In this document: positions 1 through 64,000 of the stretch, in pieces | How the letters are laid out: the number at the start of each line of letters is the position of its first letter | Numbering within the stretch: the first letter of the stretch is position 1 | Source: Candidatus Omnitrophica bacterium UBA6215 | Lineage (GTDB): Bacteria > Omnitrophota > Gorgyraeia > Pluralincolimonadales > Pluralincolimonadaceae | Reading direction: 5' to 3' | DNA: 64,000 nucleotides | Assembly: GCA_002421665.1 (NCBI GenBank) | Contig: DISH01000007.1 | Span: 209,278 to 273,277, forward strand | Program-made: the position numbers and the translations under genes | The notes under the pieces: generated by a model | The model's database searches: none | Told to the model about the DNA's origin: nothing | What the model saw: only the letters and a program-made list of their open reading frames with translations

Positions 1-741
1 CTCGCTGGCCTTAGCCGCCAAAGCATCCGCCACTTCCACCGGACAGCGCTTTGAGCCAATGCCGTGCAGATACATATTCATCGCGCACAACCGGGCCACG
101 GATTCTACGATATCCACGCCATACAAAGCCTCATTCACCATTAATTCCTTATCGCCTTTGGAGAGCGTAGGATTATTCTTTATCACATAATCAAAAGCAT
201 TCAGCAAAAACCCGCCGGTTCCGCAGGCAGGATCGCAAATCTTCATTCCCGGCTGGGGTTTCATTACTTCCACCATCGCCTTGATCAACGGCCGAGGAGT
301 AAAATACTGACCGGCGCCGCCTTTGGTATCCTGGGCATTCTTCTCCAACAATCCCTCATAAATCGTACCCTTGATATCAATATCCAGCCCCAGCCATTTC
401 TCGGCATCAATCATATTGATCAGTCGCTTCAGCTTAGCCGGGTCCTGGATTTTATTCTGGGACTTGCTGAAAATCCTGCCGATAATCCCGCGCTGTTTGC
501 TTAATTCCCGCAGCACCGTAATATAATGGCCTTCCAGCGGTTCGCCGTCCAGCTTCTTAAGCGACTTCCAACTATACTTGGCCGGGATCTCGCTGTCATG
601 CAACAACTCATCTCGCTCATCCGACATCTTCAGGAACAGCAAATACGTCAACTGCTCCACGTAATCGCCGTAACTTACGCCGTCATCCCGCAGCACATCG
701 CAGTAATTCCATACTTTTTGGACTATTTCATTTTCGCTCAT
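1..741 (-). CDS. hsdM: Type I R-M DNA methyltransferase subunit HsdM (N-terminal ~247 aa; gene runs off the window start)
   Basis: Minus-strand translation from the ATG at 739-741 reads MSENEIVQKVWNYCDVLRDDG...GQYFTPRPLIKAMVEV...ICDPACGTGGFL (HsdM N-domain plus SAM motif I). It is absent from the ORF track because it is open to the window edge. Confidence 0.85.
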   Translation of the reverse strand, partial: MSENEIVQKVWNYCDVLRDDGVSYGDYVEQLTYLLFLKMSDERDELLHDSEIPAKYSWKSLKKLDGEPLEGHYITVLRELSKQRGIIGRIFSKSQNKIQDPAKLKRLINMIDAEKWLGLDIDIKGTIYEGLLEKNAQDTKGGAGQYFTPRPLIKAMVEVMKPQPGMKICDPACGTGGFLLNAFDYVIKNNPTLSKGDKELMVNEALYGVDIVESVARLCAMNMYLHGIGSKRCPVEVADALAAKASE

Positions 742-760
742 AATTTATCCTCATAGAAGC

Positions 761-1774
761 TTAATCCTTCAATTGCGATAGAATAAAACATTTATTCTTA
801 AGAAAAGAAACAATCTTCTCATCTTTTTCGCCTCTAGTATAAATGTTTTTCCGAATTTCTTCATTGGGGCATACTCTATTCTCAAAATCGTAAATACTAC
901 TATTATCCGCTTCGTAGACGGTGGTATAAAATAGCTTATCTTGGATATTTTCTTGAAACACTTGATGCAAACCTAATCTTTCCATGTTAAGCGAATCAAA
1001 TCCAAATCCTAAAAAGAAAATATAGTCAGCTGCGGCTAAATATTGTTGAGCCTCTGTAAAAATAGCTTGCGTTCCATTAGAGGCATTAGGTCGAATGATC
1101 TCAACGTTTTTTGCAATCTCCCAAAACAAATGTGGCTTAGAAAAGTTAATAAGATTGTCTATTGCTCCATATGCTCTGCCGTCTTTTGTATATAAGTTAC
1201 CCACACTTCCATAAAAATGTAAGATTTTGATTTTATCTAGAAATTCCAAATACGTAGCTTGTTCTTTAGGGGTAGCAGAATGTATATAATTACGAACGTA
1301 ATAAGTTCTAGCAATATAATATTCTAGCGCAAGATCATAATTGAAAGTTATAAAACGAACTCTGCCGTTATGAAGTACTTTGTAATCATCATCTAAAAAA
1401 TTAAAAATGTGCCTATGCCAATTGTCATCAAAATTAAATACCAATCTTTGCCTATTACTTGCTTTTTCGGCAGATAAAATTGCATAGGTTATACCGGCAC
1501 GTCCTATTTTCTCAAAATCAATGGGTTGCTTTTCCTCTCTGGCTAAAACTCTTGCTAAAAAAGCATCGATACTATTTAATCCAGATTCTTCCAACCTATC
1601 AGAGAATATACCAATATCTCTACCCGAAATACCATATCCTTCCATAAATTTAATAAAGAGACTATCATGCTTATATCCAACGATTGTCTTTATTAATTCT
1701 GCACCTGTCGGATATCCAAAATCTTTGGATGCTCCTGCGCCTAAGACAAAAACAAACTTTTTATTATTCATCAT
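761..1774 (-). CDS. SIR2_2-family (sirtuin-like, predicted NAD+-consuming) protein, 337 aa
   Basis: Motifs FVFVLGAGAS, ITFNYDLALE, ILHFYGSVG and DYIFFLGFGFD match the SIR2_2 defence-type fold. Its start overlaps the stop of the upstream gene by 1 nt. It ends 19 bp before the hsdM start. Confidence 0.7.
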   Translation of the reverse strand: MMNNKKFVFVLGAGASKDFGYPTGAELIKTIVGYKHDSLFIKFMEGYGISGRDIGIFSDRLEESGLNSIDAFLARVLAREEKQPIDFEKIGRAGITYAILSAEKASNRQRLVFNFDDNWHRHIFNFLDDDYKVLHNGRVRFITFNYDLALEYYIARTYYVRNYIHSATPKEQATYLEFLDKIKILHFYGSVGNLYTKDGRAYGAIDNLINFSKPHLFWEIAKNVEIIRPNASNGTQAIFTEAQQYLAAADYIFFLGFGFDSLNMERLGLHQVFQENIQDKLFYTTVYEADNSSIYDFENRVCPNEEIRKNIYTRGEKDEKIVSFLKNKCFILSQLKD

Positions 1775-2616
1775 TAAATAGCCTCGTCCAAACGTCTTAA
1801 TAAATTACTAACAGCAAATAATCTCCCCAAAGCTTCTTGATGATCTATTTGTTTAATATCACCATGACTCAAAGAATTACGCCACCATTGCATAATCCCC
1901 ATAACGATATGCATAAATCCCTCTTGTTCGCATTGTTCAGTTTTATTGGATAAAGAATTCAATTTGATAAACGGGTGAGCTAAGTTAAAAACCTGCCCCA
2001 TCAAATCAATCCCCACAAGATTGCTTCCGCTTTTCTTCTGAACATAAGTTTCAAACTTCTCTAACGCCTTACGTACCGACTCATTAATATGCCCCTCCAG
2101 AAATAACTTCTGGCAATCCGGCATAAGTAGAGGATGTAAAGAAAACTTCTTTAGTATATCCTGAATCTCAAACGTCGGCGGGACAATGGTAGGCCTGGAT
2201 TTTGGCAAACTTAAGGCTAATATTTCTTTTCTAAGATCTATTCCTATCTTACATAGCTGCTTTGCGAATAATTCAGCCTCATCATACAGTATTGGATTGC
2301 CCTGTGAGTGTCTGCGCTCAATTGCTTGAGGCATTATTTCTCTAACAATAATCTTGATCGTCCTTGGTTTATCCTTATGTAGCTTGCGAATAAACTCAAC
2401 CAAAGCTTCTTTCTTTGAAGAACTCCCCTTAGATAGATACTTAGACAGTCCTCTTTTCTTGGCAATACTTACTATATTAAATCTGCTTTTATAGCCGGAA
2501 TAAGGCACAAGTTCGCCTAGCATTTCAGCCAATATACGGATATTCTGTATATCTACGGCTGAAAACCGTTTTACACACACCTTTTGTATTCTCTTCTTAT
2601 GTTTTCGCTTTTTCAT
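1774..2616 (-). CDS. HEPN-domain protein (Abi_C / TIGR02391-like C-terminus), 280 aa, basic N-terminus
   Basis: C-terminal block EGHINESVRKALEKFE...GIDLMGQVF...MQWWRNSLSHGD carries an Rx4H HEPN motif in an Abi_C-like context. N-terminus is Lys/Arg-rich (MKKRKHKKRIQK). Confidence 0.55.
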   Translation of the reverse strand: MKKRKHKKRIQKVCVKRFSAVDIQNIRILAEMLGELVPYSGYKSRFNIVSIAKKRGLSKYLSKGSSSKKEALVEFIRKLHKDKPRTIKIIVREIMPQAIERRHSQGNPILYDEAELFAKQLCKIGIDLRKEILALSLPKSRPTIVPPTFEIQDILKKFSLHPLLMPDCQKLFLEGHINESVRKALEKFETYVQKKSGSNLVGIDLMGQVFNLAHPFIKLNSLSNKTEQCEQEGFMHIVMGIMQWWRNSLSHGDIKQIDHQEALGRLFAVSNLLRRLDEAI

Positions 2617-2630
2617 TATTCCTTCAAACT

Positions 2631-3263
2631 CTATTCAATTTTCTTATCCAAAGAACGTAAAATTCTTGGACCTACATCTAATGCCCATAAAGCTGCATTA
2701 ACATCAACATCTTTTGCATGTACTGCACTATTGAGCAAACCGATTAGATCATCTAAGACACTTCTTTCCTCAATCGACAATAATTTATTATTTGCCAAGA
2801 CTACAAGTATCTGTTTTATCCCTCTCATAGGGATGTTTAACTGATGTTTTTCAGCAATATCGTTTAAACGTTTCTCAATTTCAATACGTAAGCCAGCCAA
2901 AGCGAGTTTAGGGTCTTCATTCGCGACTAACTGGAAAGAATATTTAGGAACTTTAGCGTTTGTAACAGTCTTACCAAGCAACCCTCCGGACTCTATCAAT
3001 CCTGCCTTCTCGGCTTCTCGAGTAACCTCCTGTAATTTTCGTAGCTCTACTTTCATCCCACCAGGGAATTCGATGGACTGAATTATCTCACGCAACCAAG
3101 GGATAAGAGCAATCACTATTAAAATTATAGTAATCGCATCCATTCTTAGATACCCCCAAAATGCATGCTCCACGGCCAAAATTAAAAAAATTACAGTTAC
3201 TAATATTTGTGCTCCTTTTTCTCTACAATAACTCCATATTGGAGATATCCAACGCTTGTTCAT
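2631..3263 (-). CDS. Hypothetical 2-TM membrane protein with cytoplasmic alpha-helical C-domain, 210 aa
   Basis: Two hydrophobic helices (ILVTVIFLILAVEHAFWGY / AITIILIVIALIPWL) precede a charged soluble domain. It overlaps the upstream gene by 4 nt (ATGA). No recognisable motif. Confidence 0.5.
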   Translation of the reverse strand: MNKRWISPIWSYCREKGAQILVTVIFLILAVEHAFWGYLRMDAITIILIVIALIPWLREIIQSIEFPGGMKVELRKLQEVTREAEKAGLIESGGLLGKTVTNAKVPKYSFQLVANEDPKLALAGLRIEIEKRLNDIAEKHQLNIPMRGIKQILVVLANNKLLSIEERSVLDDLIGLLNSAVHAKDVDVNAALWALDVGPRILRSLDKKIE

Positions 3264-4099
3264 AATACGTCACCCTCAATTATCTTAAACCCTCTTTTCT
3301 TGAGTTCCTCGGAAATTTCCTCCTTTAATTTAGGATTCTTTAACCGAGGGTCAATAATAACTCCATCCAAAAAATTCTGGAAATTATGCACAACTGGAAC
3401 GAGAGAAAACTCTTTCCCCATATCTAATTTACAGTTAGTTGCAATAAGTCTTATTTCATTCTCAAAATCAAAGCTACTTCTTTTTTCCAAATAACAACTG
3501 GCGATTGTTCTACTCTTGAAATAAGCCATCTGATCGGCCACGGTTCTTAAGAGGATGTCCATTCCATCATAATCAAAACTAGAATAATTAACTTCACCAG
3601 CCCAGAATGTTTCACTGTAATCTAGAACATCCTTACCGTTTTCTAAAGTTCGCATAATTTTATCAACGCTAGAAACCATCGCGACATTCCTATATTGTGG
3701 ATCTTTACCATACTCTTCCCACATTTTCTTTGATTGCTTCTTACTCCAACATTGGCAAAAAGTATCCTCAAAATACCTTTGCGTAACTATCAAGCCATCT
3801 GGCAGGATGACTTTTTTTCTTAAAATGATTGAATCTAATCGATCTCCGACAAGCCATTTCTTAGGATGACTAAAATATAAAACCTTGCCATCAACATTCG
3901 ATAAAAAATTATCTGATGTTTCTATTCTATAAACTGGGGAGAAACAATCTAGGGTTTCAGGAATAACATTCCTCGCATATGGTTTCCCATTGTATTCTTT
4001 TAGTTCCATGATTACTCTCTCAAGGCTATCCTTCAAGTGTTTTTCACCTTCTTTAGTGGACAAAAACTTACGCGCCTCATCAAAAATATCATTGTACAT
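3260..4099 (-). CDS. Hypothetical protein, 279 aa (no recognisable domain)
   Basis: Long AT-rich ORF, 17 bp downstream of hsdS on the same strand. It is translationally coupled to the 2-TM protein. Confidence 0.5.
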   Translation of the reverse strand: MYNDIFDEARKFLSTKEGEKHLKDSLERVIMELKEYNGKPYARNVIPETLDCFSPVYRIETSDNFLSNVDGKVLYFSHPKKWLVGDRLDSIILRKKVILPDGLIVTQRYFEDTFCQCWSKKQSKKMWEEYGKDPQYRNVAMVSSVDKIMRTLENGKDVLDYSETFWAGEVNYSSFDYDGMDILLRTVADQMAYFKSRTIASCYLEKRSSFDFENEIRLIATNCKLDMGKEFSLVPVVHNFQNFLDGVIIDPRLKNPKLKEEISEELKKRGFKIIEGDVL

Positions 4100-4116
4100 T
4101 TTTCAACCATTCCGCA

Positions 4117-5358
4117 TCAAAATTTAGCCTTTTCTTTCTTTATTCGCTCAAGCAAAACTTCTACCGGTTCATCAGCGGGATCAGGCTCAACCAGATTGCC
4201 TTCAAAAGCTTTCTTTAGAATACTCTGCTTTAGCTGCTCAATTTTATCCAAACCCTGAACCACTGCATCTTCAAGTATTTTTGCCCTCTCAAAATAGTCT
4301 TCTATAGCTTTCACTATTTGTAATTGTTCTTGAGAAGAACATAATGGGAACAAATACTGCAATAAATCATCCTTCCTTATTCCCTTAACAGTCGTTCCTG
4401 AAGTCTTAAACTTAACAGTACCGTAATAATAATAGAAGTAGTCAATATTAATTCTTTCTTTTAGAAAAAAGGCTCTTAAATCCTGGTTAATTGCCACAGC
4501 GATCTTATTAATTTGAATCTTCCCTACACTGATTCTAGTGCAAACAATTATGTTACCTGCAGGGATAAGATTAGTTGAACTACTTTCGACTGCTTTTTTT
4601 GTAATTCTATCAATGGTTGACTCTAAATATTTTCCTTCACTATTCATGTCTTTGACACTAGCCCAAGGGATATTTCCATTCCAATATTCCATATGATTCT
4701 TAGAAGGAGTCCCCCCACCTAAGTCTTTTGCTATTACATCAGCCAAAGTAACTCTACTAAAACTAATCCCAGGGGTTAATCTTCCTTCAAACGCCGATTT
4801 GAGCACTGACTGGCGATAGCGCTTGATTTCCTGCCGCACGCGCAGCAGCGAATCCTTGGCACTATCCAACCGCGAAAACAAACTTTCAATCTTGGCGACA
4901 ATGCGTTTTTGCTCAGAAAGAGAATATATCTCGATTGCAAGATCTTCGAGCTCCTTGGAAGGCACACGGAGCTGTCCTGCTGTCCCTGTCATCTTACTTC
5001 GTAAATATTTCCGAACCTTCTTTTGAATTAAGTAATAAAAACAGTACTTCGGATCGATAGCTTTGGCTAATCTTATAACGTGAAACTCAGTTGAACCGAA
5101 ACCAACACCATTTATCAAACCATTAACTAAAGCCAATTTACCATTTTCCATACAGGGAGTAATCTTCGCAAAAAGAATATCCCCATCCCTAAAAGAAGTA
5201 AACCTGCGTTTCCCTTCTTCGCTCTTAATTTTAGCAGATAAATCAACCATTCCCGTTTCAGCTTCTAGCGCCCTCATTGGTAGAAAACTGGCTATAAAAT
5301 TATTCTTAAGTTTATCTCTGGGATTAATAATTGCTATTTCTTTTATTTTTATTATCAT
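4117..5358 (-). CDS. hsdS: Type I R-M specificity subunit HsdS, 413 aa
   Basis: Central conserved block LSEQKRIVAKIESLFSRLDSA...LKSAFEGRLTP and C-terminal LKKAFEGNLV sit between two variable target-recognition regions. The conserved blocks are visibly GC-richer than the TRDs. Confidence 0.85.
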   Translation of the reverse strand: MIIKIKEIAIINPRDKLKNNFIASFLPMRALEAETGMVDLSAKIKSEEGKRRFTSFRDGDILFAKITPCMENGKLALVNGLINGVGFGSTEFHVIRLAKAIDPKYCFYYLIQKKVRKYLRSKMTGTAGQLRVPSKELEDLAIEIYSLSEQKRIVAKIESLFSRLDSAKDSLLRVRQEIKRYRQSVLKSAFEGRLTPGISFSRVTLADVIAKDLGGGTPSKNHMEYWNGNIPWASVKDMNSEGKYLESTIDRITKKAVESSSTNLIPAGNIIVCTRISVGKIQINKIAVAINQDLRAFFLKERINIDYFYYYYGTVKFKTSGTTVKGIRKDDLLQYLFPLCSSQEQLQIVKAIEDYFERAKILEDAVVQGLDKIEQLKQSILKKAFEGNLVEPDPADEPVEVLLERIKKEKAKF

Positions 5359-5564
5359 TCTATTTCTCTAACTGAGCTCCTGCCAATAGTTAACAAAACA
5401 AGGTTACATACGCAATATTTCTATCTCCAAAAATAAAAAAAGCCCCCAAGAATAACCCTTGCTCTCCTGAGAGATTCGAAAGCAATAAGCCTGCTCGATC
5501 TCTTCAAAAGCCTTCTTCTCTTTCTTCAATGAGATTTATTCTGCTTAAATGCGTATTATACATA

Positions 5565-6668
5565 CTATTCCCCTATTATTAAGACCTCGTACAACCCATG
5601 TCCATTTCGATGATTAAGCTTATACTTATACTTTTTTCTGAAGATGCGAACCTTTGGCTTGTACTTCAACATAAGTTTCTTAATCTTATAGATAGACGGA
5701 TATCCAGGCTGCCCATATGACAGAACTATTATTGAGTCCTTAAACTTATTGAATAAAGCGTCAAGATTATCCTCTATTTTTCCTTCATTCCAATGATTCT
5801 TTTGCTTAACCAGTCTCTTATTCTTTGTTTTTAAATCTATATTCTTGGGCCAATTGTCATAATCGACTATTCCGTCAAGGAAATGATATAGTTCGCGATA
5901 ATCTTTTGGCATTTTTTCGTCTGCTCTGGCATATGGAGGGTCAAAATAAACAAGATCAAATTTTCTGTTCTCTATGTCCAAAATATCCTGGGAAATGGCT
6001 TTATGCGTGGAACCATTTGAGAATACTTTGCTTGAAACTTCTTCATTAAAACGCTTCATCAACTTAGTAAAACAAGTATTCCATGTTATCTTATTGCCAA
6101 AACTACGCTCAATATTTTTAGCAGTTCTAAGCGAAAGATTTTTTCTATGAAAGAGGTTGAAAGGTCTTTTGCATAAACAGGACTGAAATAGTAAATGATA
6201 AGCCAAAGCCTGTTTCTTGGCCAAAACATCACCTTTATATCTTTCTGAGAGCATCTTTATGTTTAGTGCCATCACATCTAATAATCTGTTCTCCTCAGAA
6301 GTATAGTACACTCCTTTAAATGTATCCTCAATATAACTTGGATATTTGAAACCGTTTCGGTGAAATACAAATTCCAGATCGGCTTCATCTAAAGTAATTG
6401 AGTCATTCTCAATTAAAGCTACTCCCGTCATGCGATTAGACGGAAGAATATCGTTAAACGTCACTTTCTTATTCATCAATTTGAATAAATAACTAACACT
6501 GCCTGTGCCACCAAACCCATCGAGAACAGTTTTAAACTGCAGAGATTTTAGATTATCATGTATCCACGGCAATATGCTTCTCTTGCTACCTTGATACCTA
6601 GTAGTAGGAACTCTATGCAGGATATCCACTGGTCCTGCGATTATCTTTTCTTCCAGTTTTTTAATCAC
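5565..6668 (-). CDS. Dam-family (alpha-class, D12) N6-adenine DNA methyltransferase, 367 aa
   Basis: N-terminal FxGxG (DGFGGTGSVS) followed later by DPPY (LVYFDPPYA), which is the alpha-class motif order. It overlaps the upstream ORF by 4 nt. Confidence 0.7.
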   Translation of the reverse strand: MIKKLEEKIIAGPVDILHRVPTTRYQGSKRSILPWIHDNLKSLQFKTVLDGFGGTGSVSYLFKLMNKKVTFNDILPSNRMTGVALIENDSITLDEADLEFVFHRNGFKYPSYIEDTFKGVYYTSEENRLLDVMALNIKMLSERYKGDVLAKKQALAYHLLFQSCLCKRPFNLFHRKNLSLRTAKNIERSFGNKITWNTCFTKLMKRFNEEVSSKVFSNGSTHKAISQDILDIENRKFDLVYFDPPYARADEKMPKDYRELYHFLDGIVDYDNWPKNIDLKTKNKRLVKQKNHWNEGKIEDNLDALFNKFKDSIIVLSYGQPGYPSIYKIKKLMLKYKPKVRIFRKKYKYKLNHRNGHGLYEVLIIGE

Positions 6669-7429
6669 ACTCTTCCCCTGATTATCAAACCCAAAGATTG
6701 TTTTAATGCTCTTTTATATGTTGCATCCCCTATCACTTTAAGGACTTTTCTTTGGTTCACTACGCCTAGTGATTTAAAATCCTCGGATAATCCCAGTGCG
6801 AGTACAGTATTAACATATTTTTGGACATCTTTAAACCTACTGAGCCATTTGCCAAATTCTGCTTTTTTGTATGCTGGCGCTACGCCTTGAATTGTAGTCT
6901 GAAAAGAAGAAAAATTGCTGTGTACATATTTTGATAGCGTTGTATACATAGCACGTACTTTATCAAAAAGCTCTCCTCCTGCCTTACCTTTAAAGTTATT
7001 AACATCATCCAGATGCATAAAATAATCATAATTATCTCCCCAAACATGCTTTCCTTTAAAAAAAGCCTTATCATCTTTCCACCACTTCAGCTCTATAGGA
7101 TGCGATGAAAAATATACCAACCTCAAGACGGTTTCCAACTCCGCCCTTAAAGAAACGTGGGCTTGCTTATACAATGACATGCATGCAAAATAAATGGACA
7201 TGTAAGAATCCATAAACGTTTCTTTAATTAAATCTCTGGCTGAGGTGCCATACTTGCGTTCTAGAGTGTTTCTCCAAGTATCAAAGATGCTAACCATTAC
7301 TAATAGTTTTTCTATTTCGCGATGATTAGCCTTGAGAGTATCTTCCCAATTATTTTTACTCAAACGTTGCTGGCTGTCATACATAATCTTTGTTAACTTA
7401 GGCAACCTCTCGGCTTTGAATGTCTTCAT
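6665..7429 (-). CDS. Hypothetical protein, 254 aa (possible nuclease/effector partner of the MTase-ATPase cassette)
   Basis: ORF tightly packed between the 242-aa gene (2-bp gap) and the MTase (4-nt overlap). No recognisable motif. Confidence 0.45.
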   Translation of the reverse strand: MKTFKAERLPKLTKIMYDSQQRLSKNNWEDTLKANHREIEKLLVMVSIFDTWRNTLERKYGTSARDLIKETFMDSYMSIYFACMSLYKQAHVSLRAELETVLRLVYFSSHPIELKWWKDDKAFFKGKHVWGDNYDYFMHLDDVNNFKGKAGGELFDKVRAMYTTLSKYVHSNFSSFQTTIQGVAPAYKKAEFGKWLSRFKDVQKYVNTVLALGLSEDFKSLGVVNQRKVLKVIGDATYKRALKQSLGLIIRGRV

Positions 7430-7431
7430 TT

Positions 7432-8160
7432 TTACCTCACAAGAATAACAGCTAGTGAATAAAGCTGTTGTTGTGTATTGATATCTTTGCTTAAACTTGA
7501 GATTTTAAATATATTATACTTGTATTTTTGGCATAACAATTCGGCGACCTTCTTAATCAAATCCATTTTCTGCGTATTACTAGAAATTGTTGGAGGGAAA
7601 GCATCCAGGGCCAACCCTCCCCACCCACTAGATTGCATAGCATCAGAAACCCTTTTAACATTATCTCGAGAGATGTCTTCGGAATTAACAACTGTAGTTT
7701 GTAATAATACGAATCCTTTACTGCGTTTCTGCCCTTGTAAAACAATAAAACTCTCAACTTTCTCCAATTCCTTTTCAATCCTGGAGTTATTAACATATAT
7801 ATCTTGGGAAGAAAAATCAAGGTTCAGAATATCACATGGGAAAAGGGGATTAAGTTGACAGGTAGCCGTCGAGATAAGTTCATCGCATATAGAGCCATTC
7901 AAAACTACCCCTAACGCCTCCGTCTCTGCCCTAACAGCTTTGATCATATTGCTGACCCATAAAACACAATCTCCTCTTTGCACCAAATTATTATCTTCTA
8001 ATCGAGATATCTCTTTAAAATTAATTCCATCAGTCAAAGTAAAAAGCTTCATCTGTTTATTCTTTCTACGACTATTATAAAATCTGGCGCCTCCTTCTCT
8101 TGCCATAGGAAGCCAGAGTTCTTCTATCAATTGGTCTCTTAGGGTATCAATTTCTGCCAT
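7432..8160 (-). CDS. Hypothetical protein, 242 aa
   Basis: ORF 4 bp downstream of the GHKL ATPase gene. No recognisable motif. Confidence 0.45.
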   Translation of the reverse strand: MAEIDTLRDQLIEELWLPMAREGGARFYNSRRKNKQMKLFTLTDGINFKEISRLEDNNLVQRGDCVLWVSNMIKAVRAETEALGVVLNGSICDELISTATCQLNPLFPCDILNLDFSSQDIYVNNSRIEKELEKVESFIVLQGQKRSKGFVLLQTTVVNSEDISRDNVKRVSDAMQSSGWGGLALDAFPPTISSNTQKMDLIKKVAELLCQKYKYNIFKISSLSKDINTQQQLYSLAVILVR

Positions 8161-8164
8161 GTCA

Positions 8165-9838
8165 TTACCCTTTGAATACAGTCTCTATCAGATGATTCAA
8201 TTCACTTAGTAATTTTTCTTCGTCTTTCCTATCCTTAGCAATTAAGAGGAACCCCAAAGCGATCTTCTTGATAACGTCTTCGCTGATTTTGCTTTTGAAA
8301 AGTGGGTGTGAGGAATTAAAGGCCACCTTCTTCCCGGAACTATCCAGCTTACAGATAGAATAATGGCTTTTCTTGTAATCCCAGTCATCATAAGTCACAG
8401 AGAATTTCTTGTCGTCTATCTCAATACTCTCGACAAACTCAGGGTGATTGTCATAAATGACAATCGATTTTTCTTTTGGCTTAACTTCGACCGGCTGCTG
8501 TTTATCTTTGGGCTCTTCTTTTCTTGATATAATCTTAAACTGAGTTTTATCTGTTAATGCTTTCTTGATTGTCTCTAGGGTAGAGGTGATCCTTTCTCTG
8601 GATTTTTTTACCATCGGCTCTTTAGAAAGCCTTAATCTTTCTTTCGAGAAATGGAGTATATTTGCTTTTTTAAGCTCCTCAATTAATGGCTCAGAGTCTT
8701 TTAATGGCATTAAGGCTTGATAAATGTCCTTGTCTTGTACAGCCCATTTTTCTTGTACATCGCTCCACTTAGTGAGTTTTTTCCGGAAGAAATCCTGCAT
8801 CTCAGAAACTTCCTGCGTATAAGAAAAGCTGTCTCTGTCAATCATCAAGAAAGAATCCAGTCCGTCCAAGACACAAACTTCTCCGGAAATATAATTTAAT
8901 TTACCTGGCACTTTACCAGTAAGCTTGGAGACCTCAAAATCTGTCGGAAGGCCAACTGCAACATCCCTCAATCTTACCTGCAGCCCTCTCGCCTCTTCAG
9001 GCTCGACTGGCTTTTTCGCAGTGGTAATAACGTATTTTAGATGCACATTTCCGAATTTTTCTTCGCCCTTATCAAGAATCTCTATATTTTCGGGAACATT
9101 TCTGAAAAGTTCTTTTCCGTCGAGCCATAACCTCATTGGTACTCTTTCTGCATCGGCAAAGAAACTCCGCAATATTCTCTGTTCAGGTGAAAACTGTATT
9201 GGAGAATACTGACTTATTGTCCATTTGAATTTCTCAAAACCGCTAAATTTATCTATACTAGACCATCCAGAACCACTCTTTTGACGTAGCTCCTTGATGA
9301 GGTGTTGCTTTATGCCTTTTAACGATATGATAGTCTCTCCATCTTTCTTGGCTAAATCGCTCTTATGAACAGTGCATTTCGCCTTTTCTTTTTCGATATC
9401 AGAAGGAGTGCCGGTAAAGAAACGCTGTGTCTCAATCGTCAACTCAATAAGATCATCACTATCCATTTTTTTAGTAATCACATGGACTGTATTACAATAA
9501 GGAAAGACCGAAAGGCAACCGATACCAAAAGTGCCGATTCGTTTTCTTCCCAGCTCATCCAACTTGTCGGAAGGCTGTGTAACATAGCCTATCGTAAGAA
9601 ACTTTTTCTCAATATCCTCTAGGCTCATACCGCGACCATTATCTCTGACTATTATTTCTCCCCTATCAAGATCCAACTTTATTTTTACTTCAGTTGCGCC
9701 GGCATCATAAGAGTTTGATATAAGCTCTTTGATTGCTCGTGCAAAGTTACGATATAATCCCAAACTCAAATGACTTACTACTTCTTTGTTAACCTTAAAG
9801 GGTAATTCTACCTGTTTAGTTTGATTATCTATTTTCAT
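8165..9838 (-). CDS. GHKL-superfamily ATPase (HATPase_c_3, MORC/Hsp90/MutL-like Bergerat fold), ~557 aa
   Basis: N-box ELISNSYDAGA, G1 box RDNGRGMS and G2 box GTFGIGCLS. An AGGAGG sits 7 nt before the ATG at 9838 (the ORF track begins 2 codons earlier at a TTG). It begins 38 bp after the hsdR stop. Confidence 0.7.
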   Translation of the reverse strand: MKIDNQTKQVELPFKVNKEVVSHLSLGLYRNFARAIKELISNSYDAGATEVKIKLDLDRGEIIVRDNGRGMSLEDIEKKFLTIGYVTQPSDKLDELGRKRIGTFGIGCLSVFPYCNTVHVITKKMDSDDLIELTIETQRFFTGTPSDIEKEKAKCTVHKSDLAKKDGETIISLKGIKQHLIKELRQKSGSGWSSIDKFSGFEKFKWTISQYSPIQFSPEQRILRSFFADAERVPMRLWLDGKELFRNVPENIEILDKGEEKFGNVHLKYVITTAKKPVEPEEARGLQVRLRDVAVGLPTDFEVSKLTGKVPGKLNYISGEVCVLDGLDSFLMIDRDSFSYTQEVSEMQDFFRKKLTKWSDVQEKWAVQDKDIYQALMPLKDSEPLIEELKKANILHFSKERLRLSKEPMVKKSRERITSTLETIKKALTDKTQFKIISRKEEPKDKQQPVEVKPKEKSIVIYDNHPEFVESIEIDDKKFSVTYDDWDYKKSHYSICKLDSSGKKVAFNSSHPLFKSKISEDVIKKIALGFLLIAKDRKDEEKLLSELNHLIETVFKG

Positions 9839-9881
9839 GGTCAAACCTCCTATTCAATTTACTCTTCGGAAGAAAAATAAT

Positions 9882-12557
9882 CTATACCAACACACTATTC
9901 AACTCCTCCATAACATCATCCAGCCTATCCCCAAAAACTTCTTTCGCCTTAATAATCCCGCCGCTGCCGCTAAAGGGCGGCAGGAGGAAGTCTTTTTTAT
10001 CCACACTGCCGGAGCCGGCGATGTGCTCGGCAATCATAGTCAACCACTGAATCTGCCGGCCGGTGAAAGTTTTACCCAAAAACTGTTGATCTTTCAACCA
10101 TTCTTGGAAACGATGTTCCACATGCTCTTTAAACGGCTCCAGGACTTCTTCTTTGCGGACGGCAAAACGCACCAAAGAGATAATGTCGGTTAATTGGGTT
10201 TGCACGGAGAAGCCGCGCACTTTGGATTTTTCCAGTTGTTCGTATGCCTGCCAGAGGGCATCGGTGGTAAAGCCGTAAGGCGGCATTTCGATTTTTTCGG
10301 CTAAGTCGCGGATCTCTTCATAGGTAATATGGCGTTTTTTGTAGGGCAGGTTATAGATGATCTGCAGGGCAGTGATCTTATCTTTATTTTCTGCGACGAA
10401 CTGCTCGAACTTCTTGACCAGGGATAAAGCTTTTTCTTTGGCCTGTTGGTCAAAGCCGGATCTGATGATTTTATCTACGGTAGTAGTGTCAATGGTCTGT
10501 TCGGCCTTGGTTTGTAACGCCGTAAGCAGTTGGCGAAAATCCGGATTATCAAAGGGCGCGCAGGCTTGGTCCCGGTCAGGAGCGGTATCCGGATCGATAA
10601 CGGACATAAGATCGTTGGTAATGTCGGTTAAGGACTTGCCGCCGGATGCTTCTTTAATCCGCTGAATGTCTCTCTCCTCTAATTCCAGGTTCAGGCGCGC
10701 TAAACGCGAAGCCAGGCTGGAAAGTGTATCATTATCCCGGATGCCGATGGCTACGTTGTTGAGTAATTTAGGCGTAGGAACGCTTTTCTGGCGGTCAAGG
10801 GTAGTGGTCTGGCTCTTCTCGCTTTCGCAGACGCCAACGGCATCCACGATCACAAAATGAGTTTTGGCTCTGGCGTCGGAGGTTACCGCGTGCAAATCAT
10901 CCGGATCAATCACCCGGGTGCCGCGGCCTTTCATCTGCTCGAAATAGACCGCGGATTTGACGTCACGCATAAATAAGATACATTCCAGGGGCTTGATGTC
11001 GGTGCCGGTTGAGATCATATCCACGGTTACGGCAATCCGGGGATTGAAGCTATTGCGAAAGGCGGCGATCAGGTCATCGGTGTTTTCTTGGGTGCGGTAG
11101 GTTATTTTCTTGCAGAAATCATTGCCTTTACCGAATTCTTCGCGCACGATACCGGTGATGTCCTCGGCATGGCTATCGTCTTTGGCGAAAATCAGGGTTT
11201 TCGGGACTTCACTGCGTCCGGGAAAGATTTCCGTAAAGAGTTTATCCTTAAACTCGCGGGTAACCGTGCGGATCTGATCTTTAACCACAATACTACGGTC
11301 AAGCTGATCCGGAGTGTAATCTAAATCCTCGTCCAGCTTTTCCCAGCGAAGTTTGCGAGTAAGTTTGTCGCGTTTGTCCACGTAAAAACCGGAAAGGATC
11401 TTGCCCCCTTTTTCCGTAGTCTCGGTGCGAATGCGGTAAACATCAAAACCGACGTTGACCTTATCCGCCACTGCCCGATTGTGGTCGTATTCCATCACCA
11501 GGTTCTTGTTAAAGAAACCGATGGTCTGATTAGACGGGGTGGCAGTAAGGCCGATGATAAAGGAATCAAAGTATTCCAGGACCTGGCGCCAGAGATTGTA
11601 AATGGAGCGGTGGCATTCGTCCACGATGATGAAGTCAAAGGTTTCAATGGGGATCTTGCCCCGGAATTTGATCGCCTGGGGGTCGATGTCAAGCGCAGAT
11701 GATTCATAAAGGGACTTCTCTTCCAAACTGGCGTCCAGTTCCTGGTCGCCTTTAAGCATGGAGAAAAGGCGCTGGATGGTGGTAATGCAAACCTTGGCGT
11801 CCTGGTCAAAGACGTTGGTGGCCATATGCTGGACAATATAGAGATCGGTGAAACAGCGGTTGTCGTCAAAAGGGATATAGCTCTGGAATTCTTTTTTGAC
11901 CTGCCGGCCCAGAGAACAGCGATCAACCAAGAAGAGAATACGGCGGGCCTTGGCGAATTTGATCAGGCGGTAGATTTCGCTGATGGCGGTGTAGGTTTTG
12001 CCACTGCCGGTAGCCATTTGCAGAAGCGCGCGCGGACGGCTGTCATGTAAAGATACTTCCAGATTCTTGACCGCCTCGATCTGGCACTGGCGCAGGTTAT
12101 AGGGATCTAATGGCGGTAATTCGCGCAGGCGCCGGCGCAGGGTTTGCGGATCCTGGACCCATTCGGCTAAAGTTGCCGGGCTGTGAAAAGCAAAAACCCG
12201 GCGGGAACAAGGATCCGGATCACGCTGACTGCGAAAAAAGGTCTCAATACCGGTAGATTCGTAGGCAAACGGCAGAACATCGTCAATATGCGGCAGGTTT
12301 TCAGGGATTGAGGCATTGTAGCGGGCGGTTTGTTCAGCCACGCCGGAAAGCGTGGTGCCTTCGGTTTTGGCTTCCACGGTGCCGACGGCTTTACGATCCA
12401 CAAAAAGCAAATAATCGGCCGGGCCGGATTTAGTGGGAAACTCCCGGACAGCTACTCCCCTGCCGGCGGAAAGATTAATCTTACGGACATCCTGGATAAT
12501 CCATCCGGCTTCTTTTAATAAATCATCGATAACTTTACGTGCCTCTGCTTCGCTCAT
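9882..12557 (-). CDS. hsdR: Type I restriction enzyme R subunit HsdR, 891 aa
   Basis: N-terminus MSEAEARKVIDDLLKEAGW...PADYLLF matches the HsdR_N nuclease domain. Downstream are SF2 helicase motifs (GSGKT, DECHRS). GC is host-like. Confidence 0.85.
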   Translation of the reverse strand: MSEAEARKVIDDLLKEAGWIIQDVRKINLSAGRGVAVREFPTKSGPADYLLFVDRKAVGTVEAKTEGTTLSGVAEQTARYNASIPENLPHIDDVLPFAYESTGIETFFRSQRDPDPCSRRVFAFHSPATLAEWVQDPQTLRRRLRELPPLDPYNLRQCQIEAVKNLEVSLHDSRPRALLQMATGSGKTYTAISEIYRLIKFAKARRILFLVDRCSLGRQVKKEFQSYIPFDDNRCFTDLYIVQHMATNVFDQDAKVCITTIQRLFSMLKGDQELDASLEEKSLYESSALDIDPQAIKFRGKIPIETFDFIIVDECHRSIYNLWRQVLEYFDSFIIGLTATPSNQTIGFFNKNLVMEYDHNRAVADKVNVGFDVYRIRTETTEKGGKILSGFYVDKRDKLTRKLRWEKLDEDLDYTPDQLDRSIVVKDQIRTVTREFKDKLFTEIFPGRSEVPKTLIFAKDDSHAEDITGIVREEFGKGNDFCKKITYRTQENTDDLIAAFRNSFNPRIAVTVDMISTGTDIKPLECILFMRDVKSAVYFEQMKGRGTRVIDPDDLHAVTSDARAKTHFVIVDAVGVCESEKSQTTTLDRQKSVPTPKLLNNVAIGIRDNDTLSSLASRLARLNLELEERDIQRIKEASGGKSLTDITNDLMSVIDPDTAPDRDQACAPFDNPDFRQLLTALQTKAEQTIDTTTVDKIIRSGFDQQAKEKALSLVKKFEQFVAENKDKITALQIIYNLPYKKRHITYEEIRDLAEKIEMPPYGFTTDALWQAYEQLEKSKVRGFSVQTQLTDIISLVRFAVRKEEVLEPFKEHVEHRFQEWLKDQQFLGKTFTGRQIQWLTMIAEHIAGSGSVDKKDFLLPPFSGSGGIIKAKEVFGDRLDDVMEELNSVLV

Positions 12558-12568
12558 ACAACCTCTAT

Positions 12569-13258
12569 TCAGTTATCTGAAAAACTATAGTAATCAGCCC
12601 CGCCTACGATTATATGGTCGAGAACCTCGATTCCCAGTAAATCTGCGGCGGCGGATAAGTCTTCGGTAAATTTCTTGTCTTGAGCGCTCGGTGCAGCGTT
12701 GCCGCTTGGGTGGTTGTGAACGCAAACGATAGATTTGGCGAATTTTTGCAATGCGGCGTGAATTATTTCGCGAACAATAGGAAATGCCTTATCGACCGTG
12801 CCGACGGCCGTATCCGAAATATCGATTATGCGGTTGTTGTTGTCGAGATACACCACCTTGAAAACTTCAGTCTTAAGATCGCGGAGTTGGGGCATTATTA
12901 TATCTACGACATCTTTGGCGGAGGCGACCTTTTGTTTGCCGGTGGACACATCGTCCTGACGATAGCGCCGCCCGATTTCAAGCGCGGCTTGAATATGGGC
13001 AATCTTGGCCCCGCCTAAACCTTTGAATTCTTTCCAATCTCTTGTATCTGTGTGAGCCATGCTCCGAAACGAGCCGAATTTCTTGAGGATAGCTCGGGCG
13101 AGGTCTATCGCGCTGGTCCCCTTTGTGCCTGTGCGAAGAAGAATTGCCAGAAGCTCCGAATCGCTCAAAGCCCCCGCCCCCTTCTTGAGCAGCTTCTCGC
13201 GCGGCCTGTCGTCTATGGGCCAGCTTTTGATACCGGTTATTCGATTCGTTTTTTTCAT
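12569..13258 (-). CDS. radC: RadC-family JAB/MPN domain protein, 229 aa
   Basis: HNHPSGNAAPSAQD JAMM motif plus an N-terminal HhH region. It ends 11 bp before hsdR. Confidence 0.8.
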   Translation of the reverse strand: MKKTNRITGIKSWPIDDRPREKLLKKGAGALSDSELLAILLRTGTKGTSAIDLARAILKKFGSFRSMAHTDTRDWKEFKGLGGAKIAHIQAALEIGRRYRQDDVSTGKQKVASAKDVVDIIMPQLRDLKTEVFKVVYLDNNNRIIDISDTAVGTVDKAFPIVREIIHAALQKFAKSIVCVHNHPSGNAAPSAQDKKFTEDLSAAADLLGIEVLDHIIVGGADYYSFSDN

Positions 13259-13266
13259 ATTTATTG

Positions 13267-14706
13267 CTAGAAGAACAAGAGAAATATCGACAATGGAATG
13301 AACAGCAGCTTCTTTTCGTCTTGCGTCTTAACGAAATCTTTTGTCACAACAATTCCAAATTTCTGATCAAAAGCGTTAACAAAATACTTGATTGACGCCA
13401 GATCGTCCATCGCATCTCTATATTTGACTTCGACCGGCAGATACCGCTTGCCGCCTACATGAACTACAAAATCGACCTCGCGTTTCGCGTCCTTATAGTA
13501 AGACAGCTCTATTGCTCCCTCGAATTGCCGCAAGGCGTTAAATACGAGATTTTCGGCATAAAATCCCATGGCTGAGGGGTCGCTTAAAACGCTTTCGTTC
13601 AGTTTCAAGATAGCGTTTCGCAGCGCTAAATCAAGAAGATAGCATTTCACGCTACCCCGCCTGAACTTAAGCGGCCTTTTTGAGAATCGAGGTAGCGTTT
13701 TTACGAGATCTGTCATTTCCAAAAGCGGCAAATATTTTTCAAGCATCGGCCTGCTGACGCCAACCTTCTGAGAGGCCTTTTCTATATTAATCTCTTGTCC
13801 GGGCTGTTCGATAAGCGACAAATAGTAACTCTTTATTTTCTCCGGCTTCCGGAACTCCGTAGCTATAATCAAATCCTCGAAAATCACCTTTTGTACCTGA
13901 TTATCGAAAAGGTATTCCTGCTTGGCAACAATATCTTCTATTTCCCAGGACTCCGGGAATCCTCCTTCGATAAAATATCTATTCAACTGAATGTTTAATT
14001 CGCGAAAGACGTTCCCCGGAACGTTCAATGGACCGGATTCCGATTGAAATTCCTTCCAATCAACGGCCATTTCTCTTTGAAGTTTATATCCGAAAGCCTG
14101 AGCGCGTTTTACGAAATCAAGGACCTCGCTATCGCCCGCTTTATGAAAATAAACGAATTCCTTGAAAGAAAACGGCAATATATGATTATCTTTTATCCTT
14201 CCTAATAGACTCTCTCGGCTTTTACGGAATATCGGCGATGAGGCGGAACCGGATATGACAAATCTTACAGGAAACCCGAGGTCATAGTATTTCTTCAGAT
14301 ACAGCTCCCAGCGGTCAAAACGCTGAACTTCATCCAGAAAAAAATAAACCGTTTCGCTTTTACGCGTAATATCGGCCCACTTTATCATCTCATCGAAGAA
14401 ATGTTCGCGCATCTGTGGTTCCGACAAAAGTGGATCATCGAAAGAAAAATAGACAATTTGATTGGGCTTGGCATGACCGTCATTAATCAGTGATTGGATA
14501 ATTTGTTTAAGGAGGGTTGTCTTTCCGACTCGACGCGGTCCTGTAATCGAAATGATTTGTTTCAGTGATAAGAGGTCTTTGTAGATTTTATGAAAGACGG
14601 GTCTTTTAAAAACCTCGGTTTTAACTACGCCTTCTTTCCACCAATGGTTATATGGAGTTAATATCGCCTCTATCTGAACGCCGTCAAATTCGCCTCTTCT
14701 CACCAA
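13267..14706 (-). CDS. AAA+ ATPase with DUF4143 C-terminal domain (AAA_14 family), 479 aa
   Basis: Walker A ITGPRRVGKTTLL and Walker B FFLDEVQ. Overall architecture is typical of the DUF4143 ATPase family. Confidence 0.7.
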   Translation of the reverse strand: MVRRGEFDGVQIEAILTPYNHWWKEGVVKTEVFKRPVFHKIYKDLLSLKQIISITGPRRVGKTTLLKQIIQSLINDGHAKPNQIVYFSFDDPLLSEPQMREHFFDEMIKWADITRKSETVYFFLDEVQRFDRWELYLKKYYDLGFPVRFVISGSASSPIFRKSRESLLGRIKDNHILPFSFKEFVYFHKAGDSEVLDFVKRAQAFGYKLQREMAVDWKEFQSESGPLNVPGNVFRELNIQLNRYFIEGGFPESWEIEDIVAKQEYLFDNQVQKVIFEDLIIATEFRKPEKIKSYYLSLIEQPGQEINIEKASQKVGVSRPMLEKYLPLLEMTDLVKTLPRFSKRPLKFRRGSVKCYLLDLALRNAILKLNESVLSDPSAMGFYAENLVFNALRQFEGAIELSYYKDAKREVDFVVHVGGKRYLPVEVKYRDAMDDLASIKYFVNAFDQKFGIVVTKDFVKTQDEKKLLFIPLSIFLLFF

Positions 14707-14789
14707 AACCTCCTATATATTTATGTAAACTATATTTAACATAAATATACTTATTTGTCAACCCTTTAATTATCAATGGGTTAGCCCGC

Positions 14790-15161
14790 TCAAATCTTCC
14801 CCCAAAACTCCTCGCACTTCATTGGCGTCGCCCGTGCATCCTTCGCGTAAAAATACAGCGAGCGGTCGGAGGAGACGACGCGCAGGTTGCGGCGCTGTCG
14901 TGGGGCGATGCTGTCGATGTAGCGCTTAATCCAGCCGTCGGCGTCCTTTGCCGCGACGATGCGCAGCTTCGCGGTGCTCCTTATGGGCATATCGAGGTAC
15001 TCGTTCTTGCTGTCGAAGACAAGTACTATCGGGTCCGCGTGCGACTCCTGGAACTTCTCGAGTATCGCTATCAAGTGCGCGGCCCCGGCGAGGGCGTCGT
15101 CATAATCTATGCTGCTGTGCTCGTGGCGCACCATGTTCCAACCGTCGATGATTATGGGCAT
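14790..15161 (-). CDS. YacP/Rae1-like NYN (PIN-like) domain protein, 123 aa
   Basis: PIIIDGWNMV, IVLVFDS and RVVSSDRSLY align with YacP (LLVDGYNMI, VIVVFDA, ATSDYTEQ). Confidence 0.55.
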   Translation of the reverse strand: MPIIIDGWNMVRHEHSSIDYDDALAGAAHLIAILEKFQESHADPIVLVFDSKNEYLDMPIRSTAKLRIVAAKDADGWIKRYIDSIAPRQRRNLRVVSSDRSLYFYAKDARATPMKCEEFWGKI

Positions 15162-15163
15162 TC

Positions 15164-15991
15164 TTACCTTATGAAATAACCTTTAACTCGAGGCCGCGTA
15201 AAATAAACAACTATAAACACCGATAACGCAATCATAATAATAAAAAACCCCGACCTTATAAACAAACCTAAGGCATCGGATAACCGGAGTACTATAAACG
15301 AAAACACGATACCTGTTACCCAGGAAAATATAACATGTAAAAACCAAGCCAAGCGCAAGCGAAATACGGTTAAAATAGACCTTATAATCAACAATATCCC
15401 CGCAAGAAAAAGAAATCTATAATCAAACCATGGCAAACCTAAAAGTTGCCGCGCAATATATAAAGTGATTGCCCCGACTAAAAAATCCGCTAAACATAAA
15501 CCCTGTATCACCGGCAACCTGCGAAGCGGGTTGTTCTCAATCCTGTTTTTAATGACCGTTGTGGTTGTCCAACCCAAAGCTAAAATTGCGGATATGACAT
15601 TAACTAAAGTGATGGGCGGAAAACCTCTGATAATATTTGGGTCAGCCTTAACCGCTTCCGCTATAGTTCCAGCAACGGCTAATATTACTATATAAAACAT
15701 AACAACAAAATATAAATCCATAACAACAAAACGCCACAATATATCCCAACCGATAAAATCGGTTATTGCAAAGTTATACTTGGTTTTTGAGATCTTTTTG
15801 CCCAAAAAGTCAAAAAGAAATAAACATATAACAGCGCAAATACCGTACTGTAGCGGCTGCAGGCGTTCCGGTATCAAGAAACCCCTTCCCCCGTCCATGT
15901 TAATTTGAGCTATCAGGAAAAACAGGAAAAATATCGGGAAAGTTCTCCAGAACATCGACCAGCCGTTTATAATATCTTCTTTGGTAAACAA
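15164..15991 (-). CDS. Polytopic membrane protein, 275 aa
   Basis: About 7 hydrophobic helices. The C-terminal ~45 aa are paralogous to the downstream 128-aa protein. Confidence 0.55.
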   Translation of the reverse strand: MFTKEDIINGWSMFWRTFPIFFLFFLIAQINMDGGRGFLIPERLQPLQYGICAVICLFLFDFLGKKISKTKYNFAITDFIGWDILWRFVVMDLYFVVMFYIVILAVAGTIAEAVKADPNIIRGFPPITLVNVISAILALGWTTTTVIKNRIENNPLRRLPVIQGLCLADFLVGAITLYIARQLLGLPWFDYRFLFLAGILLIIRSILTVFRLRLAWFLHVIFSWVTGIVFSFIVLRLSDALGLFIRSGFFIIMIALSVFIVVYFTRPRVKGYFIR

Positions 15992-16001
15992 TTAGACCGC
16001 C

Positions 16002-16388
16002 TTATTTGTTAAACTGCTTCCTTACGTCAGGTAAAATAAGGAAGATAACCAAAATAACCGTAGATATTATCAAAGTCACGATAAACTCTTTTTCGCTGTC
16101 CGAACTGCGAAATAGCGTAACAAATATAGCGATTATAATAGCTGTTGCCCAAGAAAACGCTAAATGCAATATCCATGCTATACGATACCGCATCAGAGTC
16201 AAAATGCCCCTGACCAGAAACAGAATGGCAAAAAGGACTAATTCACCTCCTTTTACGTTTGAATCTACGCTTGGGCCTAAAAAACTTAAGAATAATACAA
16301 AAGGAAATACGAGTAAATCAAAAATACCGAACATCTGTGTTGCAGGCAGGTCGTTTTCTTTCGTGTTCTCCATTTTTACCCCCAGCAA
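16002..16388 (-). CDS. Small membrane protein, 128 aa, paralogous to the C-terminus of the preceding protein
   Basis: Shared block ILT(L/V)xR(Y/L)R(I/L)AW(I/F)LH(L/V)xFSW(A/V)T. Confidence 0.5.
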   Translation of the reverse strand: MLGVKMENTKENDLPATQMFGIFDLLVFPFVLFLSFLGPSVDSNVKGGELVLFAILFLVRGILTLMRYRIAWILHLAFSWATAIIIAIFVTLFRSSDSEKEFIVTLIISTVILVIFLILPDVRKQFNK

Positions 16389-19300
16389 ATATCATAAAAA
16401 TCACACCTAGCACCCCCGGCGCCGCACCTGCCGGGCTTGTCGTCTTTCTCCGGGAGTTTCGCGAAATCGAGTTTCTTTATGCGGGCACGGACGTCCTTGA
16501 TGAGCGCGGCAAGCTCGGCAACCATATCATCGGTCAATTCCACCCTCTTCTTGACGAACCCACCCGCCTCAAGGTCGTGTTTGGCGACAGACTCCTTGGC
16601 CGGGTCGAGAAAGACGAGCACCCCCTCCTTCACCTTGCGGCCCTGCGATTCTTTCTTGTCGTTGTCGAAGAGCAGTTTATAGGAGATGAGCTGGCGCAGG
16701 TAGTCCTCAAAGTCGCCGCTCGATACCGGGATCTCCTTTGAGATGGAATTGTTGATGCCCTTGACGTGCTTGTCCGGCTCGCCGGTCTTATAGTCGACCA
16801 CGCGCACACAGCCTTCGGCGAGGCAACCGGTACCGATCGCCTCGGTCTTGTCGTACTTACCGGTAAATTTCAGGTCGTCGCCGAGCATCACGACAAGCCG
16901 CCTCTCGAGGCCGAGCGGCTTGACCGGCAGGCGCGACTCTTCCTTGAACCAGGCCTTGAAAGTCTCCGCCTGGCGCAGGCACGCGGTCTTTATCGCCTCT
17001 TCCGGGGCCTCGTGGGCCAATTCCCGGATAAAGGCATCCTTGAAGAACGCAAAATCCGGGAACTTGCCTTCTTTCATGAACTTGCCGTAGGTATCTTCAA
17101 GCGCCTTGTGCGTGCAGTTACCGAAGACGAGCGACTGCTTCTTCGGCGACGGCAGCATGAGGACATCGTCGTATAAATACTTGCGCGGGCAGTTGATGTA
17201 ATTGTTGAGCGCCGTCGGGTTAAGCGACAGGTCCGCGACGAGGTCGGCGAGGACCTTGTCCGTGCCGATGAACGGGTCTTGGGCGTCGGTGGAGTCGAGC
17301 GCCGCTTTAAGGAGCTCCTCTTCTTTCGCCTTCGACTCCCTGGCATCTACGCCTGCCAGGTACGAGCTTGGGACAGCGCTCTCCGTGGGGCTCGCCGTAT
17401 AGATAAGGTTCGCCTTGGCGCGCGTCGAGGCAACGTAAAAAAGGCGCGTCTCATCGTAATAATCGAGCTGCTTTAATATCTCCTTGTCGGTCGGGATCTC
17501 TTTCGATTTGTATACCTCCGGCGGAAGCGGGATAGTGACCCCCTGCGGGCGTTTCGGCCAGCGCTTCTTTTCAAGGCAGAACGGGATGAAGACCGTGTGG
17601 AACTCGAGGCCCTTCGAGCCGTGCGCCGTGTAGATGCGCACACCTTCCTGTGCGGCCGTGACAAGCTCGCCCTGCAGCGGCATGCCGTGGGCCTTGCGCG
17701 TCTCGAGCTCGTCAATGAATTCCTTCAGCGTGATGCCCGGACGTGCTACGTCGGATTCCTTCACCATGTTGACGAACGACGTCAGCGCGCGCAGGTCGCG
17801 GATACGCAGGAGGTCGTTGTCGTCGTATTTATCGAGGATGAACTTCATCACCCCGGCATCCTTGATATACTGCATAAGGATCGCGTGCACCGGCCTCGTC
17901 TCCGCCTCGAACAGCAGGTTCTTAATAGGGGACGTGTCAAAAAGGGACACTCCGCTGCCCGCCATATATTCCGAGAACATCGAGACCGTCGGGGCCTCGC
18001 CTTTCTTGCGCTGGTCGTATTTCTTCGCGCGCACCGAGGCGATGAATCGCAGGACGTCGTTCATCGGGATGCGCATGTAATCGGCGGTGAGGATCCGGTA
18101 AAGGTAAGCGTCCTTCTGCTCCACCTCGATATCCGGCGTGTGCGCGAAATAAAGGACATCGAGCATCTGGCGGACGCGCTTCTCGCCGGAGATGTCTTCC
18201 TTGCCGTCGGTGGCATAGGGAATGCCCGCGCGCAGGAACGCGTCGACCACGCGCAGGATATCGTCGCGCTGGCGCACAAGGACGGCCATGTCGTCGAACG
18301 CCACGCCCTCTTTCTTCAAGATCTCTTTTATGCGCCGGGCAATGAAGAGCATCTCTTCGGTCTCGGTCGTAAATTCATCGTACTCGATAGTCTTCTTCTT
18401 GAAATCTCTTTCGGGGGCGAGGGCTTTGACTTCGTAGCGCTCTTTTTTGGGCAAGTTATTGATTATGCGGTCGGAAAGCGAGATTATCTCTTTGGTCGAG
18501 CGGTAATTCTTCTCCAGGGCGATAACCTTCAGGCCGGGAAACCTCTTCTTGAGTTCCTTAAAATTAGCGACGGAAGCGCCTTGGAACCTGAAGATAGACT
18601 GGTCGTCGTCGCCGACACAGCAAATGTTCGGGGAGCCTATTTCAAACAGCAGGTCGAGCTGGGCGCCGTTGGTGTCCTGGAACTCGTCGACCATTATATA
18701 GGTATATTGTGAGCGCAGCGCGAGCGCAAGCTCATGCTCGCTGCGGATCGCCTCGATGGCGAAGAGGATCATGTCATCGTAATCGTAGCGGCCACGGTCG
18801 TCAAACAGGTCCTTGTTCTTCCCGGCCTTGTATTCCTCGTAAAGTTTATAGACGACGGCGAGGGCCTTGAGCCGCTCGATGTGCTTCTCTTCGATGTAGG
18901 CGCCGTCGGGTCCGGCCTTTTCCACGATCCCGGCGAATTGAGCCGGCGATATACCCTCGCGCTTTAGCTCGGTTATCCTCTGGCTGATCTCTCTCTCGAA
19001 AGCATAAGGCGCGCGGAACGGACGGATCTTATCAATGCCCTCGGTGTTATCCAAAATATATTCGAGAAGTTTTATCCGCTCGATGTCAGTTATCTGGACG
19101 CGTTCCTGTATGTATTCGGCGGCCTCCTCAGACTCGAGCACGATGGAATTCGCGAAACTGTGGAATGTCGCGGTTTCAATATTATATGCGGCCGCTCCTA
19201 GTATCCTGACCAGGCGCTCTTTCATAGCCTTGGCGGCGGCATTCGTGTACGTCAGGATGAGGATATTCTCGGGCTTTGCCTTCTTCGCCCTGATAATGTT

Positions 19301-19411
19301 GGCCGCGCGCACCGATAAGAGCTCGGTCTTGCCCGTTCCGGGACCCGCGAGTACCAGTACGGGACCGTCGAGGGTCTCGGCGGCTAATTTTTGTTTGGTA
19401 TTCAGTTCCAT
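16376..19411 (-). CDS. UvrD/PcrA-family SF1 helicase fused to a C-terminal Cas4/AddB-like PD-(D/E)xK nuclease with 4-Cys Fe-S motif, 1011 aa
   Basis: N-terminal LVLAGPGTGKTE Walker A. C-terminal CPRKY...VDYKTG...CGAGGARCDFYDIC. Confidence 0.8.
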   Translation of the reverse strand: MELNTKQKLAAETLDGPVLVLAGPGTGKTELLSVRAANIIRAKKAKPENILILTYTNAAAKAMKERLVRILGAAAYNIETATFHSFANSIVLESEEAAEYIQERVQITDIERIKLLEYILDNTEGIDKIRPFRAPYAFEREISQRITELKREGISPAQFAGIVEKAGPDGAYIEEKHIERLKALAVVYKLYEEYKAGKNKDLFDDRGRYDYDDMILFAIEAIRSEHELALALRSQYTYIMVDEFQDTNGAQLDLLFEIGSPNICCVGDDDQSIFRFQGASVANFKELKKRFPGLKVIALEKNYRSTKEIISLSDRIINNLPKKERYEVKALAPERDFKKKTIEYDEFTTETEEMLFIARRIKEILKKEGVAFDDMAVLVRQRDDILRVVDAFLRAGIPYATDGKEDISGEKRVRQMLDVLYFAHTPDIEVEQKDAYLYRILTADYMRIPMNDVLRFIASVRAKKYDQRKKGEAPTVSMFSEYMAGSGVSLFDTSPIKNLLFEAETRPVHAILMQYIKDAGVMKFILDKYDDNDLLRIRDLRALTSFVNMVKESDVARPGITLKEFIDELETRKAHGMPLQGELVTAAQEGVRIYTAHGSKGLEFHTVFIPFCLEKKRWPKRPQGVTIPLPPEVYKSKEIPTDKEILKQLDYYDETRLFYVASTRAKANLIYTASPTESAVPSSYLAGVDARESKAKEEELLKAALDSTDAQDPFIGTDKVLADLVADLSLNPTALNNYINCPRKYLYDDVLMLPSPKKQSLVFGNCTHKALEDTYGKFMKEGKFPDFAFFKDAFIRELAHEAPEEAIKTACLRQAETFKAWFKEESRLPVKPLGLERRLVVMLGDDLKFTGKYDKTEAIGTGCLAEGCVRVVDYKTGEPDKHVKGINNSISKEIPVSSGDFEDYLRQLISYKLLFDNDKKESQGRKVKEGVLVFLDPAKESVAKHDLEAGGFVKKRVELTDDMVAELAALIKDVRARIKKLDFAKLPEKDDKPGRCGAGGARCDFYDICWG

Positions 19412-19421
19412 AGGTGTCTTG

Positions 19422-19616
19422 TTATTTGTCTAAAAGTTTTTTTAATTCTACGGTAAGCCCTACATGCCTTAGCTCGTCTTTAAGCACATTCTTTATATTC
19501 GCCGTGATCACCTTATCTTTTATGAGCGGCAGCGCGTCTTCCAGGTTCTTGGCCATCCCCTGTTCCTTAGTATTTATATCGCGGAAATATTCCTCATAAT
19601 CCTCTTTAGTAAACAT
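19422..19616 (-). CDS. Small hypothetical protein, 64 aa
   Basis: ORF 10 bp upstream of the helicase-nuclease. Its start overlaps the stop of the 86-aa ORF (ATGtttacTAA). Confidence 0.35.
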   Translation of the reverse strand: MFTKEDYEEYFRDINTKEQGMAKNLEDALPLIKDKVITANIKNVLKDELRHVGLTVELKKLLDK

Positions 19617-19866
19617 CGGTTCCGGACTCCTTGACCTTCTTTATTAGACCGCTGAATATCTTCCTGTGCCGCATCGAATCCGCGCGCAGTTTATCTAATA
19701 TACTGCCTGCCTTGGCGCGGTCCTCGCTGTTGAACCCGGAAAGAAAAAGACTGCTTTTCACGTGTTTTGAATAAAGCGGTATTATCTCCTCCTCGCGCCG
19801 GAGGCACTCTTCAAGGAATTCCAGCATTTCGTTCTTGTCCGGCATATTATCCGCCCTTCTCTTCAT
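19606..19866 (-). CDS. Small hypothetical protein, 86 aa
   Basis: ORF overlapping the GT2 synthase stop by 20 nt. Charged and helical. Confidence 0.35.
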   Translation of the reverse strand: MKRRADNMPDKNEMLEFLEECLRREEEIIPLYSKHVKSSLFLSGFNSEDRAKAGSILDKLRADSMRHRKIFSGLIKKVKESGTDVY

Positions 19867-21394
19867 TGAAATAAAAAACGGATGAAAACAGGATACAATG
19901 ATAAGCTATCCACGCGACATTTAACATTATAGCGGTTGTCCGTTCATAAATACACTTGTTTATTCCCCATAGGAGAGCGATATAATTCAGCGCGAGTAAC
20001 AACAGTTGGGGCCAGAGCCTCAAATACGGTATGCGGGGCGATACCCCTTTCTTCGTCACCTGGAATTTGCCCCTGACACCGAGCAGGCCGCTTATACCCG
20101 CACGAATGTAAACGGGTATCGTGACGAACGAGAGCGCCTGCGCGAGAAAAGCCGACTTTGGAGTGTAGCGGCGTATTCCCATCGTCGAATAGAATATCGC
20201 GACGGAGAGTATAAGGTACGGTACGAACGTCAGCGTGTATACGACCGGGTGCATGAAGAACGACGGGATGCCGAAGAGTATGTAAATGACCGGGCACAAG
20301 ACCAGGAAAATATACGCCCACCCCGCCAGGTAATACGAGCTCGTGATAAAATACTCGAACCACTGCAGCGGTTTCATCGCGAAAGGCCTCGTGAACAGGG
20401 CCCGGAGGATCCTCCCGAGTATGCTGACGTTGCCCATCGCCCACCTGTTCTGCTGCGAAAGATACGCGCTGAGGTTTTCGGGACCCATGCCGAAGGTGTT
20501 GACATGGTTACAGTAAAGCGTCCTCCAGCCGTTCGTTTGCAGCCGAAAGGATGTCGAAAAATCCTCTGTCACCGACGTCTCGTCGAACCCGCCGACGCTG
20601 GCGAGAGCCTCACGGCGCATCAGTACGTTGGTGCCGCAGCAGATCATCGCCCCGCCGGAGCTCTTGCCTTCGCACACGTATTCGTAAAATACAGCCTGCT
20701 GTGTATTAGCTGAATCCGCTATGCGGCTCGCGTCGGTATTGCTGTAAAATTGCGGTGTCTGCACGAAGGCAAGCTTTGGGTCCGCCTCCATTATCGGCAT
20801 AAGCCTGCTCAGGAACGAGGGCATCGGGTTCTGGTCGACGTCAAAAATTGCGATGTATTTCTCGTCGAGCCCTTTCATGCAGTCGTTTATTATCCCGGCT
20901 TTGGCGCCATGGCGCTCCTGTCTCCTGAAAAGCGCGCACTTGTATCTCCCGGCAAGCTCCTCCGCTTCTTCCTTATACCTTTCTTCCGAGGAATCATCCA
21001 GGAGGTATATACGCTTCTCCGGATAGTCAAGGTTATAGATACACGCCAGCGTGCCCTCAAGTACATCCCTCGGCTCGTGCCTCGCGGGGACGAGTATTGC
21101 TACCGGCGGTTGTGCGCTGGCCGCGGGTCCGGGCGGCTGCGCGGCAAAAATCCCCCGGCCGATGCGATACATCCCGCTGAAGTATCCGATCGCGTGGAAC
21201 ATTATGAAAAGCTCGGACAAGAGGAATACGACCGCAAACGATTTCTCAAGGAAGGAATATTGCGCGAAGGTCACGAATACGGAGCGTGAGATCGCGTATA
21301 CGATAATGAACACAAAAACGATGACTATGAGGCCTTTTGTGAAGTAAAGACCCGCCGTTTTCCCGTCTTCCTTATCAGAACCTGTATAGCGCAT
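19847..21394 (-). CDS. Processive family-2 glycosyltransferase (cellulose synthase / PgaC-like synthase), 515 aa
   Basis: D, DxD (FDVD), TED (VTEDFS) and QxxRW (QQNRWAMG) motifs. TM helices at both ends. Confidence 0.75.
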   Translation of the reverse strand: MRYTGSDKEDGKTAGLYFTKGLIVIVFVFIIVYAISRSVFVTFAQYSFLEKSFAVVFLLSELFIMFHAIGYFSGMYRIGRGIFAAQPPGPAASAQPPVAILVPARHEPRDVLEGTLACIYNLDYPEKRIYLLDDSSEERYKEEAEELAGRYKCALFRRQERHGAKAGIINDCMKGLDEKYIAIFDVDQNPMPSFLSRLMPIMEADPKLAFVQTPQFYSNTDASRIADSANTQQAVFYEYVCEGKSSGGAMICCGTNVLMRREALASVGGFDETSVTEDFSTSFRLQTNGWRTLYCNHVNTFGMGPENLSAYLSQQNRWAMGNVSILGRILRALFTRPFAMKPLQWFEYFITSSYYLAGWAYIFLVLCPVIYILFGIPSFFMHPVVYTLTFVPYLILSVAIFYSTMGIRRYTPKSAFLAQALSFVTIPVYIRAGISGLLGVRGKFQVTKKGVSPRIPYLRLWPQLLLLALNYIALLWGINKCIYERTTAIMLNVAWIAYHCILFSSVFYFNEEKGG

Positions 21395-23921
21395 AGACCA
21401 TCACCCTGTCGGCCTTGTAGATCTTCCTGTGGTTATAGACCGTTTTGGACCATTCGGCGCGGGTAGAGAACCTGTCGTTCCAGTCCTTGCAGAATCCCGC
21501 GTAGAATACATTACCGATATTATCATTGACCTCGAAGTTAGCGGTATATTTCAGCGTATAGTATGTATCGTTCGACCCCCAAAAGAGCTCTTCCTTGTTC
21601 AGGAAATGGCGCCATTCCAGCGAGATACTGTTATAATGGAAACTTCCCGGAGAGAAATAGTACCCGCTGCCGTGATCATAACCGTATTGCTCGTACCTGT
21701 ACTTCAGGCTCAGGCTGCGCGGCTCGTATAAAAGCTGCGCCTTCGCGTCGAGGCCGAAGGTATCCTTGTCGTTGCCGTCGCTTAAGTCCGTATACATGAA
21801 GTCGCCGCCGAGCGATACCCTCCTGTTGGGGTCAAACTGCACGCGGCCCTTGATATCGTCTTTCTTGAGGCTGCGCCGCAGGGTCTCGGAGTTATCGAGC
21901 ACGTCGTCGCGCAAGTGCGAGAAACCCAGCAGCAGGCAGCCCGCGGGTTTTACTTCTACCTCTTCGTTCGAGTTCAGGTTATCTTTATAACCCTTGTTAT
22001 ACATGCTCGCGTAGAGTTCCGCCTTAGCCCTGAAGAACGGCATCTTCGTGATCTCAAGGCCGGCGCCCGCTTTCTCCCTAGTAACGGACGAGATGTCGCT
22101 GAACTCGTGCATGAACGTATCTTCGCGAACGGTTAGATAAAGGTCCTTCATCAGCGGCGCGCGGAACTTCGTGCAGATGTCATAGTATTTTTCGTCGGTA
22201 TCGCGGGAGGTACTGTCCTGTTCAAAATACTCGAACCCGCCCGAGATCTCCCTGCATTTAGAGAGCAGTTCGGCCTTCGCGAGCGCCTCCTTTGCCCTGA
22301 AATGGGAAGGAAATACCTTAAGGACCTCGCCGTACTGCGAACGCGCATCCTCCCACCGGCCGTTCCTTGAATATACCTGTGCGAGGTCGAAGAGCGCTTC
22401 GAGGTCAACCGGCTCCTTATCGAGCCATTTCCCGTAGGCCTTTATCGCTTCCGCGTCAAACCTCTTGTAGAGGGCTTCCTTCGCTGCCATCTCAAGAGCG
22501 GAGGCTTCATCGCGCGCGGCCTCGTCCTGTATCTTCCTGTATTCCGCGATCGAATCCCTGTAGCGCCGCATCCAGCCGAGCACCCGGGCCTTCTCCCTCC
22601 GCGGCATGACTTCCGACGGGTCTTTCGCTATGAGTCTGTCGTACGCCGACAGCGCATCCTTATACCTGCGGTCCCAGCTCAGGACACGCGCGAGCCACCA
22701 TAACGCGTCGACATTGTCCGGCTCCGCAATGGTGATCCTCTTGAGAAGCGATATCGCGGCGCCGTATTTCTGCTCCGCGCCGAGCAGCTGCGAAAGGCGT
22801 TTCATTACTTCGACATCCGAAGGCTCGCGCGAGAGAAGGGCGGAATATTCCGTCTCCGCTTCCGCGAGTTTACCGCCTCCGAATAGCGTATCGGCAAGCG
22901 CAAGTTGTATCGACTCATCGGCGGGATAGATTTCCTGCAGCCGTTTGAAGATCCTTGAAGCCTCATCATAGCGCTTAAGGGCAAGATAACAGAACCCGAG
23001 GTTTTTGAGGCGTTCTTTATCGGCAGTATAGCTTAGGTTCAAGCCGGTATAAAGGCCCGCCGCGGCCTCATAATTCTCCGACCAGAACAGGACATCCGCA
23101 AGCTCTGCGGTCAATGCGGCGTCGCCGGGGCGCACAACGAGGAGTTCCTTGTACAACCTGACCGCCTCCGGATAATCTTTTACCCAGGCGGAAAGACGCG
23201 CAACCTTCGTCTTCAGCGCGAAATTCCCGGGTTCCTTCAACAACAGTTCCGCATATCTCTTGCGCGCGGCCTTGAGGCTTCCGTTGGATTCCAGCACAAC
23301 GGCAAACAGGTATTTAACTTTCATGTCCCCGGGATACTTTTCCTCAAGGGATAAAAAGACTTTTATTGCATCTTCAGGATATTTGCCGTAACCGAGAGCC
23401 TGGGCATATACAAGCGCGATCTCCTTGTCCGAGGGGTCTTTGTCGTATAGTTCCCTAAGTATAGGTATCGCTTCATCATACTTGCGCTGCCACGTAAGGA
23501 CCTCGGCAAGCTTTTTCTTTATCCCGGGGTCTTTGGACATAATGGATGCCCGGCGGTAGAGTTCCTCGGCACGCGACAGGTCTTCGAGCGAGTAGCATAT
23601 ATCCGCGTATTGGGAAAGGAGTTTTCCGTCGGCAGGATCCTTTGCGATCATTTTTTCAAGCAAACCGGCCGCGGGTCCTTTCATGCCAAGATTAAAGTAC
23701 ACCCGGAGCAGACGCATGGCCGTATTGTCGTCTTCGGGCCTTATCGCACGGGCTTTCTCGAAATACTTAAGAGCCGTATTATAATCGCCGGCCCTGAAGT
23801 ACCTTTCCGCCGCAGCATAATTCATGTAGAACGATTGCGTAGATTCAAAGACCGTACTCGTGATGTATGCAACCGCTACGGCAACGGCAAAGACCAGGAA
23901 CATCCTCTTGCGCTTCGTCAT
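21375..23921 (-). CDS. TPR-repeat protein with C-terminal outer-membrane beta-barrel (PgaA/BcsC-like exopolysaccharide export porin), 848 aa
   Basis: N-terminal signal/anchor, more than 10 TPR units, and a C-terminal aromatic-rich alternating region ending ...YALYRF. It overlaps the GT2 gene by 20 nt. Confidence 0.6.
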   Translation of the reverse strand: MTKRKRMFLVFAVAVAVAYITSTVFESTQSFYMNYAAAERYFRAGDYNTALKYFEKARAIRPEDDNTAMRLLRVYFNLGMKGPAAGLLEKMIAKDPADGKLLSQYADICYSLEDLSRAEELYRRASIMSKDPGIKKKLAEVLTWQRKYDEAIPILRELYDKDPSDKEIALVYAQALGYGKYPEDAIKVFLSLEEKYPGDMKVKYLFAVVLESNGSLKAARKRYAELLLKEPGNFALKTKVARLSAWVKDYPEAVRLYKELLVVRPGDAALTAELADVLFWSENYEAAAGLYTGLNLSYTADKERLKNLGFCYLALKRYDEASRIFKRLQEIYPADESIQLALADTLFGGGKLAEAETEYSALLSREPSDVEVMKRLSQLLGAEQKYGAAISLLKRITIAEPDNVDALWWLARVLSWDRRYKDALSAYDRLIAKDPSEVMPRREKARVLGWMRRYRDSIAEYRKIQDEAARDEASALEMAAKEALYKRFDAEAIKAYGKWLDKEPVDLEALFDLAQVYSRNGRWEDARSQYGEVLKVFPSHFRAKEALAKAELLSKCREISGGFEYFEQDSTSRDTDEKYYDICTKFRAPLMKDLYLTVREDTFMHEFSDISSVTREKAGAGLEITKMPFFRAKAELYASMYNKGYKDNLNSNEEVEVKPAGCLLLGFSHLRDDVLDNSETLRRSLKKDDIKGRVQFDPNRRVSLGGDFMYTDLSDGNDKDTFGLDAKAQLLYEPRSLSLKYRYEQYGYDHGSGYYFSPGSFHYNSISLEWRHFLNKEELFWGSNDTYYTLKYTANFEVNDNIGNVFYAGFCKDWNDRFSTRAEWSKTVYNHRKIYKADRVMVYALYRF

Positions 23922-24057
23922 CAGAGGTTTATCTCGATCTCCGAGTTTCTGTTCTCCTTGAACACCGGCTGCGGCGTTTTCTTGACCTCAGCCGACACAT
24001 GGTAAACGTATTTCCGGCCTTGTATGATATATCTAATATATACATACGGCCCGCCGG

Positions 24058-24993
24058 TTATTTCCTGAGCAGGTACTTACGGTTCTTGATGGTAATGAAG
24101 TTAGACCACATCTTGTCGCCGTCGGACTGCTGGGCGATGACCTCCTTGACCGCGTTCGCCTGCGAGACGAGCTCATCGGCGTGATAGACGATGGTCGCCT
24201 CGAGCGTCTTGGGGAGTATAGGCGACTGCTGCTCGTATTCGCCGTGGTGGCTGAGGATGATATGCTTGAGCGCGAGCGCCTTCTCCTGCGGGAATCCCTT
24301 GATCCCCGCGATCTTGCGCGAGAGTATCTCGAAACCGAGCGTCAGGTGGCCTATCAGGCCGCCGTCTATGGTATATTCGAAGGTATTGATATCAAGCTCG
24401 ACGGTCTTTCCGATGTCGTGCGTGAACGCCCCTATGGTCACGGTATCCTTGTCGGCTTCGGGATAGAGATTGCATATTTCGCGGCAGATATGCATTACCT
24501 CGTAGGTGTGCTCCATGAGCCCGCCTATGTAGGCGTTGTGCCAGTTCTGCGCCCCGGGCGACTTGCGGAATTTTGTCATAAGTTCTTCGTCGTCGAGGAA
24601 TTCCTTCGCGAGCGCCGCGAGCCATTTGTCCGAGATCCCGTCGAGCATCCCGTTGATCTGCTTGTATATCTTGTCGGGGTCCTCTACCGAACGCACGAGG
24701 TCCTCGAACTTGTATTCTTTCTGGTCGGCCAGGCGTATCTCATCGACGCGTATCTGCAGGCCGTTGTAGGAATCGACACGCCCGCGCACGAATACCGCCG
24801 CGCCGGTAGCCACCATCTCATCCGCCTGCTCGCCGCCTTCCCACATCTTGGCCTCCATGCGGCCAGTCTTGTCGGAAAGGGTCAGTTTAAGGTAAGGCTT
24901 GCCCGCCTGCGTGCGCGCGAGTTCCTTCTTCTTGAGGAAGAATACGGATTCGATCCCGTCGTTCACTTTGAGGTCTTTTATGAACTTTTTCAT
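24058..24993 (-). CDS. yhaM: YhaM-like 3'-5' exoribonuclease (OB-fold + HD domain), 311 aa
   Basis: N-terminal OB fold followed by an HD motif (GGLMEHT...FTHDIGK). Confidence 0.7.
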   Translation of the reverse strand: MKKFIKDLKVNDGIESVFFLKKKELARTQAGKPYLKLTLSDKTGRMEAKMWEGGEQADEMVATGAAVFVRGRVDSYNGLQIRVDEIRLADQKEYKFEDLVRSVEDPDKIYKQINGMLDGISDKWLAALAKEFLDDEELMTKFRKSPGAQNWHNAYIGGLMEHTYEVMHICREICNLYPEADKDTVTIGAFTHDIGKTVELDINTFEYTIDGGLIGHLTLGFEILSRKIAGIKGFPQEKALALKHIILSHHGEYEQQSPILPKTLEATIVYHADELVSQANAVKEVIAQQSDGDKMWSNFITIKNRKYLLRK

Positions 24994-25040
24994 CGGATTT
25001 ACCGTTATTATACCAGATAATACGCGGACGGCAACCTAAT

Positions 25041-26093
25041 TCAAGGGGCCGGACAGCTCTTCCGGCGCCAAACGGCGTTTGCCATCAATATCAGCAGGAC
25101 CGGCGAGGCAAAAGAACCCAGCAGTCGGGCCGGCATCGAGTGTCCGCCGCTGCCGACGATAGCCCTGGCGTTTATGTGCATTGCCGCGTAAAAATAATTC
25201 AGCAGCAGGCCCAGCGCTATAGAGCAGGCGGCTATTGCCGCAAGGTATATCACCACGGAACGTTTCCCGAGAAATTTGCCTATGGTCAGTATCCCTGCGG
25301 TATTCGTCGCCGGACCGGCAAGCAAAAATACGAGCGCCGCCCCCGGCGCCATTCCCTTGGCGATCAACGCCGCCGCTATAGGGGTCGAGGCCGATGCGCA
25401 GATGTAGAGCGGTATGCCTATTATAAGCATTATCAGCATGGAGAGCAGGTTATAGCCGAGGTAATTCTCTATGAGTGATGCCGGGACGAAATATGAGATC
25501 ACCCCGCCTATGATTATGCCGAGGGCGAGCCATGGCGCTATGTCCCCCAAAAGGTTCACGAAAGCGTATCCGATCCCGTCTATAAAACGCCTGCCGTAAT
25601 GCGCGTGGCGTGTCCCCGCGGCGGTTTTCTTCCTGCAATGCGGGCATTCCTCTTCCTTCGGAGGCTCCGGAGCGGCTTCTTTCCTGCCGAAAATATTCTC
25701 AAGGATACCGGCGGTTATGGCCGTTATTATCGCCGCGATAGGCCTGAATATCGCCAGGATGGGGTCTAAAAGCGCGAAAGAGAGCATTATGGAGTCTATG
25801 CCCGTCTCGGGTGTCGATATCAGGAATGAAAGAGTCGCCCCTTTCGAAGCGCCGTTCTTTCGCAGGGACATCGCCGTCGGCAGGACTCCGCACGAGCAGA
25901 GCGGCAAAGGCACGCCGAAGAGCGCCGCCAGGACAACGGACTTGGCGCCAGGTTTGCCCAGGTAGCGCGCTATGCGGTCCTTGTCGACGAACGTCTGGAT
26001 GACGCCCGCCATTAACGTGCCGAAGAGTATATAAGGCGCGGCCTCGTTGAAGGTATGCCAGACCTCTTTTACCAGCCCGATAAGCATATCCAT
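25041..26093 (-). CDS. Permease of the DUF318/ArsP-like family, 350 aa
   Basis: Polytopic membrane protein with a CSCG motif and a cytoplasmic Cys-rich loop (CPHCRKK). Confidence 0.55.
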   Translation of the reverse strand: MDMLIGLVKEVWHTFNEAAPYILFGTLMAGVIQTFVDKDRIARYLGKPGAKSVVLAALFGVPLPLCSCGVLPTAMSLRKNGASKGATLSFLISTPETGIDSIMLSFALLDPILAIFRPIAAIITAITAGILENIFGRKEAAPEPPKEEECPHCRKKTAAGTRHAHYGRRFIDGIGYAFVNLLGDIAPWLALGIIIGGVISYFVPASLIENYLGYNLLSMLIMLIIGIPLYICASASTPIAAALIAKGMAPGAALVFLLAGPATNTAGILTIGKFLGKRSVVIYLAAIAACSIALGLLLNYFYAAMHINARAIVGSGGHSMPARLLGSFASPVLLILMANAVWRRKSCPAP

Positions 26094-26131
26094 TGTTTAT
26101 ATTTTACTATAATTGTATTATAATAGCCAGC

Positions 26132-26581
26132 ATGGGAAAACTCCTGGTAAAATTGTCGGGTTTCTACCTGCTGGTCTTCGGGGCGTTCCACCTGGCGCGC
26201 TTCTGGCCGCGGTACGACTTCATCATGGCCAATTCCGATACTTACCACCGGATGTTCTACTCGATGAACTTCACCATCATAACCTTATTCGCGGTCATAT
26301 CTATAATAATGGGCATAGGGCTGCTGCTTTTCAGGAATTGGGCAAGGAACATGCTCTTGGTGCTCTCTGTACTTGCGATAATATTCGGGTTGTCGATATT
26401 CATAATGACATACTTCCTCCATTATATGCTCCCTGCAGGTATCGGTCCGATGGCTGTGCGGGACATCCGAGGGTTATATTACTGGCTGGAAGTACTGGTG
26501 TGCCTGGTAGTAATGCCTTCTCTGTTTTTGTTCTTCTTCACGCGCCGCTCCACGATAAAATTATTCGCCGGCCGTAAATAA
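26132..26581 (+). CDS. Small membrane protein (4 TM), ~149 aa
   Basis: Hydrophobic helices. Likely start MGKLLVKL at 26132, preceded by a TATAAT-like box at 26119-26124. Confidence 0.45.
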   Translation: MGKLLVKLSGFYLLVFGAFHLARFWPRYDFIMANSDTYHRMFYSMNFTIITLFAVISIIMGIGLLLFRNWARNMLLVLSVLAIIFGLSIFIMTYFLHYMLPAGIGPMAVRDIRGLYYWLEVLVCLVVMPSLFLFFFTRRSTIKLFAGRK

Positions 26582-26582
26582 G

Positions 26583-27701
26583 CTACATACTGCCTTTAAG
26601 GGACTTCTCCTCGAGGGATTCTATCTCTTTCTTGAGGATATCGGGAAGGCCGAGGATATCTACATCCATGAACCCGCGGACGATTACGGACTGGGCCTCC
26701 TCAACGGACATGCCGCGGGCGCTCAGGTATTCTATCTCTTCCCTGCTTATCTTGCCGATGGCGGCTTCGTGCGACATATCAACGTCGCGGTAGTTCGTGT
26801 CGAGCTCCGGAATGGCCTCGACCGTGCCTTCACGAGAGATTATCAGGCCGCGGCACTCCAGGTGGGCCTTGACCCTCTCGGCTTCCGCCTTCAGCTGGCC
26901 GCGGGCTATCATCCTGCCGCCCAGACTGACCGCGCGGGCTATCATCTCGCCCTGCGTGTCATCCGCACGGAAGATTATCCGCGAGCCGATATCCTGCAAG
27001 GAATTCGGGTGCGACAGGACAAGCGAGTTGAAACTCGCACGGGCGCCCTTGCCTTGTAATACGGCCGTCGGGTACATAGTTATCTCTTTTACGGGTTTCA
27101 TGCATACGTAATTCGATATATAAGTGGCGCCCTCCTCGACAAGGGCAATACCCATAGGCTTTACGGTGACGTCCTCTTTCCACGTGTGTATCATCGTGAA
27201 GTTCAGGTAAGCGCCTTTTTGCACAAAGAATTCTGATATCCCCAGGTGGAAGCCTTCATCGGCGGCCTTCGAGGCGGAACAGCCGGTTATAAGGTATGCC
27301 CTGGCGCCCTCCTCTATTATGACGATATTGTGCACCTTCTGTTTGAAACCCTGCCTCTTAAGCAATAGGCACGCCTGTATGGGAAGTTCTACGGCCTTGC
27401 CCTTTCTGACGCGTATGAAATAGCCGCCTTCGGTATCCGCCGGGTACTCCCTGCCCAGCGACCTGAACGCCTTGCCGTAATATTCGCGAGCCTCCGGGTA
27501 TTTCTCCAGGGCTTCGTTCGTACCCATTATCTCCACCCCGTCGAAGAGGCTGCGGCGGAACTCTACCTGAGAGTCCTGCTGCAGGAAACTCGCCGAGCGC
27601 GTCTTCTCGGAAAGGTCCATCCCGGATGAAGCGAGTTTATCGGCGTCTTCTTCGGCTACTTTTTTGTTCAGTTCGTCTGAGGGCATTCGCACACCTTGCA
27701 A
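26583..27701 (-). CDS. sufB: Fe-S cluster assembly protein SufB/SufD family
   Basis: SufBD-fold sequence. It overlaps the sufC stop. Confidence 0.7.
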   Translation of the reverse strand: MQGVRMPSDELNKKVAEEDADKLASSGMDLSEKTRSASFLQQDSQVEFRRSLFDGVEIMGTNEALEKYPEAREYYGKAFRSLGREYPADTEGGYFIRVRKGKAVELPIQACLLLKRQGFKQKVHNIVIIEEGARAYLITGCSASKAADEGFHLGISEFFVQKGAYLNFTMIHTWKEDVTVKPMGIALVEEGATYISNYVCMKPVKEITMYPTAVLQGKGARASFNSLVLSHPNSLQDIGSRIIFRADDTQGEMIARAVSLGGRMIARGQLKAEAERVKAHLECRGLIISREGTVEAIPELDTNYRDVDMSHEAAIGKISREEIEYLSARGMSVEEAQSVIVRGFMDVDILGLPDILKKEIESLEEKSLKGSM

Positions 27702-28387
27702 TGTTCATAACCCTTGGAGCGTATGTTCCTGAACATCTCCTTCGGGTCGCCGGCGCACCAGAACCTGCCGTCTATCATCACGCAGCCCCTGGTCGCCTTG
27801 ACGTAATCGAGTATATATCCTGTATGTGTGATTATAAGCGCGGACTTACCTTCCTGCTTGAGGTACTTGTCGAGCACCTTTCCCATGATCGATATGTTCT
27901 CGAGGTCTACGCCCGATTCGGGTTCATCCAGCAGGAGCATGTCAGGGTTCTGGAGCATCAGCTGGAAGAGCTCGGAGCGTTTCATCTCGCCGCCCGAGAA
28001 CCCGAAATTGACGTCGCGCGCGAGGTGGCCCTTGAGAGAAAGTTTCCCGGCAAGGTCGTCTATCTTGGCCTCATCCTTGCACAGGTAGCGGGCGATCTGC
28101 TGGAGCTTCACGCCGCGTATGACCGGCGGGTGCTGGAACATGATACCGAGCCCGTGCCTTACCCTCGCCTCCGTCGGTATCTCGAGGACGGACTTCCCGT
28201 TCAGGGTAATGCTTCCCCCCGTAACGCTATAACCGCTGAAACCGGCTATAGTCTTGATAAGCGTTGACTTGCCGCTGCCGTTAGGGCCGAAAAGTATCAC
28301 CACCTCTCCCTTCTTTATGGAGAGGTTTATCCCGTTGAGGATCGGCTTGCCGCCTATGTTCACGAAAAGTTTTTTTATCTCAAGCAT
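27668..28387 (-). CDS. sufC: Fe-S cluster assembly ATPase SufC
   Basis: Walker A GPNGSGKST, ABC signature FSGGEMKR, and LLDEPESG. Confidence 0.8.
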   Translation of the reverse strand: MLEIKKLFVNIGGKPILNGINLSIKKGEVVILFGPNGSGKSTLIKTIAGFSGYSVTGGSITLNGKSVLEIPTEARVRHGLGIMFQHPPVIRGVKLQQIARYLCKDEAKIDDLAGKLSLKGHLARDVNFGFSGGEMKRSELFQLMLQNPDMLLLDEPESGVDLENISIMGKVLDKYLKQEGKSALIITHTGYILDYVKATRGCVMIDGRFWCAGDPKEMFRNIRSKGYEHCKVCECPQTN

Positions 28388-28389
28388 AT

Positions 28390-29748
28390 CTAGTATTTAT
28401 ACGTAAGCTCCCACCTCAGGAAGAGGGCGTCGTCTGCGGACTTCACGTAAAAGTTCCCGGGAACAAAATATTCAGCAAGGAAATATGTATTTATGTTCTT
28501 GCTTATCGCGTAATCCAGCCTGAGCTGCGGCAGGTGTCCCCTCTCCTTTCCCGTGCCGGAGAAGAGCGTCTTGGTGGCCGCAACCTGATTATTGGCCCTC
28601 AAGTAATTATACCATAAAGTCAGCTTTAATTTATCAATAGGCTTTACCGAGACCGATGCCCTGTACATCTGCAGGTTGGTCCAGTAGCTGTTCTCCGTCT
28701 CGCTCGAGTAGCAAGAGGCATAAAGCACCGAATGCCATGTGTCCCTCGAGAAGAGCGGGTCCCAGGTCTCGTTCGTAGACGTGCTCCTGTTATTACCGGA
28801 GAGGTATATGGCACCCGCGCTGAACTGCGGCGACCACGATGCCTTCTTGAGGTCCTTGTCCACGAAGAAATATCCGCCTATGCCTGTCCTGTCATTCTTG
28901 CCGTAATCGCCGAACTGCCCGGCTATCTGCCCGCGCAGGGCCAATGACGGGTCCAGGTTATACTTCGCGTAGGTGCCGATGGTATTTAATTTGGTCTCCT
29001 CGCGGGTCATCCTCGCGGTCGGCGAAGCGTCCTCGTGCTTGTATACGTAATAGTTCTCCCAGTGGAGGTTCTGGATGGAATCGGTCTTGTGATAGAGAGA
29101 GAACGCGTATTCGTTGCTTGAGTTGAGCGCCTGGCGCGGGTTCGACTCGTTTATGACAGGCAGATAAACGTCGTTCTTGGTGTCGCGTATCGCTATAAGG
29201 TCGAGAGAATTCTTGTCGTTGACCTGCCACGAGAGCTTGCCGGCATTGAAATAAAAGGTCCTTGTGCCGTCAAGCGGGGTGCCGTTCTTGAATATAAAAC
29301 CCTCGCCGTATCCTTCGAGGTCCTGCCTTCCTACGCGCACGCTCACCGGTGCCGCGAATATATTCTTCCAATCGAAATAAAGGTTGTCGAAAACGGTCTC
29401 GTTGATGTCGTAGTGGTAACCCTTCTTGCTGGCGGACTTACCGGCAGATGCAGAAGACCCGGCCCAGTAGGTATACGCCCTGTTCTCGTTGGTAAGTCGA
29501 AGGTATATATCCGCATCTTTGGTGAAATCGTATTCTACGGAAGGCGAGGTCTTGAAGCGGAAATAACCCTTGTTATCTTTTGCGGAACTGTTGAGGTCGG
29601 GGATATTCTTGGAATATTCATACCTGATACGCTCGTATATCCCGATCTTTACCTTGTCGTTCTTTACCAATTCGGTCTCGGCGGCATTGGCACAAACCGG
29701 TAATAAAAGCGCTGCGGCAGCCGTAATCCCAAATAAAACTTTACGCAT
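28390..29748 (-). CDS. Secreted outer-membrane beta-barrel protein (alginate-export/porin-like), 452 aa
   Basis: Signal peptide, alternating aromatic pattern, and C-terminal ...WELTYKY. Confidence 0.5.
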   Translation of the reverse strand: MRKVLFGITAAAALLLPVCANAAETELVKNDKVKIGIYERIRYEYSKNIPDLNSSAKDNKGYFRFKTSPSVEYDFTKDADIYLRLTNENRAYTYWAGSSASAGKSASKKGYHYDINETVFDNLYFDWKNIFAAPVSVRVGRQDLEGYGEGFIFKNGTPLDGTRTFYFNAGKLSWQVNDKNSLDLIAIRDTKNDVYLPVINESNPRQALNSSNEYAFSLYHKTDSIQNLHWENYYVYKHEDASPTARMTREETKLNTIGTYAKYNLDPSLALRGQIAGQFGDYGKNDRTGIGGYFFVDKDLKKASWSPQFSAGAIYLSGNNRSTSTNETWDPLFSRDTWHSVLYASCYSSETENSYWTNLQMYRASVSVKPIDKLKLTLWYNYLRANNQVAATKTLFSGTGKERGHLPQLRLDYAISKNINTYFLAEYFVPGNFYVKSADDALFLRWELTYKY

Positions 29749-29827
29749 AGTAAATCCTCCTTTTATCGTTCGGATGATGAACGATAAAATATTCTATGCG
29801 TTTACTGCCGGATTTGTCAATAGAAAT

Positions 29828-31843
29828 TTACCAGCCACCACCACCGCCTCCGCCGCCGCCACCACCACCGCCACCACCCCCGCCGAACCCGGAACTTGAT
29901 CCGGGGGCCTGCGATGACGACGATATGGTGTTCGAAAGACCTCCGCCTATCGCGGAGGCAAACCCTCCTGCGGTAAAATGGCTGTAAGAAGAGCCCGAAT
30001 ACCATGACGGCGAATAATGGCTCCCGTCGATACCCGCGCGGGAAAGCACATTTGTAAACCTTTCGGCCCAGGCATTTTCTACGTCGAGGGCAATGGCATA
30101 AGGAAGATATTTTTCGAAGAGCTGCGGCGTCTCGGCCGGGGCCCCCATCGCCCGTATCTCGTCTTTCTCAGCCGTCGCCAGGTACATCTTAAACCCTTCG
30201 ATGACATCCATTATAGCCCTGCCGGCAAGCGTGCGGGCCTTAAGGAGGTGATAAAAGAGGATATTCACGAATATAAGCTCAAAAAGCATTACGGGCATAA
30301 ATATAGAGGACGCCGCGGTAAATATACCGAGTCCGAACAGTTCAAAGAACACGAAAGGCACGGTAAAGAGCGATATAAAGACCGCCTCTCCCAGGTAAGC
30401 GAACCTTCCCGCACAAAACAGGACATTACGCCATTTGTTCGCGGCGGTCATAAGCAAAGCTAAAACACCGGCGGTCCAGCCCGAGAGCCATATAGACATG
30501 AAAAAGATCATGATAGCCTTGTTTAAGCTCATGTTGGGCGTGGTAAAGAAAGCGGCAAAAACCAGTATAAAGAAAGACAGGATGGCGCCCGGCACGAAAT
30601 ATCGGGTATTGGTCAAGAAATATACCTTCTCGTAGGCGCTCTTTAGCGAATCCTTGAGGTTATCAACGGCATTCTTTATCCTGGTATGGTTCTCCTGTTT
30701 TAGCTTTATATATCCGTCGCGCTTCAGGAGCCATTCGACGGCCTTCATCTCTTCCTTGCTCAATGCCGACGTCTCCACGGAAGCGCGCTTGACCGCGAAA
30801 CTGCCTTTCTTCTCCTCTACTATGGTCACGCAGCCCTTTACCGCCGCGTTCACAAGCGCCGCGGTGAAGGCCTTATCGTCATAGTACATCCTGGATATAT
30901 ACCTGCATGCCGCCGGGGATATGCCTTTAGGCGGGACGAATAACGGGACTATGACACCCTTCTCCGGATCGCGTCCGACCTTGGACCAGACCGCTATATA
31001 ATAGAAGACCAGCGCTATTATCAGGGCTTCACCCCATGCCGCTCTATCCGCGCTAGGCATTGTAAGGATATCGAACTCGGAAAAAGGTTTGGGAAGTTCT
31101 TTCTTCTCTTCCTCGACCGGCCTCGAGGCTGAGGGCTTCTCGACAAAACCCTTTGGCCAGCCGATCACGATCGTCAACCCTTCGGAAGGCCGAAGGATCG
31201 TGTTGGTAATGAAATACGGGCGGCCGTGGGTAAGCATTGCGGTCAATTCGCGCGCCTTTGAACCCTGCGGCCCGGTGAAGCCGTCCATCTTTATGGCATC
31301 TTCAGGCACCCCCTCCGGCAGGACTACCGTCGCCGTGGCCCGGTCTATCGGGAATGTCCATCCGTTACCTGTAACATTCCAATAAAGCTCATCGTGATCG
31401 CTGAAATAACCCAGCTGCCTGTCGGTATAGTAGGTGATCTCGTAGGTGTGTTCCCCGCGGGGAATGAATACGTCGGTCTTGCCGATGTATATACGGATAC
31501 CGTTGGGCTGGCCCTGTGTATGGTAAGATTCTGGCATGCCGTCGCATTTGACGCTTTTGAGCTTGAAGCCGACCTTGTAGCCGCCCTCATAAAGCATGGG
31601 GAAATCCCTGTAGATGCCGCGCTTTATCTGCGCGCCCTCGGCATTGACCTTTATGGTCTCGGTAACTATAAGCGAGGAATCTTTATTGACCTCAATGCGG
31701 CTGTCAAAGGAAAGTATGCGTTCTGAGGCGAATACGGCAGAAGAAAATGATAGAACAAAAAACCCGGCGGTGATTAATCTTGCTGCACGGCGAAGTAACC
31801 TGTCCCTTTTTGACACGTCCCAAAGTGGCACGTCCCCTGTCAT
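29828..31843 (-). CDS. DUF2207-family membrane protein with C-terminal poly-Gly tail, 671 aa
   Basis: YRDFP-type N-domain, TM segments, and a C-terminal SSGFGGGGGGGGGGGGGGGGGW. It overlaps the lemA stop. Confidence 0.65.
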   Translation of the reverse strand: MTGDVPLWDVSKRDRLLRRAARLITAGFFVLSFSSAVFASERILSFDSRIEVNKDSSLIVTETIKVNAEGAQIKRGIYRDFPMLYEGGYKVGFKLKSVKCDGMPESYHTQGQPNGIRIYIGKTDVFIPRGEHTYEITYYTDRQLGYFSDHDELYWNVTGNGWTFPIDRATATVVLPEGVPEDAIKMDGFTGPQGSKARELTAMLTHGRPYFITNTILRPSEGLTIVIGWPKGFVEKPSASRPVEEEKKELPKPFSEFDILTMPSADRAAWGEALIIALVFYYIAVWSKVGRDPEKGVIVPLFVPPKGISPAACRYISRMYYDDKAFTAALVNAAVKGCVTIVEEKKGSFAVKRASVETSALSKEEMKAVEWLLKRDGYIKLKQENHTRIKNAVDNLKDSLKSAYEKVYFLTNTRYFVPGAILSFFILVFAAFFTTPNMSLNKAIMIFFMSIWLSGWTAGVLALLMTAANKWRNVLFCAGRFAYLGEAVFISLFTVPFVFFELFGLGIFTAASSIFMPVMLFELIFVNILFYHLLKARTLAGRAIMDVIEGFKMYLATAEKDEIRAMGAPAETPQLFEKYLPYAIALDVENAWAERFTNVLSRAGIDGSHYSPSWYSGSSYSHFTAGGFASAIGGGLSNTISSSSQAPGSSSGFGGGGGGGGGGGGGGGGGW

Positions 31844-32391
31844 AGCTTGACTTCGGGGGTTTTGCGTTCGGTGGCGTATTCGATCTCGAAGAAATCGGCC
31901 TTACCGAACCCGGAAACCGAAGCGACGATACTGCTCGGGAAAGATTGGGTAAGGATACTGTAATCGCGCACGGTGCCGTTGTAATAACGGCGCGCCATCT
32001 GCAGCTGGTCCTCGATATCCACGAGGTTCTTGTGCAGGTCGAGGAAGCTTTTGTTCGCCTTAAGGTCGGGGTATGCCTCGGCGACGGCGAATATGGACTT
32101 CAGCGCCTGAGAAACGGCATTTTCCGAGTCGGCCTTCTCCTTTATGTCCCCGGTCGCCGCCGCTTTCGCGCGCAGAGCCGTAACGTTCTCGAGAGTGGAG
32201 CTCTCGAATTGTTTATAGCCCTTTACGGCCTCGACGAGGTTCGGTATAAGGTCTGCGCGGCGCTTGAGCTGGACGTCTATGCCGCTCCATGCTTCGCGCA
32301 TGAGATTCTTTTGTTTTATCAGGAGATTATAGGTAAGGACCGACCATATCGCGAGCGCCGCGATAAGCAGCAGGCCGACAAGAAGCAGCAT
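31840..32391 (-). CDS. lemA: LemA family protein, 183 aa
   Basis: N-terminal TM followed by a LemA-like helical domain. This is the canonical LemA-DUF2207 pairing. Confidence 0.7.
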   Translation of the reverse strand: MLLLVGLLLIAALAIWSVLTYNLLIKQKNLMREAWSGIDVQLKRRADLIPNLVEAVKGYKQFESSTLENVTALRAKAAATGDIKEKADSENAVSQALKSIFAVAEAYPDLKANKSFLDLHKNLVDIEDQLQMARRYYNGTVRDYSILTQSFPSSIVASVSGFGKADFFEIEYATERKTPEVKL

Positions 32392-32399
32392 TTTGCCTC

Positions 32400-33293
32400 C
32401 TATTTCGTAAGCGGTTTACCGTATAAAGGCGGGTTGATCTTTCCGGTATCTATGCCCATCCTGTCCAGGACGGTAGGAGTGACATCGGCCTGGAAACCCT
32501 GCCTGATGCCCCGCGGATCGTTGGTCGACATGAAGACATAGGGGGCATAACTATGCCCGCAGCTCCCCTCGTCGAAACCGTGGTCCGCGGTAACATAAAT
32601 TATCGTCTTGTCGTATATGCCGAGTTTCTTAAGCTCGTTGATTATATCTCCGGTCAATTTATCATAGGTTATAAGGGCATCATTATATTCGACGGAATTC
32701 TCGCCCTTCGAGTGCCCTTTCCTGTCCGCATCGGCGAACTGGACAAAGAAAAAGAAGGGCCTGTCCTTGTAGCGGGCAAGCATCTTCTTCGCCTGCGCGG
32801 CGACGTCCTCGTCCTCTCCCAGGCCGTTCCTGAAGACATCTGCCGACTTCGCGGCGTTATAATAAGGCTTATCCGGGGTATCGGATTTGAACCTGTGGCC
32901 TTTCGAGAAGAGACCGACCGTCACGATATTGTCCTTTCCGAAATGGTCCTCTATCCTTTCAAATACGGTATATCCCTTCGGTATGCAGGTATACCTGTCA
33001 TTCGTGATGACCCCTGAAACCTCATCGTCGTATCCCGTTAGGATCTGGGCGAAGCCGGGCTCGGTCTCGGTCTGGTGACCCTGGACGTCTATCTCAACGA
33101 ACGCCCCTTCCTCCGAGAGTTTCTTTATATTCGGAAGCTCTCCGCGGCCCAGACATTCCTTTACGTGGTTAAGCTGCGCGCCGTCCCAGCCGATAAGGAC
33201 TACGTTACTGGGTGTCTCGGAAGGCTGGATGGGATATGCCGGCATAACGGCACAGAACAGCAGTAAAACCGCCAGTAAGCAGCGTATCTTCAT
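32400..33293 (-). CDS. Secreted alkaline-phosphatase-superfamily metalloenzyme (phosphodiesterase/sulfatase-like), 297 aa
   Basis: Signal peptide, and GWDG...VTADHGF motifs. Confidence 0.5.
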   Translation of the reverse strand: MKIRCLLAVLLLFCAVMPAYPIQPSETPSNVVLIGWDGAQLNHVKECLGRGELPNIKKLSEEGAFVEIDVQGHQTETEPGFAQILTGYDDEVSGVITNDRYTCIPKGYTVFERIEDHFGKDNIVTVGLFSKGHRFKSDTPDKPYYNAAKSADVFRNGLGEDEDVAAQAKKMLARYKDRPFFFFVQFADADRKGHSKGENSVEYNDALITYDKLTGDIINELKKLGIYDKTIIYVTADHGFDEGSCGHSYAPYVFMSTNDPRGIRQGFQADVTPTVLDRMGIDTGKINPPLYGKPLTK

Positions 33294-33664
33294 TTTGACA
33301 GCGCAGCCCCGATCTTATCTACAAGTTCGCGTATCTTTACGGGTTTGGCGATAAAACGCTTCCCTTCCAGCAGGTACCCCTCATCCTTTACTTCGCGTTC
33401 GGTGACCACCGCGGTAAGGAATATAATGGGGATATCCCTTGTCTCCTGGGAGCTCTTGAGCGCTTCGGCCACTTCGTAGCCGCCCATTTTGGGCATCATC
33501 ACATCCAGTATTATCAGGTCGGGCAGCAGCTCTTTCGCTTTCTTTATGCCGTCTTCCCCTTCGTTCGCCGTCGTAACCTTGAACTCCTCTGTGGCTTCAA
33601 GGGCCTTCTTCACAAAATGGCAGAAATCCTTTTCGTCATCCACTACAAGTATCTTCTTCTTCAT
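33290..33664 (-). CDS. Stand-alone response regulator receiver (CheY-like), 124 aa
   Basis: VVDDE...D(54)...KP receiver motifs. Confidence 0.8.
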   Translation of the reverse strand: MKKKILVVDDEKDFCHFVKKALEATEEFKVTTANEGEDGIKKAKELLPDLIILDVMMPKMGGYEVAEALKSSQETRDIPIIFLTAVVTEREVKDEGYLLEGKRFIAKPVKIRELVDKIGAALSK

Positions 33665-33688
33665 GAACGGCCTCCGATTTTACCCCTT

Positions 33689-35242
33689 TTAAGCAAGAGG
33701 AAGTATTATCTTTACCGTGGTCCCGCGGCCCAGCTTGCTGTCTATTGATATATTACCCTTATTATTATCAATAATCAACTTGGTTATGAAAAGCCCCAGC
33801 CCGGTACCCTTCTCGGATTTCGTGGTAAAGAACGGCTCGAAGAGCTTCGACATGTTCTCTTCCGCGATCCCCGGGCCGTTATCGGATATCTCGATAATAC
33901 AAGCCGGTTGCGCGAAATAAAATTCCGACTGTTCCTGTTTGTAAGCCCTGATGGTTATCTCGCCGCCTCTTGCCATTGCCTCGGCGGCATTCAGGACCAT
34001 GTTTATTATAGCCTGCTGCATCTGGTTCTTATCTACGTTTACGGCCATGGGCTCCCTGGAGAGTTCGGTATTTATCTTGATCTCTCCCTGGGGCGAAGAA
34101 TATTTGAGGAAAGGAAGCGTGTCATTTATGAGTTCGTCGGGCTTTATCTTTTCGAACTTGACCTCGGACGGCCTCGCGAACTTAAGAAGTTTCTTTATGA
34201 TGCCGTCGGCCCTGAGTGTGGACCTCTTTATGATATCCAGGTCCTCTTTTACGTCAGCGCCCTGGTCTTTCAATTTCATCTCGAGGTACTCGACACCGTT
34301 AAGGACTATACCCAGCGGGTTCTTTATCTCGTGGGCAAAAGCGGAGGAAAATTTCCCGAGGGCAGAGAATTTCTCTGCCTGTATAAGGCGGTGCTGCGTC
34401 TCCTTGAGCTCCACATACGCTTTCTTCAGCTCTTCTTCCGCGTTCTTGCGGTCCGTAACGTCGCGGGAAATACCGGTGGTGCCGATCACTTCCTTCTTAT
34501 CATTGAATATAGGCGTCTTGATGGTCTCGATCCAGGACATATGGCCGTCGATCGAGAATAACGGCTCTGTTACGACTTTCCGTTTCCCGGAAAGCATTAC
34601 TTCCTTGTCATCGGCTATATATTTTTCTGCAACCTCTCTCGGCCAGACATCTAGGTCCTGTTTGCCTATGATATCCTCTATGCTGCTGCCGCATGCCTTG
34701 GCAAAGGGTTCGTTCACGGCTATGAACCTGCTGTCCCTGTCCTTGAGCCATGCCATATCCGTTATGTTATCCAGTATGGCCTTTTCCTGTATCTCGGCCC
34801 TCCGGCGTTCCTGGCTGACATTCTTGAGCGCGGCGGACTGCTGGAAGAATTCCGAGACAAGCCGGGCTATCTCGCCGAACTCATCTTTCTTCCCCTTCAT
34901 GGGCATGATCACGGACGCATCCTTCTTCTTTAGCGAAGCGGAAACAAGCTTAAGCGGATGGGAGACCCATCTGACAACCGATATGAAGAGCACCAGGAGC
35001 GACAATGCCGACAGCAGGGTGAATATATTCAGGATGGTCTGGCCCATCCTGTTGTAATGCCTTATGGCCTCGGACTTGAAAGAGGCCGTTATCTTCATTA
35101 CAGGTTTCCCGTCCCAGCCGTTGAGCGCCCTCATGAAGCTGTATTCGCCTTTCATGGCATTTGCGGCTGTATTGGGCGGTTGCCTTTCCAGGATGGAAGC
35201 AGGCCTGACATCCGTGCCCGTAAGCGCGCTTATCTCCTTCAA
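33689..35242 (-). CDS. Sensor histidine kinase, C-terminal part (TM2-PAS-HisKA-HATPase); TTG start in the track, probably a 3' fragment of a split gene
   Basis: Contains a PAS domain, an H-box FAHEIKNPLG, and N/G boxes. Its reading frame continues upstream without an ATG. Confidence 0.75.
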   Translation of the reverse strand: MKEISALTGTDVRPASILERQPPNTAANAMKGEYSFMRALNGWDGKPVMKITASFKSEAIRHYNRMGQTILNIFTLLSALSLLVLFISVVRWVSHPLKLVSASLKKKDASVIMPMKGKKDEFGEIARLVSEFFQQSAALKNVSQERRRAEIQEKAILDNITDMAWLKDRDSRFIAVNEPFAKACGSSIEDIIGKQDLDVWPREVAEKYIADDKEVMLSGKRKVVTEPLFSIDGHMSWIETIKTPIFNDKKEVIGTTGISRDVTDRKNAEEELKKAYVELKETQHRLIQAEKFSALGKFSSAFAHEIKNPLGIVLNGVEYLEMKLKDQGADVKEDLDIIKRSTLRADGIIKKLLKFARPSEVKFEKIKPDELINDTLPFLKYSSPQGEIKINTELSREPMAVNVDKNQMQQAIINMVLNAAEAMARGGEITIRAYKQEQSEFYFAQPACIIEISDNGPGIAEENMSKLFEPFFTTKSEKGTGLGLFITKLIIDNNKGNISIDSKLGRGTTVKIILPLA

Positions 35243-35793
35243 ATACTTGTCGTTCCAGAGTATCCCTGCAAAAAAATAACCCTGCGGCTCCGTCTTCCTT
35301 TCGCGGTCGGCGGTCGGATGTATAGAGGCCCCCTTATCTCAACCGCACCGGAAGCAGTGCTTATGAAGAAATGGCAAAGGCGCCTGCCCTTGAACAGGTA
35401 TGCCATGGCGTCCCTGGATAAAGGAAGTTCTTCCGGAAGGCCCGTGGCAACCCGGGGAGAATATACGTAGGAGAAGTCCTTGTCGTATACCCATATGGAC
35501 TTTACGTCGAAAACGGGAAGCGCGGTGTCTATATTCTCGGCAGCCCAGGTCTTGTCTTTGCTCTTCGCAAAATTGACCATCTCGTCCCAAAAAGAATAAT
35601 CGCTGACGAGCGCGTCCAGGCGGCCGTTCTTGAGCGTTATTATCTTATCGAAGCTCGCTTCTTCCCTGGCGCGGTTGTTCTCGAAAAGAATGACCAGTCT
35701 CCTGACCTCGATCTCCCTTTCGATCGATATCGCCAGGGCGACAGCCACTATTATGGCAAGGAATAGCAGGGTTAATTTCGTGCGTATGCTCAT
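35239..35793 (-). CDS. N-terminal TM1 + periplasmic sensor fragment of the same histidine kinase (frame-shifted relative to 33689..35242)
   Basis: The 184-aa ORF ends within an A7 run (35268-35274). One extra base in that run fuses it in frame to the kinase (...RRVIFFAGILWNDKYLKEISALTG...). Confidence 0.55.
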   Translation of the reverse strand: MSIRTKLTLLFLAIIVAVALAISIEREIEVRRLVILFENNRAREEASFDKIITLKNGRLDALVSDYSFWDEMVNFAKSKDKTWAAENIDTALPVFDVKSIWVYDKDFSYVYSPRVATGLPEELPLSRDAMAYLFKGRRLCHFFISTASGAVEIRGPLYIRPPTAKGRRSRRVIFLQGYSGTTSI

Positions 35794-35837
35794 TCTTAAT
35801 TATAATACCTAAACGGGTTCAGGCGCGTCAATGGGAT

Positions 35838-37157
35838 TTAATAGGATATCTTTTTGACCTCTTCGGCCTTCCTGAACATAGTTTCGGCATCGTCCTGCCT
35901 GTTCTGCATAAGATAATGCACCGCCAGGTAAGTATACATGCGCGCGCTGCCGGGTGAATACTCCAGTGTCTTCTTGTAGAAAAACTCGGGTTCGCTCCAA
36001 TAGCGGTTTTGCTTTATCGTGGCCATGGTATACGAACCCAGCACCACGACGGCCAGGGCAACAGCCGCCAACCTGGTCCTTTCTATCCGGTAGATATAAA
36101 ACAGCGCCGACGAGACGAGAACGAAGAATCCCGCCGAGGGCAGGTAAAGCCAGTGTTCTGCCATGTAAGCGTTAAGCGGGAAGATATTAGATACGGGCAG
36201 AAGGGCGATGATAAACCATCCCGAGCAGAAGAGATCGAGGCCCCTGCTGGCGCGCTTTTTCAGGATAAAAAAAACGCACACGGCAAAAAGCGCCAGCCCT
36301 GACAGCGTAAGCGGGTCGCCGAAACCAAACGCCTTCCTGCCGTATTCCATGTGCAGGCCGTACGGGAAAAAAAGTATCCTAATATATTCGGCGAAAGCCG
36401 CGAAGAAAGCGGCAATACGTCCTAACGCAGGTCCCGAAACACTGAAATGCGGGAGCATGGACTTGAGCGCGCAGGCGCGTGCAACTAAATAGAGGCCCGT
36501 AACCGCCACCAGCGGCGCCAAACCTGCCGCAGATATCCTGCGTCTGAATGAATAATGGTACAACAGGACCAGCGGGATTACCAGCAGCGCGCTCTCGCGC
36601 GAAAAAACAGCGATAATATAACACAGCGGAAAGAGCGCGTAATAGACAACCTTATTCGTGTAGAGGTATTTTACGTAAGATATAAGACAAAGTAAGATAA
36701 AGGCCGCCGAAAGCGGGTCGGCACGGCCGGATATATAAGACACCGCTTCGGTATTTACCGGATGGACGGCGAACAAAGCCCCGGACAGGAACGCTAAGAG
36801 GTCCCTGCCCGATATCATCCTGACGAAATAATACAGGCCCAGGGCCGCCGATATGTGTAATAAGAGATTCGTGAAATGACAGCCAATATAGCTAAGGCCC
36901 CATACCCTGAGATCGAGCGCGTAAGTGAGCATCTGGAACGGGCGGTAAAAAGACGAACTCACATCGGGTCCCATCCCGGCGCCTATATTTTCCGAAAAAA
37001 GCCCGGCTGCGCCCGAGAGGTCCCTGATATGGGGATTAAAGACTACCAAGGTGAGGTCATCGAGGAGGAACTTGCCGAAGAGGGAACCCCGGTAAGCCAT
37101 TATGCCGAGAATAACTATTGCGGCGGCGTACAACAGAGGCCTTCTGTCTTTAGACAT
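35838..37157 (-). CDS. GT-C-type membrane glycosyltransferase-like protein (PMT_2/ArnT/TMTC-like) with C-terminal TPR, 439 aa
   Basis: About 10 TM helices followed by a TPR unit. Confidence 0.45.
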   Translation of the reverse strand: MSKDRRPLLYAAAIVILGIMAYRGSLFGKFLLDDLTLVVFNPHIRDLSGAAGLFSENIGAGMGPDVSSSFYRPFQMLTYALDLRVWGLSYIGCHFTNLLLHISAALGLYYFVRMISGRDLLAFLSGALFAVHPVNTEAVSYISGRADPLSAAFILLCLISYVKYLYTNKVVYYALFPLCYIIAVFSRESALLVIPLVLLYHYSFRRRISAAGLAPLVAVTGLYLVARACALKSMLPHFSVSGPALGRIAAFFAAFAEYIRILFFPYGLHMEYGRKAFGFGDPLTLSGLALFAVCVFFILKKRASRGLDLFCSGWFIIALLPVSNIFPLNAYMAEHWLYLPSAGFFVLVSSALFYIYRIERTRLAAVALAVVVLGSYTMATIKQNRYWSEPEFFYKKTLEYSPGSARMYTYLAVHYLMQNRQDDAETMFRKAEEVKKISY

Positions 37158-38223
37158 TGAATCTGATGTTCAGTATGTCTCCGTCTTCTACTATATAATC
37201 CTTGCCTTTAAGGTAGAGCTTGCCTGCTTCCTTGACCTTATCTTCCCCGCCCAGCGAGGAGAGGTCTTCGAACTTAATTAGTTCGGCCCTTATGAAACCT
37301 TTTTGCAGGTCGGAATGTATGGCACCGGCGGCCTCAGGCGCTGAAGAAGCGCGCTTTATGGGCCATTGCCGGACCTCGTCCTCGCCCACGGTAAAGAACG
37401 ATATCAGGTTCAGGGCCTTTATACAAAGGCGGGTCAGGGCGTTGACCGCGGGCTCGGAAATGCCTATGGCGGAAAGGAACTCTTCCTTCTCCTTCTCGGT
37501 CTCGAGCGAGGCGATCTCGGATTCGACCTTGGCAGAGACAAGCATGACCTCGATCTTAAGGGCGGCATACCTGCCCGCGATCTCCTTAAGCAGGGTCTCG
37601 TTCTTAACGTCGTCCTCGGAGACATTGACCGCCAGTATCATCTCCTTGAGCGTGACGAACGGGTAACTGGCGATGGCCCTCTTCTCTTCCGGTTTGAGCT
37701 CAAGCAGACGCAGGGGAATCTCCTTGTCCAGGTGCTCCTTCAGCCTGGAGAGCAATTCCTTCTCCTTCGCTTTTCCTTCGTCCTTTATCTTCTTGAGTTC
37801 AAGTTCCAGCCGTTCGAGGCGCTTCTCGACAAAAATAAGGTCGTGCAGTATAAGTTCCGAATTGACGCTGTCGATATCCCTTACCGGATCGACCGTACCG
37901 TTTATATGGTAGACCGAATCATCCGCGAACTTGCGCACGACATGGCAAAGCGCGTCCGTCTCGGCTATATCCCTGAATATATCACCCTTGGTTATGGCGT
38001 CTTTCTCTATCTTTGGAAGGAGTTCTATATCTATGCGGGCACGGACATGCTTCTTGGGATTGTACATCGCCAAAAGCTTATCGAAACGCGGGTCCCTTAT
38101 CTCTGCCATGCTCTTGATATTCTTACCGGAAGCGAGATCTTTCTCCGTAATCTCATGGCCTGTAAGGAGTTCGAAAAGGGTCTTCTTTCCTGTCTGGGGG
38201 AGTCCTATTATTCCGACTTTCAT
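37150..38223 (-). CDS. ychF: Ribosome-binding ATPase YchF
   Basis: MKVGIIGLPQTGKKTLF G1 motif, and C-terminal TGS domain. Confidence 0.8.
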   Translation of the reverse strand: MKVGIIGLPQTGKKTLFELLTGHEITEKDLASGKNIKSMAEIRDPRFDKLLAMYNPKKHVRARIDIELLPKIEKDAITKGDIFRDIAETDALCHVVRKFADDSVYHINGTVDPVRDIDSVNSELILHDLIFVEKRLERLELELKKIKDEGKAKEKELLSRLKEHLDKEIPLRLLELKPEEKRAIASYPFVTLKEMILAVNVSEDDVKNETLLKEIAGRYAALKIEVMLVSAKVESEIASLETEKEKEEFLSAIGISEPAVNALTRLCIKALNLISFFTVGEDEVRQWPIKRASSAPEAAGAIHSDLQKGFIRAELIKFEDLSSLGGEDKVKEAGKLYLKGKDYIVEDGDILNIRFNV

Positions 38224-38278
38224 GTTTTTATTATACTATAAATCAGGGGACGTGTCAAAAAGGGACGGGTTACCAAAT

Positions 38279-38309
38279 AAAAAAGGGCCCGCGAGCTTAT
38301 CGCGGGCCC
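38279..38309 (-). terminator. Rho-independent terminator downstream of cspA
   Basis: GGGCCCGCGA-gctta-TCGCGGGCCC, a perfect 10-bp stem. It is followed on the minus-strand transcript by U6. Confidence 0.7.
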
Positions 38310-38323
38310 GTCGTTTTCGGGTC

Positions 38324-38524
38324 TTAGACCTTCGTTACGTTCTTGGCCTGTTCGCCTTTCTCACCTTTTTCGATATCGAACTCTACTTCCTGGCCCTCTT
38401 CCAGAGTCTTGTAACCGTCGCCCTGGATAGCGCTGTAATGCACGAACACGTCACTTCCCGACTCAGGGGTTATAAAACCATAACCCTTCTGATTGCTGAA
38501 CCACTTTACCTTACCTCTTGCCAC
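38324..38524 (-). CDS. cspA: Cold-shock protein (CspA family), 66 aa, GTG start
   Basis: [19 protein letters not shown] motifs. An AGGAGGT sits 6 nt before the GTG. Confidence 0.85.
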
Positions 38525-38556
38525 TGTACTACCTCCTTTTGTTAAATCTTTGCTGC

Positions 38557-38594
38557 AAAAAAAACCGTAAGGTCAGACTAATATGGCCTTACGG
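38557..38594 (-). terminator. Terminator-like hairpin + U8 between GH130 gene and cspA (GH130 terminator and/or csp leader attenuator)
   Basis: CCGTAAGG (38565-38572), 14-nt loop, CCTTACGG (38587-38594). On the minus transcript the stem is followed by U8 (A-run 38557-38564). It lies only ~25 nt upstream of the csp RBS. Confidence 0.55.
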
Positions 38595-38669
38595 CGCACT
38601 CTTTCTAAACCTTCATAAATATACCCCAGAAACCTTATTTTGTCAACTAAATAATAGGGTAATTTTATG

Positions 38670-39590
38670 TTAAAAACTATGCTTTTTTATAAACTTTACT
38701 ACTTCCTTAAGGCTGGCTTCCGCCATACCTATGCAGGTATCGGCGCAACCGTAATAAAGTCTTATATGATCGCCTTCCAAGAGCGCCGAGCTCGGGAAAA
38801 GCACGTTAGGGACATCGCCGACGCGTTCATATGTCTCCGTAGGGTAGAGCATATAATCCCTGGTCCTGTAAAGGACCTTCCACGGCTTCTTGAGGTCAAG
38901 CAAGGCGCCGCCCGCGGAATAGATGTAGCCGTTGCAGCTGGTCCATACGCCGTGGTAAATAAGCAGCCAGCCGTCCTTCGTCCTTATAGGATGCGGCCCA
39001 GGCCCGACTTTTGTGGACTGCCAGCCTCCTTTTGGACCGAAAACGAACCTGTGATGCCCCCAATGGACCAGGTCCGGGCTTTCGGCATAAAAAACATCGC
39101 CGAAAGGTGTATGGCCCCTGTCGCTGGGCCTGTGGAGCATGGCGTATTTCCCGTTTATCTTCTCCGGAAATATCACGCAATTGCGGTTCGCCGGCGGAAG
39201 CGGGTTCTCGGACTGCTTGAACGTCTTGAAATCCCTGGTAGTGGCCAGGCCTATACAGGGCCCCTGGGCGCCTGCATTGCACCAGGTCACTATATAGGTG
39301 TTACCCATCCTGGTTATGCGCGGGTCATAGCTGTGGTCGGTAACGAAGACTTCCGGGTCGCTGCTCTTCATCTTTATGGGGGAAGGATCTATTTCCCACT
39401 TTATGCCGTCTTCGCTGCGGCCCATGTGAAGGGTATAGCTCAGGTCTATCTCGTCAACACGGAATATGCCCCTGAAATCCTTTCCGAAACGCACTATGGC
39501 GCTGTTATGGATGGAATTTGCCCGCGGAACGGCTTTCGCCGTTATGATGGGATTGCCCTTGTAACGCCTGAAAACAGTCTCATTAGCCAT
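38670..39590 (-). CDS. Glycoside hydrolase family 130-like (beta-mannoside phosphorylase/DUF377 fold), 306 aa
   Basis: Beta-propeller GH130-like motifs (DGWLLIYHGV). Confidence 0.5.
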   Translation of the reverse strand: MANETVFRRYKGNPIITAKAVPRANSIHNSAIVRFGKDFRGIFRVDEIDLSYTLHMGRSEDGIKWEIDPSPIKMKSSDPEVFVTDHSYDPRITRMGNTYIVTWCNAGAQGPCIGLATTRDFKTFKQSENPLPPANRNCVIFPEKINGKYAMLHRPSDRGHTPFGDVFYAESPDLVHWGHHRFVFGPKGGWQSTKVGPGPHPIRTKDGWLLIYHGVWTSCNGYIYSAGGALLDLKKPWKVLYRTRDYMLYPTETYERVGDVPNVLFPSSALLEGDHIRLYYGCADTCIGMAEASLKEVVKFIKKHSF

Positions 39591-39667
39591 ATCTTCTCCT
39601 TAATATGGCCCCCTACCCGAATGCGAAAAGTATACTAGGTAATACCTTAAAAGTCAAGCCTAGCCGC

Positions 39668-39934
39668 TCAAGGGACCACTATCTTGGTCACCGTGACGGA
39701 TGCCCTCACAGCGTCGGAATCCTTGTCTTTTGCGAGGGTCACGTTCTCCGCCCTGAGCAACTGGGGGGAAGCGCTCACCAGGTAAAGGAAATTAACGACG
39801 GCATCCATGCTGCCTTCGGCATCCAGCTTTACCTCATACTTCTTATATGAATTCAGCGTCTGGGGGGCCGACTGTTTCATGTTCGAAATGGGAACACCGG
39901 CCTGGCGCGACAGGTTCTCGATCTCCCCGAGCAT
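39668..39934 (-). CDS. Short ORF, 88 aa, PilO/GspM-like C-terminal-looking fragment
   Basis: It overlaps the tail of the ExeA-like ORF in another frame. Stop codons sit immediately upstream in its own frame. Confidence 0.25.
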   Translation of the reverse strand: MLGEIENLSRQAGVPISNMKQSAPQTLNSYKKYEVKLDAEGSMDAVVNFLYLVSASPQLLRAENVTLAKDKDSDAVRASVTVTKIVVP

Positions 39935-40322
39935 CTTCGACTCCCTTCCGGAAAAGGAACCGCTCTATTGCGTTCATATAATCAAGGGAAGTCGGAGCGC
40001 ATCCATTCCCCGAGTGCAACTTAATATGGAAGCGCTCCGACAAATCCTGCAGAAAATGCTCCTGTGAATCGTAAATGGGATTAAGTACCATCGCCGTTAT
40101 GACATCCGGCTCCTGTCCGAGTACCTGAAAAAGCTTGCGGCTCAAGGTGGTCTTTCCGGCCCCCACATCGGCCATGACAAGGCTAAGCCCGCGCCTTAGC
40201 TCAATGGCTATCCTCAACCGGTAAAACGCGGCTTTATGTTCGGCGGAAAGGTAAAAGAACTCCGGGTCGGGGCTGGTAGAGAACGGCTCTTTTTTCATTC
40301 CGAGCAGTTTATAATAACTCAT
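39843..40322 (-). CDS. ExeA/GspA-like AAA ATPase, N-terminal fragment (159 aa; homologous region ends ~aa 110)
   Basis: KEPFSTSPDPEFFY plus Walker A VGAGKTTL. The rest of the ATPase domain is missing or out of frame. Confidence 0.45.
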   Translation of the reverse strand: MSYYKLLGMKKEPFSTSPDPEFFYLSAEHKAAFYRLRIAIELRRGLSLVMADVGAGKTTLSRKLFQVLGQEPDVITAMVLNPIYDSQEHFLQDLSERFHIKLHSGNGCAPTSLDYMNAIERFLFRKGVEDARGDREPVAPGRCSHFEHETVGPPDAEFI

Positions 40323-40585
40323 GCCGCACCCCCGCCGTTGCCGGGTATCTTGACCGCGAGTTCATCGTTAAGCGCTTTCCTGATCAACCGCAAAGGCAGA
40401 CCGGCATTAATATATTGCGTTATCTTTGACATGCGTTCGGCTATGACGGCCTCGTCATAAAGCCGGACGTTGCCCCTCTTCGTAACGACATCAAAAAGAC
40501 CCAAATTGGTGTAATGGTTGATAGTCTGGTAGGTAAGGTTGTATTTCTGGATAAGTTCTTTGGCGGCTATGAGCTTCGACTTCAT
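40319..40585 (-). CDS. MerR-like HTH protein, ~88 aa
   Basis: MKSKLIAAKELIQKYNLTYQTINHYTNLGLF. Its ATGA overlaps the ExeA-like ORF. The ORF track extends it upstream spuriously. Confidence 0.45.
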   Translation of the reverse strand: MKSKLIAAKELIQKYNLTYQTINHYTNLGLFDVVTKRGNVRLYDEAVIAERMSKITQYINAGLPLRLIRKALNDELAVKIPGNGGGAA

Positions 40586-40739
40586 ATCGTAAGCACTCCG
40601 TGCCTCCGTCGATCTTGACTTATTGTATTTACAATAACTACTATTTTTTTCATTTATATAATTTGTATTATACTTATCATAAACACAATAACTTGTCAAC
40701 AAAAATCTGCCCAAGGGGTGTTTAAAAGGTATTCCCTTT

Positions 40740-42092
40740 CTATTTGGCTTGCAGGTAAACGAACCTGAGGATAAAAAGCGCGGCAAGCAGATAGACGAGC
40801 CAGGAGACCTCCCTGCCCTTGCCGGTAAGGAGTTTTATGGAAGCATAGCTTATAAACCCGATGGCAACTCCCGAAGCTATGCTGAAGGTGAGCGGCATCA
40901 TTATCACTACCAGGAATGAAGGTATCGCTTCCGTGTAATCCTTCCAGTCTATCTTCGTGATGGACTGCATCATCATACAGCCAACTATTATAAGGGCCGG
41001 GGCCGTGACCGGATACAGGAAAACTCCGGGCGAGGCTTCTATCCCTCCCCCCACCATCTTTACCAGCGGGAAAAAGAACATGGCCGCGCCGAACAACAGG
41101 GCGGTCACTACACTGGCAAACCCCGTCCTGCCCCCGCTGCTTATGCCCGAGGCACTTTCTATATAGCTCGTGACCGTAGGGGTCCCGCATATCGCCCCGG
41201 CGCAGGTGCCTGCCGCGTCGGAAAGCATTGCCCTGCCTACGCGCGGCATCTTGCCGTTCTTCATGAAACCGCCCAGTTCGGCCACACCGGCAAGCGTTCC
41301 TACCGTGTCGAAGACATCCATGAACAGGAATATGAACATAACGGTGAGCAGGCCCATGTTCATCGCCCCGGATATGTCCATCTGCATGAATGTCGGAGCC
41401 ATTGACGGCGGCGCTGAAACGAATCCCTGGTATTTCACTATACCAAGCGGGATCCCGGCGATCGCCGTTACCAGTATGCCCCAGAGCATAGCGCCCTTCA
41501 CATTCTTTACAAGGAGTACGCTTGTAAATATCAGCCCGAAGACCGCAAGGAATGTCGGTTTGTTCACGAGGTTGCCGAGAGCCACGAACGTGGACGGCTG
41601 AGCGATTATTATTCCCGCGTCCTTGAGCCCGACAAAAGCTATCAGAAGCCCTATGCCGCAAGCGATAGAAAATCTTATAGACGAAGGTATCGCTTCTATG
41701 AGCATCTGCCTGATATTCGTTACGGTCAGCACTATGAACGCCGCCCCTGTTATAAATACGCAGCCAAGTGCCGTCTGCCACGGGATCCCCATCGTTATGC
41801 ATACGGTATAAGTAAAGAAAGCATTCTCTCCCATGCCGGGCGCAAGGGCTATCGGGTAGTTCGCATATAGGCCCATAAGCATCGTGGAAAAAGCGGCCGC
41901 AGCACAGGTGGCCATCATCGCTGCGCCAAAATCCATTCCGGTCTGCGATATCATGGCGGGATTGACGAAAATAATATAGGCCATCGTCATGAATGTAGTC
42001 ATACCGGCGATGGCCTCGGTCTTTATATCCGTCCCGTTATCCCTGAACTTAAAGAAATCGCTAAGCGCCTTAAGCAGGGTCTTTTTTTGCAT
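40740..42092 (-). CDS. NCS2-family purine permease (AzgA/PbuG-like)
   Basis: Polytopic protein with NCS2 signature blocks. Confidence 0.7.
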   Translation of the reverse strand: MQKKTLLKALSDFFKFRDNGTDIKTEAIAGMTTFMTMAYIIFVNPAMISQTGMDFGAAMMATCAAAAFSTMLMGLYANYPIALAPGMGENAFFTYTVCITMGIPWQTALGCVFITGAAFIVLTVTNIRQMLIEAIPSSIRFSIACGIGLLIAFVGLKDAGIIIAQPSTFVALGNLVNKPTFLAVFGLIFTSVLLVKNVKGAMLWGILVTAIAGIPLGIVKYQGFVSAPPSMAPTFMQMDISGAMNMGLLTVMFIFLFMDVFDTVGTLAGVAELGGFMKNGKMPRVGRAMLSDAAGTCAGAICGTPTVTSYIESASGISSGGRTGFASVVTALLFGAAMFFFPLVKMVGGGIEASPGVFLYPVTAPALIIVGCMMMQSITKIDWKDYTEAIPSFLVVIMMPLTFSIASGVAIGFISYASIKLLTGKGREVSWLVYLLAALFILRFVYLQAK

Positions 42093-42095
42093 TGT

Positions 42096-42683
42096 TTACC
42101 TGCATGGCTCCTTGGGCAATATGAACCCTGCTATCCCTGCCGCTATGAAAGATTTTATGACATCCCCGGGAATAAAAGGTACCGCTCCCATCCACAAGGC
42201 CTCCGATATACCTATAGGCCTGCCGGTAACCGCGCCGGCCCATACGCTCAGGTATATCGAACCCATCACGAGTATCAAGGCGCTGCAGAAAAGCATTATA
42301 TTGAGCATGGGCAGGAAATTCCTCGCCTTCGCGTGGCAATCAACGGCGTACCCGATCATAAAAGCCGAGAGGACATAACCGAAAAGGTATCCCGTCGTCG
42401 GCCCGAAAAATACTCCGGTGCCGCTGTTGAACCCGGTAAATACCGGAAGGCCCGCGGCGCCGAGCGCGAGATATATAAGCATGCTCACCCCGCCCCAGAT
42501 ATTTCCCAGTATGACACCGGCGAGAATCACGCCAAAAGTAGAACCGGTTATCGGGACAGGCGTCCACGGAAGGGCTATCCTTACCTGCGCGAGAAGCGCT
42601 ATCACAAACGCCATCGCCAGGGAAAGCGCCAGTTTCTTTTCTAACGCGAGATGGGACCTCCAGCTGAACACTATTGCCTGCAT
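42096..42683 (-). CDS. bioY: Biotin transporter BioY
   Basis: LPWTPVPITGSTFGVILAGVILG...GLPVF. Confidence 0.8.
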   Translation of the reverse strand: MQAIVFSWRSHLALEKKLALSLAMAFVIALLAQVRIALPWTPVPITGSTFGVILAGVILGNIWGGVSMLIYLALGAAGLPVFTGFNSGTGVFFGPTTGYLFGYVLSAFMIGYAVDCHAKARNFLPMLNIMLFCSALILVMGSIYLSVWAGAVTGRPIGISEALWMGAVPFIPGDVIKSFIAAGIAGFILPKEPCR

Positions 42684-42732
42684 CGTATACCTCCGCTGTT
42701 TTAATTGTTTACAATTATACCATATCCCGGGA

Positions 42733-43875
42733 TTAAAGCAATTCGCTTGAGACGGTGTCGCAATGCATAAACCCCGCCCTGGTAAGGCGTATACCCGTCC
42801 TGCGTCCTTTCGAGCTTACGATCTTTATTAGCCCGGATCCTTCCAGCCCGGCAATAACGCCGGCCTCGAGATTAATCAGGTCGTATCCCGTCTTCCTCTT
42901 GAACCAGGCGAATCCTATTCCGCCCGCGGTCCTGATCTTGAGCGCGGCCGTCTCCTTTGCCTTGCGTTCCCCGATGAGCTTCTCGGGGGAAACAAAGACA
43001 TTCCCTCCCGACGAGATCCTTTTCATATATTCGTCGACGTCCGGGATGCAGCGTTTCCTTACCCCGTCTATACAGGACGCTGCCGAGGGCCCTATGCCCA
43101 TATATTCGTTGTTATCCCAGTAATTGATATTGTGCATGCACCTGTAACCCTTGGCTGCGAAATTCGAGACCTCATAATGCGCAAAACCGTTCTTCGGAAG
43201 GTACGACATGGCATAAGCATACATCTTGGCGGAGCATTCCTCGTCTACCGGGACCACGATGCCTTTCTTCCTCTCGTCGAAAAGGGGCGTACCCCTCTCA
43301 TAGCTCAAGCAATAGCACGACAGATGCTTTACCGGAAGGCGGACCGCCTCCCTAAGTTCCCGCTCGCAAGACTCAAGGGTTTCGTCCGGCGCCCCGAATA
43401 TCAGGTCGGCGCTGATGTTCCTGAAACCTTTCTTTCCGGAAGCGATGACCGAATCGCGGGCCCTCTTCGCATTATGCAGCCTTCCCAGTCTTTTAAGCTT
43501 TATATCATTGAACGACTGCACGCCTATGCTCAGCCTGTTGACTCCCATATCAAGCATAAGACCTATCTTATCCGGCGTCAGGCTTTCCGGATTTGCCTCA
43601 ACGGTAAACTCCCGGTGCCCCCGTGAAAGTTTTTTAAGACTGCCGAGCAATCTTCCCAAGACGGGCGTCTCCAGCACCGTAGGAGTCCCCCCTCCGATGA
43701 ATATCGTAGATACCGGCCAGTCTATACGGCTTATCTGCCTGCATACCACGTCTACATACGCCTCGGCGCGGGCCTTGTCATAGACCACGCTGTAAAAATC
43801 ACAATAGGCGCATTTCCTGGCGCAAAAAGGTATGTGGATATACAGCGAAGGATACTTCCCTTTTATCCCTTGCAT
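42733..43875 (-). CDS. hemW: Radical-SAM heme chaperone HemW (HemN-like)
   Basis: CxxxCxxC (CARKCAYCDF). A GGAGG sits before the ATG at 43875. The ORF track's longer start is unlikely. Confidence 0.75.
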   Translation of the reverse strand: MQGIKGKYPSLYIHIPFCARKCAYCDFYSVVYDKARAEAYVDVVCRQISRIDWPVSTIFIGGGTPTVLETPVLGRLLGSLKKLSRGHREFTVEANPESLTPDKIGLMLDMGVNRLSIGVQSFNDIKLKRLGRLHNAKRARDSVIASGKKGFRNISADLIFGAPDETLESCERELREAVRLPVKHLSCYCLSYERGTPLFDERKKGIVVPVDEECSAKMYAYAMSYLPKNGFAHYEVSNFAAKGYRCMHNINYWDNNEYMGIGPSAASCIDGVRKRCIPDVDEYMKRISSGGNVFVSPEKLIGERKAKETAALKIRTAGGIGFAWFKRKTGYDLINLEAGVIAGLEGSGLIKIVSSKGRRTGIRLTRAGFMHCDTVSSELL

Positions 43876-43917
43876 TATACCTCCATTGATGTATAATTGT
43901 AAACCAAAGTTAAAAAG

Positions 43918-44698
43918 GAGGTTTACAATGCGTATTGCGGCGGCATCTCTCCTCGTCTCTGCCATCATTATGATACCAAATATATCCCGAGCCGTAAACT
44001 TCTATGACGGCGCGCGGGCACCGAAGGGGTTGTACTTCCTGACCTACTCCTCCTTCTATACATCAAACAAGGTCCTCAAGGCCGAAGAATTGTTGCGTTT
44101 TTGTTATTACTCGCCTGACTTTGTGGTAACGGCATTGCTTCCGGCAGGCGGCCTTGAACCGAAACCGTCCGGCAAAAGTTCCTGGGGGCTCGGGGATGCA
44201 ACCGCAGGCGCAGGGTATTTCCTGCCCGTAAAGGAAGTGGACATCCTGCCCATGCTTTTCGTAAAAGTCCCTACCGGCGAATACGCTTCCGACAAAAGCA
44301 CCAACTACGGGACCCACCAGGTAGACATAAGGCCCGTCCTTTTCTTCAGTAAAACGGCAGGCAACCTAAGCGTGGACGCAGCCGTCAAATACTACTTCAG
44401 GCTCGAGAACGACAAGGAAATCTCCCCGGGAGACGAACTTCACCTGCAGTATCTGCTGGGTTACGGCATAACCAAGGATATAAGGCTTGGCCCTTCCATA
44501 AACTGGATGATGAGCCGGGACCAGAGGCATGACGGGATAAGGATAGCGGGCAGCGAACGCAGGACCCTTTCGGTCGGAGGCGATATTTATACCAGGTTCC
44601 GGGGCATGAGCTTCTCGTTCACTTACCTGTATGACGCGTACACACAGAATACCCCGAAGGGCCAGTTCTTCCAGCTGAAGAGCTGCTATAAGTTCTGA
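43918..44698 (+). CDS. Secreted outer-membrane beta-barrel protein (MetA-pathway/transporter-like), 260 aa
   Basis: GGAGG RBS, signal peptide MRIAAASLLVSAIIMIPNISRA, and C-terminal ...YKF. Confidence 0.5.
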
Positions 44699-44701
44699 TG
44701 T

Positions 44702-47152
44702 TTATTCGTACCCGAACCTTTTCACGAAAAGTGTCTTCGCGAACTGCACGGTGACCAGGTAACACGCGATTATCACAGCCAGTACCGCGTAGTACATGAC
44801 GGGAGGAGGCGTAAAACCGAAATGACTGCCTATCGGAGAAAGGACGATAGCTATTCCCGCGGCGGCTATGCACAATGATGTCAGGACCAGGGATCTGCTC
44901 GGCCGGCTTTCCAGGAACGGGACCTTCCCCGTGCGTATCACGTGCACGACAAGTGTTTGCGTACAAAGCGACTCTATGAACCAGCCTGTATGGAATAACG
45001 CCGGGTTCTTCCAAGTATTAAAGATAAATAACATCGCCCCGTAGGTAAGGAAATCGAATATAGAGCTTATCGGCCCTATCATGACCATAAAATTCCTTAT
45101 GTATTTTATATTCCAGGGTCTCGGTTTCTCGAGGTATTCCTTATCTACCTCATCGGCAGGTATCGCTACCTGGGACATGTCATAAAGGAAATTGTTCAAG
45201 AGGATCTGTATGGGCAGCATAGGCAGGAACGGCAGGAAGAGGCTCCCTCCTGTCATGCTGAACATGTTGCCGAAGTTCGAACTTGAGCCCATCTTTATGT
45301 ATTTGACTATATTACCGAAGGTCTTCCTGCCTTCTATGACCCCGTCCTCCAGGACAAGCAGGCTCTTCCTCAGCAGTATCATATCCGCGGATTCCTTTGC
45401 GATGTCCACGGCATTGTCAACGGATATGCCTACATCCGAAGCCTTTAAGGCCGGGGCATCGTTTATGCCGTCCCCGAGGTATCCCACTATATGGTTGTTC
45501 CTGTGGAGAGCCCGTATTACGCTCTCCTTCTGCAATGGCGACATCCGGGCAAAAACGTTGGCGGCCTTCACTGCCTCCTGCAATTCGGCATCCGTCATCT
45601 TCTCCACCTGCCCGCCGAGGATAAGGCCTGTTATTTCGAGCCCGACCTCGCTGCATATCTTCTTGGTGACAAGCTCGTTATCGCCCGTAAGCACCTTGAA
45701 CTGGATACCGAGCTTTGTCAGCGCCCTTATCGCTTCCTTTGCGTCGGCCTTCGGCGGATCGAGGAAAGCAACGTAACCCTTAAGCACCAGCCCCTGCTCG
45801 TCGTCTTTCGAATACGTATCTTTCCTGACGTCGCTGTCCCTGTAGGCTATCGCAAGCACCCTGAAACCGTCCGCGCTCAACCTGTCGTATTCCTCCCGCA
45901 GGTCGGCAAGGAGCCATTGCTCCATCTCGAAGGTCTCGCCATCGAGCTCATAATGGGTACAGCGCTTGAATATCTCTTCGGGCGCGCCTTTAGATATAAG
46001 GGTATGTTTGTTCTCGGCCCCTACGACAACCGACATGATCTTCCTTGAAAAATCAAACGGCATCTCATCGACCTTCTTGAACTTCTTTACCGCTATTTTT
46101 TCGTGCTTGAGGATAGCCTTATCAAGGAGGTTCTTCAGCCCGGTCTGGTAGTAACTGTTGATGTATGCGTATTGAAGGACATCCTCGTTCTCTTTCCTCA
46201 CCACGTCGCAATGTTTCTCGAGGATGATCTGGTCCATGGTAAGCGTGCCGGTCTTGTCGGTGCATATAACGTCCATGGCGCCGAAGTTCTGTATGGAATT
46301 AAGCCTCTTTACGATGACCTCTTTCTTTGACATCGCGATGGCTCCCTTGGAAAGGTTTATGGTGATAAGCATTGGGAGCATCTCGGGAGTAAGGCCTACC
46401 GCGACACCAAGTGAAAAGAGCAGCGGCTGGACGATCCCCCTGCCCCTGAGCAGGTTTATCATGAAGATAAAGACCACCATGAAGAGCATGGCGCGTATCA
46501 TTAGCCAGGTAAAGCTATGTACGCCCTTGTCAAAGCTGGTCTCCACCCTCATCCTGGCAAGCCGGCGCGAAAGTTCGCCGAACTGGGTGGATATCCCGGT
46601 CTTGGTAACAACTGCCAGGGCCGTTCCGCTTACCACGCTTGAGCCCATATATGCCGTGCTCCCGGCGGCCTTCTCTATGGGGAATGACTCTCCGGTAAGC
46701 GACGCCTGGTTGACGAAAAGGTCCTTGCAGGAGATGATGCGCAGGTCGGCGGGTATAAGGTCGCCGGCGAAAAGGTCTACAGTATCCCCCGGCACTATCT
46801 CGCGGATATTTACTTCCCTCGGACGTCCGTTGCGGTATACCGTGGCGGTAGTCCTGACCATCTCGCTTAATTTTTCCGCGGCTTTTTCCGAACGGAATTC
46901 CTGCACGAACGACAGAAAAACGCTCAAGACCACCATAAGGAAGACGAGGAAGGCGCTCATCCTCGAACCGAAATACAATGAGAACGAGCCTATTATTATA
47001 AGGACTATTACCAGGGGATTTACGAACTTGGAAAGGACCTGGACAAACAGAGCCCGCTTCTGCCTCTTAGCGGGCTCATTATAACCGTACTCTTCCAGCC
47101 GCCTGCGGGCTTCTTTCTCCGACAGGCCTTTTGAATAATCCGAAGATGCCAT
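44702..47152 (-). CDS. mgtA: Mg2+-importing P-type ATPase MgtA/MgtB
   Basis: DKTGTLT, TGD and GDGINDAP motifs. The start is taken at MASSDYSKG (47152). An in-frame extension to 47278 would overlap rubrerythrin. Confidence 0.8.
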   Translation of the reverse strand: MASSDYSKGLSEKEARRRLEEYGYNEPAKRQKRALFVQVLSKFVNPLVIVLIIIGSFSLYFGSRMSAFLVFLMVVLSVFLSFVQEFRSEKAAEKLSEMVRTTATVYRNGRPREVNIREIVPGDTVDLFAGDLIPADLRIISCKDLFVNQASLTGESFPIEKAAGSTAYMGSSVVSGTALAVVTKTGISTQFGELSRRLARMRVETSFDKGVHSFTWLMIRAMLFMVVFIFMINLLRGRGIVQPLLFSLGVAVGLTPEMLPMLITINLSKGAIAMSKKEVIVKRLNSIQNFGAMDVICTDKTGTLTMDQIILEKHCDVVRKENEDVLQYAYINSYYQTGLKNLLDKAILKHEKIAVKKFKKVDEMPFDFSRKIMSVVVGAENKHTLISKGAPEEIFKRCTHYELDGETFEMEQWLLADLREEYDRLSADGFRVLAIAYRDSDVRKDTYSKDDEQGLVLKGYVAFLDPPKADAKEAIRALTKLGIQFKVLTGDNELVTKKICSEVGLEITGLILGGQVEKMTDAELQEAVKAANVFARMSPLQKESVIRALHRNNHIVGYLGDGINDAPALKASDVGISVDNAVDIAKESADMILLRKSLLVLEDGVIEGRKTFGNIVKYIKMGSSSNFGNMFSMTGGSLFLPFLPMLPIQILLNNFLYDMSQVAIPADEVDKEYLEKPRPWNIKYIRNFMVMIGPISSIFDFLTYGAMLFIFNTWKNPALFHTGWFIESLCTQTLVVHVIRTGKVPFLESRPSRSLVLTSLCIAAAGIAIVLSPIGSHFGFTPPPVMYYAVLAVIIACYLVTVQFAKTLFVKRFGYE

Positions 47153-47166
47153 TTGTCTTCCGTGAT

Positions 47167-47745
47167 TCAGATATTCTCTGCCAGTACCTCGTAGAACGGC
47201 TGCGGGTGTTTGCACGCAGGGCATTCTTTCGGGGCTTCTGCGCCCTCGAAGACGTAACCGCAGTTCCTGCAATGCCACTTCACGGCGGTCTTCTTCTTAA
47301 AGACCTCTCCGCCGGCTATATTGCTTACGAGCTTCCTGTACCTGGCCTCGTGGAATTTTTCTACCTTGGATATCTGTTCGAAAGAACGCGCGACTTCCGG
47401 GAACCCTTCGTCCTGGGCTGTCTTCGCGAAATTCGCGTAGAGCGTGGTCCATTCGAGGTTCTCGCCTGCGGCCGCGTGCTCAAGATTAGACTTCGTGTCC
47501 TTTATCGTTCCCGCGGGATAAGCGGCGGTTATCTCCACGTCGCCGCCTTCGAGATACTTAAAGAACACCTTGGCATGTTCTTTCTCATTCTCGGCGGTCT
47601 CCAGGAAGATAGCCGATATCTGCTCATATCCCTCTTTCTTCGCCGCGCTGGCAAAATAGGTATACCTGTTCCTGGCCTGGGATTCCCCCGCAAAAGCGGC
47701 CAGAAGGTTCTTCTCGGTCTGCGTGCCTCTTAATGATCTTCCCAT
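47167..47745 (-). CDS. rbr: Rubrerythrin
   Basis: Di-iron ExxH pairs plus C-terminal rubredoxin CxxC...CxxC. Confidence 0.85.
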
Positions 47746-47767
47746 GTCAATCCTCCTGTTATTGTAT

Positions 47768-48547
47768 CTATCTGCCGGTCGTGAACGCCTCTATACTGAA
47801 CACTATTATATACAAAACCAGGCATAAAGGCATAGCAAATTTCATAAGTTCATATACAGCCCTCCAGGTCTGGTCGGCCTTCCTCAATATCTTGAAATCG
47901 GTGACGTAAACCACTTCGCAGGCGTGTGAACCGGTATCATCCCTCGTCGTGCTGGAAGCACGCCAGAAATTTTCCCAGCATGGCGTAGTGTAATTGACAA
48001 GGTATCCCTTCATCCATATCTGGTCGCCGCGTTCCGCGCTCAAGACAAGCTTCGCGATCCTGTCGTCAGCCGGAAGTATGTGGTTATTCGATATCTTACT
48101 CGGATCGAATTTATCCATTATCTCCTTTTGCTTCGCGGCGGGTGTCCCCCATTTAAAATCCCAGTAAAGGGTCCATGACCCGCTCGTGAATTTCATGTCC
48201 AGGTATACCCCGGAGCTTATATTACTTCCCCAGACTACCCCCATATCCTTATTGTTCAGGTAATCCTGCCATTGCTTGTGTTCCATGTCCCAGAATACTT
48301 TGCTGTGGTGGTACGAGACTACGAGCCCGTACAATTCATAATCGAACTTCGGCTCTATGGTGTAGGCGCAAGAACCCGTCTTTATTAAAAAACTGTTCAT
48401 GTTTGTCGGCTTTTGCGCGGGTTCCGAGTATAATTCGGGCAATATCTCATCTTTGGGAGGTAATTTGTCCTTTTCCACGAAAGCCGCCGCAAACAGTACG
48501 ACGCTGAACAAAAAAGCCGTCTTGATCATGAATTTTATCGCCTTCAT
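47768..48547 (-). CDS. Secreted hypothetical protein with C-terminal TM anchor, 259 aa
   Basis: Signal peptide. No recognisable domain. Confidence 0.4.
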
Positions 48548-49488
48548 CTTCCTGCCTCCGGTCGTATATCAAAAACCGTTATCTCCGGCCTGGCGCAGAA
48601 TCTGGCTTTTATGGGGGCCTTCCCTTCAAGGCCTATACCCCTGTTCACGTAAAGAACGGTATCCCCTGCTTTATATTCCCCGGCTTCATACCTCTTACCG
48701 TACCTGCCAAAAGTTATTACTGCCCCGTATACCGGCAGGGCTATCTGGCCGCCGTGCGTATGACCGCAAAGATAAAGGTCGGCATTGCAGCCTTTTATAT
48801 CCTCTATAAGGTCAGGCTTATGGTACAGGAATATGCTGTAATAGCCGGGCGGGACCCTCCCGAGCGCGCTCCCCCACATATTGCCTTTTTCGAAACCCAA
48901 GCCTGAAATATAAAAGGTATCGGGCCCCTTGGATAATTTGATCGTATCATTCCTGAGGACGCGAAAACCTGTCCCGCCGAAAAGGTCATAGCCCCTGAGG
49001 TACCAGTAATCGAAATTTCCGGTAACGGCGAATTTCCCGATGCCTGCCTTGAGCCCGGACAGTGTCTTCTTGAAAAGGGGTATCGCCGCAGGCGTATTGA
49101 CCGCATCCCCGGTAAAGACTATTATGTCCGGCTTGAACGAATTGACTATCCCGGATATTCTGTCTTCGGTCACGGCCGAAGGTTCGCTGTGAAGGTCGGA
49201 TATCTGGACTATCCTCAAACATGCGCCGTGCAATTTCCCGCTGTTAAGGTCGACCTTCCTGACCTCCAGCCATTTGGGTTCTATGAAGATCCCGTAAAGT
49301 ATGCACGCGATACCTGCCAGCGCGGCAACATGGACAGCTATCGCCGGCTTAGTCAGGTATCCGGAAGGACCTTTAATCCCGCGCAACCTGCGAAATACAA
49401 AACGTGCCATAAGCTGCGCTTCCTTGATATATACCGAAAGCACCATCACCAGAAAAAGTGCCAGGGATACGATCTCGCGCATAAGCAT
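48544..49488 (-). CDS. Calcineurin-like metallophosphoesterase (YkuE-like), membrane-anchored
   Basis: DLH...GD..N...GNFD...GHTH motifs. Confidence 0.75.
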   Translation of the reverse strand: MLMREIVSLALFLVMVLSVYIKEAQLMARFVFRRLRGIKGPSGYLTKPAIAVHVAALAGIACILYGIFIEPKWLEVRKVDLNSGKLHGACLRIVQISDLHSEPSAVTEDRISGIVNSFKPDIIVFTGDAVNTPAAIPLFKKTLSGLKAGIGKFAVTGNFDYWYLRGYDLFGGTGFRVLRNDTIKLSKGPDTFYISGLGFEKGNMWGSALGRVPPGYYSIFLYHKPDLIEDIKGCNADLYLCGHTHGGQIALPVYGAVITFGRYGKRYEAGEYKAGDTVLYVNRGIGLEGKAPIKARFCARPEITVFDIRPEAGR

Positions 49489-52001
49489 CAGATAGGCCTG
49501 CCCGGTTCCAGGGTAAATTTACCGATAAGTCTCGCGTCCCGCGATGAACTGCCCACGATCACCTCGAATTCACCCGATTCCGCGACCCAATCTTTCCTCG
49601 ACACGCTATAAAAAGCCAGGGACCTCTTATCCAGTTTGATAACGACCTTCCTGGCCTCCCCCGGCTTAAGGAACACTTTCCTGAAACCCTTGAGTTCCCT
49701 CGGAGGCCTGTCCGCGCTGGACTCCGGGTCACTGACATAAAGCTGGGCGATCTCCGCGCCTTCCATCCGCCCCGTATTCTTTACGTCAAAACTTACCTCT
49801 ACGTTCACATCGTCGCGCGCGACCGATACCGGGGTAATAGAGAGGTTGGAATACTCGAATGTCGTGTAAGAAAGCCCGTACCCGAACGGGAAACGGACTT
49901 CTTTCTTCTGCTTGTCAAAATACCTGTACCCGACATAGATACCTTCGGAATAGAATGCCTTGCCGTTCCTGCCGGGATAGGTATCGTATGCCGAACAGTC
50001 TTCCCAGCGTACGGGGAATGTCATCGGAAGTTTTCCGGAAGGATTACAGCGGCCGAGAAGGACCTCCGAGACCGAATCTCCGCCTTCCTGGCCCGGGAAC
50101 CACGCCTCTACCAGCGCGGCAACGTCGTCCAGCCATTTTTCGACAATGACCGGCGCACCGTTGTTGAGGACCACTATGGTATTCTTATTGGCAGAGGCAA
50201 CCTTCTTTATCAGGTCATCCTGGCCCTCCGGCAAATCCAGGGTCTTCCTGTCGAAGCCTTCCGCCTCATAGCGCCTGGACATCCCCGCAAATACTATAGC
50301 TACGTCAGATTTCCTCGCGGCTTCTACTGCCGCTTCAAGAAGGTCTTCGCGCGTGTCCCATCCGAGTTTCACCGAGGCCATGCCATAGCTCTCAAAGAAC
50401 TCCACCTTAAGGTCGTACTCTTTTCCGGCCTCCAGCCTGACCTTAGCGGTCTTCGTCTCTTCTCCGTGGTCGCGCCACTGGTTTATTATCTGCCGTCCGT
50501 CGAGGTATAGCCTCGAGCCGTCATCGCTCATAAGGCTTATGTCATATTCCGCAGTCTTTGGAGGGACAATCCTGGCGGTCCATCTTGCCGAAAAACAGTC
50601 CTGTGGGATATCATCGTCCGGAGAACCATCCGCCCACCTGAAATCCACCTGTTTCTCGACCCTCCTGACGACAGGAGAGCCTTCAAGGTCTTTATTATCG
50701 AAATATTCCGCGAGAAAACCGTTCTCCCGCTTCCCGTTGAATAATGTATGGACGCACGAAGGGTCTATCGGCCCCATCTCGCCTTCTATCTTGCATCCTA
50801 AGGCATAATATAAGTCGGCCTTCCCGGACACCTTCTTCTTCAGGCTGTCCAACGGGCTGACCGTCGAGAAAGGTTCCATTTGGGAACTGCCTCCGCCTCC
50901 AAAACGGCATACCGCCGCGTTCGGGCCTATTACCGCTATGGACCTTACCTTATCGAGGTCTATGGGAAGGACTCCGCCCGAGTTCTTCAACAATACTATA
51001 CCGTCCCTGGCTGCCTCAAATGCCACGTTCCTGTGTTCCGGCGTATCGAGTGAACCTTTGTCGGGTCTTCTCTCCTTATCGAAAAGGCCGAGCCAGAACA
51101 TGGCCCTTAGTATGCGCCTCGCCTTATCGTCAATTACCGATTCTTTCACCTTCCCGTCATTTACGGCTTCTATCAATCTTTTATTGAAAAAATCGCCTTT
51201 CGGCATCTCCAGGTCAAGCCCGCCTTTGGCTGCATTGACCGTGCTGTGCGTAGCATTCCAGTCGGAAACCACAAAACCCTTAAAGCCCCACTCCTCTTTA
51301 AGGATCTCATTATTCAGCCGGTTGTTCTCGGTGCAATGATAGCCGTTGACCTTATTATAGGCATCCATTATTGACCATGAACCGGCTTCTTTTATCGCCG
51401 CCTCGAAACCGGGCAGGTATATCTCGCGTAATGCCCTTTCGTCTACAACCACATCTATCGTACCGCGCTCCCATTCCTGGTTGTTGCACGCGTAGTGTTT
51501 TACCGTAGCTATGACATTATGGTCCTGCAACCCTTTTATATAAGCGACCGTAAGGCGGGATGTAAGGTAAGGGTCTTCACCGAAACTCTCGAAATTCCTC
51601 CCGCCCATCGGGACCCTGAGTATGTTTATGCACGGCGCAAGCGACATGTTCCTGCCCTTGGCCTTGACCTCTTCGGACAATGCCGTAGAAACTTTGTACA
51701 CAATATCGGGATCCCACGTAGCCGAGAGCGCCGCGGGAGCAGGGAAGGCCGTCGCCTGGCCATGGCGCACGCCGAGCGGGCCGTCGCACATCTTCAGCTG
51801 AGGTATGCCAAGCCTGTTTATGGCATATGTTTCCATCTCGTTGCCGGCGATCAGCCTGACCTTCTCGTCAAGGGTCATCCTGGATATGATATCGTCTATC
51901 TTCTTTTCCGCCGCGGGGCCGGTCTCAGCATCCAATATTCCCGCCGAACAGGCAAGCGCGGATATTACAGCGGAAAGGAGGAGCGCCTTAATCCTCTTCA
52001 T
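49488..52001 (-). CDS. bglX: Secreted GH3 beta-glucosidase with PA14 domain (BglX-like), 837 aa
   Basis: GH3 N- and C-domains, PA14 insert, and signal peptide. Confidence 0.8.
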   Translation of the reverse strand: MKRIKALLLSAVISALACSAGILDAETGPAAEKKIDDIISRMTLDEKVRLIAGNEMETYAINRLGIPQLKMCDGPLGVRHGQATAFPAPAALSATWDPDIVYKVSTALSEEVKAKGRNMSLAPCINILRVPMGGRNFESFGEDPYLTSRLTVAYIKGLQDHNVIATVKHYACNNQEWERGTIDVVVDERALREIYLPGFEAAIKEAGSWSIMDAYNKVNGYHCTENNRLNNEILKEEWGFKGFVVSDWNATHSTVNAAKGGLDLEMPKGDFFNKRLIEAVNDGKVKESVIDDKARRILRAMFWLGLFDKERRPDKGSLDTPEHRNVAFEAARDGIVLLKNSGGVLPIDLDKVRSIAVIGPNAAVCRFGGGGSSQMEPFSTVSPLDSLKKKVSGKADLYYALGCKIEGEMGPIDPSCVHTLFNGKRENGFLAEYFDNKDLEGSPVVRRVEKQVDFRWADGSPDDDIPQDCFSARWTARIVPPKTAEYDISLMSDDGSRLYLDGRQIINQWRDHGEETKTAKVRLEAGKEYDLKVEFFESYGMASVKLGWDTREDLLEAAVEAARKSDVAIVFAGMSRRYEAEGFDRKTLDLPEGQDDLIKKVASANKNTIVVLNNGAPVIVEKWLDDVAALVEAWFPGQEGGDSVSEVLLGRCNPSGKLPMTFPVRWEDCSAYDTYPGRNGKAFYSEGIYVGYRYFDKQKKEVRFPFGYGLSYTTFEYSNLSITPVSVARDDVNVEVSFDVKNTGRMEGAEIAQLYVSDPESSADRPPRELKGFRKVFLKPGEARKVVIKLDKRSLAFYSVSRKDWVAESGEFEVIVGSSSRDARLIGKFTLEPGRPI

Positions 52002-52569
52002 TCGTCAATCCCTTCATCAGGTCCCCCATGTTCGACGTATCAAACTTATTATATCCGGAAGGTATTTCGAAAAGCTGTCCTGGCTGCGGGCCTTTCTTGA
52101 TATTCTTGTATTCGATCATCCAGCTTCCGTCGGCGGCCTGCGTCTTTAGGGGGATATTCAAAGATTTTGAAAGCCACATATACATGACGTTCTGCATCCC
52201 GCCCAAGCTATACGTGATCTTGTACTTATCGACGGGATAGCCGTCGATATTATCGGTTCCCATCAGCTCCCTGTCGGTCTCCCCGTCGACCTTATCCGAC
52301 GTCACGGTCATCTGCGTCGGGTCCAAGGCCTGCTCCATATATATCTTCTGGGAAGGCACGAGAACCCATACCACCGATTTATCCATCCTCGATATCACTA
52401 TATTGTTATCGGACTCCACCCGCATCTTGTCTTTGCCCACGTTTATATGGGCATTATACACTCCGCTCCTGCTGGTGTTGACCATGTCGGCCTCGAACTC
52501 CTGGGCCGCGGCCTCTATCGAAAAAACAGAAAAAGACAACGCCAAAAGGGTAAATACCGCTTTTTTCAT
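51988..52569 (-). CDS. Secreted hypothetical protein (DUF4412-like), 193 aa
   Basis: Signal peptide, beta-rich. Confidence 0.4.
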   Translation of the reverse strand: MKKAVFTLLALSFSVFSIEAAAQEFEADMVNTSRSGVYNAHINVGKDKMRVESDNNIVISRMDKSVVWVLVPSQKIYMEQALDPTQMTVTSDKVDGETDRELMGTDNIDGYPVDKYKITYSLGGMQNVMYMWLSKSLNIPLKTQAADGSWMIEYKNIKKGPQPGQLFEIPSGYNKFDTSNMGDLMKGLTNEED

Positions 52570-52591
52570 GTGGACCTCCGTTTTAGAGGGA

Positions 52592-53239
52592 TTATATCAC
52601 AAAAATGCGCAATTGGATTATATTACGGTCGTGCGGAGATTCCTTGAGGACGGGCATTATGCGGATCTTACCGGACACCTGGAGGTCATTGAGCTTGGAC
52701 ATAAAATCCTGGTAGCGGTCGGCGGGGACTTCGACGTCTATATATGATTCACCGGCTTTATCTCTTCCGATATCTGCGCGGGTTATCCTGCCTCCCGCGG
52801 CCAGTATGCGCTCCTTCAGGGATGGGGCGGCCTTCTCGCACTTCAGGCAGAATTCATCCGCTTCGGCGCTTGCCGACTTGCGCTCCATCCTCTTCATTTT
52901 AACGTCTTCTGTATCCGCAAGCCGTGCATTCGAGACGTTACCCACAACAGCCTCTTCTGCCATATCAGACTTGGGGGCGTAAGCGAGTTGCTTGTCGGGC
53001 TTGGTCACCTCCAGGGTCGAGATCACCAGCAACAGAGTGGCCGTGGCGGCTGCTACTTCAAGAGGTATCTTGATCCTGACCGGGACAAAAAGGGCATGCA
53101 TCAATTTTTCACGGAACGGACGTTCTTCGATCCGCTCCCGCACCTTCTGCAGGAAATCGTCCGGGGCTTTCACCTTGGGCAGGGAACTCATCCGCTTCAG
53201 GTATTCATCCTCAGGCATCATGTCTCTCTTGTCTTCCAT
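52592..53239 (-). CDS. Putative anti-sigma factor (single TM), 215 aa
   Basis: It lies directly downstream of the ECF sigma gene, has a central TM, and is 5 bp from the sigma stop. Confidence 0.5.
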   Translation of the reverse strand: MEDKRDMMPEDEYLKRMSSLPKVKAPDDFLQKVRERIEERPFREKLMHALFVPVRIKIPLEVAAATATLLLVISTLEVTKPDKQLAYAPKSDMAEEAVVGNVSNARLADTEDVKMKRMERKSASAEADEFCLKCEKAAPSLKERILAAGGRITRADIGRDKAGESYIDVEVPADRYQDFMSKLNDLQVSGKIRIMPVLKESPHDRNIIQLRIFVI

Positions 53240-53243
53240 CTGT

Positions 53244-53786
53244 CTATGCCAGCCCTTTCAGTTTTTCCCTTAATTCCTGTCTCGCGCGCGACAATTTCGA
53301 CTTCACGGTGCCTATGTTCAGGCCTGTGGCCTCCGCGATATCTTCATAGGAAAGGCCCTCTATATCACGCAATACCACAACCGCCCTCTGGTCTGCGGGC
53401 AATGAGTCTATCGCTTTTTGTATCAGCTCGCCTTTCTCGTTCCTGTCGGCCCGGGCATCCGGCGACAGCTTTTCGTCGCCTATCTCGAACGGGCGCTCAT
53501 CCTCTCCGTCTGCAACCGGCCCGTCGAGACGAATTGCTCTCCTGTTGTTGCGGTACTGCGCTGAAGCCACCCTGTTCTTGCAGGTATTGACCGCTATCCT
53601 GTATACCCAGGTCGAGACGGAAGAATCCCCCCTGAAGTTTTTCAGGCAACGGTATACCTTGACGAAGGTCTCCTGCGCACAGTCATCCGCTTCCTCGTAA
53701 TTACCGAGAAAACGGAAGCACAAATTGAAGACCTTGTCCTTGAGTTCAAGGACGAGCCTGTCGAAATCTATGCTCTCTCCAGACAT
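53244..53786 (-). CDS. ECF-family RNA polymerase sigma-70 factor
   Basis: Region-2 and region-4 motifs (ETFVKVYR, LSYEDIAEATGLNIGTVKSKLSRAR). Confidence 0.85.
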   Translation of the reverse strand: MSGESIDFDRLVLELKDKVFNLCFRFLGNYEEADDCAQETFVKVYRCLKNFRGDSSVSTWVYRIAVNTCKNRVASAQYRNNRRAIRLDGPVADGEDERPFEIGDEKLSPDARADRNEKGELIQKAIDSLPADQRAVVVLRDIEGLSYEDIAEATGLNIGTVKSKLSRARQELREKLKGLA

Positions 53787-53819
53787 TTAGACAGTTTTCT
53801 ATAAGAAAAGTTCCGTTAT

Positions 53820-54746
53820 TCAAAATGGCCGCTTATTGGGCTTGAAATATACTATAATATCGAGGTGGGGCAGGTGGGTCTTAAGGTCTTTCTCGAAAGC
53901 CGCGGATATCTCCTCTACTTCCCTTACGGTCATCTCTTCCTTTACTACAAAACATATGTCCACGAATATCTTGTTCCCCGCTTTCCTTGTCCGTATCCTG
54001 TGTATGCCGAACATCTTCGGCCTGTATTGTTCCGCGACTTTACGGACCTGGGCCCTGATCTCCTTGGAAGGCACGGCATCGAGCAGCTCCATAAGGTTCT
54101 TTTTTACGGTCTTGAGAGGCGGCAGCATGAATACCAGCGCGAGCACTATCGCCATCACGGGGTCTACATAGGGTGCTGTCTCCGGGAAACCGTAGTGCTC
54201 AAGCAAATAGCCGCCGTAGAAACCTAAAAGCATGCCGACCGACATCATGGTATCTACGAACCAGTGCATGCTCGCCGCGTGCAGCATTGACGACCCGGAA
54301 CGCTTCGCGGCCATCCTGAGGAATAAGACTATACCGAACCCGGCAACTACCGATACGGACGAGGCCAATACGGGCATCCAGTAGTTCTTCATGCTCTCGG
54401 CATGGATGATGTCCTGTACGGCGAATTTTATGCTTATTGCGCAGGTCGTTATTATAAGGCATCCCTGCAGGACAACGGTGAATGGCTCGTATTTCTCGTA
54501 ACCAAAGTTGAATATCTCGTCCGGGGGGCTGTGTATCTTTTTTATCGTGGAATCCATCATGCAGGCAACCGCAAGTATAACAAGGCTCGCGGAAGCGTCG
54601 AGTATAAGCGTTATGGAATCCACCGCAAGACCGGCGGCGGCGGAGATGAAAAAGAGCGTCAGGGAACCCCAAAGTGATACCTTGGCAGCGGCTGACTGCA
54701 TCTTCTCGCTTTTTTCGGAAGAAACCTGTGCGCTTGAGATCGCCAA
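53820..54746 (-). CDS. Cation diffusion facilitator (CDF) family transporter
   Basis: 6 TM plus a C-terminal cytoplasmic domain; CDF signature. Confidence 0.7.
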   Translation of the reverse strand: MAISSAQVSSEKSEKMQSAAAKVSLWGSLTLFFISAAAGLAVDSITLILDASASLVILAVACMMDSTIKKIHSPPDEIFNFGYEKYEPFTVVLQGCLIITTCAISIKFAVQDIIHAESMKNYWMPVLASSVSVVAGFGIVLFLRMAAKRSGSSMLHAASMHWFVDTMMSVGMLLGFYGGYLLEHYGFPETAPYVDPVMAIVLALVFMLPPLKTVKKNLMELLDAVPSKEIRAQVRKVAEQYRPKMFGIHRIRTRKAGNKIFVDICFVVKEEMTVREVEEISAAFEKDLKTHLPHLDIIVYFKPNKRPF

Positions 54747-54758
54747 AGTCCGTATACA

Positions 54759-55304
54759 TTATTTAATATAGGCCTTAATTATTTTCTGTTCTTCTTTGGG
54801 CTTATCAAATTTTCCCGTAGGCGAGCTCTCTATCTTCTGCACGACATCATAGCCGGAAACCACCTTCCCGAATATGGTGTGCTTTCCATTGAGCCACGGT
54901 GTCTTGACCGTGGTTATGAAGAACTGGCTACCGTTCGTGCACGGTCCGGCGTTCGCCATAGCGACTATACCGACATCATTAAAGGCGATCTCATTGCTCA
55001 CCTCATCCTCAAACGGCTTGCCCCAGCACGACTGCCCGCCCCTGCCGGTCCCGGTCGGGTCACCGCCCTGTATCATGAAACCCTTTATGACCCTGTGAAA
55101 TATGATCCCGTTATAGTAGCCTTTCTCCACGAGTTTCTCGAAATTCTCGCAAGCCTTTGGGGCAACATCCGGCATAAGCTGTATCTCGATATTACCCTGA
55201 GTCGTCTCAAGGACGACGGTCTTACCTTCCATAGCGAATATCCCTCCGTTGTTGAGGAGCAGCAGGACTGGCAGGACTACGCATATCAGCATTGACCTTT
55301 TCAT
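54759..55304 (-). CDS. ppiB: Secreted cyclophilin-type peptidyl-prolyl isomerase
   Basis: FHRVIKGFMIQGGDP. Confidence 0.85.
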   Translation of the reverse strand: MKRSMLICVVLPVLLLLNNGGIFAMEGKTVVLETTQGNIEIQLMPDVAPKACENFEKLVEKGYYNGIIFHRVIKGFMIQGGDPTGTGRGGQSCWGKPFEDEVSNEIAFNDVGIVAMANAGPCTNGSQFFITTVKTPWLNGKHTIFGKVVSGYDVVQKIESSPTGKFDKPKEEQKIIKAYIK

Positions 55305-55338
55305 CTCGGCCGTTCTCCTTTTTTACTATTTTACAACA

Positions 55339-56763
55339 TTAAATGTCGGGTGTCTCGTGAAAATTATCCGAGGGAAGCATGACGGGTTCGGGGTGCACCA
55401 TCTTTATGGACTTCCATTTACCGCTCCTGTACCTGAGCACGGCTACCACCGAAAAGAACAGGAACATTACTACCATGACAGTCCACGCGTTTTCCGCCGC
55501 AGCACCCGCCCATAAGAGCATAATCGCAAGCACGCCAACCGACGCCCAGTGCATAGTTACGGACATCCCCATAGCCCAAAGGGTATCTCCTGCCCCCCGC
55601 AACGCGCCGATATATACCACAAGCAGGGCTTCCACGAGCACGTAAAGCGAGGCGAGCCTTATCATGAAGACCGCCGTCGGCTGCGCAGAGGTAAATATAT
55701 GCCCGGCTACATCCGGCCGGAAAACCTTTACGAGCATCCCCGGGAATCCCGCGAAAAGGACCAGTATGACCGCCGAATACATGAAACCCAGCTTGAGCCC
55801 CGATTGCACGCTGCGGTGCGCCGTAGCGGGGTCCCGCGCTCCCATTGACCGCCCGACGAGACTGGTAACGCCTATCTCCACGCCTATAAGGGGCAGGAAA
55901 GAGACCATGTCCCAGTTAAACATTATAGTTGCGGCGGTCGCCGTGACCGGCCCGCGCGAATAGAATATGAACACCATGAAATTGAACGCGAGGTTGTTCA
56001 GGAACATCTCGGCGCCGACGGAAGAACCGAAACGCAGGAGCTTGGCCATGACCGCCCTGTCGAAGCGCAAGGCCTCGGGTATATGGAATTCCCTGAGGTT
56101 CTTTTTGCTGAAATAGGCCGCCGCCAGCACGGCAAGGCCGCTAAAGCCCCCTATCATCGTGCCGTATGCCGCCCCGCGTATGCCCATCGCCTGGCAACCG
56201 AACTTTCCGTATATGAGCACATAGTTCATGAATACATTGATAAGCATAGCCGTTATAGATGAGACCATCACTATGGCTGTCCGGCCGATCCCGGAGAAGA
56301 AAGCGCTGAAACAGTTCCTGAGTAGCCCCATGACAGACGCCCAGAGAACTATGTTAAAATACAGTTTCTGGGAAGCCAACTGGGACGGGGTGATGCCCGA
56401 TGCCTCAAACAGCATGTGCGCGAACGGCCTGCAGGCAAGCACAACAGGATATGCTGCCAGCGAGATTATTGCCGCCTGAGAGATAACAACCGCGCAGTTC
56501 TTCTTCCTTCGGGCCCCGAGATATTGCGCGGTAAGCGCGGTGGAATAGCCCGTAAGGCCCAGGAAGAAAGACATCATCACAAAACAGGTCAGGCCTCCGC
56601 CCATGGCCGCGTTCATCATTTCCGGGCCAAGCCTGGAAAGGAACATACGGTCGGTAAAGACCATTATGGTCTCACACGACGTCGAGACCACCATAGGCAG
56701 CGCGATGGCTATCATCTCGCCTATGCTGCCGCGTTCATATTTGGATATATTCTCGTTATTCAT
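55339..56763 (-). CDS. MATE-family efflux transporter
   Basis: 12 TM with MATE repeats. The start is taken at MNNENISKYERG. Confidence 0.75.
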   Translation of the reverse strand: MNNENISKYERGSIGEMIAIALPMVVSTSCETIMVFTDRMFLSRLGPEMMNAAMGGGLTCFVMMSFFLGLTGYSTALTAQYLGARRKKNCAVVISQAAIISLAAYPVVLACRPFAHMLFEASGITPSQLASQKLYFNIVLWASVMGLLRNCFSAFFSGIGRTAIVMVSSITAMLINVFMNYVLIYGKFGCQAMGIRGAAYGTMIGGFSGLAVLAAAYFSKKNLREFHIPEALRFDRAVMAKLLRFGSSVGAEMFLNNLAFNFMVFIFYSRGPVTATAATIMFNWDMVSFLPLIGVEIGVTSLVGRSMGARDPATAHRSVQSGLKLGFMYSAVILVLFAGFPGMLVKVFRPDVAGHIFTSAQPTAVFMIRLASLYVLVEALLVVYIGALRGAGDTLWAMGMSVTMHWASVGVLAIMLLWAGAAAENAWTVMVVMFLFFSVVAVLRYRSGKWKSIKMVHPEPVMLPSDNFHETPDI

Positions 56764-56875
56764 CTGTATGGGGGAAAGGTTAATTATACACCCGCGGCGG
56801 GGCATAACAAACAAAAAAATCCCCCCACGTTTTCCGGAAACCCGCGGGGGGATTGGGGTGATATATAAAATCGGT

Positions 56876-57253
56876 TTACATGTCCGGAGGGCCGCCTCCC
56901 ATGCCTCCGCCGGGACCCCGGCCCATCCTTGACCTGCGCTCGCTCTCCTGCTCTTCCCACTTCGTCATCTGTTCCCCGGTAAGATACTTCTTTAGTATGG
57001 ACCCGAAGTCAGGCGGACCTCTGCGGGTGGACGAGTTTTCATTCTTTTCCATCTCCTCTTTTATAAGAGGCAGTATCTGCTCCGCCTGCTCATCGCTCAG
57101 GTCCAGGGTCTTCTTCATATCGGAGACTATCTGGTCGGCCGTCATCCTGGGCGGCCTTCCGCCGCCTGACGGCTGGGCCTGGCAAAGTTTCCCGGTAGAA
57201 AGATAAATAAGGACCATCAATAAAGCCGCTATTATCCTTGTATCTATCTTCAT
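56876..57253 (-). CDS. Secreted LTXXQ-motif (Spy/CpxP-like) periplasmic protein with Gly-rich tail, 125 aa
   Basis: Signal peptide. LSDEQAEQI and LTGEQMTKW repeats. Confidence 0.5.
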   Translation of the reverse strand: MKIDTRIIAALLMVLIYLSTGKLCQAQPSGGGRPPRMTADQIVSDMKKTLDLSDEQAEQILPLIKEEMEKNENSSTRRGPPDFGSILKKYLTGEQMTKWEEQESERRSRMGRGPGGGMGGGPPDM

Positions 57254-57263
57254 TCTGCCCCCT

Positions 57264-57797
57264 TTATTTTCCGTATAAAGCTTTAAGTTGTCCTACGGTA
57301 GGATGCCCTTCGTAAAACTCACCCTGTGGGCCTTTATAACCGTTCTTGTGCTTGAATAATTTTACCGGAGTGTATGTGCCGTCGGAATTCGGGATATTTA
57401 CAGTCACCGGCTCCCCGTCAAGATCGGTAGCCGGCGCGTTCACCACGATATAACCGTCCGGGCAGGCCGTATAATAAACATCCTCGTAGTAATAATAGGT
57501 TGCCCCGTTTATTATTACGACATTGCGTGTTTCCGGTATGACCTTGACGACAACACCCGGCGGAGGTGTGATCAAAGTATCGAACAATCCAAAGAGACCG
57601 GTCCTGTAAAACTTTCCGTCGCGGTAATGATACTTGTGCGGTCCGGAAACTACCACCTCTTCGTGATGCGGCCTCCCGCGCCCGGGACTTGTATCCTGCC
57701 CGGGCTCCCTGGCCGAAACATCTCCGGAAAACGGGAACGCAATAAAACAATATATTGCCGCTATGCACAATTTTTTCCTTAATGAATAGGCAGGCAT
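57264..57797 (-). CDS. Secreted hypothetical protein, 177 aa
   Basis: Signal peptide. Pro/Tyr-rich. Confidence 0.4.
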   Translation of the reverse strand: MPAYSLRKKLCIAAIYCFIAFPFSGDVSAREPGQDTSPGRGRPHHEEVVVSGPHKYHYRDGKFYRTGLFGLFDTLITPPPGVVVKVIPETRNVVIINGATYYYYEDVYYTACPDGYIVVNAPATDLDGEPVTVNIPNSDGTYTPVKLFKHKNGYKGPQGEFYEGHPTVGQLKALYGK

Positions 57798-57862
57798 ATC
57801 TTTTCCCCTTTTAAAGATTAGACGAGCGGCAGGTAAAAAGGTTTACATAATTTTTACGGGCT

Positions 57863-58441
57863 TCAGGATATCTTCTTCCCCAGCGCAAGGGCTTTTTCGC
57901 GGATGCCTTTGAGCTCCAGGATTTCCCCGGATTCACGGGCATCAGGCACAAGGAGGGATAAAAATTTCATCTCGCTGTAATCGGCAATAAGCCTGAAGGA
58001 TTCTTCCACGTTCTTTAACCCGATGTCCTCATAGGCGCTGAGCAGCAGGACCATCGTCTTGCCCGGCATGGGGGACTTGAACGTGTCGGTCGTGTTGTCC
58101 CATTTATAAAGACAGAACATACGGTCTATAAGGGCTTTCAGCTGGGCGCTGGGGCCGTAGAAGTACAGCGGGGTCGCGAATACTATGACATCCGCACCGG
58201 CCATCTTCCTTAACACGGCGCGGGCGTCATCCTTGATAACGCAGGCGTATTCTTTTATCTTCTGGCAGGTCCTGCACGAGGTGCATCCGCACACTTTATA
58301 CTTGAGCCCGGCCGCGCGGATCACCTCGACCCGCGCGCCCTTGGAGCGCGCCCCGAGGGCGAACCAGGATACAAGATTGTCGGTGTTCCCGCCTCGCTTT
58401 GGGCTTCCGTTAAGGATTAATATCCTTTTGGACAGGGCCAT
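57863..58441 (-). CDS. Iron-sulfur flavoprotein (NADPH-dependent FMN reductase fold, Isf-like)
   Basis: Flavodoxin-like N-terminus (LILNGSPKRGGNT) plus a compact Cys cluster CGCTSCRTC. Confidence 0.65.
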   Translation of the reverse strand: MALSKRILILNGSPKRGGNTDNLVSWFALGARSKGARVEVIRAAGLKYKVCGCTSCRTCQKIKEYACVIKDDARAVLRKMAGADVIVFATPLYFYGPSAQLKALIDRMFCLYKWDNTTDTFKSPMPGKTMVLLLSAYEDIGLKNVEESFRLIADYSEMKFLSLLVPDARESGEILELKGIREKALALGKKIS

Positions 58442-58793
58442 ACTCTTTCAATACCTCTTCCCTCGATGAAGACACCTTTACAAGGTTCTTGCCGACAAAT
58501 ACAAGATACTGGTTCCTGGTCACGAAATCGTTCTGGCTGAACAGGCTTAAAGGCTTGACCTTGTACGTCCACAACTCTTTCCTGAGGCCCGTCTCATCGG
58601 AGCCGAGGCTCTCTATCTCGTCCGGCTCACCCCACGTATTTCTTACCTTGTCCATCTTATACCCCGCAGAAGCAGGCGGGGAACAGAAAAGCGGGCGCCT
58701 TCCCCCATTATCCTGCGCTGCTATAGGCGCGGAGCCTATTACAAAATACGCCGCGATAACGGCCAATAATACCGTAAAAATACTTTTGCGCAT
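58410..58793 (-). CDS. Secreted hypothetical protein, ~127 aa
   Basis: Signal peptide MRKSIFTVLLAVIAAYFVIGSAPIAAQ. Confidence 0.4.
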   Translation of the reverse strand: MRKSIFTVLLAVIAAYFVIGSAPIAAQDNGGRRPLFCSPPASAGYKMDKVRNTWGEPDEIESLGSDETGLRKELWTYKVKPLSLFSQNDFVTRNQYLVFVGKNLVKVSSSREEVLKEYGPVQKDINP

Positions 58794-58880
58794 CTTGCCC
58801 TCCTTATAATATGTCGTCATTATATCGCAAGAGCGGGCTTTCCGTCATTAAATATTAATTCGGAACGCGGCAATTACCGG

Positions 58881-59453
58881 TCAGAACGACCAGTTGACCA
58901 GCACCATGAATTCCATCGGTTTCTTGTTGCCGTTGTAGTTGGCAAGGCCGATCTGGAGGCCTTCGAGTGATTTTGTGGCATTAACGACACCGAACTGGAT
59001 GCCGTGCATCTCCCCTGCATAGTTAAAGAACCCGCCCTGAAAACCGCCGTAATAGTCCTTGCTGTAGTTCATTATGCCCCACTCTATGCCGCGCGACTCT
59101 CCCTGCGAGAAGTTCAGGCCTCCGAGCTGGATGCCGTGCATGAAACCAGTCGTCCAGTTCACGAAACCGAGCTGGATACCGCTAAGATCGCCTTCAGTCA
59201 CGTTCGCGGCGCCCCACTGCAGACCGATGGCGCGGTTCTTGACGTGGTTGATGAGGCCGATGTCTATGCCGCTGAAATTCTCGTTGGAACCGTAGAGCAG
59301 GTTAATGCCGGCACCCTTAACCGATTCGCTTTCAGGGACGATCTGGAGCGGGTTGACTATCGCGAGCTGGAAAGGTTTTTCTTCGGCACGGGCCGATGAC
59401 GATAACATCACCATCGCCGATAAAACGAACAATACCGCTATTTTCTTTGGCAT
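58881..59453 (-). CDS. Secreted protein built of ~9 tandem degenerate ~15-aa G(I/L)Q(L/I/F)G..N repeats, 190 aa
   Basis: Signal peptide, followed by GIDIGLINH / GLQWGAANV / GIQLGFVNW / GIQLGGLNF / GIEWGIMNY / GIQFGVVNA / GLQIGLANY units. Confidence 0.5.
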   Translation of the reverse strand: MPKKIAVLFVLSAMVMLSSSARAEEKPFQLAIVNPLQIVPESESVKGAGINLLYGSNENFSGIDIGLINHVKNRAIGLQWGAANVTEGDLSGIQLGFVNWTTGFMHGIQLGGLNFSQGESRGIEWGIMNYSKDYYGGFQGGFFNYAGEMHGIQFGVVNATKSLEGLQIGLANYNGNKKPMEFMVLVNWSF

Positions 59454-59464
59454 GTTTTTTCCTT

Positions 59465-59824
59465 TCAGCTGCCCTCACCCAGACAATGGATAGAAACCGC
59501 CTTGTCATTACCGTTATTGGCGCCCGGCAGATATTTTATTTCCACGCGCTCGTCTTTCTTGAGCTTCCACGCCCCTCTCATATCCCCGCCCGGGCACATA
59601 TCTTTTCCGGAGGCATCGGTGATCACCGTATCCTTTACGACACTGACTTTTACCTTTTCACCGCCGTCCGATGTAATTCCTATAATTGCAAAACGCAGGT
59701 TAGGGGGTTTAGGATAGCATTTGGTGACGGATTCGACTTTGCCGGTAAGGGTCTTTGCTTCATCAGCGAAACATAAGGACCCGGCAACCAAAAAGGCAAG
59801 CAGTAAAGGCAATACCTTCTTCAT
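59465..59824 (-). CDS. Secreted/lipoprotein-like hypothetical protein, 119 aa
   Basis: Signal peptide. Confidence 0.4.
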   Translation of the reverse strand: MKKVLPLLLAFLVAGSLCFADEAKTLTGKVESVTKCYPKPPNLRFAIIGITSDGGEKVKVSVVKDTVITDASGKDMCPGGDMRGAWKLKKDERVEIKYLPGANNGNDKAVSIHCLGEGS

Positions 59825-59840
59825 GTCTCTGCTCCTTTTA

Positions 59841-60254
59841 TTATTCGCCGTATATAGCGGCGATTATCAATCCCATAATTGGATATTCAACCAGACTCAG
59901 AATAGTCCAATATACAATGACAGCGGTAGCCACCGTCATAAAATAATAGGTCGCGAACATCCCCGGAAGCATGCCGACGGCCCAGACGCATAACCCGAAG
60001 ACAAACCCCTTGACCAATCTGTTCTTGCCGGGAATGCCTTTGCGGAACAAAGCGTATACAGCCGCAAGCACTATGTTGAGTATGAATCCGACTATGAGAT
60101 GGTCCACTCCGGGCGGGCCGTCCATCGGCTTCCAGACATTTGTCGGCTCGAGTTTGTATACCCAGTTAAACACGCCTCCGCAGGTGGCTGTGCCGAAAAT
60201 TACGCCGAAGATTGAGAGTGCTATTGCGGCGATAAGAATCTTACCTATTTTCAT
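59841..60254 (-). CDS. Small membrane protein (4 TM), 137 aa
   Basis: Hydrophobic helices. Confidence 0.4.
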   Translation of the reverse strand: MKIGKILIAAIALSIFGVIFGTATCGGVFNWVYKLEPTNVWKPMDGPPGVDHLIVGFILNIVLAAVYALFRKGIPGKNRLVKGFVFGLCVWAVGMLPGMFATYYFMTVATAVIVYWTILSLVEYPIMGLIIAAIYGE

Positions 60255-60288
60255 GATGGGCCTCCTTATTGGTGATCGCTTATCTGAG

Positions 60289-60777
60289 CTACCTCTTGAT
60301 CAATTCAGGATGCATCGCCATTAATAACACAACTATGCCTATCTGCACTACCACTAAAACTATTACGAGTAAAACCGAGATCAGGAGGAAAACGTTATCC
60401 TTTATATGTGGTTTTAAATCGTTCACTTTTGTCTTTGTAGCTTTATCCCCGATCCTTTTCCCCTCTTCTTTATCTCTTAGCATTATGACATATTCAACGA
60501 GAGGAAAAAACGGTATGATCATGAAAATGTTCCTGATTACGGTTTTTAATGGCTGTGCCGGAAGGTTGTTTTCATCTATGACCTGCGTACCCACTAAATA
60601 TTTACCAGCGCTTTGCCCGTTAAGGCAATCTTTAAAAAGAATATAGATCGCCCATATCATCCAGCTAAGATCTACGGCAAGTATAAGCGAAATAATGCCG
60701 CCGCTGACTTCGCCTATTACTGAATCGATAAAAAATGCGCATACCCTCTTGTTGGGTCCCGGCTTACTAAATTCCAT
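60289..60777 (-). CDS. RDD-family membrane protein
   Basis: FFIDSVI...GQSAGKYLVGTQVID RDD signature. Confidence 0.6.
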   Translation of the reverse strand: MEFSKPGPNKRVCAFFIDSVIGEVSGGIISLILAVDLSWMIWAIYILFKDCLNGQSAGKYLVGTQVIDENNLPAQPLKTVIRNIFMIIPFFPLVEYVIMLRDKEEGKRIGDKATKTKVNDLKPHIKDNVFLLISVLLVIVLVVVQIGIVVLLMAMHPELIKR

Positions 60778-60953
60778 CTGAACGCCTCCTTTTATATGAC
60801 AACCTTAACAAAACATCCGCCCGCTGTCAACTGTTCGCCGTATTTAGAATCTTACCTATCTGCTTTTTCAATTAAATAATCAAGTTTATTATTTACAATG
60901 TTTGCTTGCCCTTATATTTTTACTCGTTCGGCTCTTTAATGAGTTCTTGTTCG

Positions 60954-60989
60954 CAAATAAAATACCTCCCCCGTATACGGGTGAGGTAT
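60954..60989 (-). terminator. Near-perfect 28-nt palindrome + U-rich tract downstream of AKR gene (terminator and/or operator)
   Basis: atACCTCCCCCGTATACGGGTGAGGTat (60962-60989) has one mismatch. On the minus RNA it is followed by UUUUAUUU. Confidence 0.5.
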
Positions 60990-61106
60990 AGATGGCGACA
61001 AGCCGGTAATGAGTGGTTGTCATACCGTGAATCCTTATTTTTCGAAGTATTCCCCAAAAATCCGAACTTTTGTGTGACTGTTTATGTGGGGATGAATTAT
61101 TATAAA

Positions 61107-61982
61107 TTAACTCGACTTTCCCCCGTATACCGGAAACATGCTGGCCTCCCCATAATCCTTGATATGTTCCATATTTTTTAAAGATTGCATATCTTCTTCA
61201 GATATTTCAAAATTTACATCGGCATTGTTTTTCATGTGCGCCGGATTTGCCGTTTTAGGTAATGGCAAAAGACCAAGCTGAAGGCAATAGCGAATAGATA
61301 GTTGTGGCACTGAAACATCATATTTTTTAGCCGCTTCTATAACTTCTTGATTTTTCATCAATACTCCGTGCGCAAACGGTGAATAGGCCTCAACAAGAAT
61401 GCCTTTTTCCTGACAATATCGAATAAGATCTTTAGGTGTATTGCTTATATGCGCCAATATCTGATTGACCATTGGCTTAACAGTACATATTTCAAGGATA
61501 TTATCGATGTCCGCTTTTTCGAAATTCGAGAGGCCAATAGCACGAAGCTTTCCGCCCTTATAGGCTTCTTCAAGAGCTTTCCATGCTTCGCGGTTTCCAT
61601 CAAAATAATGATCATCTTCGTGAAATTTTGCCCATGGTTTAGGACTGTGAATGATCATCATATCAATATAATCCAATCCTAATCTTTTAAGTGAACCATC
61701 GATGGATGCAACAGCTTCTTTATATGACTTTACTTCTGCAGCGAGTTTGGTAGTCACAAACATATCTGTTCTCTTCACGCCACAGGCTCTAATACCGTTG
61801 CCGACTCCTTTTTCATTCTCATATGCCTGAGCTGTGTCAATATGACGATAACCGATCTTCGCAGAATCCTTCACGGCCTGCCCAGCATCTTTATCATTTA
61901 TAAACCATGTCCCAAGGCCCAACTTTGGGATTTCAATCCCATTGGATAAGATATATTTTTCTTCTAAGATCATAATTAACAC
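61107..61982 (-). CDS. Aldo/keto reductase (AKR), visibly lower GC than flanks
   Basis: LGTW...GYRHIDTAQAYENE...IIHSP motifs. Confidence 0.8.
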   Translation of the reverse strand: MLIMILEEKYILSNGIEIPKLGLGTWFINDKDAGQAVKDSAKIGYRHIDTAQAYENEKGVGNGIRACGVKRTDMFVTTKLAAEVKSYKEAVASIDGSLKRLGLDYIDMMIIHSPKPWAKFHEDDHYFDGNREAWKALEEAYKGGKLRAIGLSNFEKADIDNILEICTVKPMVNQILAHISNTPKDLIRYCQEKGILVEAYSPFAHGVLMKNQEVIEAAKKYDVSVPQLSIRYCLQLGLLPLPKTANPAHMKNNADVNFEISEEDMQSLKNMEHIKDYGEASMFPVYGGKSS

Positions 61983-62087
61983 CTCGTTATCTTCTTTTTA
62001 TTATTTAAACACAAAACCCCTGCCCTGCACCCATTAAACTGTGCCAGCATTTAAGCTACAATTATGCTAACAGAAAGGGGTGTTATA

Positions 62088-62216
62088 TGGCAAGGAAAAG
62101 ATTCACTCCGAAACAGATAGTCGTCATCCTGCGCGAGATAGAGGTCCTTCTCTCACAGGGCCAGGACTTGGGGCTTGCCTGCCGCGGCCAGGGTATCAGC
62201 ACCTGGAGCTATTAAA
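62088..62216 (+). mobile_element. IS3-family transposase OrfA remnant (N-terminal HTH, 42 codons then stop)
   Basis: MARKRFTPKQIVVILREIEVLLSQGQDLGLACRGQGISTWSY* is the canonical IS3 OrfA start, truncated. It lies between the low-GC AKR and tRNA-Asn. Confidence 0.55.
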
Positions 62217-62338
62217 CCAAAGTGGCCGAAAAACGCGGTTGTTCTGTCTTAAGAAGTGGTATAACTAATGAGTGCAGGCCAATTTTGAAGCTGATAGCCT
62301 CGAACTACGTCTTAAATGACGTAACCCTTTATCCCGCA

Positions 62339-62375
62339 TATAAAAAGCCCTTTTCGCTGTTCGCAAAAAGGGCTT
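62339..62375 (-). terminator. Rho-independent terminator downstream of tRNA-Asn
   Basis: AAGCCCTTTT (62345-62354), loop cgctgttcgc, AAAAGGGCTT (62366-62375). On the minus RNA the stem is followed by UUUUAUAU. Confidence 0.6.
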
Positions 62376-62386
62376 CTCTTCCAAAC

Positions 62387-62462
62387 TGGCTCCCCCGCCT
62401 GGGCTCGAACCAGGGACACGTGGATTAACAGTCCACTGCTCTACCGACTGAGCTACAGGGGA
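62387..62462 (-). tRNA. tRNA-Asn (anticodon GTT)
   Basis: Reverse complement folds as acceptor TCCCCTG/CGGGGGA, D-arm GCTCAGTCGGTAGAGC, anticodon arm GTGGA-CTGTTAA-TCCAC, T-arm CCTGG-TTCGAGC-CCAGG, and ends G-CCA. It closely resembles E. coli tRNA-Asn. Confidence 0.85.
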
Positions 62463-62523
62463 GCGATAAACTACCTAAAGAACAACATTACTTAACTTTC
62501 AATCCCGCTGAGGCGGGACGTCG

Positions 62524-63453
62524 CTACGCTTCTGCGCCGCAGCGCTTCAATAACGCGGCCCAATCATCGTCGACCTTCTTCTGGATCTGCTCTACCACAG
62601 CTGCGTTCTCCGGCCTCATCAGGTGGCGGAAACGCCCCTGGGCCTTGAGATAATCAGTTATCGGCTTCTTCGCTGCGGGCTTGTAGCTGAGTTTCCAGGT
62701 CAAACCATTCTCTACTTCAAACAGCGGCCAGAAGCAGGTATCCACCGCGAGCTTGGCGAGCTCTATCGTCTTCTCGGAGGAGTATCCCCACCCGAGGGGG
62801 CACGGCGAAAGTACGTTCATGAACGCCGGGCCTTCTACCGAAAGAGCCTTCTGCGACTTCGTTATGAGGTCGTTCCAGTGGCTCGGGGACGCCTGAGCGA
62901 CAAAGGGTATTCTATGCGCTACCGCTATCGCTGTCAAGTCTTTGGGATACTGCTTCTTGCCTATGGATTCCTTGCCTACCGGGGCCGTTGTCGTCTGCGA
63001 ACCGAGAGGTGTCGCACCCGAACGCTGGACGCCGGTGTTCATGTAAGCTTCGTTGTTATAGCACAGGTAAAGTATCCTCGGACCGCGCTCGAGCATGCCC
63101 GAGAGCGACTGCAGGCCGATGTCATACGTGCCACCGTCGCCGCCGAGGGCAACGAATCTTAGTTCGTCCTTGACCTTGCCGCGGCGCCTAAGCGACCTGT
63201 ACGCTGCTTCGACTCCCGAAACTGTCGCCGCGGAGTTCTCGAACGCGCAATGCACAAAGCTCGAGTTCCAGGCGGTAAACGGGTTCGGGGTCGTGGATAC
63301 CTCGAGGCATCCTGTGGCACTTCCGACCACAAGCGGTATCTCCTGCGAAAGGCCCATCTGCCTTATGATCATCGGGGAGGCGCAGCCCGCGCACATCCTG
63401 TGGCCGCCGGAGAGGAGTTCTTTTCTCTTGTTGAGCTCTTTTAAGTTTGCCAT
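62524..63453 (-). CDS. porB: 2-oxoacid:ferredoxin oxidoreductase beta subunit (TPP-binding; PorB/KorB-like)
   Basis: GCxGC...GGDGG TPP motif. Confidence 0.75.
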   Translation of the reverse strand: MANLKELNKRKELLSGGHRMCAGCASPMIIRQMGLSQEIPLVVGSATGCLEVSTTPNPFTAWNSSFVHCAFENSAATVSGVEAAYRSLRRRGKVKDELRFVALGGDGGTYDIGLQSLSGMLERGPRILYLCYNNEAYMNTGVQRSGATPLGSQTTTAPVGKESIGKKQYPKDLTAIAVAHRIPFVAQASPSHWNDLITKSQKALSVEGPAFMNVLSPCPLGWGYSSEKTIELAKLAVDTCFWPLFEVENGLTWKLSYKPAAKKPITDYLKAQGRFRHLMRPENAAVVEQIQKKVDDDWAALLKRCGAEA

Positions 63454-64000
63454 CAGTCCCTCACCCCCAGGTATGTCACAAGGTTTCTGACGGAGTCAGC
63501 CTTGCCGGTCTTGGCTATATCAGCCAAGTCACTGTATACCTTATTTATCTCGGCGAGGCCCATGTCGCGGCCGCCGAGTCCGTATATGTAATTTACTACC
63601 GGTGTATTCGACTTCTTGTAAAGCCCGCTCCTGACCTCATCGAAGATAGGCCCTCCGACGGCGTTCAAGGCATCCGCGCGGTCAAGGACAGCCACCGCCT
63701 TCTTGTCCTTAAGCGCGCTGGCTATCTCCTCTTCGGGGAACGGCCTGAATACGCGTATCTTCAGGATGCCCGCCTTGACGCCCTTCTCGCGAAGGTCATC
63801 GACAACGGCACGCGCGGTTCCAACCGTCGAGCCGAGAGCCACAATGACTATCTCGGCGTCCTCGAGCTTGTAGCCCTCGATGAATTTATACTCGCGGCCG
63901 CATATCTTGGAGAACTCCTTGGCCACGTCGGCTATCACCTTCTTCGAGCCGCTCATCGCGCCTGCCATCTGGCGCCTGTGCTCGAAGTAATAATCCGGAA
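63453..64000 (-). CDS. porA: 2-oxoacid:ferredoxin oxidoreductase alpha subunit, C-terminal part (gene continues beyond window end)
   Basis: Domain-II sequence of the alpha subunit. The frame stays open upstream to the window edge. Confidence 0.65.
   Translation of the reverse strand, partial: PDYYFEHRRQMAGAMSGSKKVIADVAKEFSKICGREYKFIEGYKLEDAEIVIVALGSTVGTARAVVDDLREKGVKAGILKIRVFRPFPEEEIASALKDKKAVAVLDRADALNAVGGPIFDEVRSGLYKKSNTPVVNYIYGLGGRDMGLAEINKVYSDLADIAKTGKADSVRNLVTYLGVRD

Follow-up and report, generated by a model that had tools for sequence, protein, structure and literature searches.

Defence genes embedded in type I restriction-modification (R-M) operons have been described under the name of "guilt-by-embedding" (Payne et al., 2024, bioRxiv 10.1101/2024.01.29.577857); the classic case is PrrC, in EcoprrI. 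R-M-like systems built around MORC and paraMORC GHKL ATPases are also known (Iyer, Abhiman and Aravind, 2008, PMC2292703), with an SF-II helicase and/or a recognisable nuclease in about 70% of the described neighbourhoods. Fusions of paraMORC ATPases to Ymh HEPN domains have been reported (Anantharaman et al., 2013, PMC3710099), and the Ymh family is known from R-M operons (PMC3710099). The DUF2971 family (PMC12522546; PMC11381338) includes Aristaios, a single-gene abortive-infection system of lactococcal plasmids (PMC11381338).

The locus considered here occupies one end of the window (the whole 64,000-nt stretch of DNA analysed). It resembles the guilt-by-embedding cases in having co-directional putative immune genes nested between hsd genes, with predicted HEPN RNases in the cargo, and one cargo gene, for a DUF2971 protein, matches PDC-S31, a PADLOC candidate family derived from that same approach. 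Unlike those cases, it has both hsd junctions loaded at once, with 8 genes in 9.1 kb, and one of its cargo units is a complete four-gene, methylase-containing system. Type I R-M embedding being already known, the locus is a heavily loaded example of it; the new parts are the four-gene unit (cassette A, below) and gene stubs found in related loci, which are not discussed in Payne et al. (2024). The operon is probably a scaffold whose two internal junctions hold horizontally acquired candidate defence cargo, entering by way of its anchor genes and contributing to layered immunity; family membership and context point to defence as the likely function of this cargo. The initial annotation had proposed such acquired immune modules at type I R-M junctions, and that much is supported; its views of hsdS composition and of gene order are not, and its count of three cassettes is only approximate.

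The hsd operon

The upstream anchor, hsdR (9882-12557, minus strand), is an intact ORF for an 891-aa type I restriction subunit of the EcoEI/EcoAI type. The product matches Pfam EcoEI_R_C (4.7e-43), ResIII (8e-38), Helicase_C and, weakly, HSDR_N, combining the SF-II helicase/ResIII motor and nuclease N-terminus of a type I enzyme; in NCBIfam it matches EcoAI/FtnUII (1.4e-56). The specificity gene hsdS (4117-5358, minus strand; 413 aa; two Methylase_S matches, PADLOC Specificity_I 3.7e-92) encodes two target-recognition domains together with the conserved central and C-terminal regions typical of type I. The downstream anchor, hsdM, is represented in the window by its 5′ part (1-741, minus strand; 247 of 484 aa), with matches to N6_Mtase (1e-31), HsdM_N (1.4e-15) and PADLOC MTase_I (9e-97); HsdM has the NPPF motif of an N6-adenine methylase at residues 255-258. 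The rest of hsdM (484 aa in full) and, after it, mrr lie past the window edge, as read in another copy of the element (L001); no second hsdS is present there, so that the R...S...M layout given in the initial annotation is real. So are all of its ORF coordinates and, by the profile matches, its three hsd identities. Overall, hsdR, hsdS, hsdM and mrr form, in that order, what looks like an intact type I R-M operon, with predicted restriction and methylation activity at a bipartite recognition motif.

The position of hsdS before hsdM had been taken as unusual. It is the rule: order and gaps were surveyed in 55 related loci where hsdM lies downstream of hsdR, and all 55 loci of this HsdR clade have hsdS between the two.

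All eight cargo genes between hsdR and hsdM are nested among the core genes in the same orientation, on the minus strand; neighbouring genes lie -4 to 37 bp apart except at a single gap of 206 bp. The packing and AT-richness first noted are borne out: GC is 0.328-0.387 for every cargo gene, versus 0.506 in hsdR and 0.498 in hsdM (about 0.52 in the rest of the window), and GC3 is 0.25-0.40 in the cargo versus 0.60-0.63 in hsdR and hsdM. Uniform GC and codon use would speak against insertion; GC and GC3 are strongly non-uniform. The host-like GC claimed for all three hsd genes holds for hsdR and hsdM but not for hsdS (GC 0.374, GC3 0.331), a gene no less AT-rich than the cargo, which reaches 0.49 only in its central conserved part of about 150 nt (nt 451-600). 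Just two pieces of hsdS can be aligned to the relatives L007 and L096, at window 4775-4922 (89-94%) and 4123-4335 (74-75%). The gene is a mosaic, in which conserved regions contacting HsdM track the backbone and AT-rich target-recognition domains have been swapped.

The 9.1 kb and 8 genes separating hsdR from hsdM exceed the distance in all 55 related loci measured. Cargo places hsdS 4.5 kb and hsdM 9 kb downstream from hsdR, and the type I system could suffer from polar effects.

Cassette A, between hsdR and hsdS

Cassette A (5565-9844, minus strand) begins with a gene (8165-9844) for a 559-aa GHKL ATPase of the MutL/paraMORC-like kind (HATPase_c_3 4e-18), which matches PMS2/MutL in the PDB and has the intact Bergerat motifs of a paraMORC/MORC ATPase (E40xxxN44xxD47, D68xGxG, G104xxGxG). 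Its N-terminal 170 aa match the BbrUII/HgiDII restriction enzyme family (9e-30) and the sacsin ATP-binding domain (1e-11); the C-terminal 370 aa or so, where a paraMORC/MORC protein would have an S5-fold transducer domain, have no Pfam or PDB match. The second gene (7432-8160) encodes u242, a member of a rare family with a class I SAM-methyltransferase fold, lacking the Gly-rich SAM loop. The third (6665-7429) encodes u254, an all-helical HEPN-like protein with the HEPN helical fold. A conserved Rx4-6H motif was not found in u254: R103x6H110 is present, but the position of R103 is not conserved in the family, and the invariant residues of the family are E70, D74, R95 and H170. Neither the u242 nor the u254 family is in Pfam, PADLOC, NCBIfam or PHROGs. 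The fourth gene (5565-6668) encodes a 367-aa D12-class N6-adenine DNA methyltransferase (MethyltransfD12 7.7e-16, PADLOC MTase_II 1.3e-45), with FGGTG at 52-56 and DPPY at 243-246.

The same four genes are found in L092, L094, L095 and a relative at 37% identity, and the unit recurs in free-standing form on conjugative elements; the D12 methyltransferase is the fourth gene in all five copies examined, including that of the window, and homology to the free-standing copies stops at its stop codon (window ~5566). Cassette A is an autonomous, conserved operon, and the claim that the hsdR-hsdS cargo forms a gene cassette stands, as one four-gene unit.

Like the MORC/paraMORC systems, the paraMORC-Ymh fusions and PADLOC Mza (MzaB), cassette A combines a MutL-like GHKL ATPase and a DNA methylase in one operon with a HEPN-type partner; it is likewise mobile and found in association with defence islands. 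Unlike typical paraMORC/MORC neighbourhoods it lacks an SF-II helicase or recognisable nuclease; none was found by Pfam, PADLOC or NCBIfam, in the free-standing copies either. We propose it as an undescribed four-gene candidate immune system, most likely a methylation-based one distinguishing self from non-self. The D12 methylase would mark host adenines, and the GHKL ATPase, with its methyltransferase-fold and HEPN-like subunits, would sense unmarked DNA and trigger nuclease or RNase action.

A simpler arrangement would be an ordinary type II R-M system, with the GHKL protein as a BbrUII/HgiDII-like enzyme, the D12 protein as its cognate Dam-like methylase, and the middle genes as unrelated accessories. 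The family match noted above, along with matches to PADLOC REase_II models, and the presence of a methylase with intact motifs adjoining the GHKL operon genes are both consistent with this. Against it, the BbrUII/HgiDII match is limited to the ATPase domain of about 170 aa, at 104 bits versus a family cut-off of 550 bits, with no similarity to these enzymes over the C-terminal 370 aa; and u242 and u254 strictly keep their order and size even in the relative at 37% identity, which marks them as integral parts of the cassette. We regard the type II reading as unlikely.

The 206-bp spacer between cassette A and hsdS (5359-5564, minus strand) is the sole long intergenic gap, as the initial annotation had it, and a possible terminator/promoter region. 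It lies outside cassette A, is specific to this mosaic and has no homolog in any related locus. Three minus-strand promoter-like matches lie in or beside it (5604-5575, 5582-5555, and 5386-5357), although the promoter type of the host may differ; over the region 48 such matches were found versus 30.6 ± 5.3 expected, AT-rich DNA yielding many. The fold of the gap is no better than that of shuffled sequences (z -0.51). An internal promoter is at most weakly suggested by these matches.

Predicted effector genes between hsdS and hsdM

The four genes of this junction (761-4099, all minus strand) are single effectors with no obvious antitoxin partners. First is the DUF2971 protein (3260-4099; 279 aa), a predicted DarT-like ADP-ribosyltransferase. 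It matches PDC-S31 at 2e-26 over 211 of 245 profile positions; the Pfam DUF2971 match is a weak one, its 23 bits (E 2e-4) only just passing the cut-off of 22. The protein carries E213xE215, a candidate for the ExE motif that, with a conserved Tyr, is expected of a DarT-like ADP-ribosyltransferase. It is likened to Aristaios by family profile; unlike Aristaios, it is embedded in an hsd operon and not plasmid-borne.

The next gene (2631-3263) encodes u210, a putative membrane-anchored, divergent HEPN protein of the DUF4145-like kind (210 aa), with two hydrophobic helices (~17-39 and ~39-62) and at least 585 homologs. Among 34 family members, seven match DUF4145, four HepT-like and three HEPN_Swt1 profiles; R126, R132, N178 and H182 are invariant. 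The third (1774-2616) encodes a 280-aa Ymh-family HEPN protein and predicted RNase, with R246-x4-H251 and scores well above the family cut-offs (Hypoth_Ymh, PF09509, 3.8e-25, 88.5 bits vs 25; TIGR02391 2.5e-18, 66.3 vs 39.45); among PADLOC models it matches PD-Lambda-3_B (1.4e-10) and Aga_HEPN (1.8e-9).

Last, in a variable slot adjoining hsdM, is a divergent SIR2-like protein (761-1774; 337 aa), a predicted NADase. Alone it scores below the Pfam threshold for SIR2_2 (PF13289; E 0.11), and PADLOC SIR2 (3e-5) and Aga_SIR2 models match it weakly; 24 of 40 family members match SIR2_2 at E≤0.01. In the 40-sequence alignment G12-A13-G14, S16, N145, D147 and H186 are invariant, giving the GAGxS NAD loop and catalytic Asn and His shared by ThsA, DSR, SIR2-HerA, KomC and pAgo-associated SIR2. 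The only PDB matches are weak N-terminal ones to SIR2 NADases (KomC, E 0.03). Unlike these SIR2 effectors, the protein is short and stands alone, with no SLOG, HerA, pAgo or STAND partner.

The three cassettes first counted for the locus are only roughly right: these four genes do not form two two-gene cassettes and behave as single genes, three of them co-inherited. The DUF2971 gene is at the same position in L096 (90% identical) and L099 (73%); the Ymh gene is 85-92% identical in L096, L099 and L100, between hsdS and hsdM; and the SIR2 slot holds a 62% allele in L096 and an AbiGi-like ORF in L099. As the DUF2971-u210-Ymh block is common to L096 and L099, it is older than the hsdR-hsdS cassette, and not a fresh insertion.

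The comparison with PrrC, made at the outset, is apt as a concept, with three HEPN-type proteins embedded. These are Ymh, the DUF4145-like u210, and u254; an ABC ATPase domain, which PrrC/RloC has fused to a C-terminal HEPN nuclease, occurs in none of the cargo proteins (Pfam, PADLOC). In a stricter version, the Hsd complex would physically keep the Ymh-HEPN, membrane HEPN, SIR2 and DUF2971 proteins inactive, and possibly the GHKL/HEPN pair as well, until the type I enzyme is knocked out by an anti-restriction protein of a phage; embedding would then be a requirement of the mechanism. The number of HEPN-type genes fits this; so does the proposal that paraMORC-Ymh fusions in R-M loci are PrrC/RloC analogues (Anantharaman et al., 2013), as do the Ymh relatives found in a metagenome scan, all of which lie between hsdS and hsdM wherever their context is visible. 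Tracing of free-standing homologs, which covered the SIR2-like gene, u210 and cassette A, argues the other way. Homologs of the SIR2-like gene (L086-L091), u210 (L097, L098) and cassette A are found in settings without hsd genes: the interval separating queA from tgt, the end of a prophage, islands of toxin-antitoxin genes, and conjugative elements. This argues against an obligatory, PrrC-like dependence on Hsd. In addition, Aristaios, a validated DUF2971 system, is listed as single-gene (PMC11381338), and unrelated families occupy the same slots in sister loci. Obligatory guarding of this kind seems to us distinctly improbable.

Cassette turnover in related loci

Both hsd junctions are recurrent cargo sites in relatives: gaps of more than 1 kb occur between hsdR and hsdS in 30 of the 55 loci and between hsdS and hsdM in 27, and 41 of 51 related loci contain embedded ORFs (136 in total). 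This cargo is mostly of defence or toxin type (Fic/SoFic, MNT-HepT, Schlafen/PDC-S04/S09, OLD/Gabija/PARIS-type ATPases, PIN, KAP, RT, HamA, AbiEii).

HsdR is 90-95% identical in L006, L007, L096 and L099. The same genes at the same positions in the nearest backbones would argue for ancestral cargo; instead, it varies between homologous host systems. In L007 (HsdR 90%, HsdM 95%) the cargo is wholly different; L096 (95% for both) has the same hsdS-hsdM block and different hsdR-hsdS cargo; L099 (90% and 92%) keeps DUF2971-u210-Ymh, with other genes in the SIR2 and hsdR-hsdS slots. DNA homology to L007 and L096 ends at window 9886, the hsdR stop codon, and resumes at 742-747, the hsdM ATG.

The hsd backbone itself also appears to be mobile. 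Its 85-95% identical copies come from MAGs assigned to Planctomycetales, Omnitrophota and Sulfurovum, assignments that may be binning errors and not inter-phylum transfer. The operon lies in a variable island of about 18 kb. The limits of the island were set with L088, a related genome that lacks the whole operon at this site and has flanks matching window 14790-15160 and 16377-17130 as well as sequence past the start of the window. Inside the island and upstream of hsdR are genes for a RadC-like JAB protein (12569-13258, minus strand) and an AAA_14/DUF4143 ATPase (13267-14706, minus strand), both identified by Pfam. An 80% homolog of the latter gene lies inside the hsdS-hsdM gap of L099.

Stubs of the anchor genes in relatives suggest how cassettes may enter. 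Those of the hsdM 5′ end occur in L007 (two), L026, L081, L096 and L099 (two), and those of the hsdR 3′ end in L022, L062, L064 and L075, where they separate stacked cassettes; their end points vary (41-92 nt), and no more than about 10% of loci have them. No hsdM or hsdR stub is present in the window, so the recombination model rests on the relatives. Recombination would bring cassettes in, with conserved hsdR or hsdM serving as the homologous anchor at one end and an illegitimate join at the other; new arrivals would then land beside hsdR or hsdM, and older ones end up beside hsdS. The arrangement is reminiscent of integron arrays, with tandem, promoter-less, co-directional cassettes at a fixed site beside a conserved gene and, in some relatives, short repeats between them. 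Unlike integrons it has no integrase or attC-like folded sites, and since the repeats are hsdM or hsdR fragments with variable ends, homology-anchored illegitimate recombination fits better than a site-specific process.

Turnover of this sort might also be expected of selfish hitch-hikers, that is, toxin-like or addiction modules that pile up with a mobile R-M unit where insertion is tolerated and co-transferred, with no net immune benefit and possible harm to the type I system. Much clade cargo does belong to toxin-antitoxin or toxin families (Fic, MNT-HepT, PIN, AbiEii), IS200-type transposase genes make up 3 of the 136 cargo ORFs, hsdR is broken into three ORFs in the L001 copy of the element, and the decaying stubs show turnover. 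In the window, by contrast, none of the three hsd or eight cargo genes is disrupted and their catalytic motifs are preserved, and the four effectors have no obvious antitoxin partners; 104 of the 136 cargo ORFs are co-directional with their operon, in line with the 96.7% reported for embedded defence genes (Payne et al., 2024), and several cargo families have validated antiphage members. We consider pure hitch-hiking very unlikely.

In the preferred reading, of a scaffold for acquired defence cargo, layered immunity would be expressed from one co-directional unit. At the DNA level, restriction would be the work of the type I enzyme together with Mrr and cassette A, with the DarT-like ADP-ribosyltransferase, two HEPN RNases and SIR2 NADase as abortive-infection backup. 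The relatives of this locus show cassettes swapped in and out of type I R-M operons.

Layout and composition of the type I R-M operon

An ORF map of the window, with domains assigned from Pfam, PADLOC, and NCBIfam, agrees with the ORF coordinates of the initial annotation. All of the genes are on the minus strand: hsdR (12557-9882) is followed by a four-gene group referred to here as cassette A, made up of a GHKL ATPase (559 aa; 9844-8165), u242 and u254 (MTase-fold and HEPN-like ORFs of 242 and 254 aa; 8160-7432 and 7429-6665), and a D12 adenine methylase (6668-5565); then, after a 206-bp gap, by hsdS (5358-4117), a DUF2971 protein (4099-3260), u210 (a 210-aa ORF; 3263-2631), a Ymh-HEPN protein (2616-1774), a SIR2-like protein (1774-761), and hsdM (741-1), which continues beyond the window edge. 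A metagenomic copy of the same element (L001), with proteins identical to those of the window, extends past this edge: its hsdM is 484 aa long, and a gene for an Mrr-family type IV endonuclease begins 3 bp after it. With mrr in this position, a further hsdS after hsdM, which would have made the embedded one an orphan, is ruled out; since L001 has no such gene, the R...S...M layout is real. Because mrr is missing after hsdM in the related loci L096 and L099, it is a further variable module. In L001 (12492-14782) it is followed by ORFs of 210 and 208 aa, both unannotated. The L001 hsdR (1-1893, corresponding to window 9882-12557) is broken into three ORFs (476+, 325, and 94 aa), either by decay of the restriction subunit or by assembly error; it is unbroken in the window and in L002.

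The embedded-defence reading in the initial annotation holds in outline, but not in its claims for hsdS composition and for rarity of gene order. GC content is 0.506 in hsdR and 0.498 in hsdM vs. 0.328-0.387 in all eight cargo genes (~0.52 in the remaining window), and GC3 is 0.60-0.63 in hsdR and hsdM vs. 0.25-0.40 in the cargo; hsdS, described as host-like, is itself AT-rich (GC 0.374, GC3 0.331), reaching a GC of 0.49 only in its central conserved ~150 nt. The hsdS-before-hsdM order, described as unusual, is the rule: scanning a single genome for each species gave 80 loci with related HsdR proteins (52-95% identity), and hsdS lies between hsdR and a downstream hsdM in 55 of 55 related loci.

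Both junctions of this clade accept cargo. Spacers of more than 1 kb are found between hsdR and hsdS (R-S) in 30 of the 55 loci, between hsdS and hsdM (S-M) in 27, and at both in 15; 10 of 51 usable loci are compact, and the other 41 contain embedded ORFs (136 of at least 90 aa, evenly split between the junctions, 104 of them co-directional). In bulk scans this cargo includes Fic/SoFic, MNT-HepT, Schlafen-AlbA_2/HATPase_c_4 (PDC-S04/S09), PIN, and KAP NTPase proteins, OLD/Gabija/PARIS-type AAA ATPases, reverse transcriptases, HamA, AbiEii, and a few IS200-type transposases. No homologs of the window's own cargo were found in the 80 loci (tblastn, 1e-5). The hsdR-hsdM distance of 9.1 kb in the window is greater than in any of the 55 loci (maximum 8.6 kb), making the window more heavily loaded than all of them.

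The 206-bp gap (5359-5564) has no homolog in any related locus, and lies outside cassette A. Three sequences in or beside it resemble promoters, and within it a weak hairpin precedes a U-run; a structured RNA was considered and rejected (fold z-score -0.51, no significant structure), and an internal promoter would be plausible here. Short repeats in the window occur at chance level only, with no flanking or att-like sites; there is no tRNA or Rfam element in window 1-20000, and no megablast match for window 1-13000 among 5,426 E. coli genomes, on which ground an E. coli origin was rejected. GC drops a second time, to 0.407 vs. ~0.52, toward the opposite end of the window (60001-62000).

Mosaic cargo on a shared backbone

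Several loci share the window's hsd backbone but carry different genes. L007, from an Omnitrophota MAG, has HsdR and HsdM 90 and 95% identical to those of the window; DNA homology stops at the hsdR stop codon (window 9886) and restarts at the hsdM ATG (window 742), and only conserved hsdS segments align between these breakpoints. Its cargo is unrelated to the window's, with genes for 953-aa, 230-aa, and HNH_5 proteins upstream of hsdS, and 142-aa, Y1 transposase-like, 259-aa, and 99-aa ORFs past it. L096 (HsdR and HsdM both 95% identical) has ThsB-TIR/TIR_2 genes in its R-S slot, but in the S-M slot it shares DUF2971 (90%), u210 (86%), Ymh (92%), and SIR2-like (62%) genes with the window; these are followed by a remnant of the hsdM 5′ end, three more genes (one Fic), and the real hsdM. 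The L096 HsdS (4647-6161; 504 aa) has a fused GIY-YIG nuclease domain. In L099 (HsdR 90%, HsdM 92%), the R-S slot is occupied by a 447-aa ORF and a D12 methylase of 281 aa; the locus retains DUF2971-u210-Ymh (73-90%), followed by an AbiGi-like ORF, two stubs with a 187-aa ORF between them, and finally an AAA_14/DUF4143 ATPase gene before hsdM. In the window the latter ATPase gene lies upstream of RadC-hsdR (13267-14706), while its 80% identical L099 copy (9265-10707) is within the hsdS-hsdM gap, immediately upstream of hsdM, so that it can sit outside or inside the operon.

A related genome (L088) has both flanks in common with the window (74-80% nt identity), enclosing an ~11-kb island of mostly other genes, without hsd genes but with a SIR2-like gene (57% identical). 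Together, the four comparisons place the window operon in an ~18-kb variable island. Two AT-rich window ORFs without Pfam matches (15164-15991 and 16002-16388; 275 and 128 aa) lie between a UvrD/PD-(D/E)xK-type helicase gene (16376-19411) and a NYN_YacP gene (14790-15161); in L088 the helicase and NYN_YacP genes have nothing between them. The cargo was gained in layers: of the shared blocks, the DUF2971-u210-Ymh trio beside hsdS is the oldest, and variability is greatest at the positions adjoining hsdR and hsdM.

Two possible pairings among the four S-M genes were considered. The DUF2971 protein matches PADLOC PDC-S31 (2e-26); its family consists of predicted DarT-like ADP-ribosyltransferases, with Aristaios as a validated antiphage member (PMC12522546, PMC11381338). 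The u210 protein has two hydrophobic helices at its N-terminus, and in its family N178 and H182 are invariant; C-terminal matches among 34 members (DUF4145 in 7, HepT-like in 4, Swt1 in 3) place the family among HEPN families. An obligate DUF2971-u210 pair is not supported: in L097 and L098 the u210 homolog is by itself, and both PDC-S31 and Aristaios consist of one gene. The Ymh protein scores far above family cut-offs and has R246x4H251. The SIR2-like protein is by itself sub-threshold for SIR2_2, but its family (474 homologs) matches this domain in 24 of 40 members and retains the GAGxS loop, N145, and H186. A conserved Ymh-SIR2-like system is contradicted by the absence of a Ymh neighbor at six loci with SIR2-like homologs, which represent four distinct contexts, and by L099 and L100, which have Ymh but no SIR2-like gene. 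As SIR2-like and u210 homologs are found singly in unrelated places, the S-M genes behave as independent single-gene modules, and not as the cassettes originally delimited; their linkage in the window reflects shared descent in one hsd lineage. Between the window (761-1774) and L096 (8493-9500), the SIR2-like gene is conserved at its ends (77-100% aa identity) and diverged in the center (30-63%), while neighboring genes are 86-92% identical; the center could reflect diversifying selection or partial gene conversion.

A possible route of cassette entry is seen in relatives. The S-M gaps of L007 (19204-19268 and 20472-20512), L026 (18260-18318), L081 (13040-13110), L096 (9519-9568), and L099 (8421-8489 and 9111-9176) contain additional copies of the hsdM 5′ end (its first 41-92 nt), located between stacked cassettes; in comparisons within each locus, their E-values are 1e-14 to 1e-21. 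They begin at the ATG in four of the five loci (the L081 copy is hsdM nt 22-92), and some are decayed, such as that in L096, which has a stop codon. As a mirror image, the R-S gaps of L022 (13501-13553), L062 (15079-15225), L064 (13576-13629), and L075 (13928-13980) contain copies of the hsdR 3′ end (its last ~53-147 nt). No stubs were found in the window itself. Their varying end points make a fixed site-specific crossover unlikely. The pattern in these relatives fits homology-facilitated illegitimate recombination, in which one crossover would occur in a conserved anchor gene (hsdR or hsdM) and the second join would be illegitimate, some tens of nucleotides into the copy of that gene in the recipient.

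Cassette A in other contexts

Outside type I R-M loci, cassette A (window 5565-9844) is also found in three unrelated contexts, each time with its four genes unchanged in order and size: in a Brocadiaceae MAG, where its neighbor is a HepT/MNT pair (L092); among TraU/TraH genes (L094); and beside a type III R-M system in an element that encodes TraG, a relaxase, and a serine recombinase (L095). Nucleotide homology to these copies is 70-74% over ~4.3 kb, beginning at window 9858 (L094) or 9808 (L092, L095), near the GHKL start codon (9844), and stopping at the methylase stop codon. Its GC is ~0.36 in every host, and low GC is therefore intrinsic to it. A u254 homolog of 37% identity occurs in the same operon type. 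Searches of annotated plasmids, phages, and viral contigs gave no copy of the cassette.

The free-standing cassettes have upstream regions of their own: a tiny HTH_17-like ORF (34-40 aa) precedes the cassette in L092 (7135-7239) and L094 (7050-7172), and an unannotated 53-aa ORF is at the corresponding position in L095 (6937-7098). The embedded cassette lacks the HTH_17-like ORF, and may have lost its own regulator; its start 37 bp past the hsdR stop codon suggests dependence on read-through.

The GHKL protein has intact Bergerat motifs and is similar to MutL/PMS2 and to the BbrUII/HgiDII restriction-enzyme ATPase domain, and the D12 methylase has FGGTG and DPPY motifs. Neither u242 nor u254 matches PADLOC, Pfam, or PHROG families; in NCBIfam, u254 has no match and u242 a single sub-threshold one (PP_RS20740 family, E 6e-5, 22.5 bits vs. 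a 200-bit cut-off). The C-terminal 370 aa of the GHKL protein gave no Pfam match, and PDB searches with this region and with u242, u254, and u210 profiles gave no useful match. Membership in the Mza or MADS systems was considered and rejected, the matches being marginal and limited to the GHKL domain or HsdM/HsdS-type proteins. A literature search found no paper on this four-gene combination; the nearest precedents are GHKL ATPases in R-M-like operons (Iyer 2008, PMC2292703) and paraMORC-HEPN fusions in R-M neighborhoods (Anantharaman 2013, PMC3710099).

Significance for embedded defense

The locus is genuine and well delimited, and exemplifies a known phenomenon, the embedding of defense genes within a type I R-M operon; it is unusually heavily loaded and lies within a larger defense island. 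As such embedding is already established, the locus confirms a known rule. What is new is the four-gene GHKL/MTase-fold/HEPN-like/D12-methylase cassette, along with recombination scars indicating how cassettes build up. We infer function throughout from homology, structure prediction, and context.

It seems conceivable, though somewhat short of an even chance for the two together, that cassette A is an undescribed autonomous mobile four-gene immune system and that the hsd clade is an integron-like platform without an integrase. The cassette would then couple DNA-methylation-based self-marking to a GHKL-driven sensor, possibly with an RNase effector, a bacterial counterpart of the Hsp90-like ATPase and HEPN combination of eukaryotic sacsin. 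It is compact, conserved, and easily cloned and tested, and both of its middle genes are missing from current defense and domain libraries. As a platform, the clade would capture cassettes at sites adjoining hsdR and hsdM, through illegitimate recombination anchored by homology, and gene-end stubs would be left behind; if so, the order of the cassettes from newest to oldest would be readable along the array.

The near-identical backbones with different cargo (the window, L007, L096, and L099) form a natural series in which dependence of the embedded effectors on the host type I enzyme, or synergy with it, can be tested directly. The hsdM-5′ and hsdR-3′ scars suggest a route by which embedded cassettes are acquired, a question left aside in the embedded-defense paper, where cassette entry is not discussed (Payne et al., 2024; bioRxiv 10.1101/2024.01.29.577857).

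Follow-up and report, generated by a model that had tools for sequence, protein, structure and literature searches.

The 280-aa HEPN protein and the 337-aa SIR2 protein encoded by two adjoining genes of Candidatus Omnitrophica bacterium UBA6215 are probably two independent defence cassettes, lodged in a recombination-prone slot between hsdS and hsdM of a type I restriction-modification (R-M) operon and co-transcribed with that operon. The first-pass annotation of the window, by which we mean the whole stretch of 64,000 nucleotides that was analysed, had proposed that both genes form one abortive-infection module, and this earlier reading is, as a whole, partly supported by our analysis. Similar HEPN and SIR2 genes occur together in very few places and, at the level of DNA, the two genes have been exchanged separately.

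A type I R-M operon interrupted by cargo genes

Both open reading frames were confirmed on the minus strand, together with the motifs on which they had first been recognised. The HEPN gene (1774..2616, minus strand, ATG start) encodes QWWRNSLSHGD at residues 243-253 of its product, and the SIR2 gene (761..1774, minus strand, ATG start) encodes GAGAS at 12-16, FNYD at 144-147 and HFYGS at 186-190; the presence of these motifs is far beyond chance. The overlap reported between the HEPN stop and the SIR2 start is real and amounts to one base (GCT ATT TAATGATG). Co-expression, as judged from this overlap, is real, but the overlap is not distinctive, all genes of the island being co-directional and every junction from hsdS to hsdM being equally tight (-4 to +19 nt). 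Both genes are co-transcribed with the surrounding R-M operon; no convincing terminator was found in the operon, the promoter/terminator scan not rising above shuffled background.

The placement of the pair between hsdS-side cargo and hsdM was likewise correct. The specificity subunit gene hsdS (4117..5358, minus strand; PF01420 E=8e-28; PADLOC Specificity_I E=3.7e-92) bounds the cargo slot upstream, and hsdM bounds it downstream, its 5' part (1..741, minus strand) beginning with an ATG at 741 and running off the start of the window; the full HsdM of 484 aa (HsdM_N, N6_Mtase) was read in the identical contig L001. The interrupted operon starts with hsdR (9882..12557, minus strand), which encodes an EcoEI/EcoAI-type R subunit (EcoEI_R_C E=4.7e-43; ResIII E=8e-38; NF008521 E=2e-118), and the hsdR-hsdS interval holds a second embedded block (5565..9844, minus strand) composed of a GHKL-ATPase (BbrUII/HgiDII-like), two unknowns of 242 aa and 254 aa and a D12-class N6-adenine methyltransferase. 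Two further genes share the hsdS-hsdM slot with the pair. One encodes a 279-aa DUF2971 protein (3260..4099, minus strand; PF11185 E=2e-4), which has a match in PADLOC to PDC-S31, a candidate family of single-gene defence (E=2e-26), and is 90% identical in lineage L088. The other encodes a 210-aa protein (2631..3263, minus strand) with two N-terminal hydrophobic, possibly membrane-spanning segments as judged by eye from the sequence; it matched no Pfam, NCBIfam or PADLOC family and accompanies the HEPN gene in several lineages (86% identical in L088; upstream of HEPN in L096, L100 and L199). The GC content is 33-42% over 750-9900 vs about 50% in the flanks, and the cargo slot is probably part of a horizontally acquired low-GC insert inside the operon. 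A repeat scan of positions 1-13000 gave chance-level repeats only, and megablast of positions 1-12600 against E. coli genomes returned no match.

A predicted RNase and a predicted NADase

The 280-aa protein is built of a basic tail, an all-helical, family-specific N-domain of about 155 aa (residues 1-~155) and a Ymh/TIGR02391 HEPN domain (residues 160-278). The original HEPN call was right, since the profile scores lie above the curated cut-offs (PF09509, 88.5 bits vs 25; TIGR02391, 66.3 vs 39.45), and the protein has the helical HEPN fold. The catalytic Rx4-6H motif is present as R246-N247-S-L-S-H251, with a polar residue after the arginine, and its R, N and H are invariant across 39 sequences. 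The protein is predicted to be a metal-independent endoRNase acting via R246/H251, which may be restrained by the family-specific N-terminal domain and would be triggered as a second-line, abortive-infection-type response. An exhaustive phmmer search showed that the N-domain is conserved and limited to 38 representative clusters, and never found it fused to other effectors; a word-indexed protein search with the same domain gave two matches only and was uninformative. Pfam, NCBIfam and PADLOC profile searches detected no P-loop or ATPase family in the protein, the HEPN family is absent from IMG/VR viral contigs, and nothing was found in the literature under the name TIGR02391.

The most frequent partner of this HEPN family is type I R-M. 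Methylase_S (15), HsdM (9) and HsdR-type (6) are the top families among the 102 genes upstream of 58 HEPN lineages, type I R-M genes occur in 19 of the 32 HEPN loci of at least 6 kb, and the order hsdR-hsdM-hsdS-HEPN is preserved down to about 30% identity. Anantharaman et al. (2013) had drawn attention to the association; they entered Ymh as 'in operon with R-M', proposed the analogy with PrrC and suggested a second line of defence behind R-M for R-M-linked HEPN families, Ymh included (PMC3710099). Because type I R-M is the most frequent genomic partner, the HEPN protein would most plausibly obey a PrrC/EcoprrI-like logic, in which an RNase serves as backup to the restriction system. The family is not confined to R-M loci (in 8 lineages, for instance, it occurs with large serine recombinases), and a PrrC-like coupling is therefore not obligatory.

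The SIR2 protein is a single-domain protein devoid of a sensor domain, and its predicted model is one compact domain (pTM 0.90) with a Rossmann-type fold. Its catalytic set comprises G12-A-G-A-S16, N145-Y-D147 and H186-x-Y-G, and no variation was seen at G12, A13, G14, S16, N145, D147 or H186 across 46 sequences. Fold searches returned defence SIR2s as the nearest folds; the structural likeness is taken from these searches, the profile search against PDB sequences having given a weak match to KomC only (E=0.024). The histidine of H-x-Y-G lies two residues ahead of the position aligned to KomC H146. The first-pass annotation had called the protein NADase-like and of the SIR2_2 type: the N/D/H residues, the GAGxS loop and the fold uphold that call, but the profile does not, as Pfam SIR2_2 (PF13289) had no match to the window protein at E<=0.1, the gathering score was not reached, and the homologues are borderline (P0033, 25.4 vs 24.5; others below). 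Judging from these residues, the protein may be a minimal enzyme hydrolysing NAD+ via N145/D147/H186, and its trigger is likely to be self-assembly, as in other defence SIR2s. The family is widespread and counts at least 403 tblastn-confirmed matches in GTDB representative genomes.

Exchange of single genes in the hsdS-hsdM slot

The central claim of the first-pass annotation, a two-gene HEPN-SIR2 system, fails the test of neighbour conservation that the annotation itself had named. The pair was seen in the window and in L088, that is in 2 of 58 HEPN lineages, 56 having no SIR2, and at 2 of about 103 SIR2 loci; no Ymh-domain ORF of any kind was present at the other SIR2-family loci (0/101). 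In L088, the SIR2 gene occupies the same position with a junction of +2 nt and its product is about 62-63% identical to that of the window. Identities among the SIR2 proteins do not follow HEPN linkage: the window SIR2 shares 82% identity with a copy behind a different gene, vs about 62-63% with the other HEPN-linked copy. That closest relative is located after a PD-lambda-3_A-like gene, and among the relatives at 57-82% identity the preceding gene encodes a PD-Lambda-3_A-like protein, an MBL-fold protein, an SLFN-type helicase (PDC-S41) or a 257-aa unknown; BLASTP and Pfam ruled out that the 257-aa neighbour of a 61%-identical SIR2 (L005) is a diverged HEPN. Close-clade SIR2 genes usually lie directly downstream of another co-directional gene, and the 80 GTDB loci of the family show no recurrent neighbour, with a median gap of about 90 nt and neighbours that are about one third on the opposite strand and mostly housekeeping genes. 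On the HEPN side, an AbiGi-like 193-aa gene takes the SIR2 slot in the closest relatives (72-90% identity). DNA homology breaks exactly at gene borders, between HEPN and SIR2: the homology of the window with L096/L097 stops at the HEPN stop (1772/1787) and restarts at about 754-757, while that with L198 covers the SIR2 ORF and the hsdM start only (1765..683). The slot between hsdS and hsdM is prone to swapping of its cargo by recombination.

These observations weigh on the idea of a genuine two-gene abortive-infection system, in which one protein would sense infection or regulate the other and RNA and NAD+ would be degraded jointly, an idea that we hold to be unlikely. It would account for the stop/start overlap in the window and the 2-nt gap in L088, and for the presence of the pair at the same position in two lineages whose SIR2 alleles have diverged; a SIR2 reduced to its bare catalytic domain, and mostly found behind another co-directional gene in its close clade, fits a dependent effector, the closest SIR2 relative is paired with a PD-Lambda-3_A-like protein, and the HEPN protein has a C-terminal domain similar to PADLOC PD-Lambda-3_B (E=1.4e-10), a component of a two-gene Abi system that has been validated (PMC13190303). 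The last match is limited, however, to the generic Ymh domain (residues 159-279), and the rarity of the pair, the conflict between SIR2 identities and HEPN linkage, the breakpoints lying exactly between both genes and the equal tightness of every junction in the operon argue against such a system.

We give little credence to the proposal that the HEPN protein works as a hub or adaptor, perhaps anchored to the type I R-M complex, and would license whatever effector lies downstream, or that the functional unit is a block made of the DUF2971 gene, the 210-aa gene, HEPN and one variable gene. All six close HEPN lineages have exactly one gene, SIR2 or AbiGi-like, between HEPN and hsdM or an hsdM stub, and in about 32 of 51 HEPN lineages the next gene downstream is co-directional and no more than 40 nt away, as might be expected if HEPN used an exchangeable partner; in 11 of the 51, however, the downstream gene is on the opposite strand. 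Likewise, the 279-aa DUF2971 gene, the 210-aa gene and HEPN stand together in the window, L088, L096 and L199, and the latter two in L100, but L091 and L097 have neither the DUF2971 nor the 210-aa gene. The N-domain of HEPN is family-specific and conserved, as a hub might require, but was never fused to other effectors. Across the HEPN family, the slot that follows the gene is occupied by many unrelated defence genes, among them ABC/OLD-type ATPases, pP_pnuc_1 nucleases, HerA-NurA, DUF3644/EC042_2821 and CHAT. Several of these families (OLD-like ATPase-TOPRIM, HerA-NurA, DUF3644/EC042_2821 as in HEC-08) include components of other defence systems, which speaks against a hub. A bolder form of the proposal, also doubtful, would have an R-M-associated HEPN hub arming plug-in effectors (mini-SIR2 here; AbiGi-like, ATPase-nucleases and HerA-NurA elsewhere), with cargo taken up through repeated recombination in the first ~50-65 nt of hsdM, so that the type I R-M operon would contain an integron-like co-transcribed defence array.

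It is very improbable that one or both genes serve outside defence, for example the SIR2 as a deacylase or an ADP-ribosyltransferase acting on a cellular target, or the HEPN protein as a non-catalytic RNA-binding regulator. The distant (~30% identity) SIR2 family does stand singly among housekeeping genes such as those for aminotransferases, chorismate-binding enzymes and a tRNA synthetase, but both genes of the window, like their close relatives, invariably have R-M, TIR, Fic, Lit-like, SLFN-helicase, Mrr and toxin-antitoxin genes around them. The two proteins also keep their catalytic residues without exception, the fold searches led to defence SIR2s, and the SIR2 family is present in 16 IMG/VR viral contigs. 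It seems more reasonable to argue that HEPN and SIR2 would be separate cassettes of abortive-infection type, placed side by side between hsdS and hsdM.

Known systems and significance of the locus

Like PrrC, which is embedded in the EcoprrI type I R-M locus and has RloC as a relative, the window gene encodes a protein of HEPN RNase type with an Rx4-6H motif and is enclosed by a type I R-M operon. It is placed between hsdS and hsdM, and its family shows recurrent links to hsdS, hsdM and hsdR. Unlike PrrC and RloC, the window protein has in place of the ABC-ATPase N-domain a small, helical, family-specific domain without P-loop, and it belongs to the Ymh family, which is also found outside R-M loci; for the window protein, tRNA cleavage and R-M control would be putative. 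PD-lambda-3, a two-gene Abi system (Vassallo et al. 2022) that works by abortive infection (PMC13190303), has a B component, PD-Lambda-3_B, to which the C-terminal domain of the window HEPN protein gives a match, but the N-terminal halves differ; the text of Vassallo et al. gives no domain details of PD-lambda-3. A PADLOC search found no PD-Lambda-3_A-like (PD-(D/E)xK) partner among the ten island proteins, and such a protein was seen only in L198, where it adjoins another SIR2. Compared with the SIR2 proteins of SIR2-HerA/Nezha, ThsA, DSR1/DSR2, KomC (Kongming), Avs5 and pAgo-associated systems, the window SIR2 is short and single-domain, without SLOG, STAND, APAZ or a large C-terminal sensor, and it carries H-x-Y-G where defence SIR2 NADases usually have H-G. 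Pfam and PADLOC searches of the window island detected no HerA, ThsB/TIR, pAgo or KomA/B partner.

Membership in PD-lambda-3, SIR2-HerA, Thoeris, DSR, SPARSA and PrrC was rejected because the defining partner or domain is missing in each. Only a B-like C-terminal domain stands for PD-lambda-3, its A component being absent from the island; there is no DUF87/HerA ATPase in the island for SIR2-HerA (Nezha), and for Thoeris (ThsA/ThsB) the SIR2 lacks SLOG and the island lacks a TIR. DSR1/DSR2 are proteins of ~1000 aa with a large C-terminal sensor, vs one compact domain of 337 aa, and no ATPase family match corresponds to the N-terminal ABC-type ATPase of PrrC/RloC. With the defence genes embedded in type I R-M, BREX and Hma operons ('guilt by embedding', the PDC and HEC candidates including HEC-08; TgvAB in Vibrio cholerae), the locus shares cargo that interrupts an otherwise intact type I R-M operon and a DUF2971 neighbour of the PDC-S31 family; embedded defence genes are frequent in type I R-M systems (bioRxiv 10.1101/2024.01.29.577857; PMC11411939). 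Unlike those genes, the 280-aa HEPN and the mini-SIR2 families have no PADLOC v2 match that goes past the domain level.

The locus by itself opens no long-standing question. It is a clean natural example of gene-by-gene cargo swapping, and it shows that a stop/start overlap alone is no evidence for a two-gene system. If its genes are active, it would extend the list of defence genes found inside type I R-M operons by two candidate families, a Ymh-HEPN protein of ~280 aa and a sensor-less mini-SIR2.

The HEPN and SIR2 proteins

The 280-aa protein encoded on the minus strand at 1774..2616 (ATG start) matches PF09509 (Hypoth_Ymh) in Pfam over its HEPN residues 160-276 (E=3.8e-25, 88.5 bits vs a cut-off of 25), and the same region is matched by TIGR02391 (E=2.5e-18). 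Of the two families named in the first-pass annotation, TIGR02391 therefore stands, whereas the Pfam search gave no Abi_C match in this protein. The motif QWWRNSLSHGD quoted there lies at residues 243-253 and includes R246, N247 and H251, which are invariant across 39 aligned full-length homologues (33-92% identity). As had been proposed, an unrelated basic region precedes the HEPN domain: the N-terminal ~155 residues form a basic tail and a helical domain, neither of which could be matched to a family. When 1.84 billion representatives were searched exhaustively with phmmer, only 38 relatives of this N-domain emerged, which are ≤300 aa long and have the same architecture or are shorter fragments, save two weak matches in ~1,500-aa proteins; none of the 38 fuses it to another effector.

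The 337-aa protein (761..1774, minus strand, ATG start) has no Pfam match at E≤0.1 and only weak SIR2 matches in PADLOC (3e-5), and a few of its 474 homologues (E≤1e-3) just reach PF13289. The motifs GAGAS (residues 12-16), FNYD (144-147) and HFYGS (186-190) had been read correctly, and G12, A13, G14, S16, N145, Y146, D147, H186, G189 and G256-F-G258 are invariant over 46 aligned sequences. The AF2 model is one compact domain (pLDDT 88.9, pTM 0.90) whose fold neighbours are 8w9l (16.3), the SIR2 of Nezha/SIR2-HerA (15.1), KomC (13.3), ThsA (13.1), classical sirtuins (12-10), FAM118B (11.0) and Avs5 (10.3), in agreement with Foldseek. Taken together, these results establish a genuine yet divergent SIR2 without a sensor domain. 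The invariant histidine of this mini-SIR2 family, in the motif H-x-Y-G (residues 186-189), falls two residues before the position aligned with the catalytic histidine of KomC, which has the usual H-G motif; H186 is a putative catalytic residue. Distant members (23-34% identity) were also seen in Agrobacterium fabrum C58 (plasmid At, 33565-34740), with a restriction endonuclease and a Fic gene nearby, and in 16 viral/prophage contigs from IMG/VR (L182-L197).

Setting within the type I R-M operon

The minus strand reads hsdR; a GHKL/BbrUII-like gene, genes for 242-aa and 254-aa proteins and a D12 methyltransferase; hsdS; DUF2971, TM_210, HEPN, SIR2; and hsdM (ATG at 741), after which Mrr follows in the identical contig L001. 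The HEPN and SIR2 genes are thus placed, as first described, between the hsdS-side cargo and hsdM. The reported overlap of HEPN stop and SIR2 start is also real and amounts to one base (…GCT ATT TAATGATG…), but since all junctions from hsdS to hsdM are equally tight (-4 to +19 nt) and uninterrupted by any convincing terminator, it is unremarkable in this operon. GC content is 33-42% over 750-9900 vs ~50% in the flanks; hsdS lies within this low-GC insert, and hsdR and hsdM are at ~50% like the flanks.

Next to the HEPN gene, TM_210 (2631-3263, minus strand) encodes 210 aa without family match, with two N-terminal hydrophobic, possibly membrane-spanning segments (judged by eye) and a C-terminal helical part that includes LLNSAVH. 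It adjoins HEPN with a gap of 14-15 nt in the window, L088, L096, L100 and L199, and its product might act together with the HEPN protein. In PADLOC, the adjoining 279-aa DUF2971 protein (3260-4099, minus strand) hits PDC-S31, a candidate for single-gene defence (E=2e-26). Compared with three related loci (L088, L091, L097), hsdS (4117-5358) is conserved as DNA chiefly in a short central segment (4784-4923, 86-94% identity) and at its 3' end (~4110-4330, 74-79%), the remainder being largely unalignable, a pattern that fits target-recognition domain swapping. Between hsdR and hsdS, a second embedded block (5565-9844, minus strand) encodes a 559-aa GHKL-ATPase protein like BbrUII/HgiDII-family restriction enzymes (NF050001, E=9e-30), the 242-aa and 254-aa proteins, neither of which matches a family, and a D12-class N6-adenine methyltransferase; this block may represent an ATP-dependent R-M-like system in its own right. 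Directly upstream of hsdR are a RadC-like JAB protein and an AAA_14/DUF4143 ATPase (12569-14706, minus strand), and a UvrD-helicase/PD-(D/E)xK fusion lies at 16376-19411, so the defence/repair neighbourhood may reach further.

Neighbours in related loci and exchange of single genes

We kept 80 of 84 metagenome loci found for HEPN, which together with other HEPN loci make 58 lineages at 97% identity. SIR2 lies next to HEPN in only two of them, the window and L088, and a Ymh-domain ORF occurs at none of 101 other SIR2 loci (80 from GTDB representative genomes, 16 viral contigs and five others); the conservation expected of a pair is thus missing. The closest HEPN relatives, L096 (90%), L199 (88%), L097 (85%) and L091/L098/L126 (72%), share the R-M locus type of the window, with HsdM 91-95% identical, and carry in the SIR2 position a 193-aa gene with weak likeness to AbiGi. 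DNA homology between the window and L096/L097 ends at the HEPN stop codon (1772/1787) and restarts at ~754-757, just past the SIR2 stop, and that with L198 covers only the SIR2 ORF and hsdM start (1765..683). As homology breaks at gene ends, genes have been exchanged singly, at gene borders.

On the SIR2 side, no recurrent neighbour was found over the 80 distant GTDB loci (~30% identity), where neighbours are mostly housekeeping genes, about one-third of flanking genes have the opposite orientation and those on the same strand are spaced by a median of ~90 nt. Within the close clade the upstream gene changes from locus to locus: HEPN in L088 (SIR2 62% identical to the window copy, gap +2 nt), an unrelated 257-aa protein in L005 (61%), an MBL-fold protein in L179 (60%) and a SLFN-type helicase (PDC-S41) in L176 (57%). 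In L198 (82%), a 183-aa PD-Lambda-3_A-like protein (651-1202, E=1.3e-12) overlaps SIR2 and follows a Lit-like peptidase U49 fragment (2-622). By identity matrix the window copy groups with L198, not with the HEPN-linked copy of L088. The mini-SIR2 family is mobile and occurs well outside R-M loci.

Stubs that repeat the first ~45-65 nt of hsdM, from the exact ATG, stand beside cassettes in related loci, with intact hsdM further downstream. Stubs follow SIR2 (L088:6872-6921; L198:2222-2280) or the AbiGi-like gene (L096:7420-7480 and 8108-8176; L097:3388-3432; L199:7467-7503), or precede TM_210-HEPN (L100:982-1043), and in the window they correspond to the genuine beginning of hsdM (741..~675, minus strand). 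They suggest that cargo accumulates through recombination at the hsdM 5' end, the embedded defence array perhaps being built by repeated cassette capture in a somewhat integron-like manner. With capture at this site, a new gene would adjoin the last gene before hsdM, often HEPN.

Independent cassettes or one system

The best-supported reading, which we favour with some reserve, is that HEPN and SIR2 are two independent predicted defence cassettes co-transcribed with the type I R-M genes. That they form a true two-gene abortive-infection system, as originally proposed, now appears rather unlikely given the neighbour counts, even though the pair recurs once (in L088, with a diverged SIR2), the SIR2 is without a sensor, and a triangle links the genes to PD-lambda-3: the window HEPN is B-like, whereas the A-like protein sits instead beside the closest SIR2 relative, in L198.

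Less probable still is a HEPN hub with plug-in effector, or a larger block as the unit. In about 32 of 51 lineages the gene 3' of HEPN is co-directional and no more than 40 nt away, but it is highly variable in identity, including ABC/OLD-type ATPases, pP_pnuc_1 nucleases, HerA-NurA, AAA_13, DUF3644/EC042_2821, CHAT, AbiGi-like and SIR2 genes. Relatives of some of these families are active in other defence systems. A non-defence role of the two window genes is very improbable. The locus falls outside PrrC/RloC, PD-lambda-3, SIR2-HerA, Thoeris, DSR and SPARSA, because the defining partner or domain of each is missing from it.

The families met most often among 102 proteins encoded upstream of HEPN (≤3 genes per lineage) are Methylase_S (15), HsdM_N/N6_Mtase (nine) and HsdR-type helicases (six), besides eight large serine recombinases; type I R-M genes occur at 19 of 32 HEPN loci of ≥6 kb, and the order hsdR-hsdM-hsdS-HEPN is kept down to ~30% identity. 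This association agrees with Anantharaman et al. 2013, who listed Ymh as 'in operon with R-M' and proposed a PrrC-like multi-pronged defence (PMC3710099). The Ymh/R-M link had thus been predicted in that work, and it is established that type I R-M loci can harbour embedded defence genes (bioRxiv 10.1101/2024.01.29.577857; PMC11411939). The locus probably works like known R-M-embedded abortive-infection modules: the Ymh-HEPN protein, a predicted RNase often riding with R-M, would plausibly be its backup by a PrrC-like logic, and the sensorless mini-SIR2 would act as an NADase.

Follow-up and report, generated by a model that had tools for sequence, protein, structure and literature searches.

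Two reverse-strand genes, A279 and B210, lie directly behind hsdS in the 64,000-nucleotide stretch of DNA analysed here (the window). The gap between the 3′ end of hsdS and the start of A279 measures 17 nt, and the stop codon of A279 overlaps the start codon of B210 in an ATGA tetranucleotide. Both open reading frames and the overlap were confirmed at the positions given in Table 1, in agreement with the original prediction of a pair immediately following hsdS with a 4-nt overlap. Both are real genes and not chance reading frames, because each has many homologues: 1868 cluster representatives for the A279 family and 585 homologues for B210, all at E ≤ 1e-3.

A cargo slot in a split type I R-M operon

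The genes follow the order hsdR ... hsdS ... hsdM, a split type I R-M operon, with A279 and B210 as part of the cargo between hsdS and hsdM. A third cargo gene, Ymh280, starts 14 nt past B210, and this B210-Ymh synteny is present in all five related loci, with gaps of 14-15 nt. The next gene past Ymh280 encodes a SIR2-like protein and overlaps Ymh280 by 1 nt in the window. The scaffold is well conserved: hsdR and hsdM are 85-97% identical between loci, and the hsdM of the window shares 89-97% identity with the HsdM_N/N6_Mtase genes of L087, L093 and L083. The cargo, on the contrary, varies, and its GC content is 0.30-0.38 versus 0.44-0.51 for the scaffold. A scan for promoters and terminators found terminator-like sites at chance level and none between the cargo genes.

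Table 1. Position of the genes and sequence elements of the cargo slot in the window.
Feature	Position	Strand	Basis
hsdS, upstream edge of the cargo slot	4117..5358	-	Methylase_S 8e-28; PADLOC Specificity_I 4e-92
A279, 279 aa, DUF2971 family, predicted DarT-like ADP-ribosyltransferase (ART) fold	3260..4099	-	Pfam, PADLOC, Foldseek
R58, putative ART motif I, predicted strand 55-61	3926..3928	-	invariant in close family; kept in ≥ 90% of the 56 distant relatives
C117-W118-S119 (in QCWS), putative ART motif II of CxS type, predicted strand 114-119	3743..3751	-	family conservation
E213-N-E215, putative ART motif III (ExE), start of predicted strand 215-220	3455..3463	-	family conservation
GAGGGTGA, Shine-Dalgarno-like, for B210, within the 3′ end of A279	3270..3277	-	sequence
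ATGA stop/start overlap of A279 and B210	3260..3263	-	same 4-nt overlap in L087, L083 and L093
B210, 210 aa, predicted inner-membrane protein, 2-TM hairpin and cytoplasmic DUF4145-type HEPN domain	2631..3263	-	hydropathy, model, family conservation
TM hairpin, residues 19-62, with H33, D42 and P55-W56	3078..3209	-	hydropathy; model helices
HEPN-like helical domain, residues 105-210, with R126-x-E128-x-E130 in the first long helix	2634..2951	-	DUF4145 match of family member P0055; Foldseek HepT
N178-S-A-V-H182, vestige of the R(N)xxxH motif of HEPN domains	2718..2732	-	family conservation
Ymh280, 280-aa Hypoth_Ymh HEPN protein, canonical RNSLSH motif	1774..2616	-	Pfam 3.8e-25
hsdM, 5′ part, leaves the window; downstream edge of the cargo slot	1..741	-	translation starts MSENEIVQKVWNYCDVLRDDG

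Domains and conserved residues of A279 and B210

A279 had been described as a protein without a recognisable domain, which the profile and fold searches contradict. Residues 126-218 match the complete DUF2971 profile of Pfam (PF11185, positions 1-89 of 89) with 23.0 bits, for a gathering cut-off of 22. The same family is matched by 37 of the 56 relatives detected with HMMER (best 2e-10), and distant plasmid homologues carry the DUF2971 annotation. A279 also matches the PADLOC profile PDC-S31 (2e-26, 90.8 bits, profile positions 15-225 of 245). PDC candidates are defined by their embedding in R-M, BREX or DISARM systems (bioRxiv 10.1101/2024.01.29.577857), and A279, set between hsdS and hsdM, is likewise a single gene embedded in a defence system.

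The fold was examined on an AlphaFold2 model with a pLDDT of 77, confident in one of five models only. Its eight best Foldseek matches in the PDB are all DarT structures (best E = 1.1e-4 with probability 1.0; five at E ≤ 3.3e-4), followed by Tpt1/KptA and PARP1, and a PDB search with the sequences of the A279 family gave nothing significant. No hydrophobic segment was seen in the Kyte-Doolittle profile. Among the 56 relatives, which share a mean identity of ~22%, W118, E215 and R217 are invariant, and Q116, C117 and E213 are kept in at least 90%. A CxS variant of motif II has been described in a related ART family, and DUF2971 itself has been placed among the DarT/AbiGi-like ARTs (PMC12522546). 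Sequence and model together predict that A279 is an ADP-ribosyltransferase of the DUF2971 family, with a fold resembling that of DarT and an R / CxS / ExE set, in which R58, C117-x-S119 and E213-x-E215 are the putative catalytic residues.

The two TM helices expected for B210 are found by both approaches used: exactly two hydrophobic segments in the Kyte-Doolittle profile (residues ~19-37 and 43-62), and helices 6-36 and 43-63, then a helical domain, in the AlphaFold2 model (pLDDT 81). Four hairpin residues are nearly invariant among 193 family members, namely H33 (179), D42 (189), P55 (191) and W56 (190).

The C-terminal segment LLNSAVHAKD (residues 176-185) had been thought faintly reminiscent of HEPN/DUF4145 motifs, and this hint proved well founded. 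DUF4145 (PF13643) is matched at E ≤ 1 by 10 of 30 family members (best 5.5e-5), and those inspected extend over the entire profile and share one location; one member, P0055, reaches 23.6 bits for a gathering cut-off of 23.1 (profile positions 4-86 of 88). B210 itself has no match to DUF4145 at E ≤ 1. HEPN_Swt1 and HepT-like profiles are each matched by 9 of the 30 members. In the Foldseek search of the PDB, ranks 1-19 are all HepT/HEPN toxins, with a probability of up to 0.99 and E-values of only ~1e-2 (best 1.4e-2); further HEPN-fold entries come after rank 19 (1wol and Csm6, 5fsh). A PDB sequence search with the B210 family gave nothing significant, and B210 had no match in PADLOC-DB at E ≤ 1. 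Judged by these comparisons, the C-domain is probably a divergent sister branch of DUF4145.

As anticipated, this domain has no clean Rx4-6H catalytic motif. The position of the Arg is occupied by Leu (L177 in B210; Leu in 182 of 193 members and Arg in none), and the flanking N178 and H182 are kept in 185 and 189 members, respectively. R126 and E128, in the first long helix, are each kept in 191. An hhalign comparison set the LLNSAVH of B210 on the wRNSLSH of Ymh280, an alignment that is not significant; neither Ymh280 nor the EcsC protein of Klebsiella plasmids (see below) was significantly related to the B210 family by this method.

Neighbourhoods of the two gene families

The two-gene unit that had been suggested is not borne out by co-location: A279 and B210 are adjacent in four closely related, orthologous R-M loci (the window, L087, L083 and L093) and nowhere else. 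Across these four, the ATGA overlap and the order of the genes are kept despite the divergence of A279 to 73% identity, and some selection for co-expression is therefore possible. As the loci are orthologous, they count as approximately one evolutionary observation, for or against pairing. Homologues of A279 occur in the absence of B210 at L081 (74% identity), L104 (49%), L084 (42%) and L102 (39%), and on a Phenylobacterium plasmid the gene downstream of a homologue with 27% identity is convergent. In the orthologous R-M locus L095, the place of A279 is taken by a fused AAA_21+DUF4435 gene, which is PARIS-like, and B210 (80% identity) and Ymh (89%) are kept. Seen from the other gene, none of 73 genome loci with a B210 homologue has a neighbour that clusters with A279 by BLAST or matches DUF2971. 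A metagenome scan for A279 relatives gave no locus beyond one already known, and no A279 homologue was found in phage genomes. Downstream of several A279 relatives, membrane-associated proteins of unrelated families are encoded: at L084 a lipoprotein and a multi-TM protein, in 189 plasmids a protein of the EcsC family. Such neighbours might be a sign of a recurrent partnership.

The B210 family has a very patchy distribution, with 117 confirmed matches among 185,579 species genomes under strict patterns. Its members are 32-52% identical, mostly above 40%, across bacterial phyla and one archaeon. No homologue was present in 72,556 plasmids, and viral contigs contained one relative. In the 73 loci, housekeeping genes (rpoC, trpA, ffh, aroC and rpsL, among others) make up most of the close neighbours on the same strand. 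A Pfam scan covered 57 of these neighbours and a PADLOC scan covered the 139 genes within two positions; the latter gave few matches, with type I MTase models accounting for only two. BLAST clustering of ~540 neighbours revealed no conserved partner. Because the family shows little association with defence islands, its surroundings argue only weakly for a defence role of B210.

Interpretation and comparison with known systems

The arrangement is probably explained (with a probability of about 0.6) by two independent single-gene toxin/defence modules in the AT-rich variable slot of the split type I R-M operon. It is unlikely that A279 and B210 are instead a lineage-specific two-gene system, for example an ART toxin whose activity or localisation would be controlled by a membrane HEPN protein as antitoxin, trigger or second effector, comparable to DarT-DarG or AbiGi-AbiGii. 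ART toxins such as DarT usually come with a cognate neutraliser. The ATGA and the internal Shine-Dalgarno-like sequence, kept in the four loci, are consistent with such a system, as are the unrelated membrane proteins past A279 homologues at L084 and in the Klebsiella plasmids. However, B210 contains neither a macrodomain nor another domain known to remove ADP-ribose, no DarG-type macrodomain was found in Ymh280 or hsdS either, and no neutralising partner for A279 was identified. The absence of a DUF2971 neighbour in the 73 other genomes, the four A279 homologues that stand without B210, the exchange of A279 for a PARIS-like gene in L095 and the single-gene nature of Aristaios and PDC-S31 all speak against such a system. 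The unit could also be shifted by one gene, B210 and Ymh280 forming, for example, a heteromeric HEPN nuclease to which Ymh280 would contribute the canonical RNxxxH site, with A279 as unrelated cargo. HEPN nucleases act as dimers, Ymh280 has the Arg that is missing from B210, and the two genes stay adjacent in all five related loci, including the one in which A279 is replaced. These five loci share one orthologous scaffold, and hence, their synteny is not independent evidence; in other genomes, Hypoth_Ymh is only one of the 28 close downstream neighbours of B210 homologues. The 1-nt overlap of Ymh280 with the SIR2-like gene suggests a different pairing for Ymh280, and the B210-Ymh280 unit is considered improbable.

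Two further explanations concern B210 alone. The original prediction saw in it the SLATT-like build of a membrane-disrupting abortive-infection effector. As a protein of this kind, pore-forming or otherwise membrane-disrupting, B210 would use its helical C-domain for regulation or sensing and not as a nuclease. Two-TM effectors of this kind are common in defence systems, and the hairpin with its conserved polar H33 and D42, next to the missing HEPN catalytic Arg, fits this picture. Nevertheless, the profiles SLATT_6 (E = 0.058), SLATT_1 (E = 0.17) and DUF4231 (the three within E = 0.06-0.17) are each matched by one of 30 members only, no upstream signalling enzyme (SMODS, SLOG or cyclase gene) was found near B210, and the C-domain is clearly DUF4145/HepT-like, with N178, H182, R126 and E128 near-invariant and resembling an active site. 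A SLATT-like effector is thereby hard to reconcile with the family and has little probability. The family might also have no part in defence at all, and be an accessory factor for stress or RNA turnover, located at the membrane, which has simply been carried along into the R-M cargo slot. Its mostly housekeeping neighbours with few PADLOC matches, its unusually high conservation, its absence from plasmids and near absence from viral contigs favour such a role, and the long upstream gaps of many copies imply a promoter of their own. On the other side stand the very patchy distribution, the position among defence and mobile genes in the lineage of the window and in L096, and the DUF4145, AbiJ, Abi_C or D12 MTase genes among the neighbours elsewhere; a role outside defence is a minority possibility.

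With two independent modules as the preferred reading, A279 and B210 would be co-transcribed cargo between hsdS and hsdM, and the ATGA overlap would reflect tight operon packing and not an obligate partnership. The activities, triggers and defence role that we infer are the following. During infection, A279 would transfer ADP-ribose from NAD+ to a target, either nucleic acid or protein, and this modification would arrest the cell or the phage, on the model of Aristaios and DarT. B210 would reside in the inner membrane as a hairpin of N-in/C-in topology whose outer loop is very short. The hairpin, with its invariant His, Asp and Pro-Trp, may sense a perturbation of the membrane or envelope, and in this way control an RNA-cleaving or RNA-binding activity of the HEPN domain at the membrane. 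Rather speculatively, the whole B210 family could be a self-contained, horizontally mobile sensor-effector of membrane perturbation: the hairpin would read the state of the inner membrane (for instance the entry of phage DNA or a collapse of the proton-motive force) and switch on a non-canonical HEPN site made of N178 and H182 with R126 and E128 of the first helix, the protein being recruited here also as the operon partner of a DarT-like ART.

The locus clearly illustrates "guilt by embedding": the type I R-M scaffold is conserved, and the AT-rich cargo in its two slots differs. At one position in one of these slots, orthologous loci have either a DarT-like ART gene or a PARIS-like gene. For PDC-S31, so far a PADLOC candidate, the analysis predicts an enzymatic fold and proposes putative catalytic residues. 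The more novel part of the two is the uncatalogued TM-HEPN family of B210, which is compact (~195 aa), unusually conserved, devoid of the canonical HEPN Arg and represented by no Pfam or PADLOC model. At this size it can easily be assayed for toxicity, for cleavage of RNA and for the exclusion of phages or plasmids.

Compared with PDC-S31 and DUF2971 proteins, A279 matches both profiles and is also embedded in a type I R-M system, but its branch is divergent, with no more than ~30% identity to most relatives. Furthermore, it has an N-terminal helical hairpin of ~40 residues that many members lack, their matches starting at profile positions of ~30-40. No experimental validation of PDC-S31 was found in the literature. 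A DUF2971 protein of 316 aa, Aristaios, is encoded on the Lactococcus plasmid pUCCL641_199; in experiments this single gene acts against phages, with an abortive-infection phenotype (PMC11381338). It resembles A279, as far as its description goes, in being a lone DUF2971 protein with a predicted ADP-ribosyltransferase fold; the hosts differ, and A279 lies in an R-M-embedded chromosomal slot instead of a lactococcal plasmid. The DarT toxins of DarTG (PDB 7OMV-7OMY, 7YK3 and 8BAQ) are the top structural matches of the A279 model (E = 1e-4 over ~240 aligned columns). The identity to A279 is, however, 11-14%, with TM-scores of 0.31-0.36 and no PDB match at the sequence level, and A279 differs from DarT by its CxS motif II and by the lack of a DarG macrodomain partner.

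For B210, the best fold matches of the C-domain are HepT/MntA-type toxins (PDB 7BXO, 5YEP and 7AE8; probability 0.99). HepT is soluble, has a canonical Rx4-6H motif and is neutralised by an MNT nucleotidyltransferase, whereas B210 appears to be anchored in the membrane, does not have the Arg and has no MNT gene next to it. The motif Arg, also absent in B210, is present in ~80% of DUF4145 members. Anantharaman et al. 2013 (Biol Direct 8:15) predicted proteins in which an N-terminal TM module with a strictly conserved Trp/Pro signature is joined to a cytoplasmic DUF4145-like HEPN domain, and proposed for them a role in stimulus-dependent RNA degradation at the membrane. By this description, B210 is similar in its invariant P55-W56 in TM2 and its DUF4145-like C-domain; those proteins have one TM helix and a "WP" signature, and B210 has two and "PW". 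Finally, phage-inducible chromosomal islands carry a HEPN-TM immune system that, according to a review (PMC12948488), is reported to be a broadly protective single protein with HEPN and TM elements. By this description, B210 similarly joins a HEPN domain and TM helices in one protein.

The split restriction-modification operon and its cargo

The minus strand carries every gene between ~741 and 12557 of the window (table). The GC content is ~0.50 in hsdR and hsdM, the scaffold, against 0.33-0.37 for hsdS together with the four genes that follow it, and 0.33-0.42 across the entire hsdR-to-hsdM interval, indicating that the R-M operon is split by two AT-rich cargo slots. Over the window and the related loci L087, L083, L093 and L095, the cargo has a GC content of 0.30-0.38 and the scaffold of 0.44-0.51; hsdR and hsdM are 85-97% identical among the related loci, while the cargo varies.

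Features of the split R-M locus in minus-strand reading order, with the flanking genes last
Feature	Position	Strand	Description
hsdR	9882-12557	minus	ResIII and EcoEI_R_C domains; first gene
Slot 1 (hsdR-hsdS interval)	5565-9844	minus	4 genes: GHKL ATPase, two unknown proteins (242 and 254 aa), D12-class adenine methyltransferase
hsdS	4117-5358	minus	after slot 1
A279	3260-4099	minus	279 aa
B210	2631-3263	minus	210 aa
Ymh	1774-2616	minus	Hypoth_Ymh HEPN protein
SIR2-like gene	761-1774	minus	337 aa
hsdM	start at 741	minus	last gene
RadC-family JAB and AAA_14/DUF4143 ATPase genes	12569-14706	minus	229 and 479 aa; directly upstream of hsdR

Between the hsdS stop and the start of A279 lie 17 nt. 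The TGA that ends A279 and the ATG of B210 form an ATGA overlap, and GAGGGTGA is located 6 nt 5' of this ATG. B210 contains two hydrophobic segments (residues ~19-37 and ~43-62) and A279, in the same analysis, none. The gene anatomy of the original prediction, two ORFs overlapping after hsdS with two TM-type segments in the second product, is therefore correct, and the many homologues of both identify them as genuine genes.

The GHKL ATPase of slot 1 (559 aa) has an N-terminus like that of the BbrUII/HgiDII restriction enzymes (NCBIfam, 9e-30), and the slot 1 genes may constitute a separate embedded modification-dependent system. The same slot of L087 holds ThsB_TIR and TIR_2 genes, and its 504-aa hsdS product (L087:8483-9997) carries a GIY-YIG nuclease domain besides Methylase_S. 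Ymh has the canonical RNSLSH motif and matches PADLOC PD-Lambda-3_B (1.4e-10); its gene shares a 1-nt overlap with the SIR2-like gene, and in L083 and L093 Ymh is followed not by this gene but by that of a ~190-aa AbiGi-like (ART-type) protein. An AAA_14/DUF4143 gene is also found within the L093 cargo slot.

A279, a DUF2971 protein with a DarT-type predicted fold

No domain had initially been recognized in the 279-aa protein. It nevertheless matches Pfam DUF2971 (23.0 bits, cut-off 22) and most of the PADLOC phage defence candidate profile PDC-S31 (2e-26); such PDC candidates are defined as genes embedded within R-M, BREX or DISARM systems (bioRxiv 10.1101/2024.01.29.577857). Of 1.84 billion representatives searched by profile, 1868 are relatives at E<=1e-3, and the best 150 of these are ~150-360 aa long with essentially one matched stretch apiece; DUF2971 is matched by 37 of 56 sampled relatives. 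The AlphaFold2 model (pLDDT 77, pTM 0.74, confident in only one of five models) has DarT structures as its top eight PDB matches (probability 1.0), followed by tRNA 2'-phosphotransferases and PARP1. Among relatives at ~22% mean identity, the conserved set includes R58, Q116-C117-W118, E213, E215 and R217. These residues sit on predicted strands 55-61, 114-119 and 215-220, a placement in the model that would putatively correspond to the usual ART motifs I, II and III. Together with the independent published classification of DUF2971 as a DarT/AbiGi-like ART family (PMC12522546), these matches, the model and the conserved residues place A279 as a new member in a candidate family that is known but largely untested.

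B210, a membrane hairpin with a HEPN-type domain

B210 of the window has no match in Pfam, NCBIfam or PADLOC models. Its family (585 matches, typically ~50% identity) is large and strikingly conserved. Among 30 members, DUF4145 is matched by 10, HEPN_Swt1 by nine and HepT-like by nine; one member, P0055, reaches 23.6 bits against DUF4145 (gathering score 23.1) over profile positions 4-86 of 88, spanning the entire C-domain. The B210 model (pLDDT 81) consists of a TM hairpin leading into a helical bundle, and Foldseek PDB ranks 1-19 are HepT/HEPN toxins (probability up to 0.99, best E only 1.4e-2). The original hint of a HEPN/DUF4145 domain thus holds at the family level, as does the lack of a clean Rx4-6H: in place of the HEPN Arg, 182 of 193 members have Leu, and none has Arg. 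Invariant in the same 193 are H33 of TM1, D42 within the very short loop and P55-W56 of TM2, then E65-x-P-G-G-x-K71, R126-x-E128-x-E130 and N178-x3-H182. The N-terminal basic residues and the short loop suggest an N-in/C-in topology with a cytoplasmic HEPN domain.

Among the membrane-associated DUF4145-type HEPN proteins, B210 represents a branch that is uncatalogued and lacks the canonical Arg. Computational work predicted proteins in which a TM module, marked by a conserved Trp/Pro signature, is joined to a DUF4145-type HEPN domain, and proposed that they take part in RNA degradation dependent on a stimulus (Anantharaman et al. 2013, Biol Direct 8:15); B210 is probably a member of that family or of a sister family. 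Some family ORF calls (~311 aa in L036, L050, L051, L054 and L072; 327-353 aa in L045, L047 and L080) exceed the usual 190-215 aa by ~100-150 aa, which may reflect either an additional domain or a start codon called too far upstream.

Independent cargo modules or a functional pair

Besides the window, A279 and B210 are neighbours only in L087, L083 and L093/L094 (73-90% and 78-86% identity, respectively), where they overlap by ATGA as well. As these loci share one scaffold, they count in effect as a single evolutionary case. In the orthologous R-M locus L095, a gene for a 508-aa fused ABC-ATPase (AAA_21) and DUF4435 protein (L095:4014-5540) stands exactly where A279 would be, and the locus still has B210 (80% identity) and Ymh (89%).

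In 185,579 species genomes scanned for B210, 117 relatives were confirmed; 80 loci were fetched, covering many bacterial phyla and one archaeon, and a B210-family gene was called in 73. No neighbour in these loci clusters with A279, and DUF2971 is absent from the 57 close same-strand neighbours; housekeeping genes make up most of these, the minority being DUF4145, AbiJ, Abi_C, Ymh or D12 methyltransferase genes. PADLOC gave few matches on 139 genes within two positions, type I methyltransferase models just two; the family thus shows little defence-island association. In L096 (528-6908), a 57%-identical homologue lies within a series of small, closely spaced ORFs on one strand, and genes for an rve_3 integrase and for Mrr restriction are nearby; this region has the appearance of a cassette array or defence islet.

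On the A279 side, the homologue of L081 (74% identity) has a 52-aa ORF downstream and lies outside an R-M context. Other homologues adjoin a probable tRNA gene (L104, 49%), precede a lipoprotein-like and a multi-TM protein alongside a type III R-M system (L084-86, 42%), or precede a gene whose N-terminal translation has, by eye, a zinc-deaminase-like motif (L102, 39%). A DUF2971 gene 25-27% identical to A279 is present in 189 plasmids, 178 of them from Klebsiella. In the two Klebsiella plasmids inspected (L099:4019-5451, L100:3944-5373), an EcsC-family gene, whose product has a hydrophobic core, follows after 27-30 nt; in a Phenylobacterium plasmid the DUF2971 homologue is monocistronic. Membrane-associated proteins of unrelated families are often found 3' of A279 relatives (L099/L100, L084, the window), without statistical significance.

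With these loci and the L095 swap, the two genes are separable in both directions. The embedded pair originally proposed is hence without support as a functional unit, and A279 and B210 are best read as two independent cargo modules within a variable slot. A lineage-specific system of both would fit their shared overlap and is less well supported, the adjacency being confined to one scaffold. The same ranking applies to B210 and Ymh as a unit, two genes that stay together in L095, and to B210 as a non-defence membrane RNA factor, a reading compatible with its mostly housekeeping neighbours. B210 had also been taken for a SLATT-like protein; a pore of this kind would suit the hairpin, but SLATT profiles fail to match it, and this reading too ranks below independent modules.

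Gene anatomy, conservation, distribution and the fold matches above are shown directly; for the independent modules, we infer activities, triggers and defence function as follows. A279 would transfer ADP-ribose from NAD+ onto nucleic acid or some other essential target and so cause abortive infection; B210 would act at the membrane, to which it is tethered, either as a HEPN-type RNase or by binding RNA, and would be gated by its own conserved hairpin. A defence role is plausible for A279 and weaker for B210, because of the little defence-island association of its family. The compact TM-HEPN family and the R-M scaffold with its exchanged cargo are the leads of most use.

Among known systems, A279 shares its predicted fold with DarT (E down to 1.1e-4) and, like Aristaios, a single-gene abortive-infection system (PMC11381338), is a DUF2971 protein. 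The 508-aa protein that takes its place in L095 resembles PARIS, as if AriA and AriB were merged in one chain.
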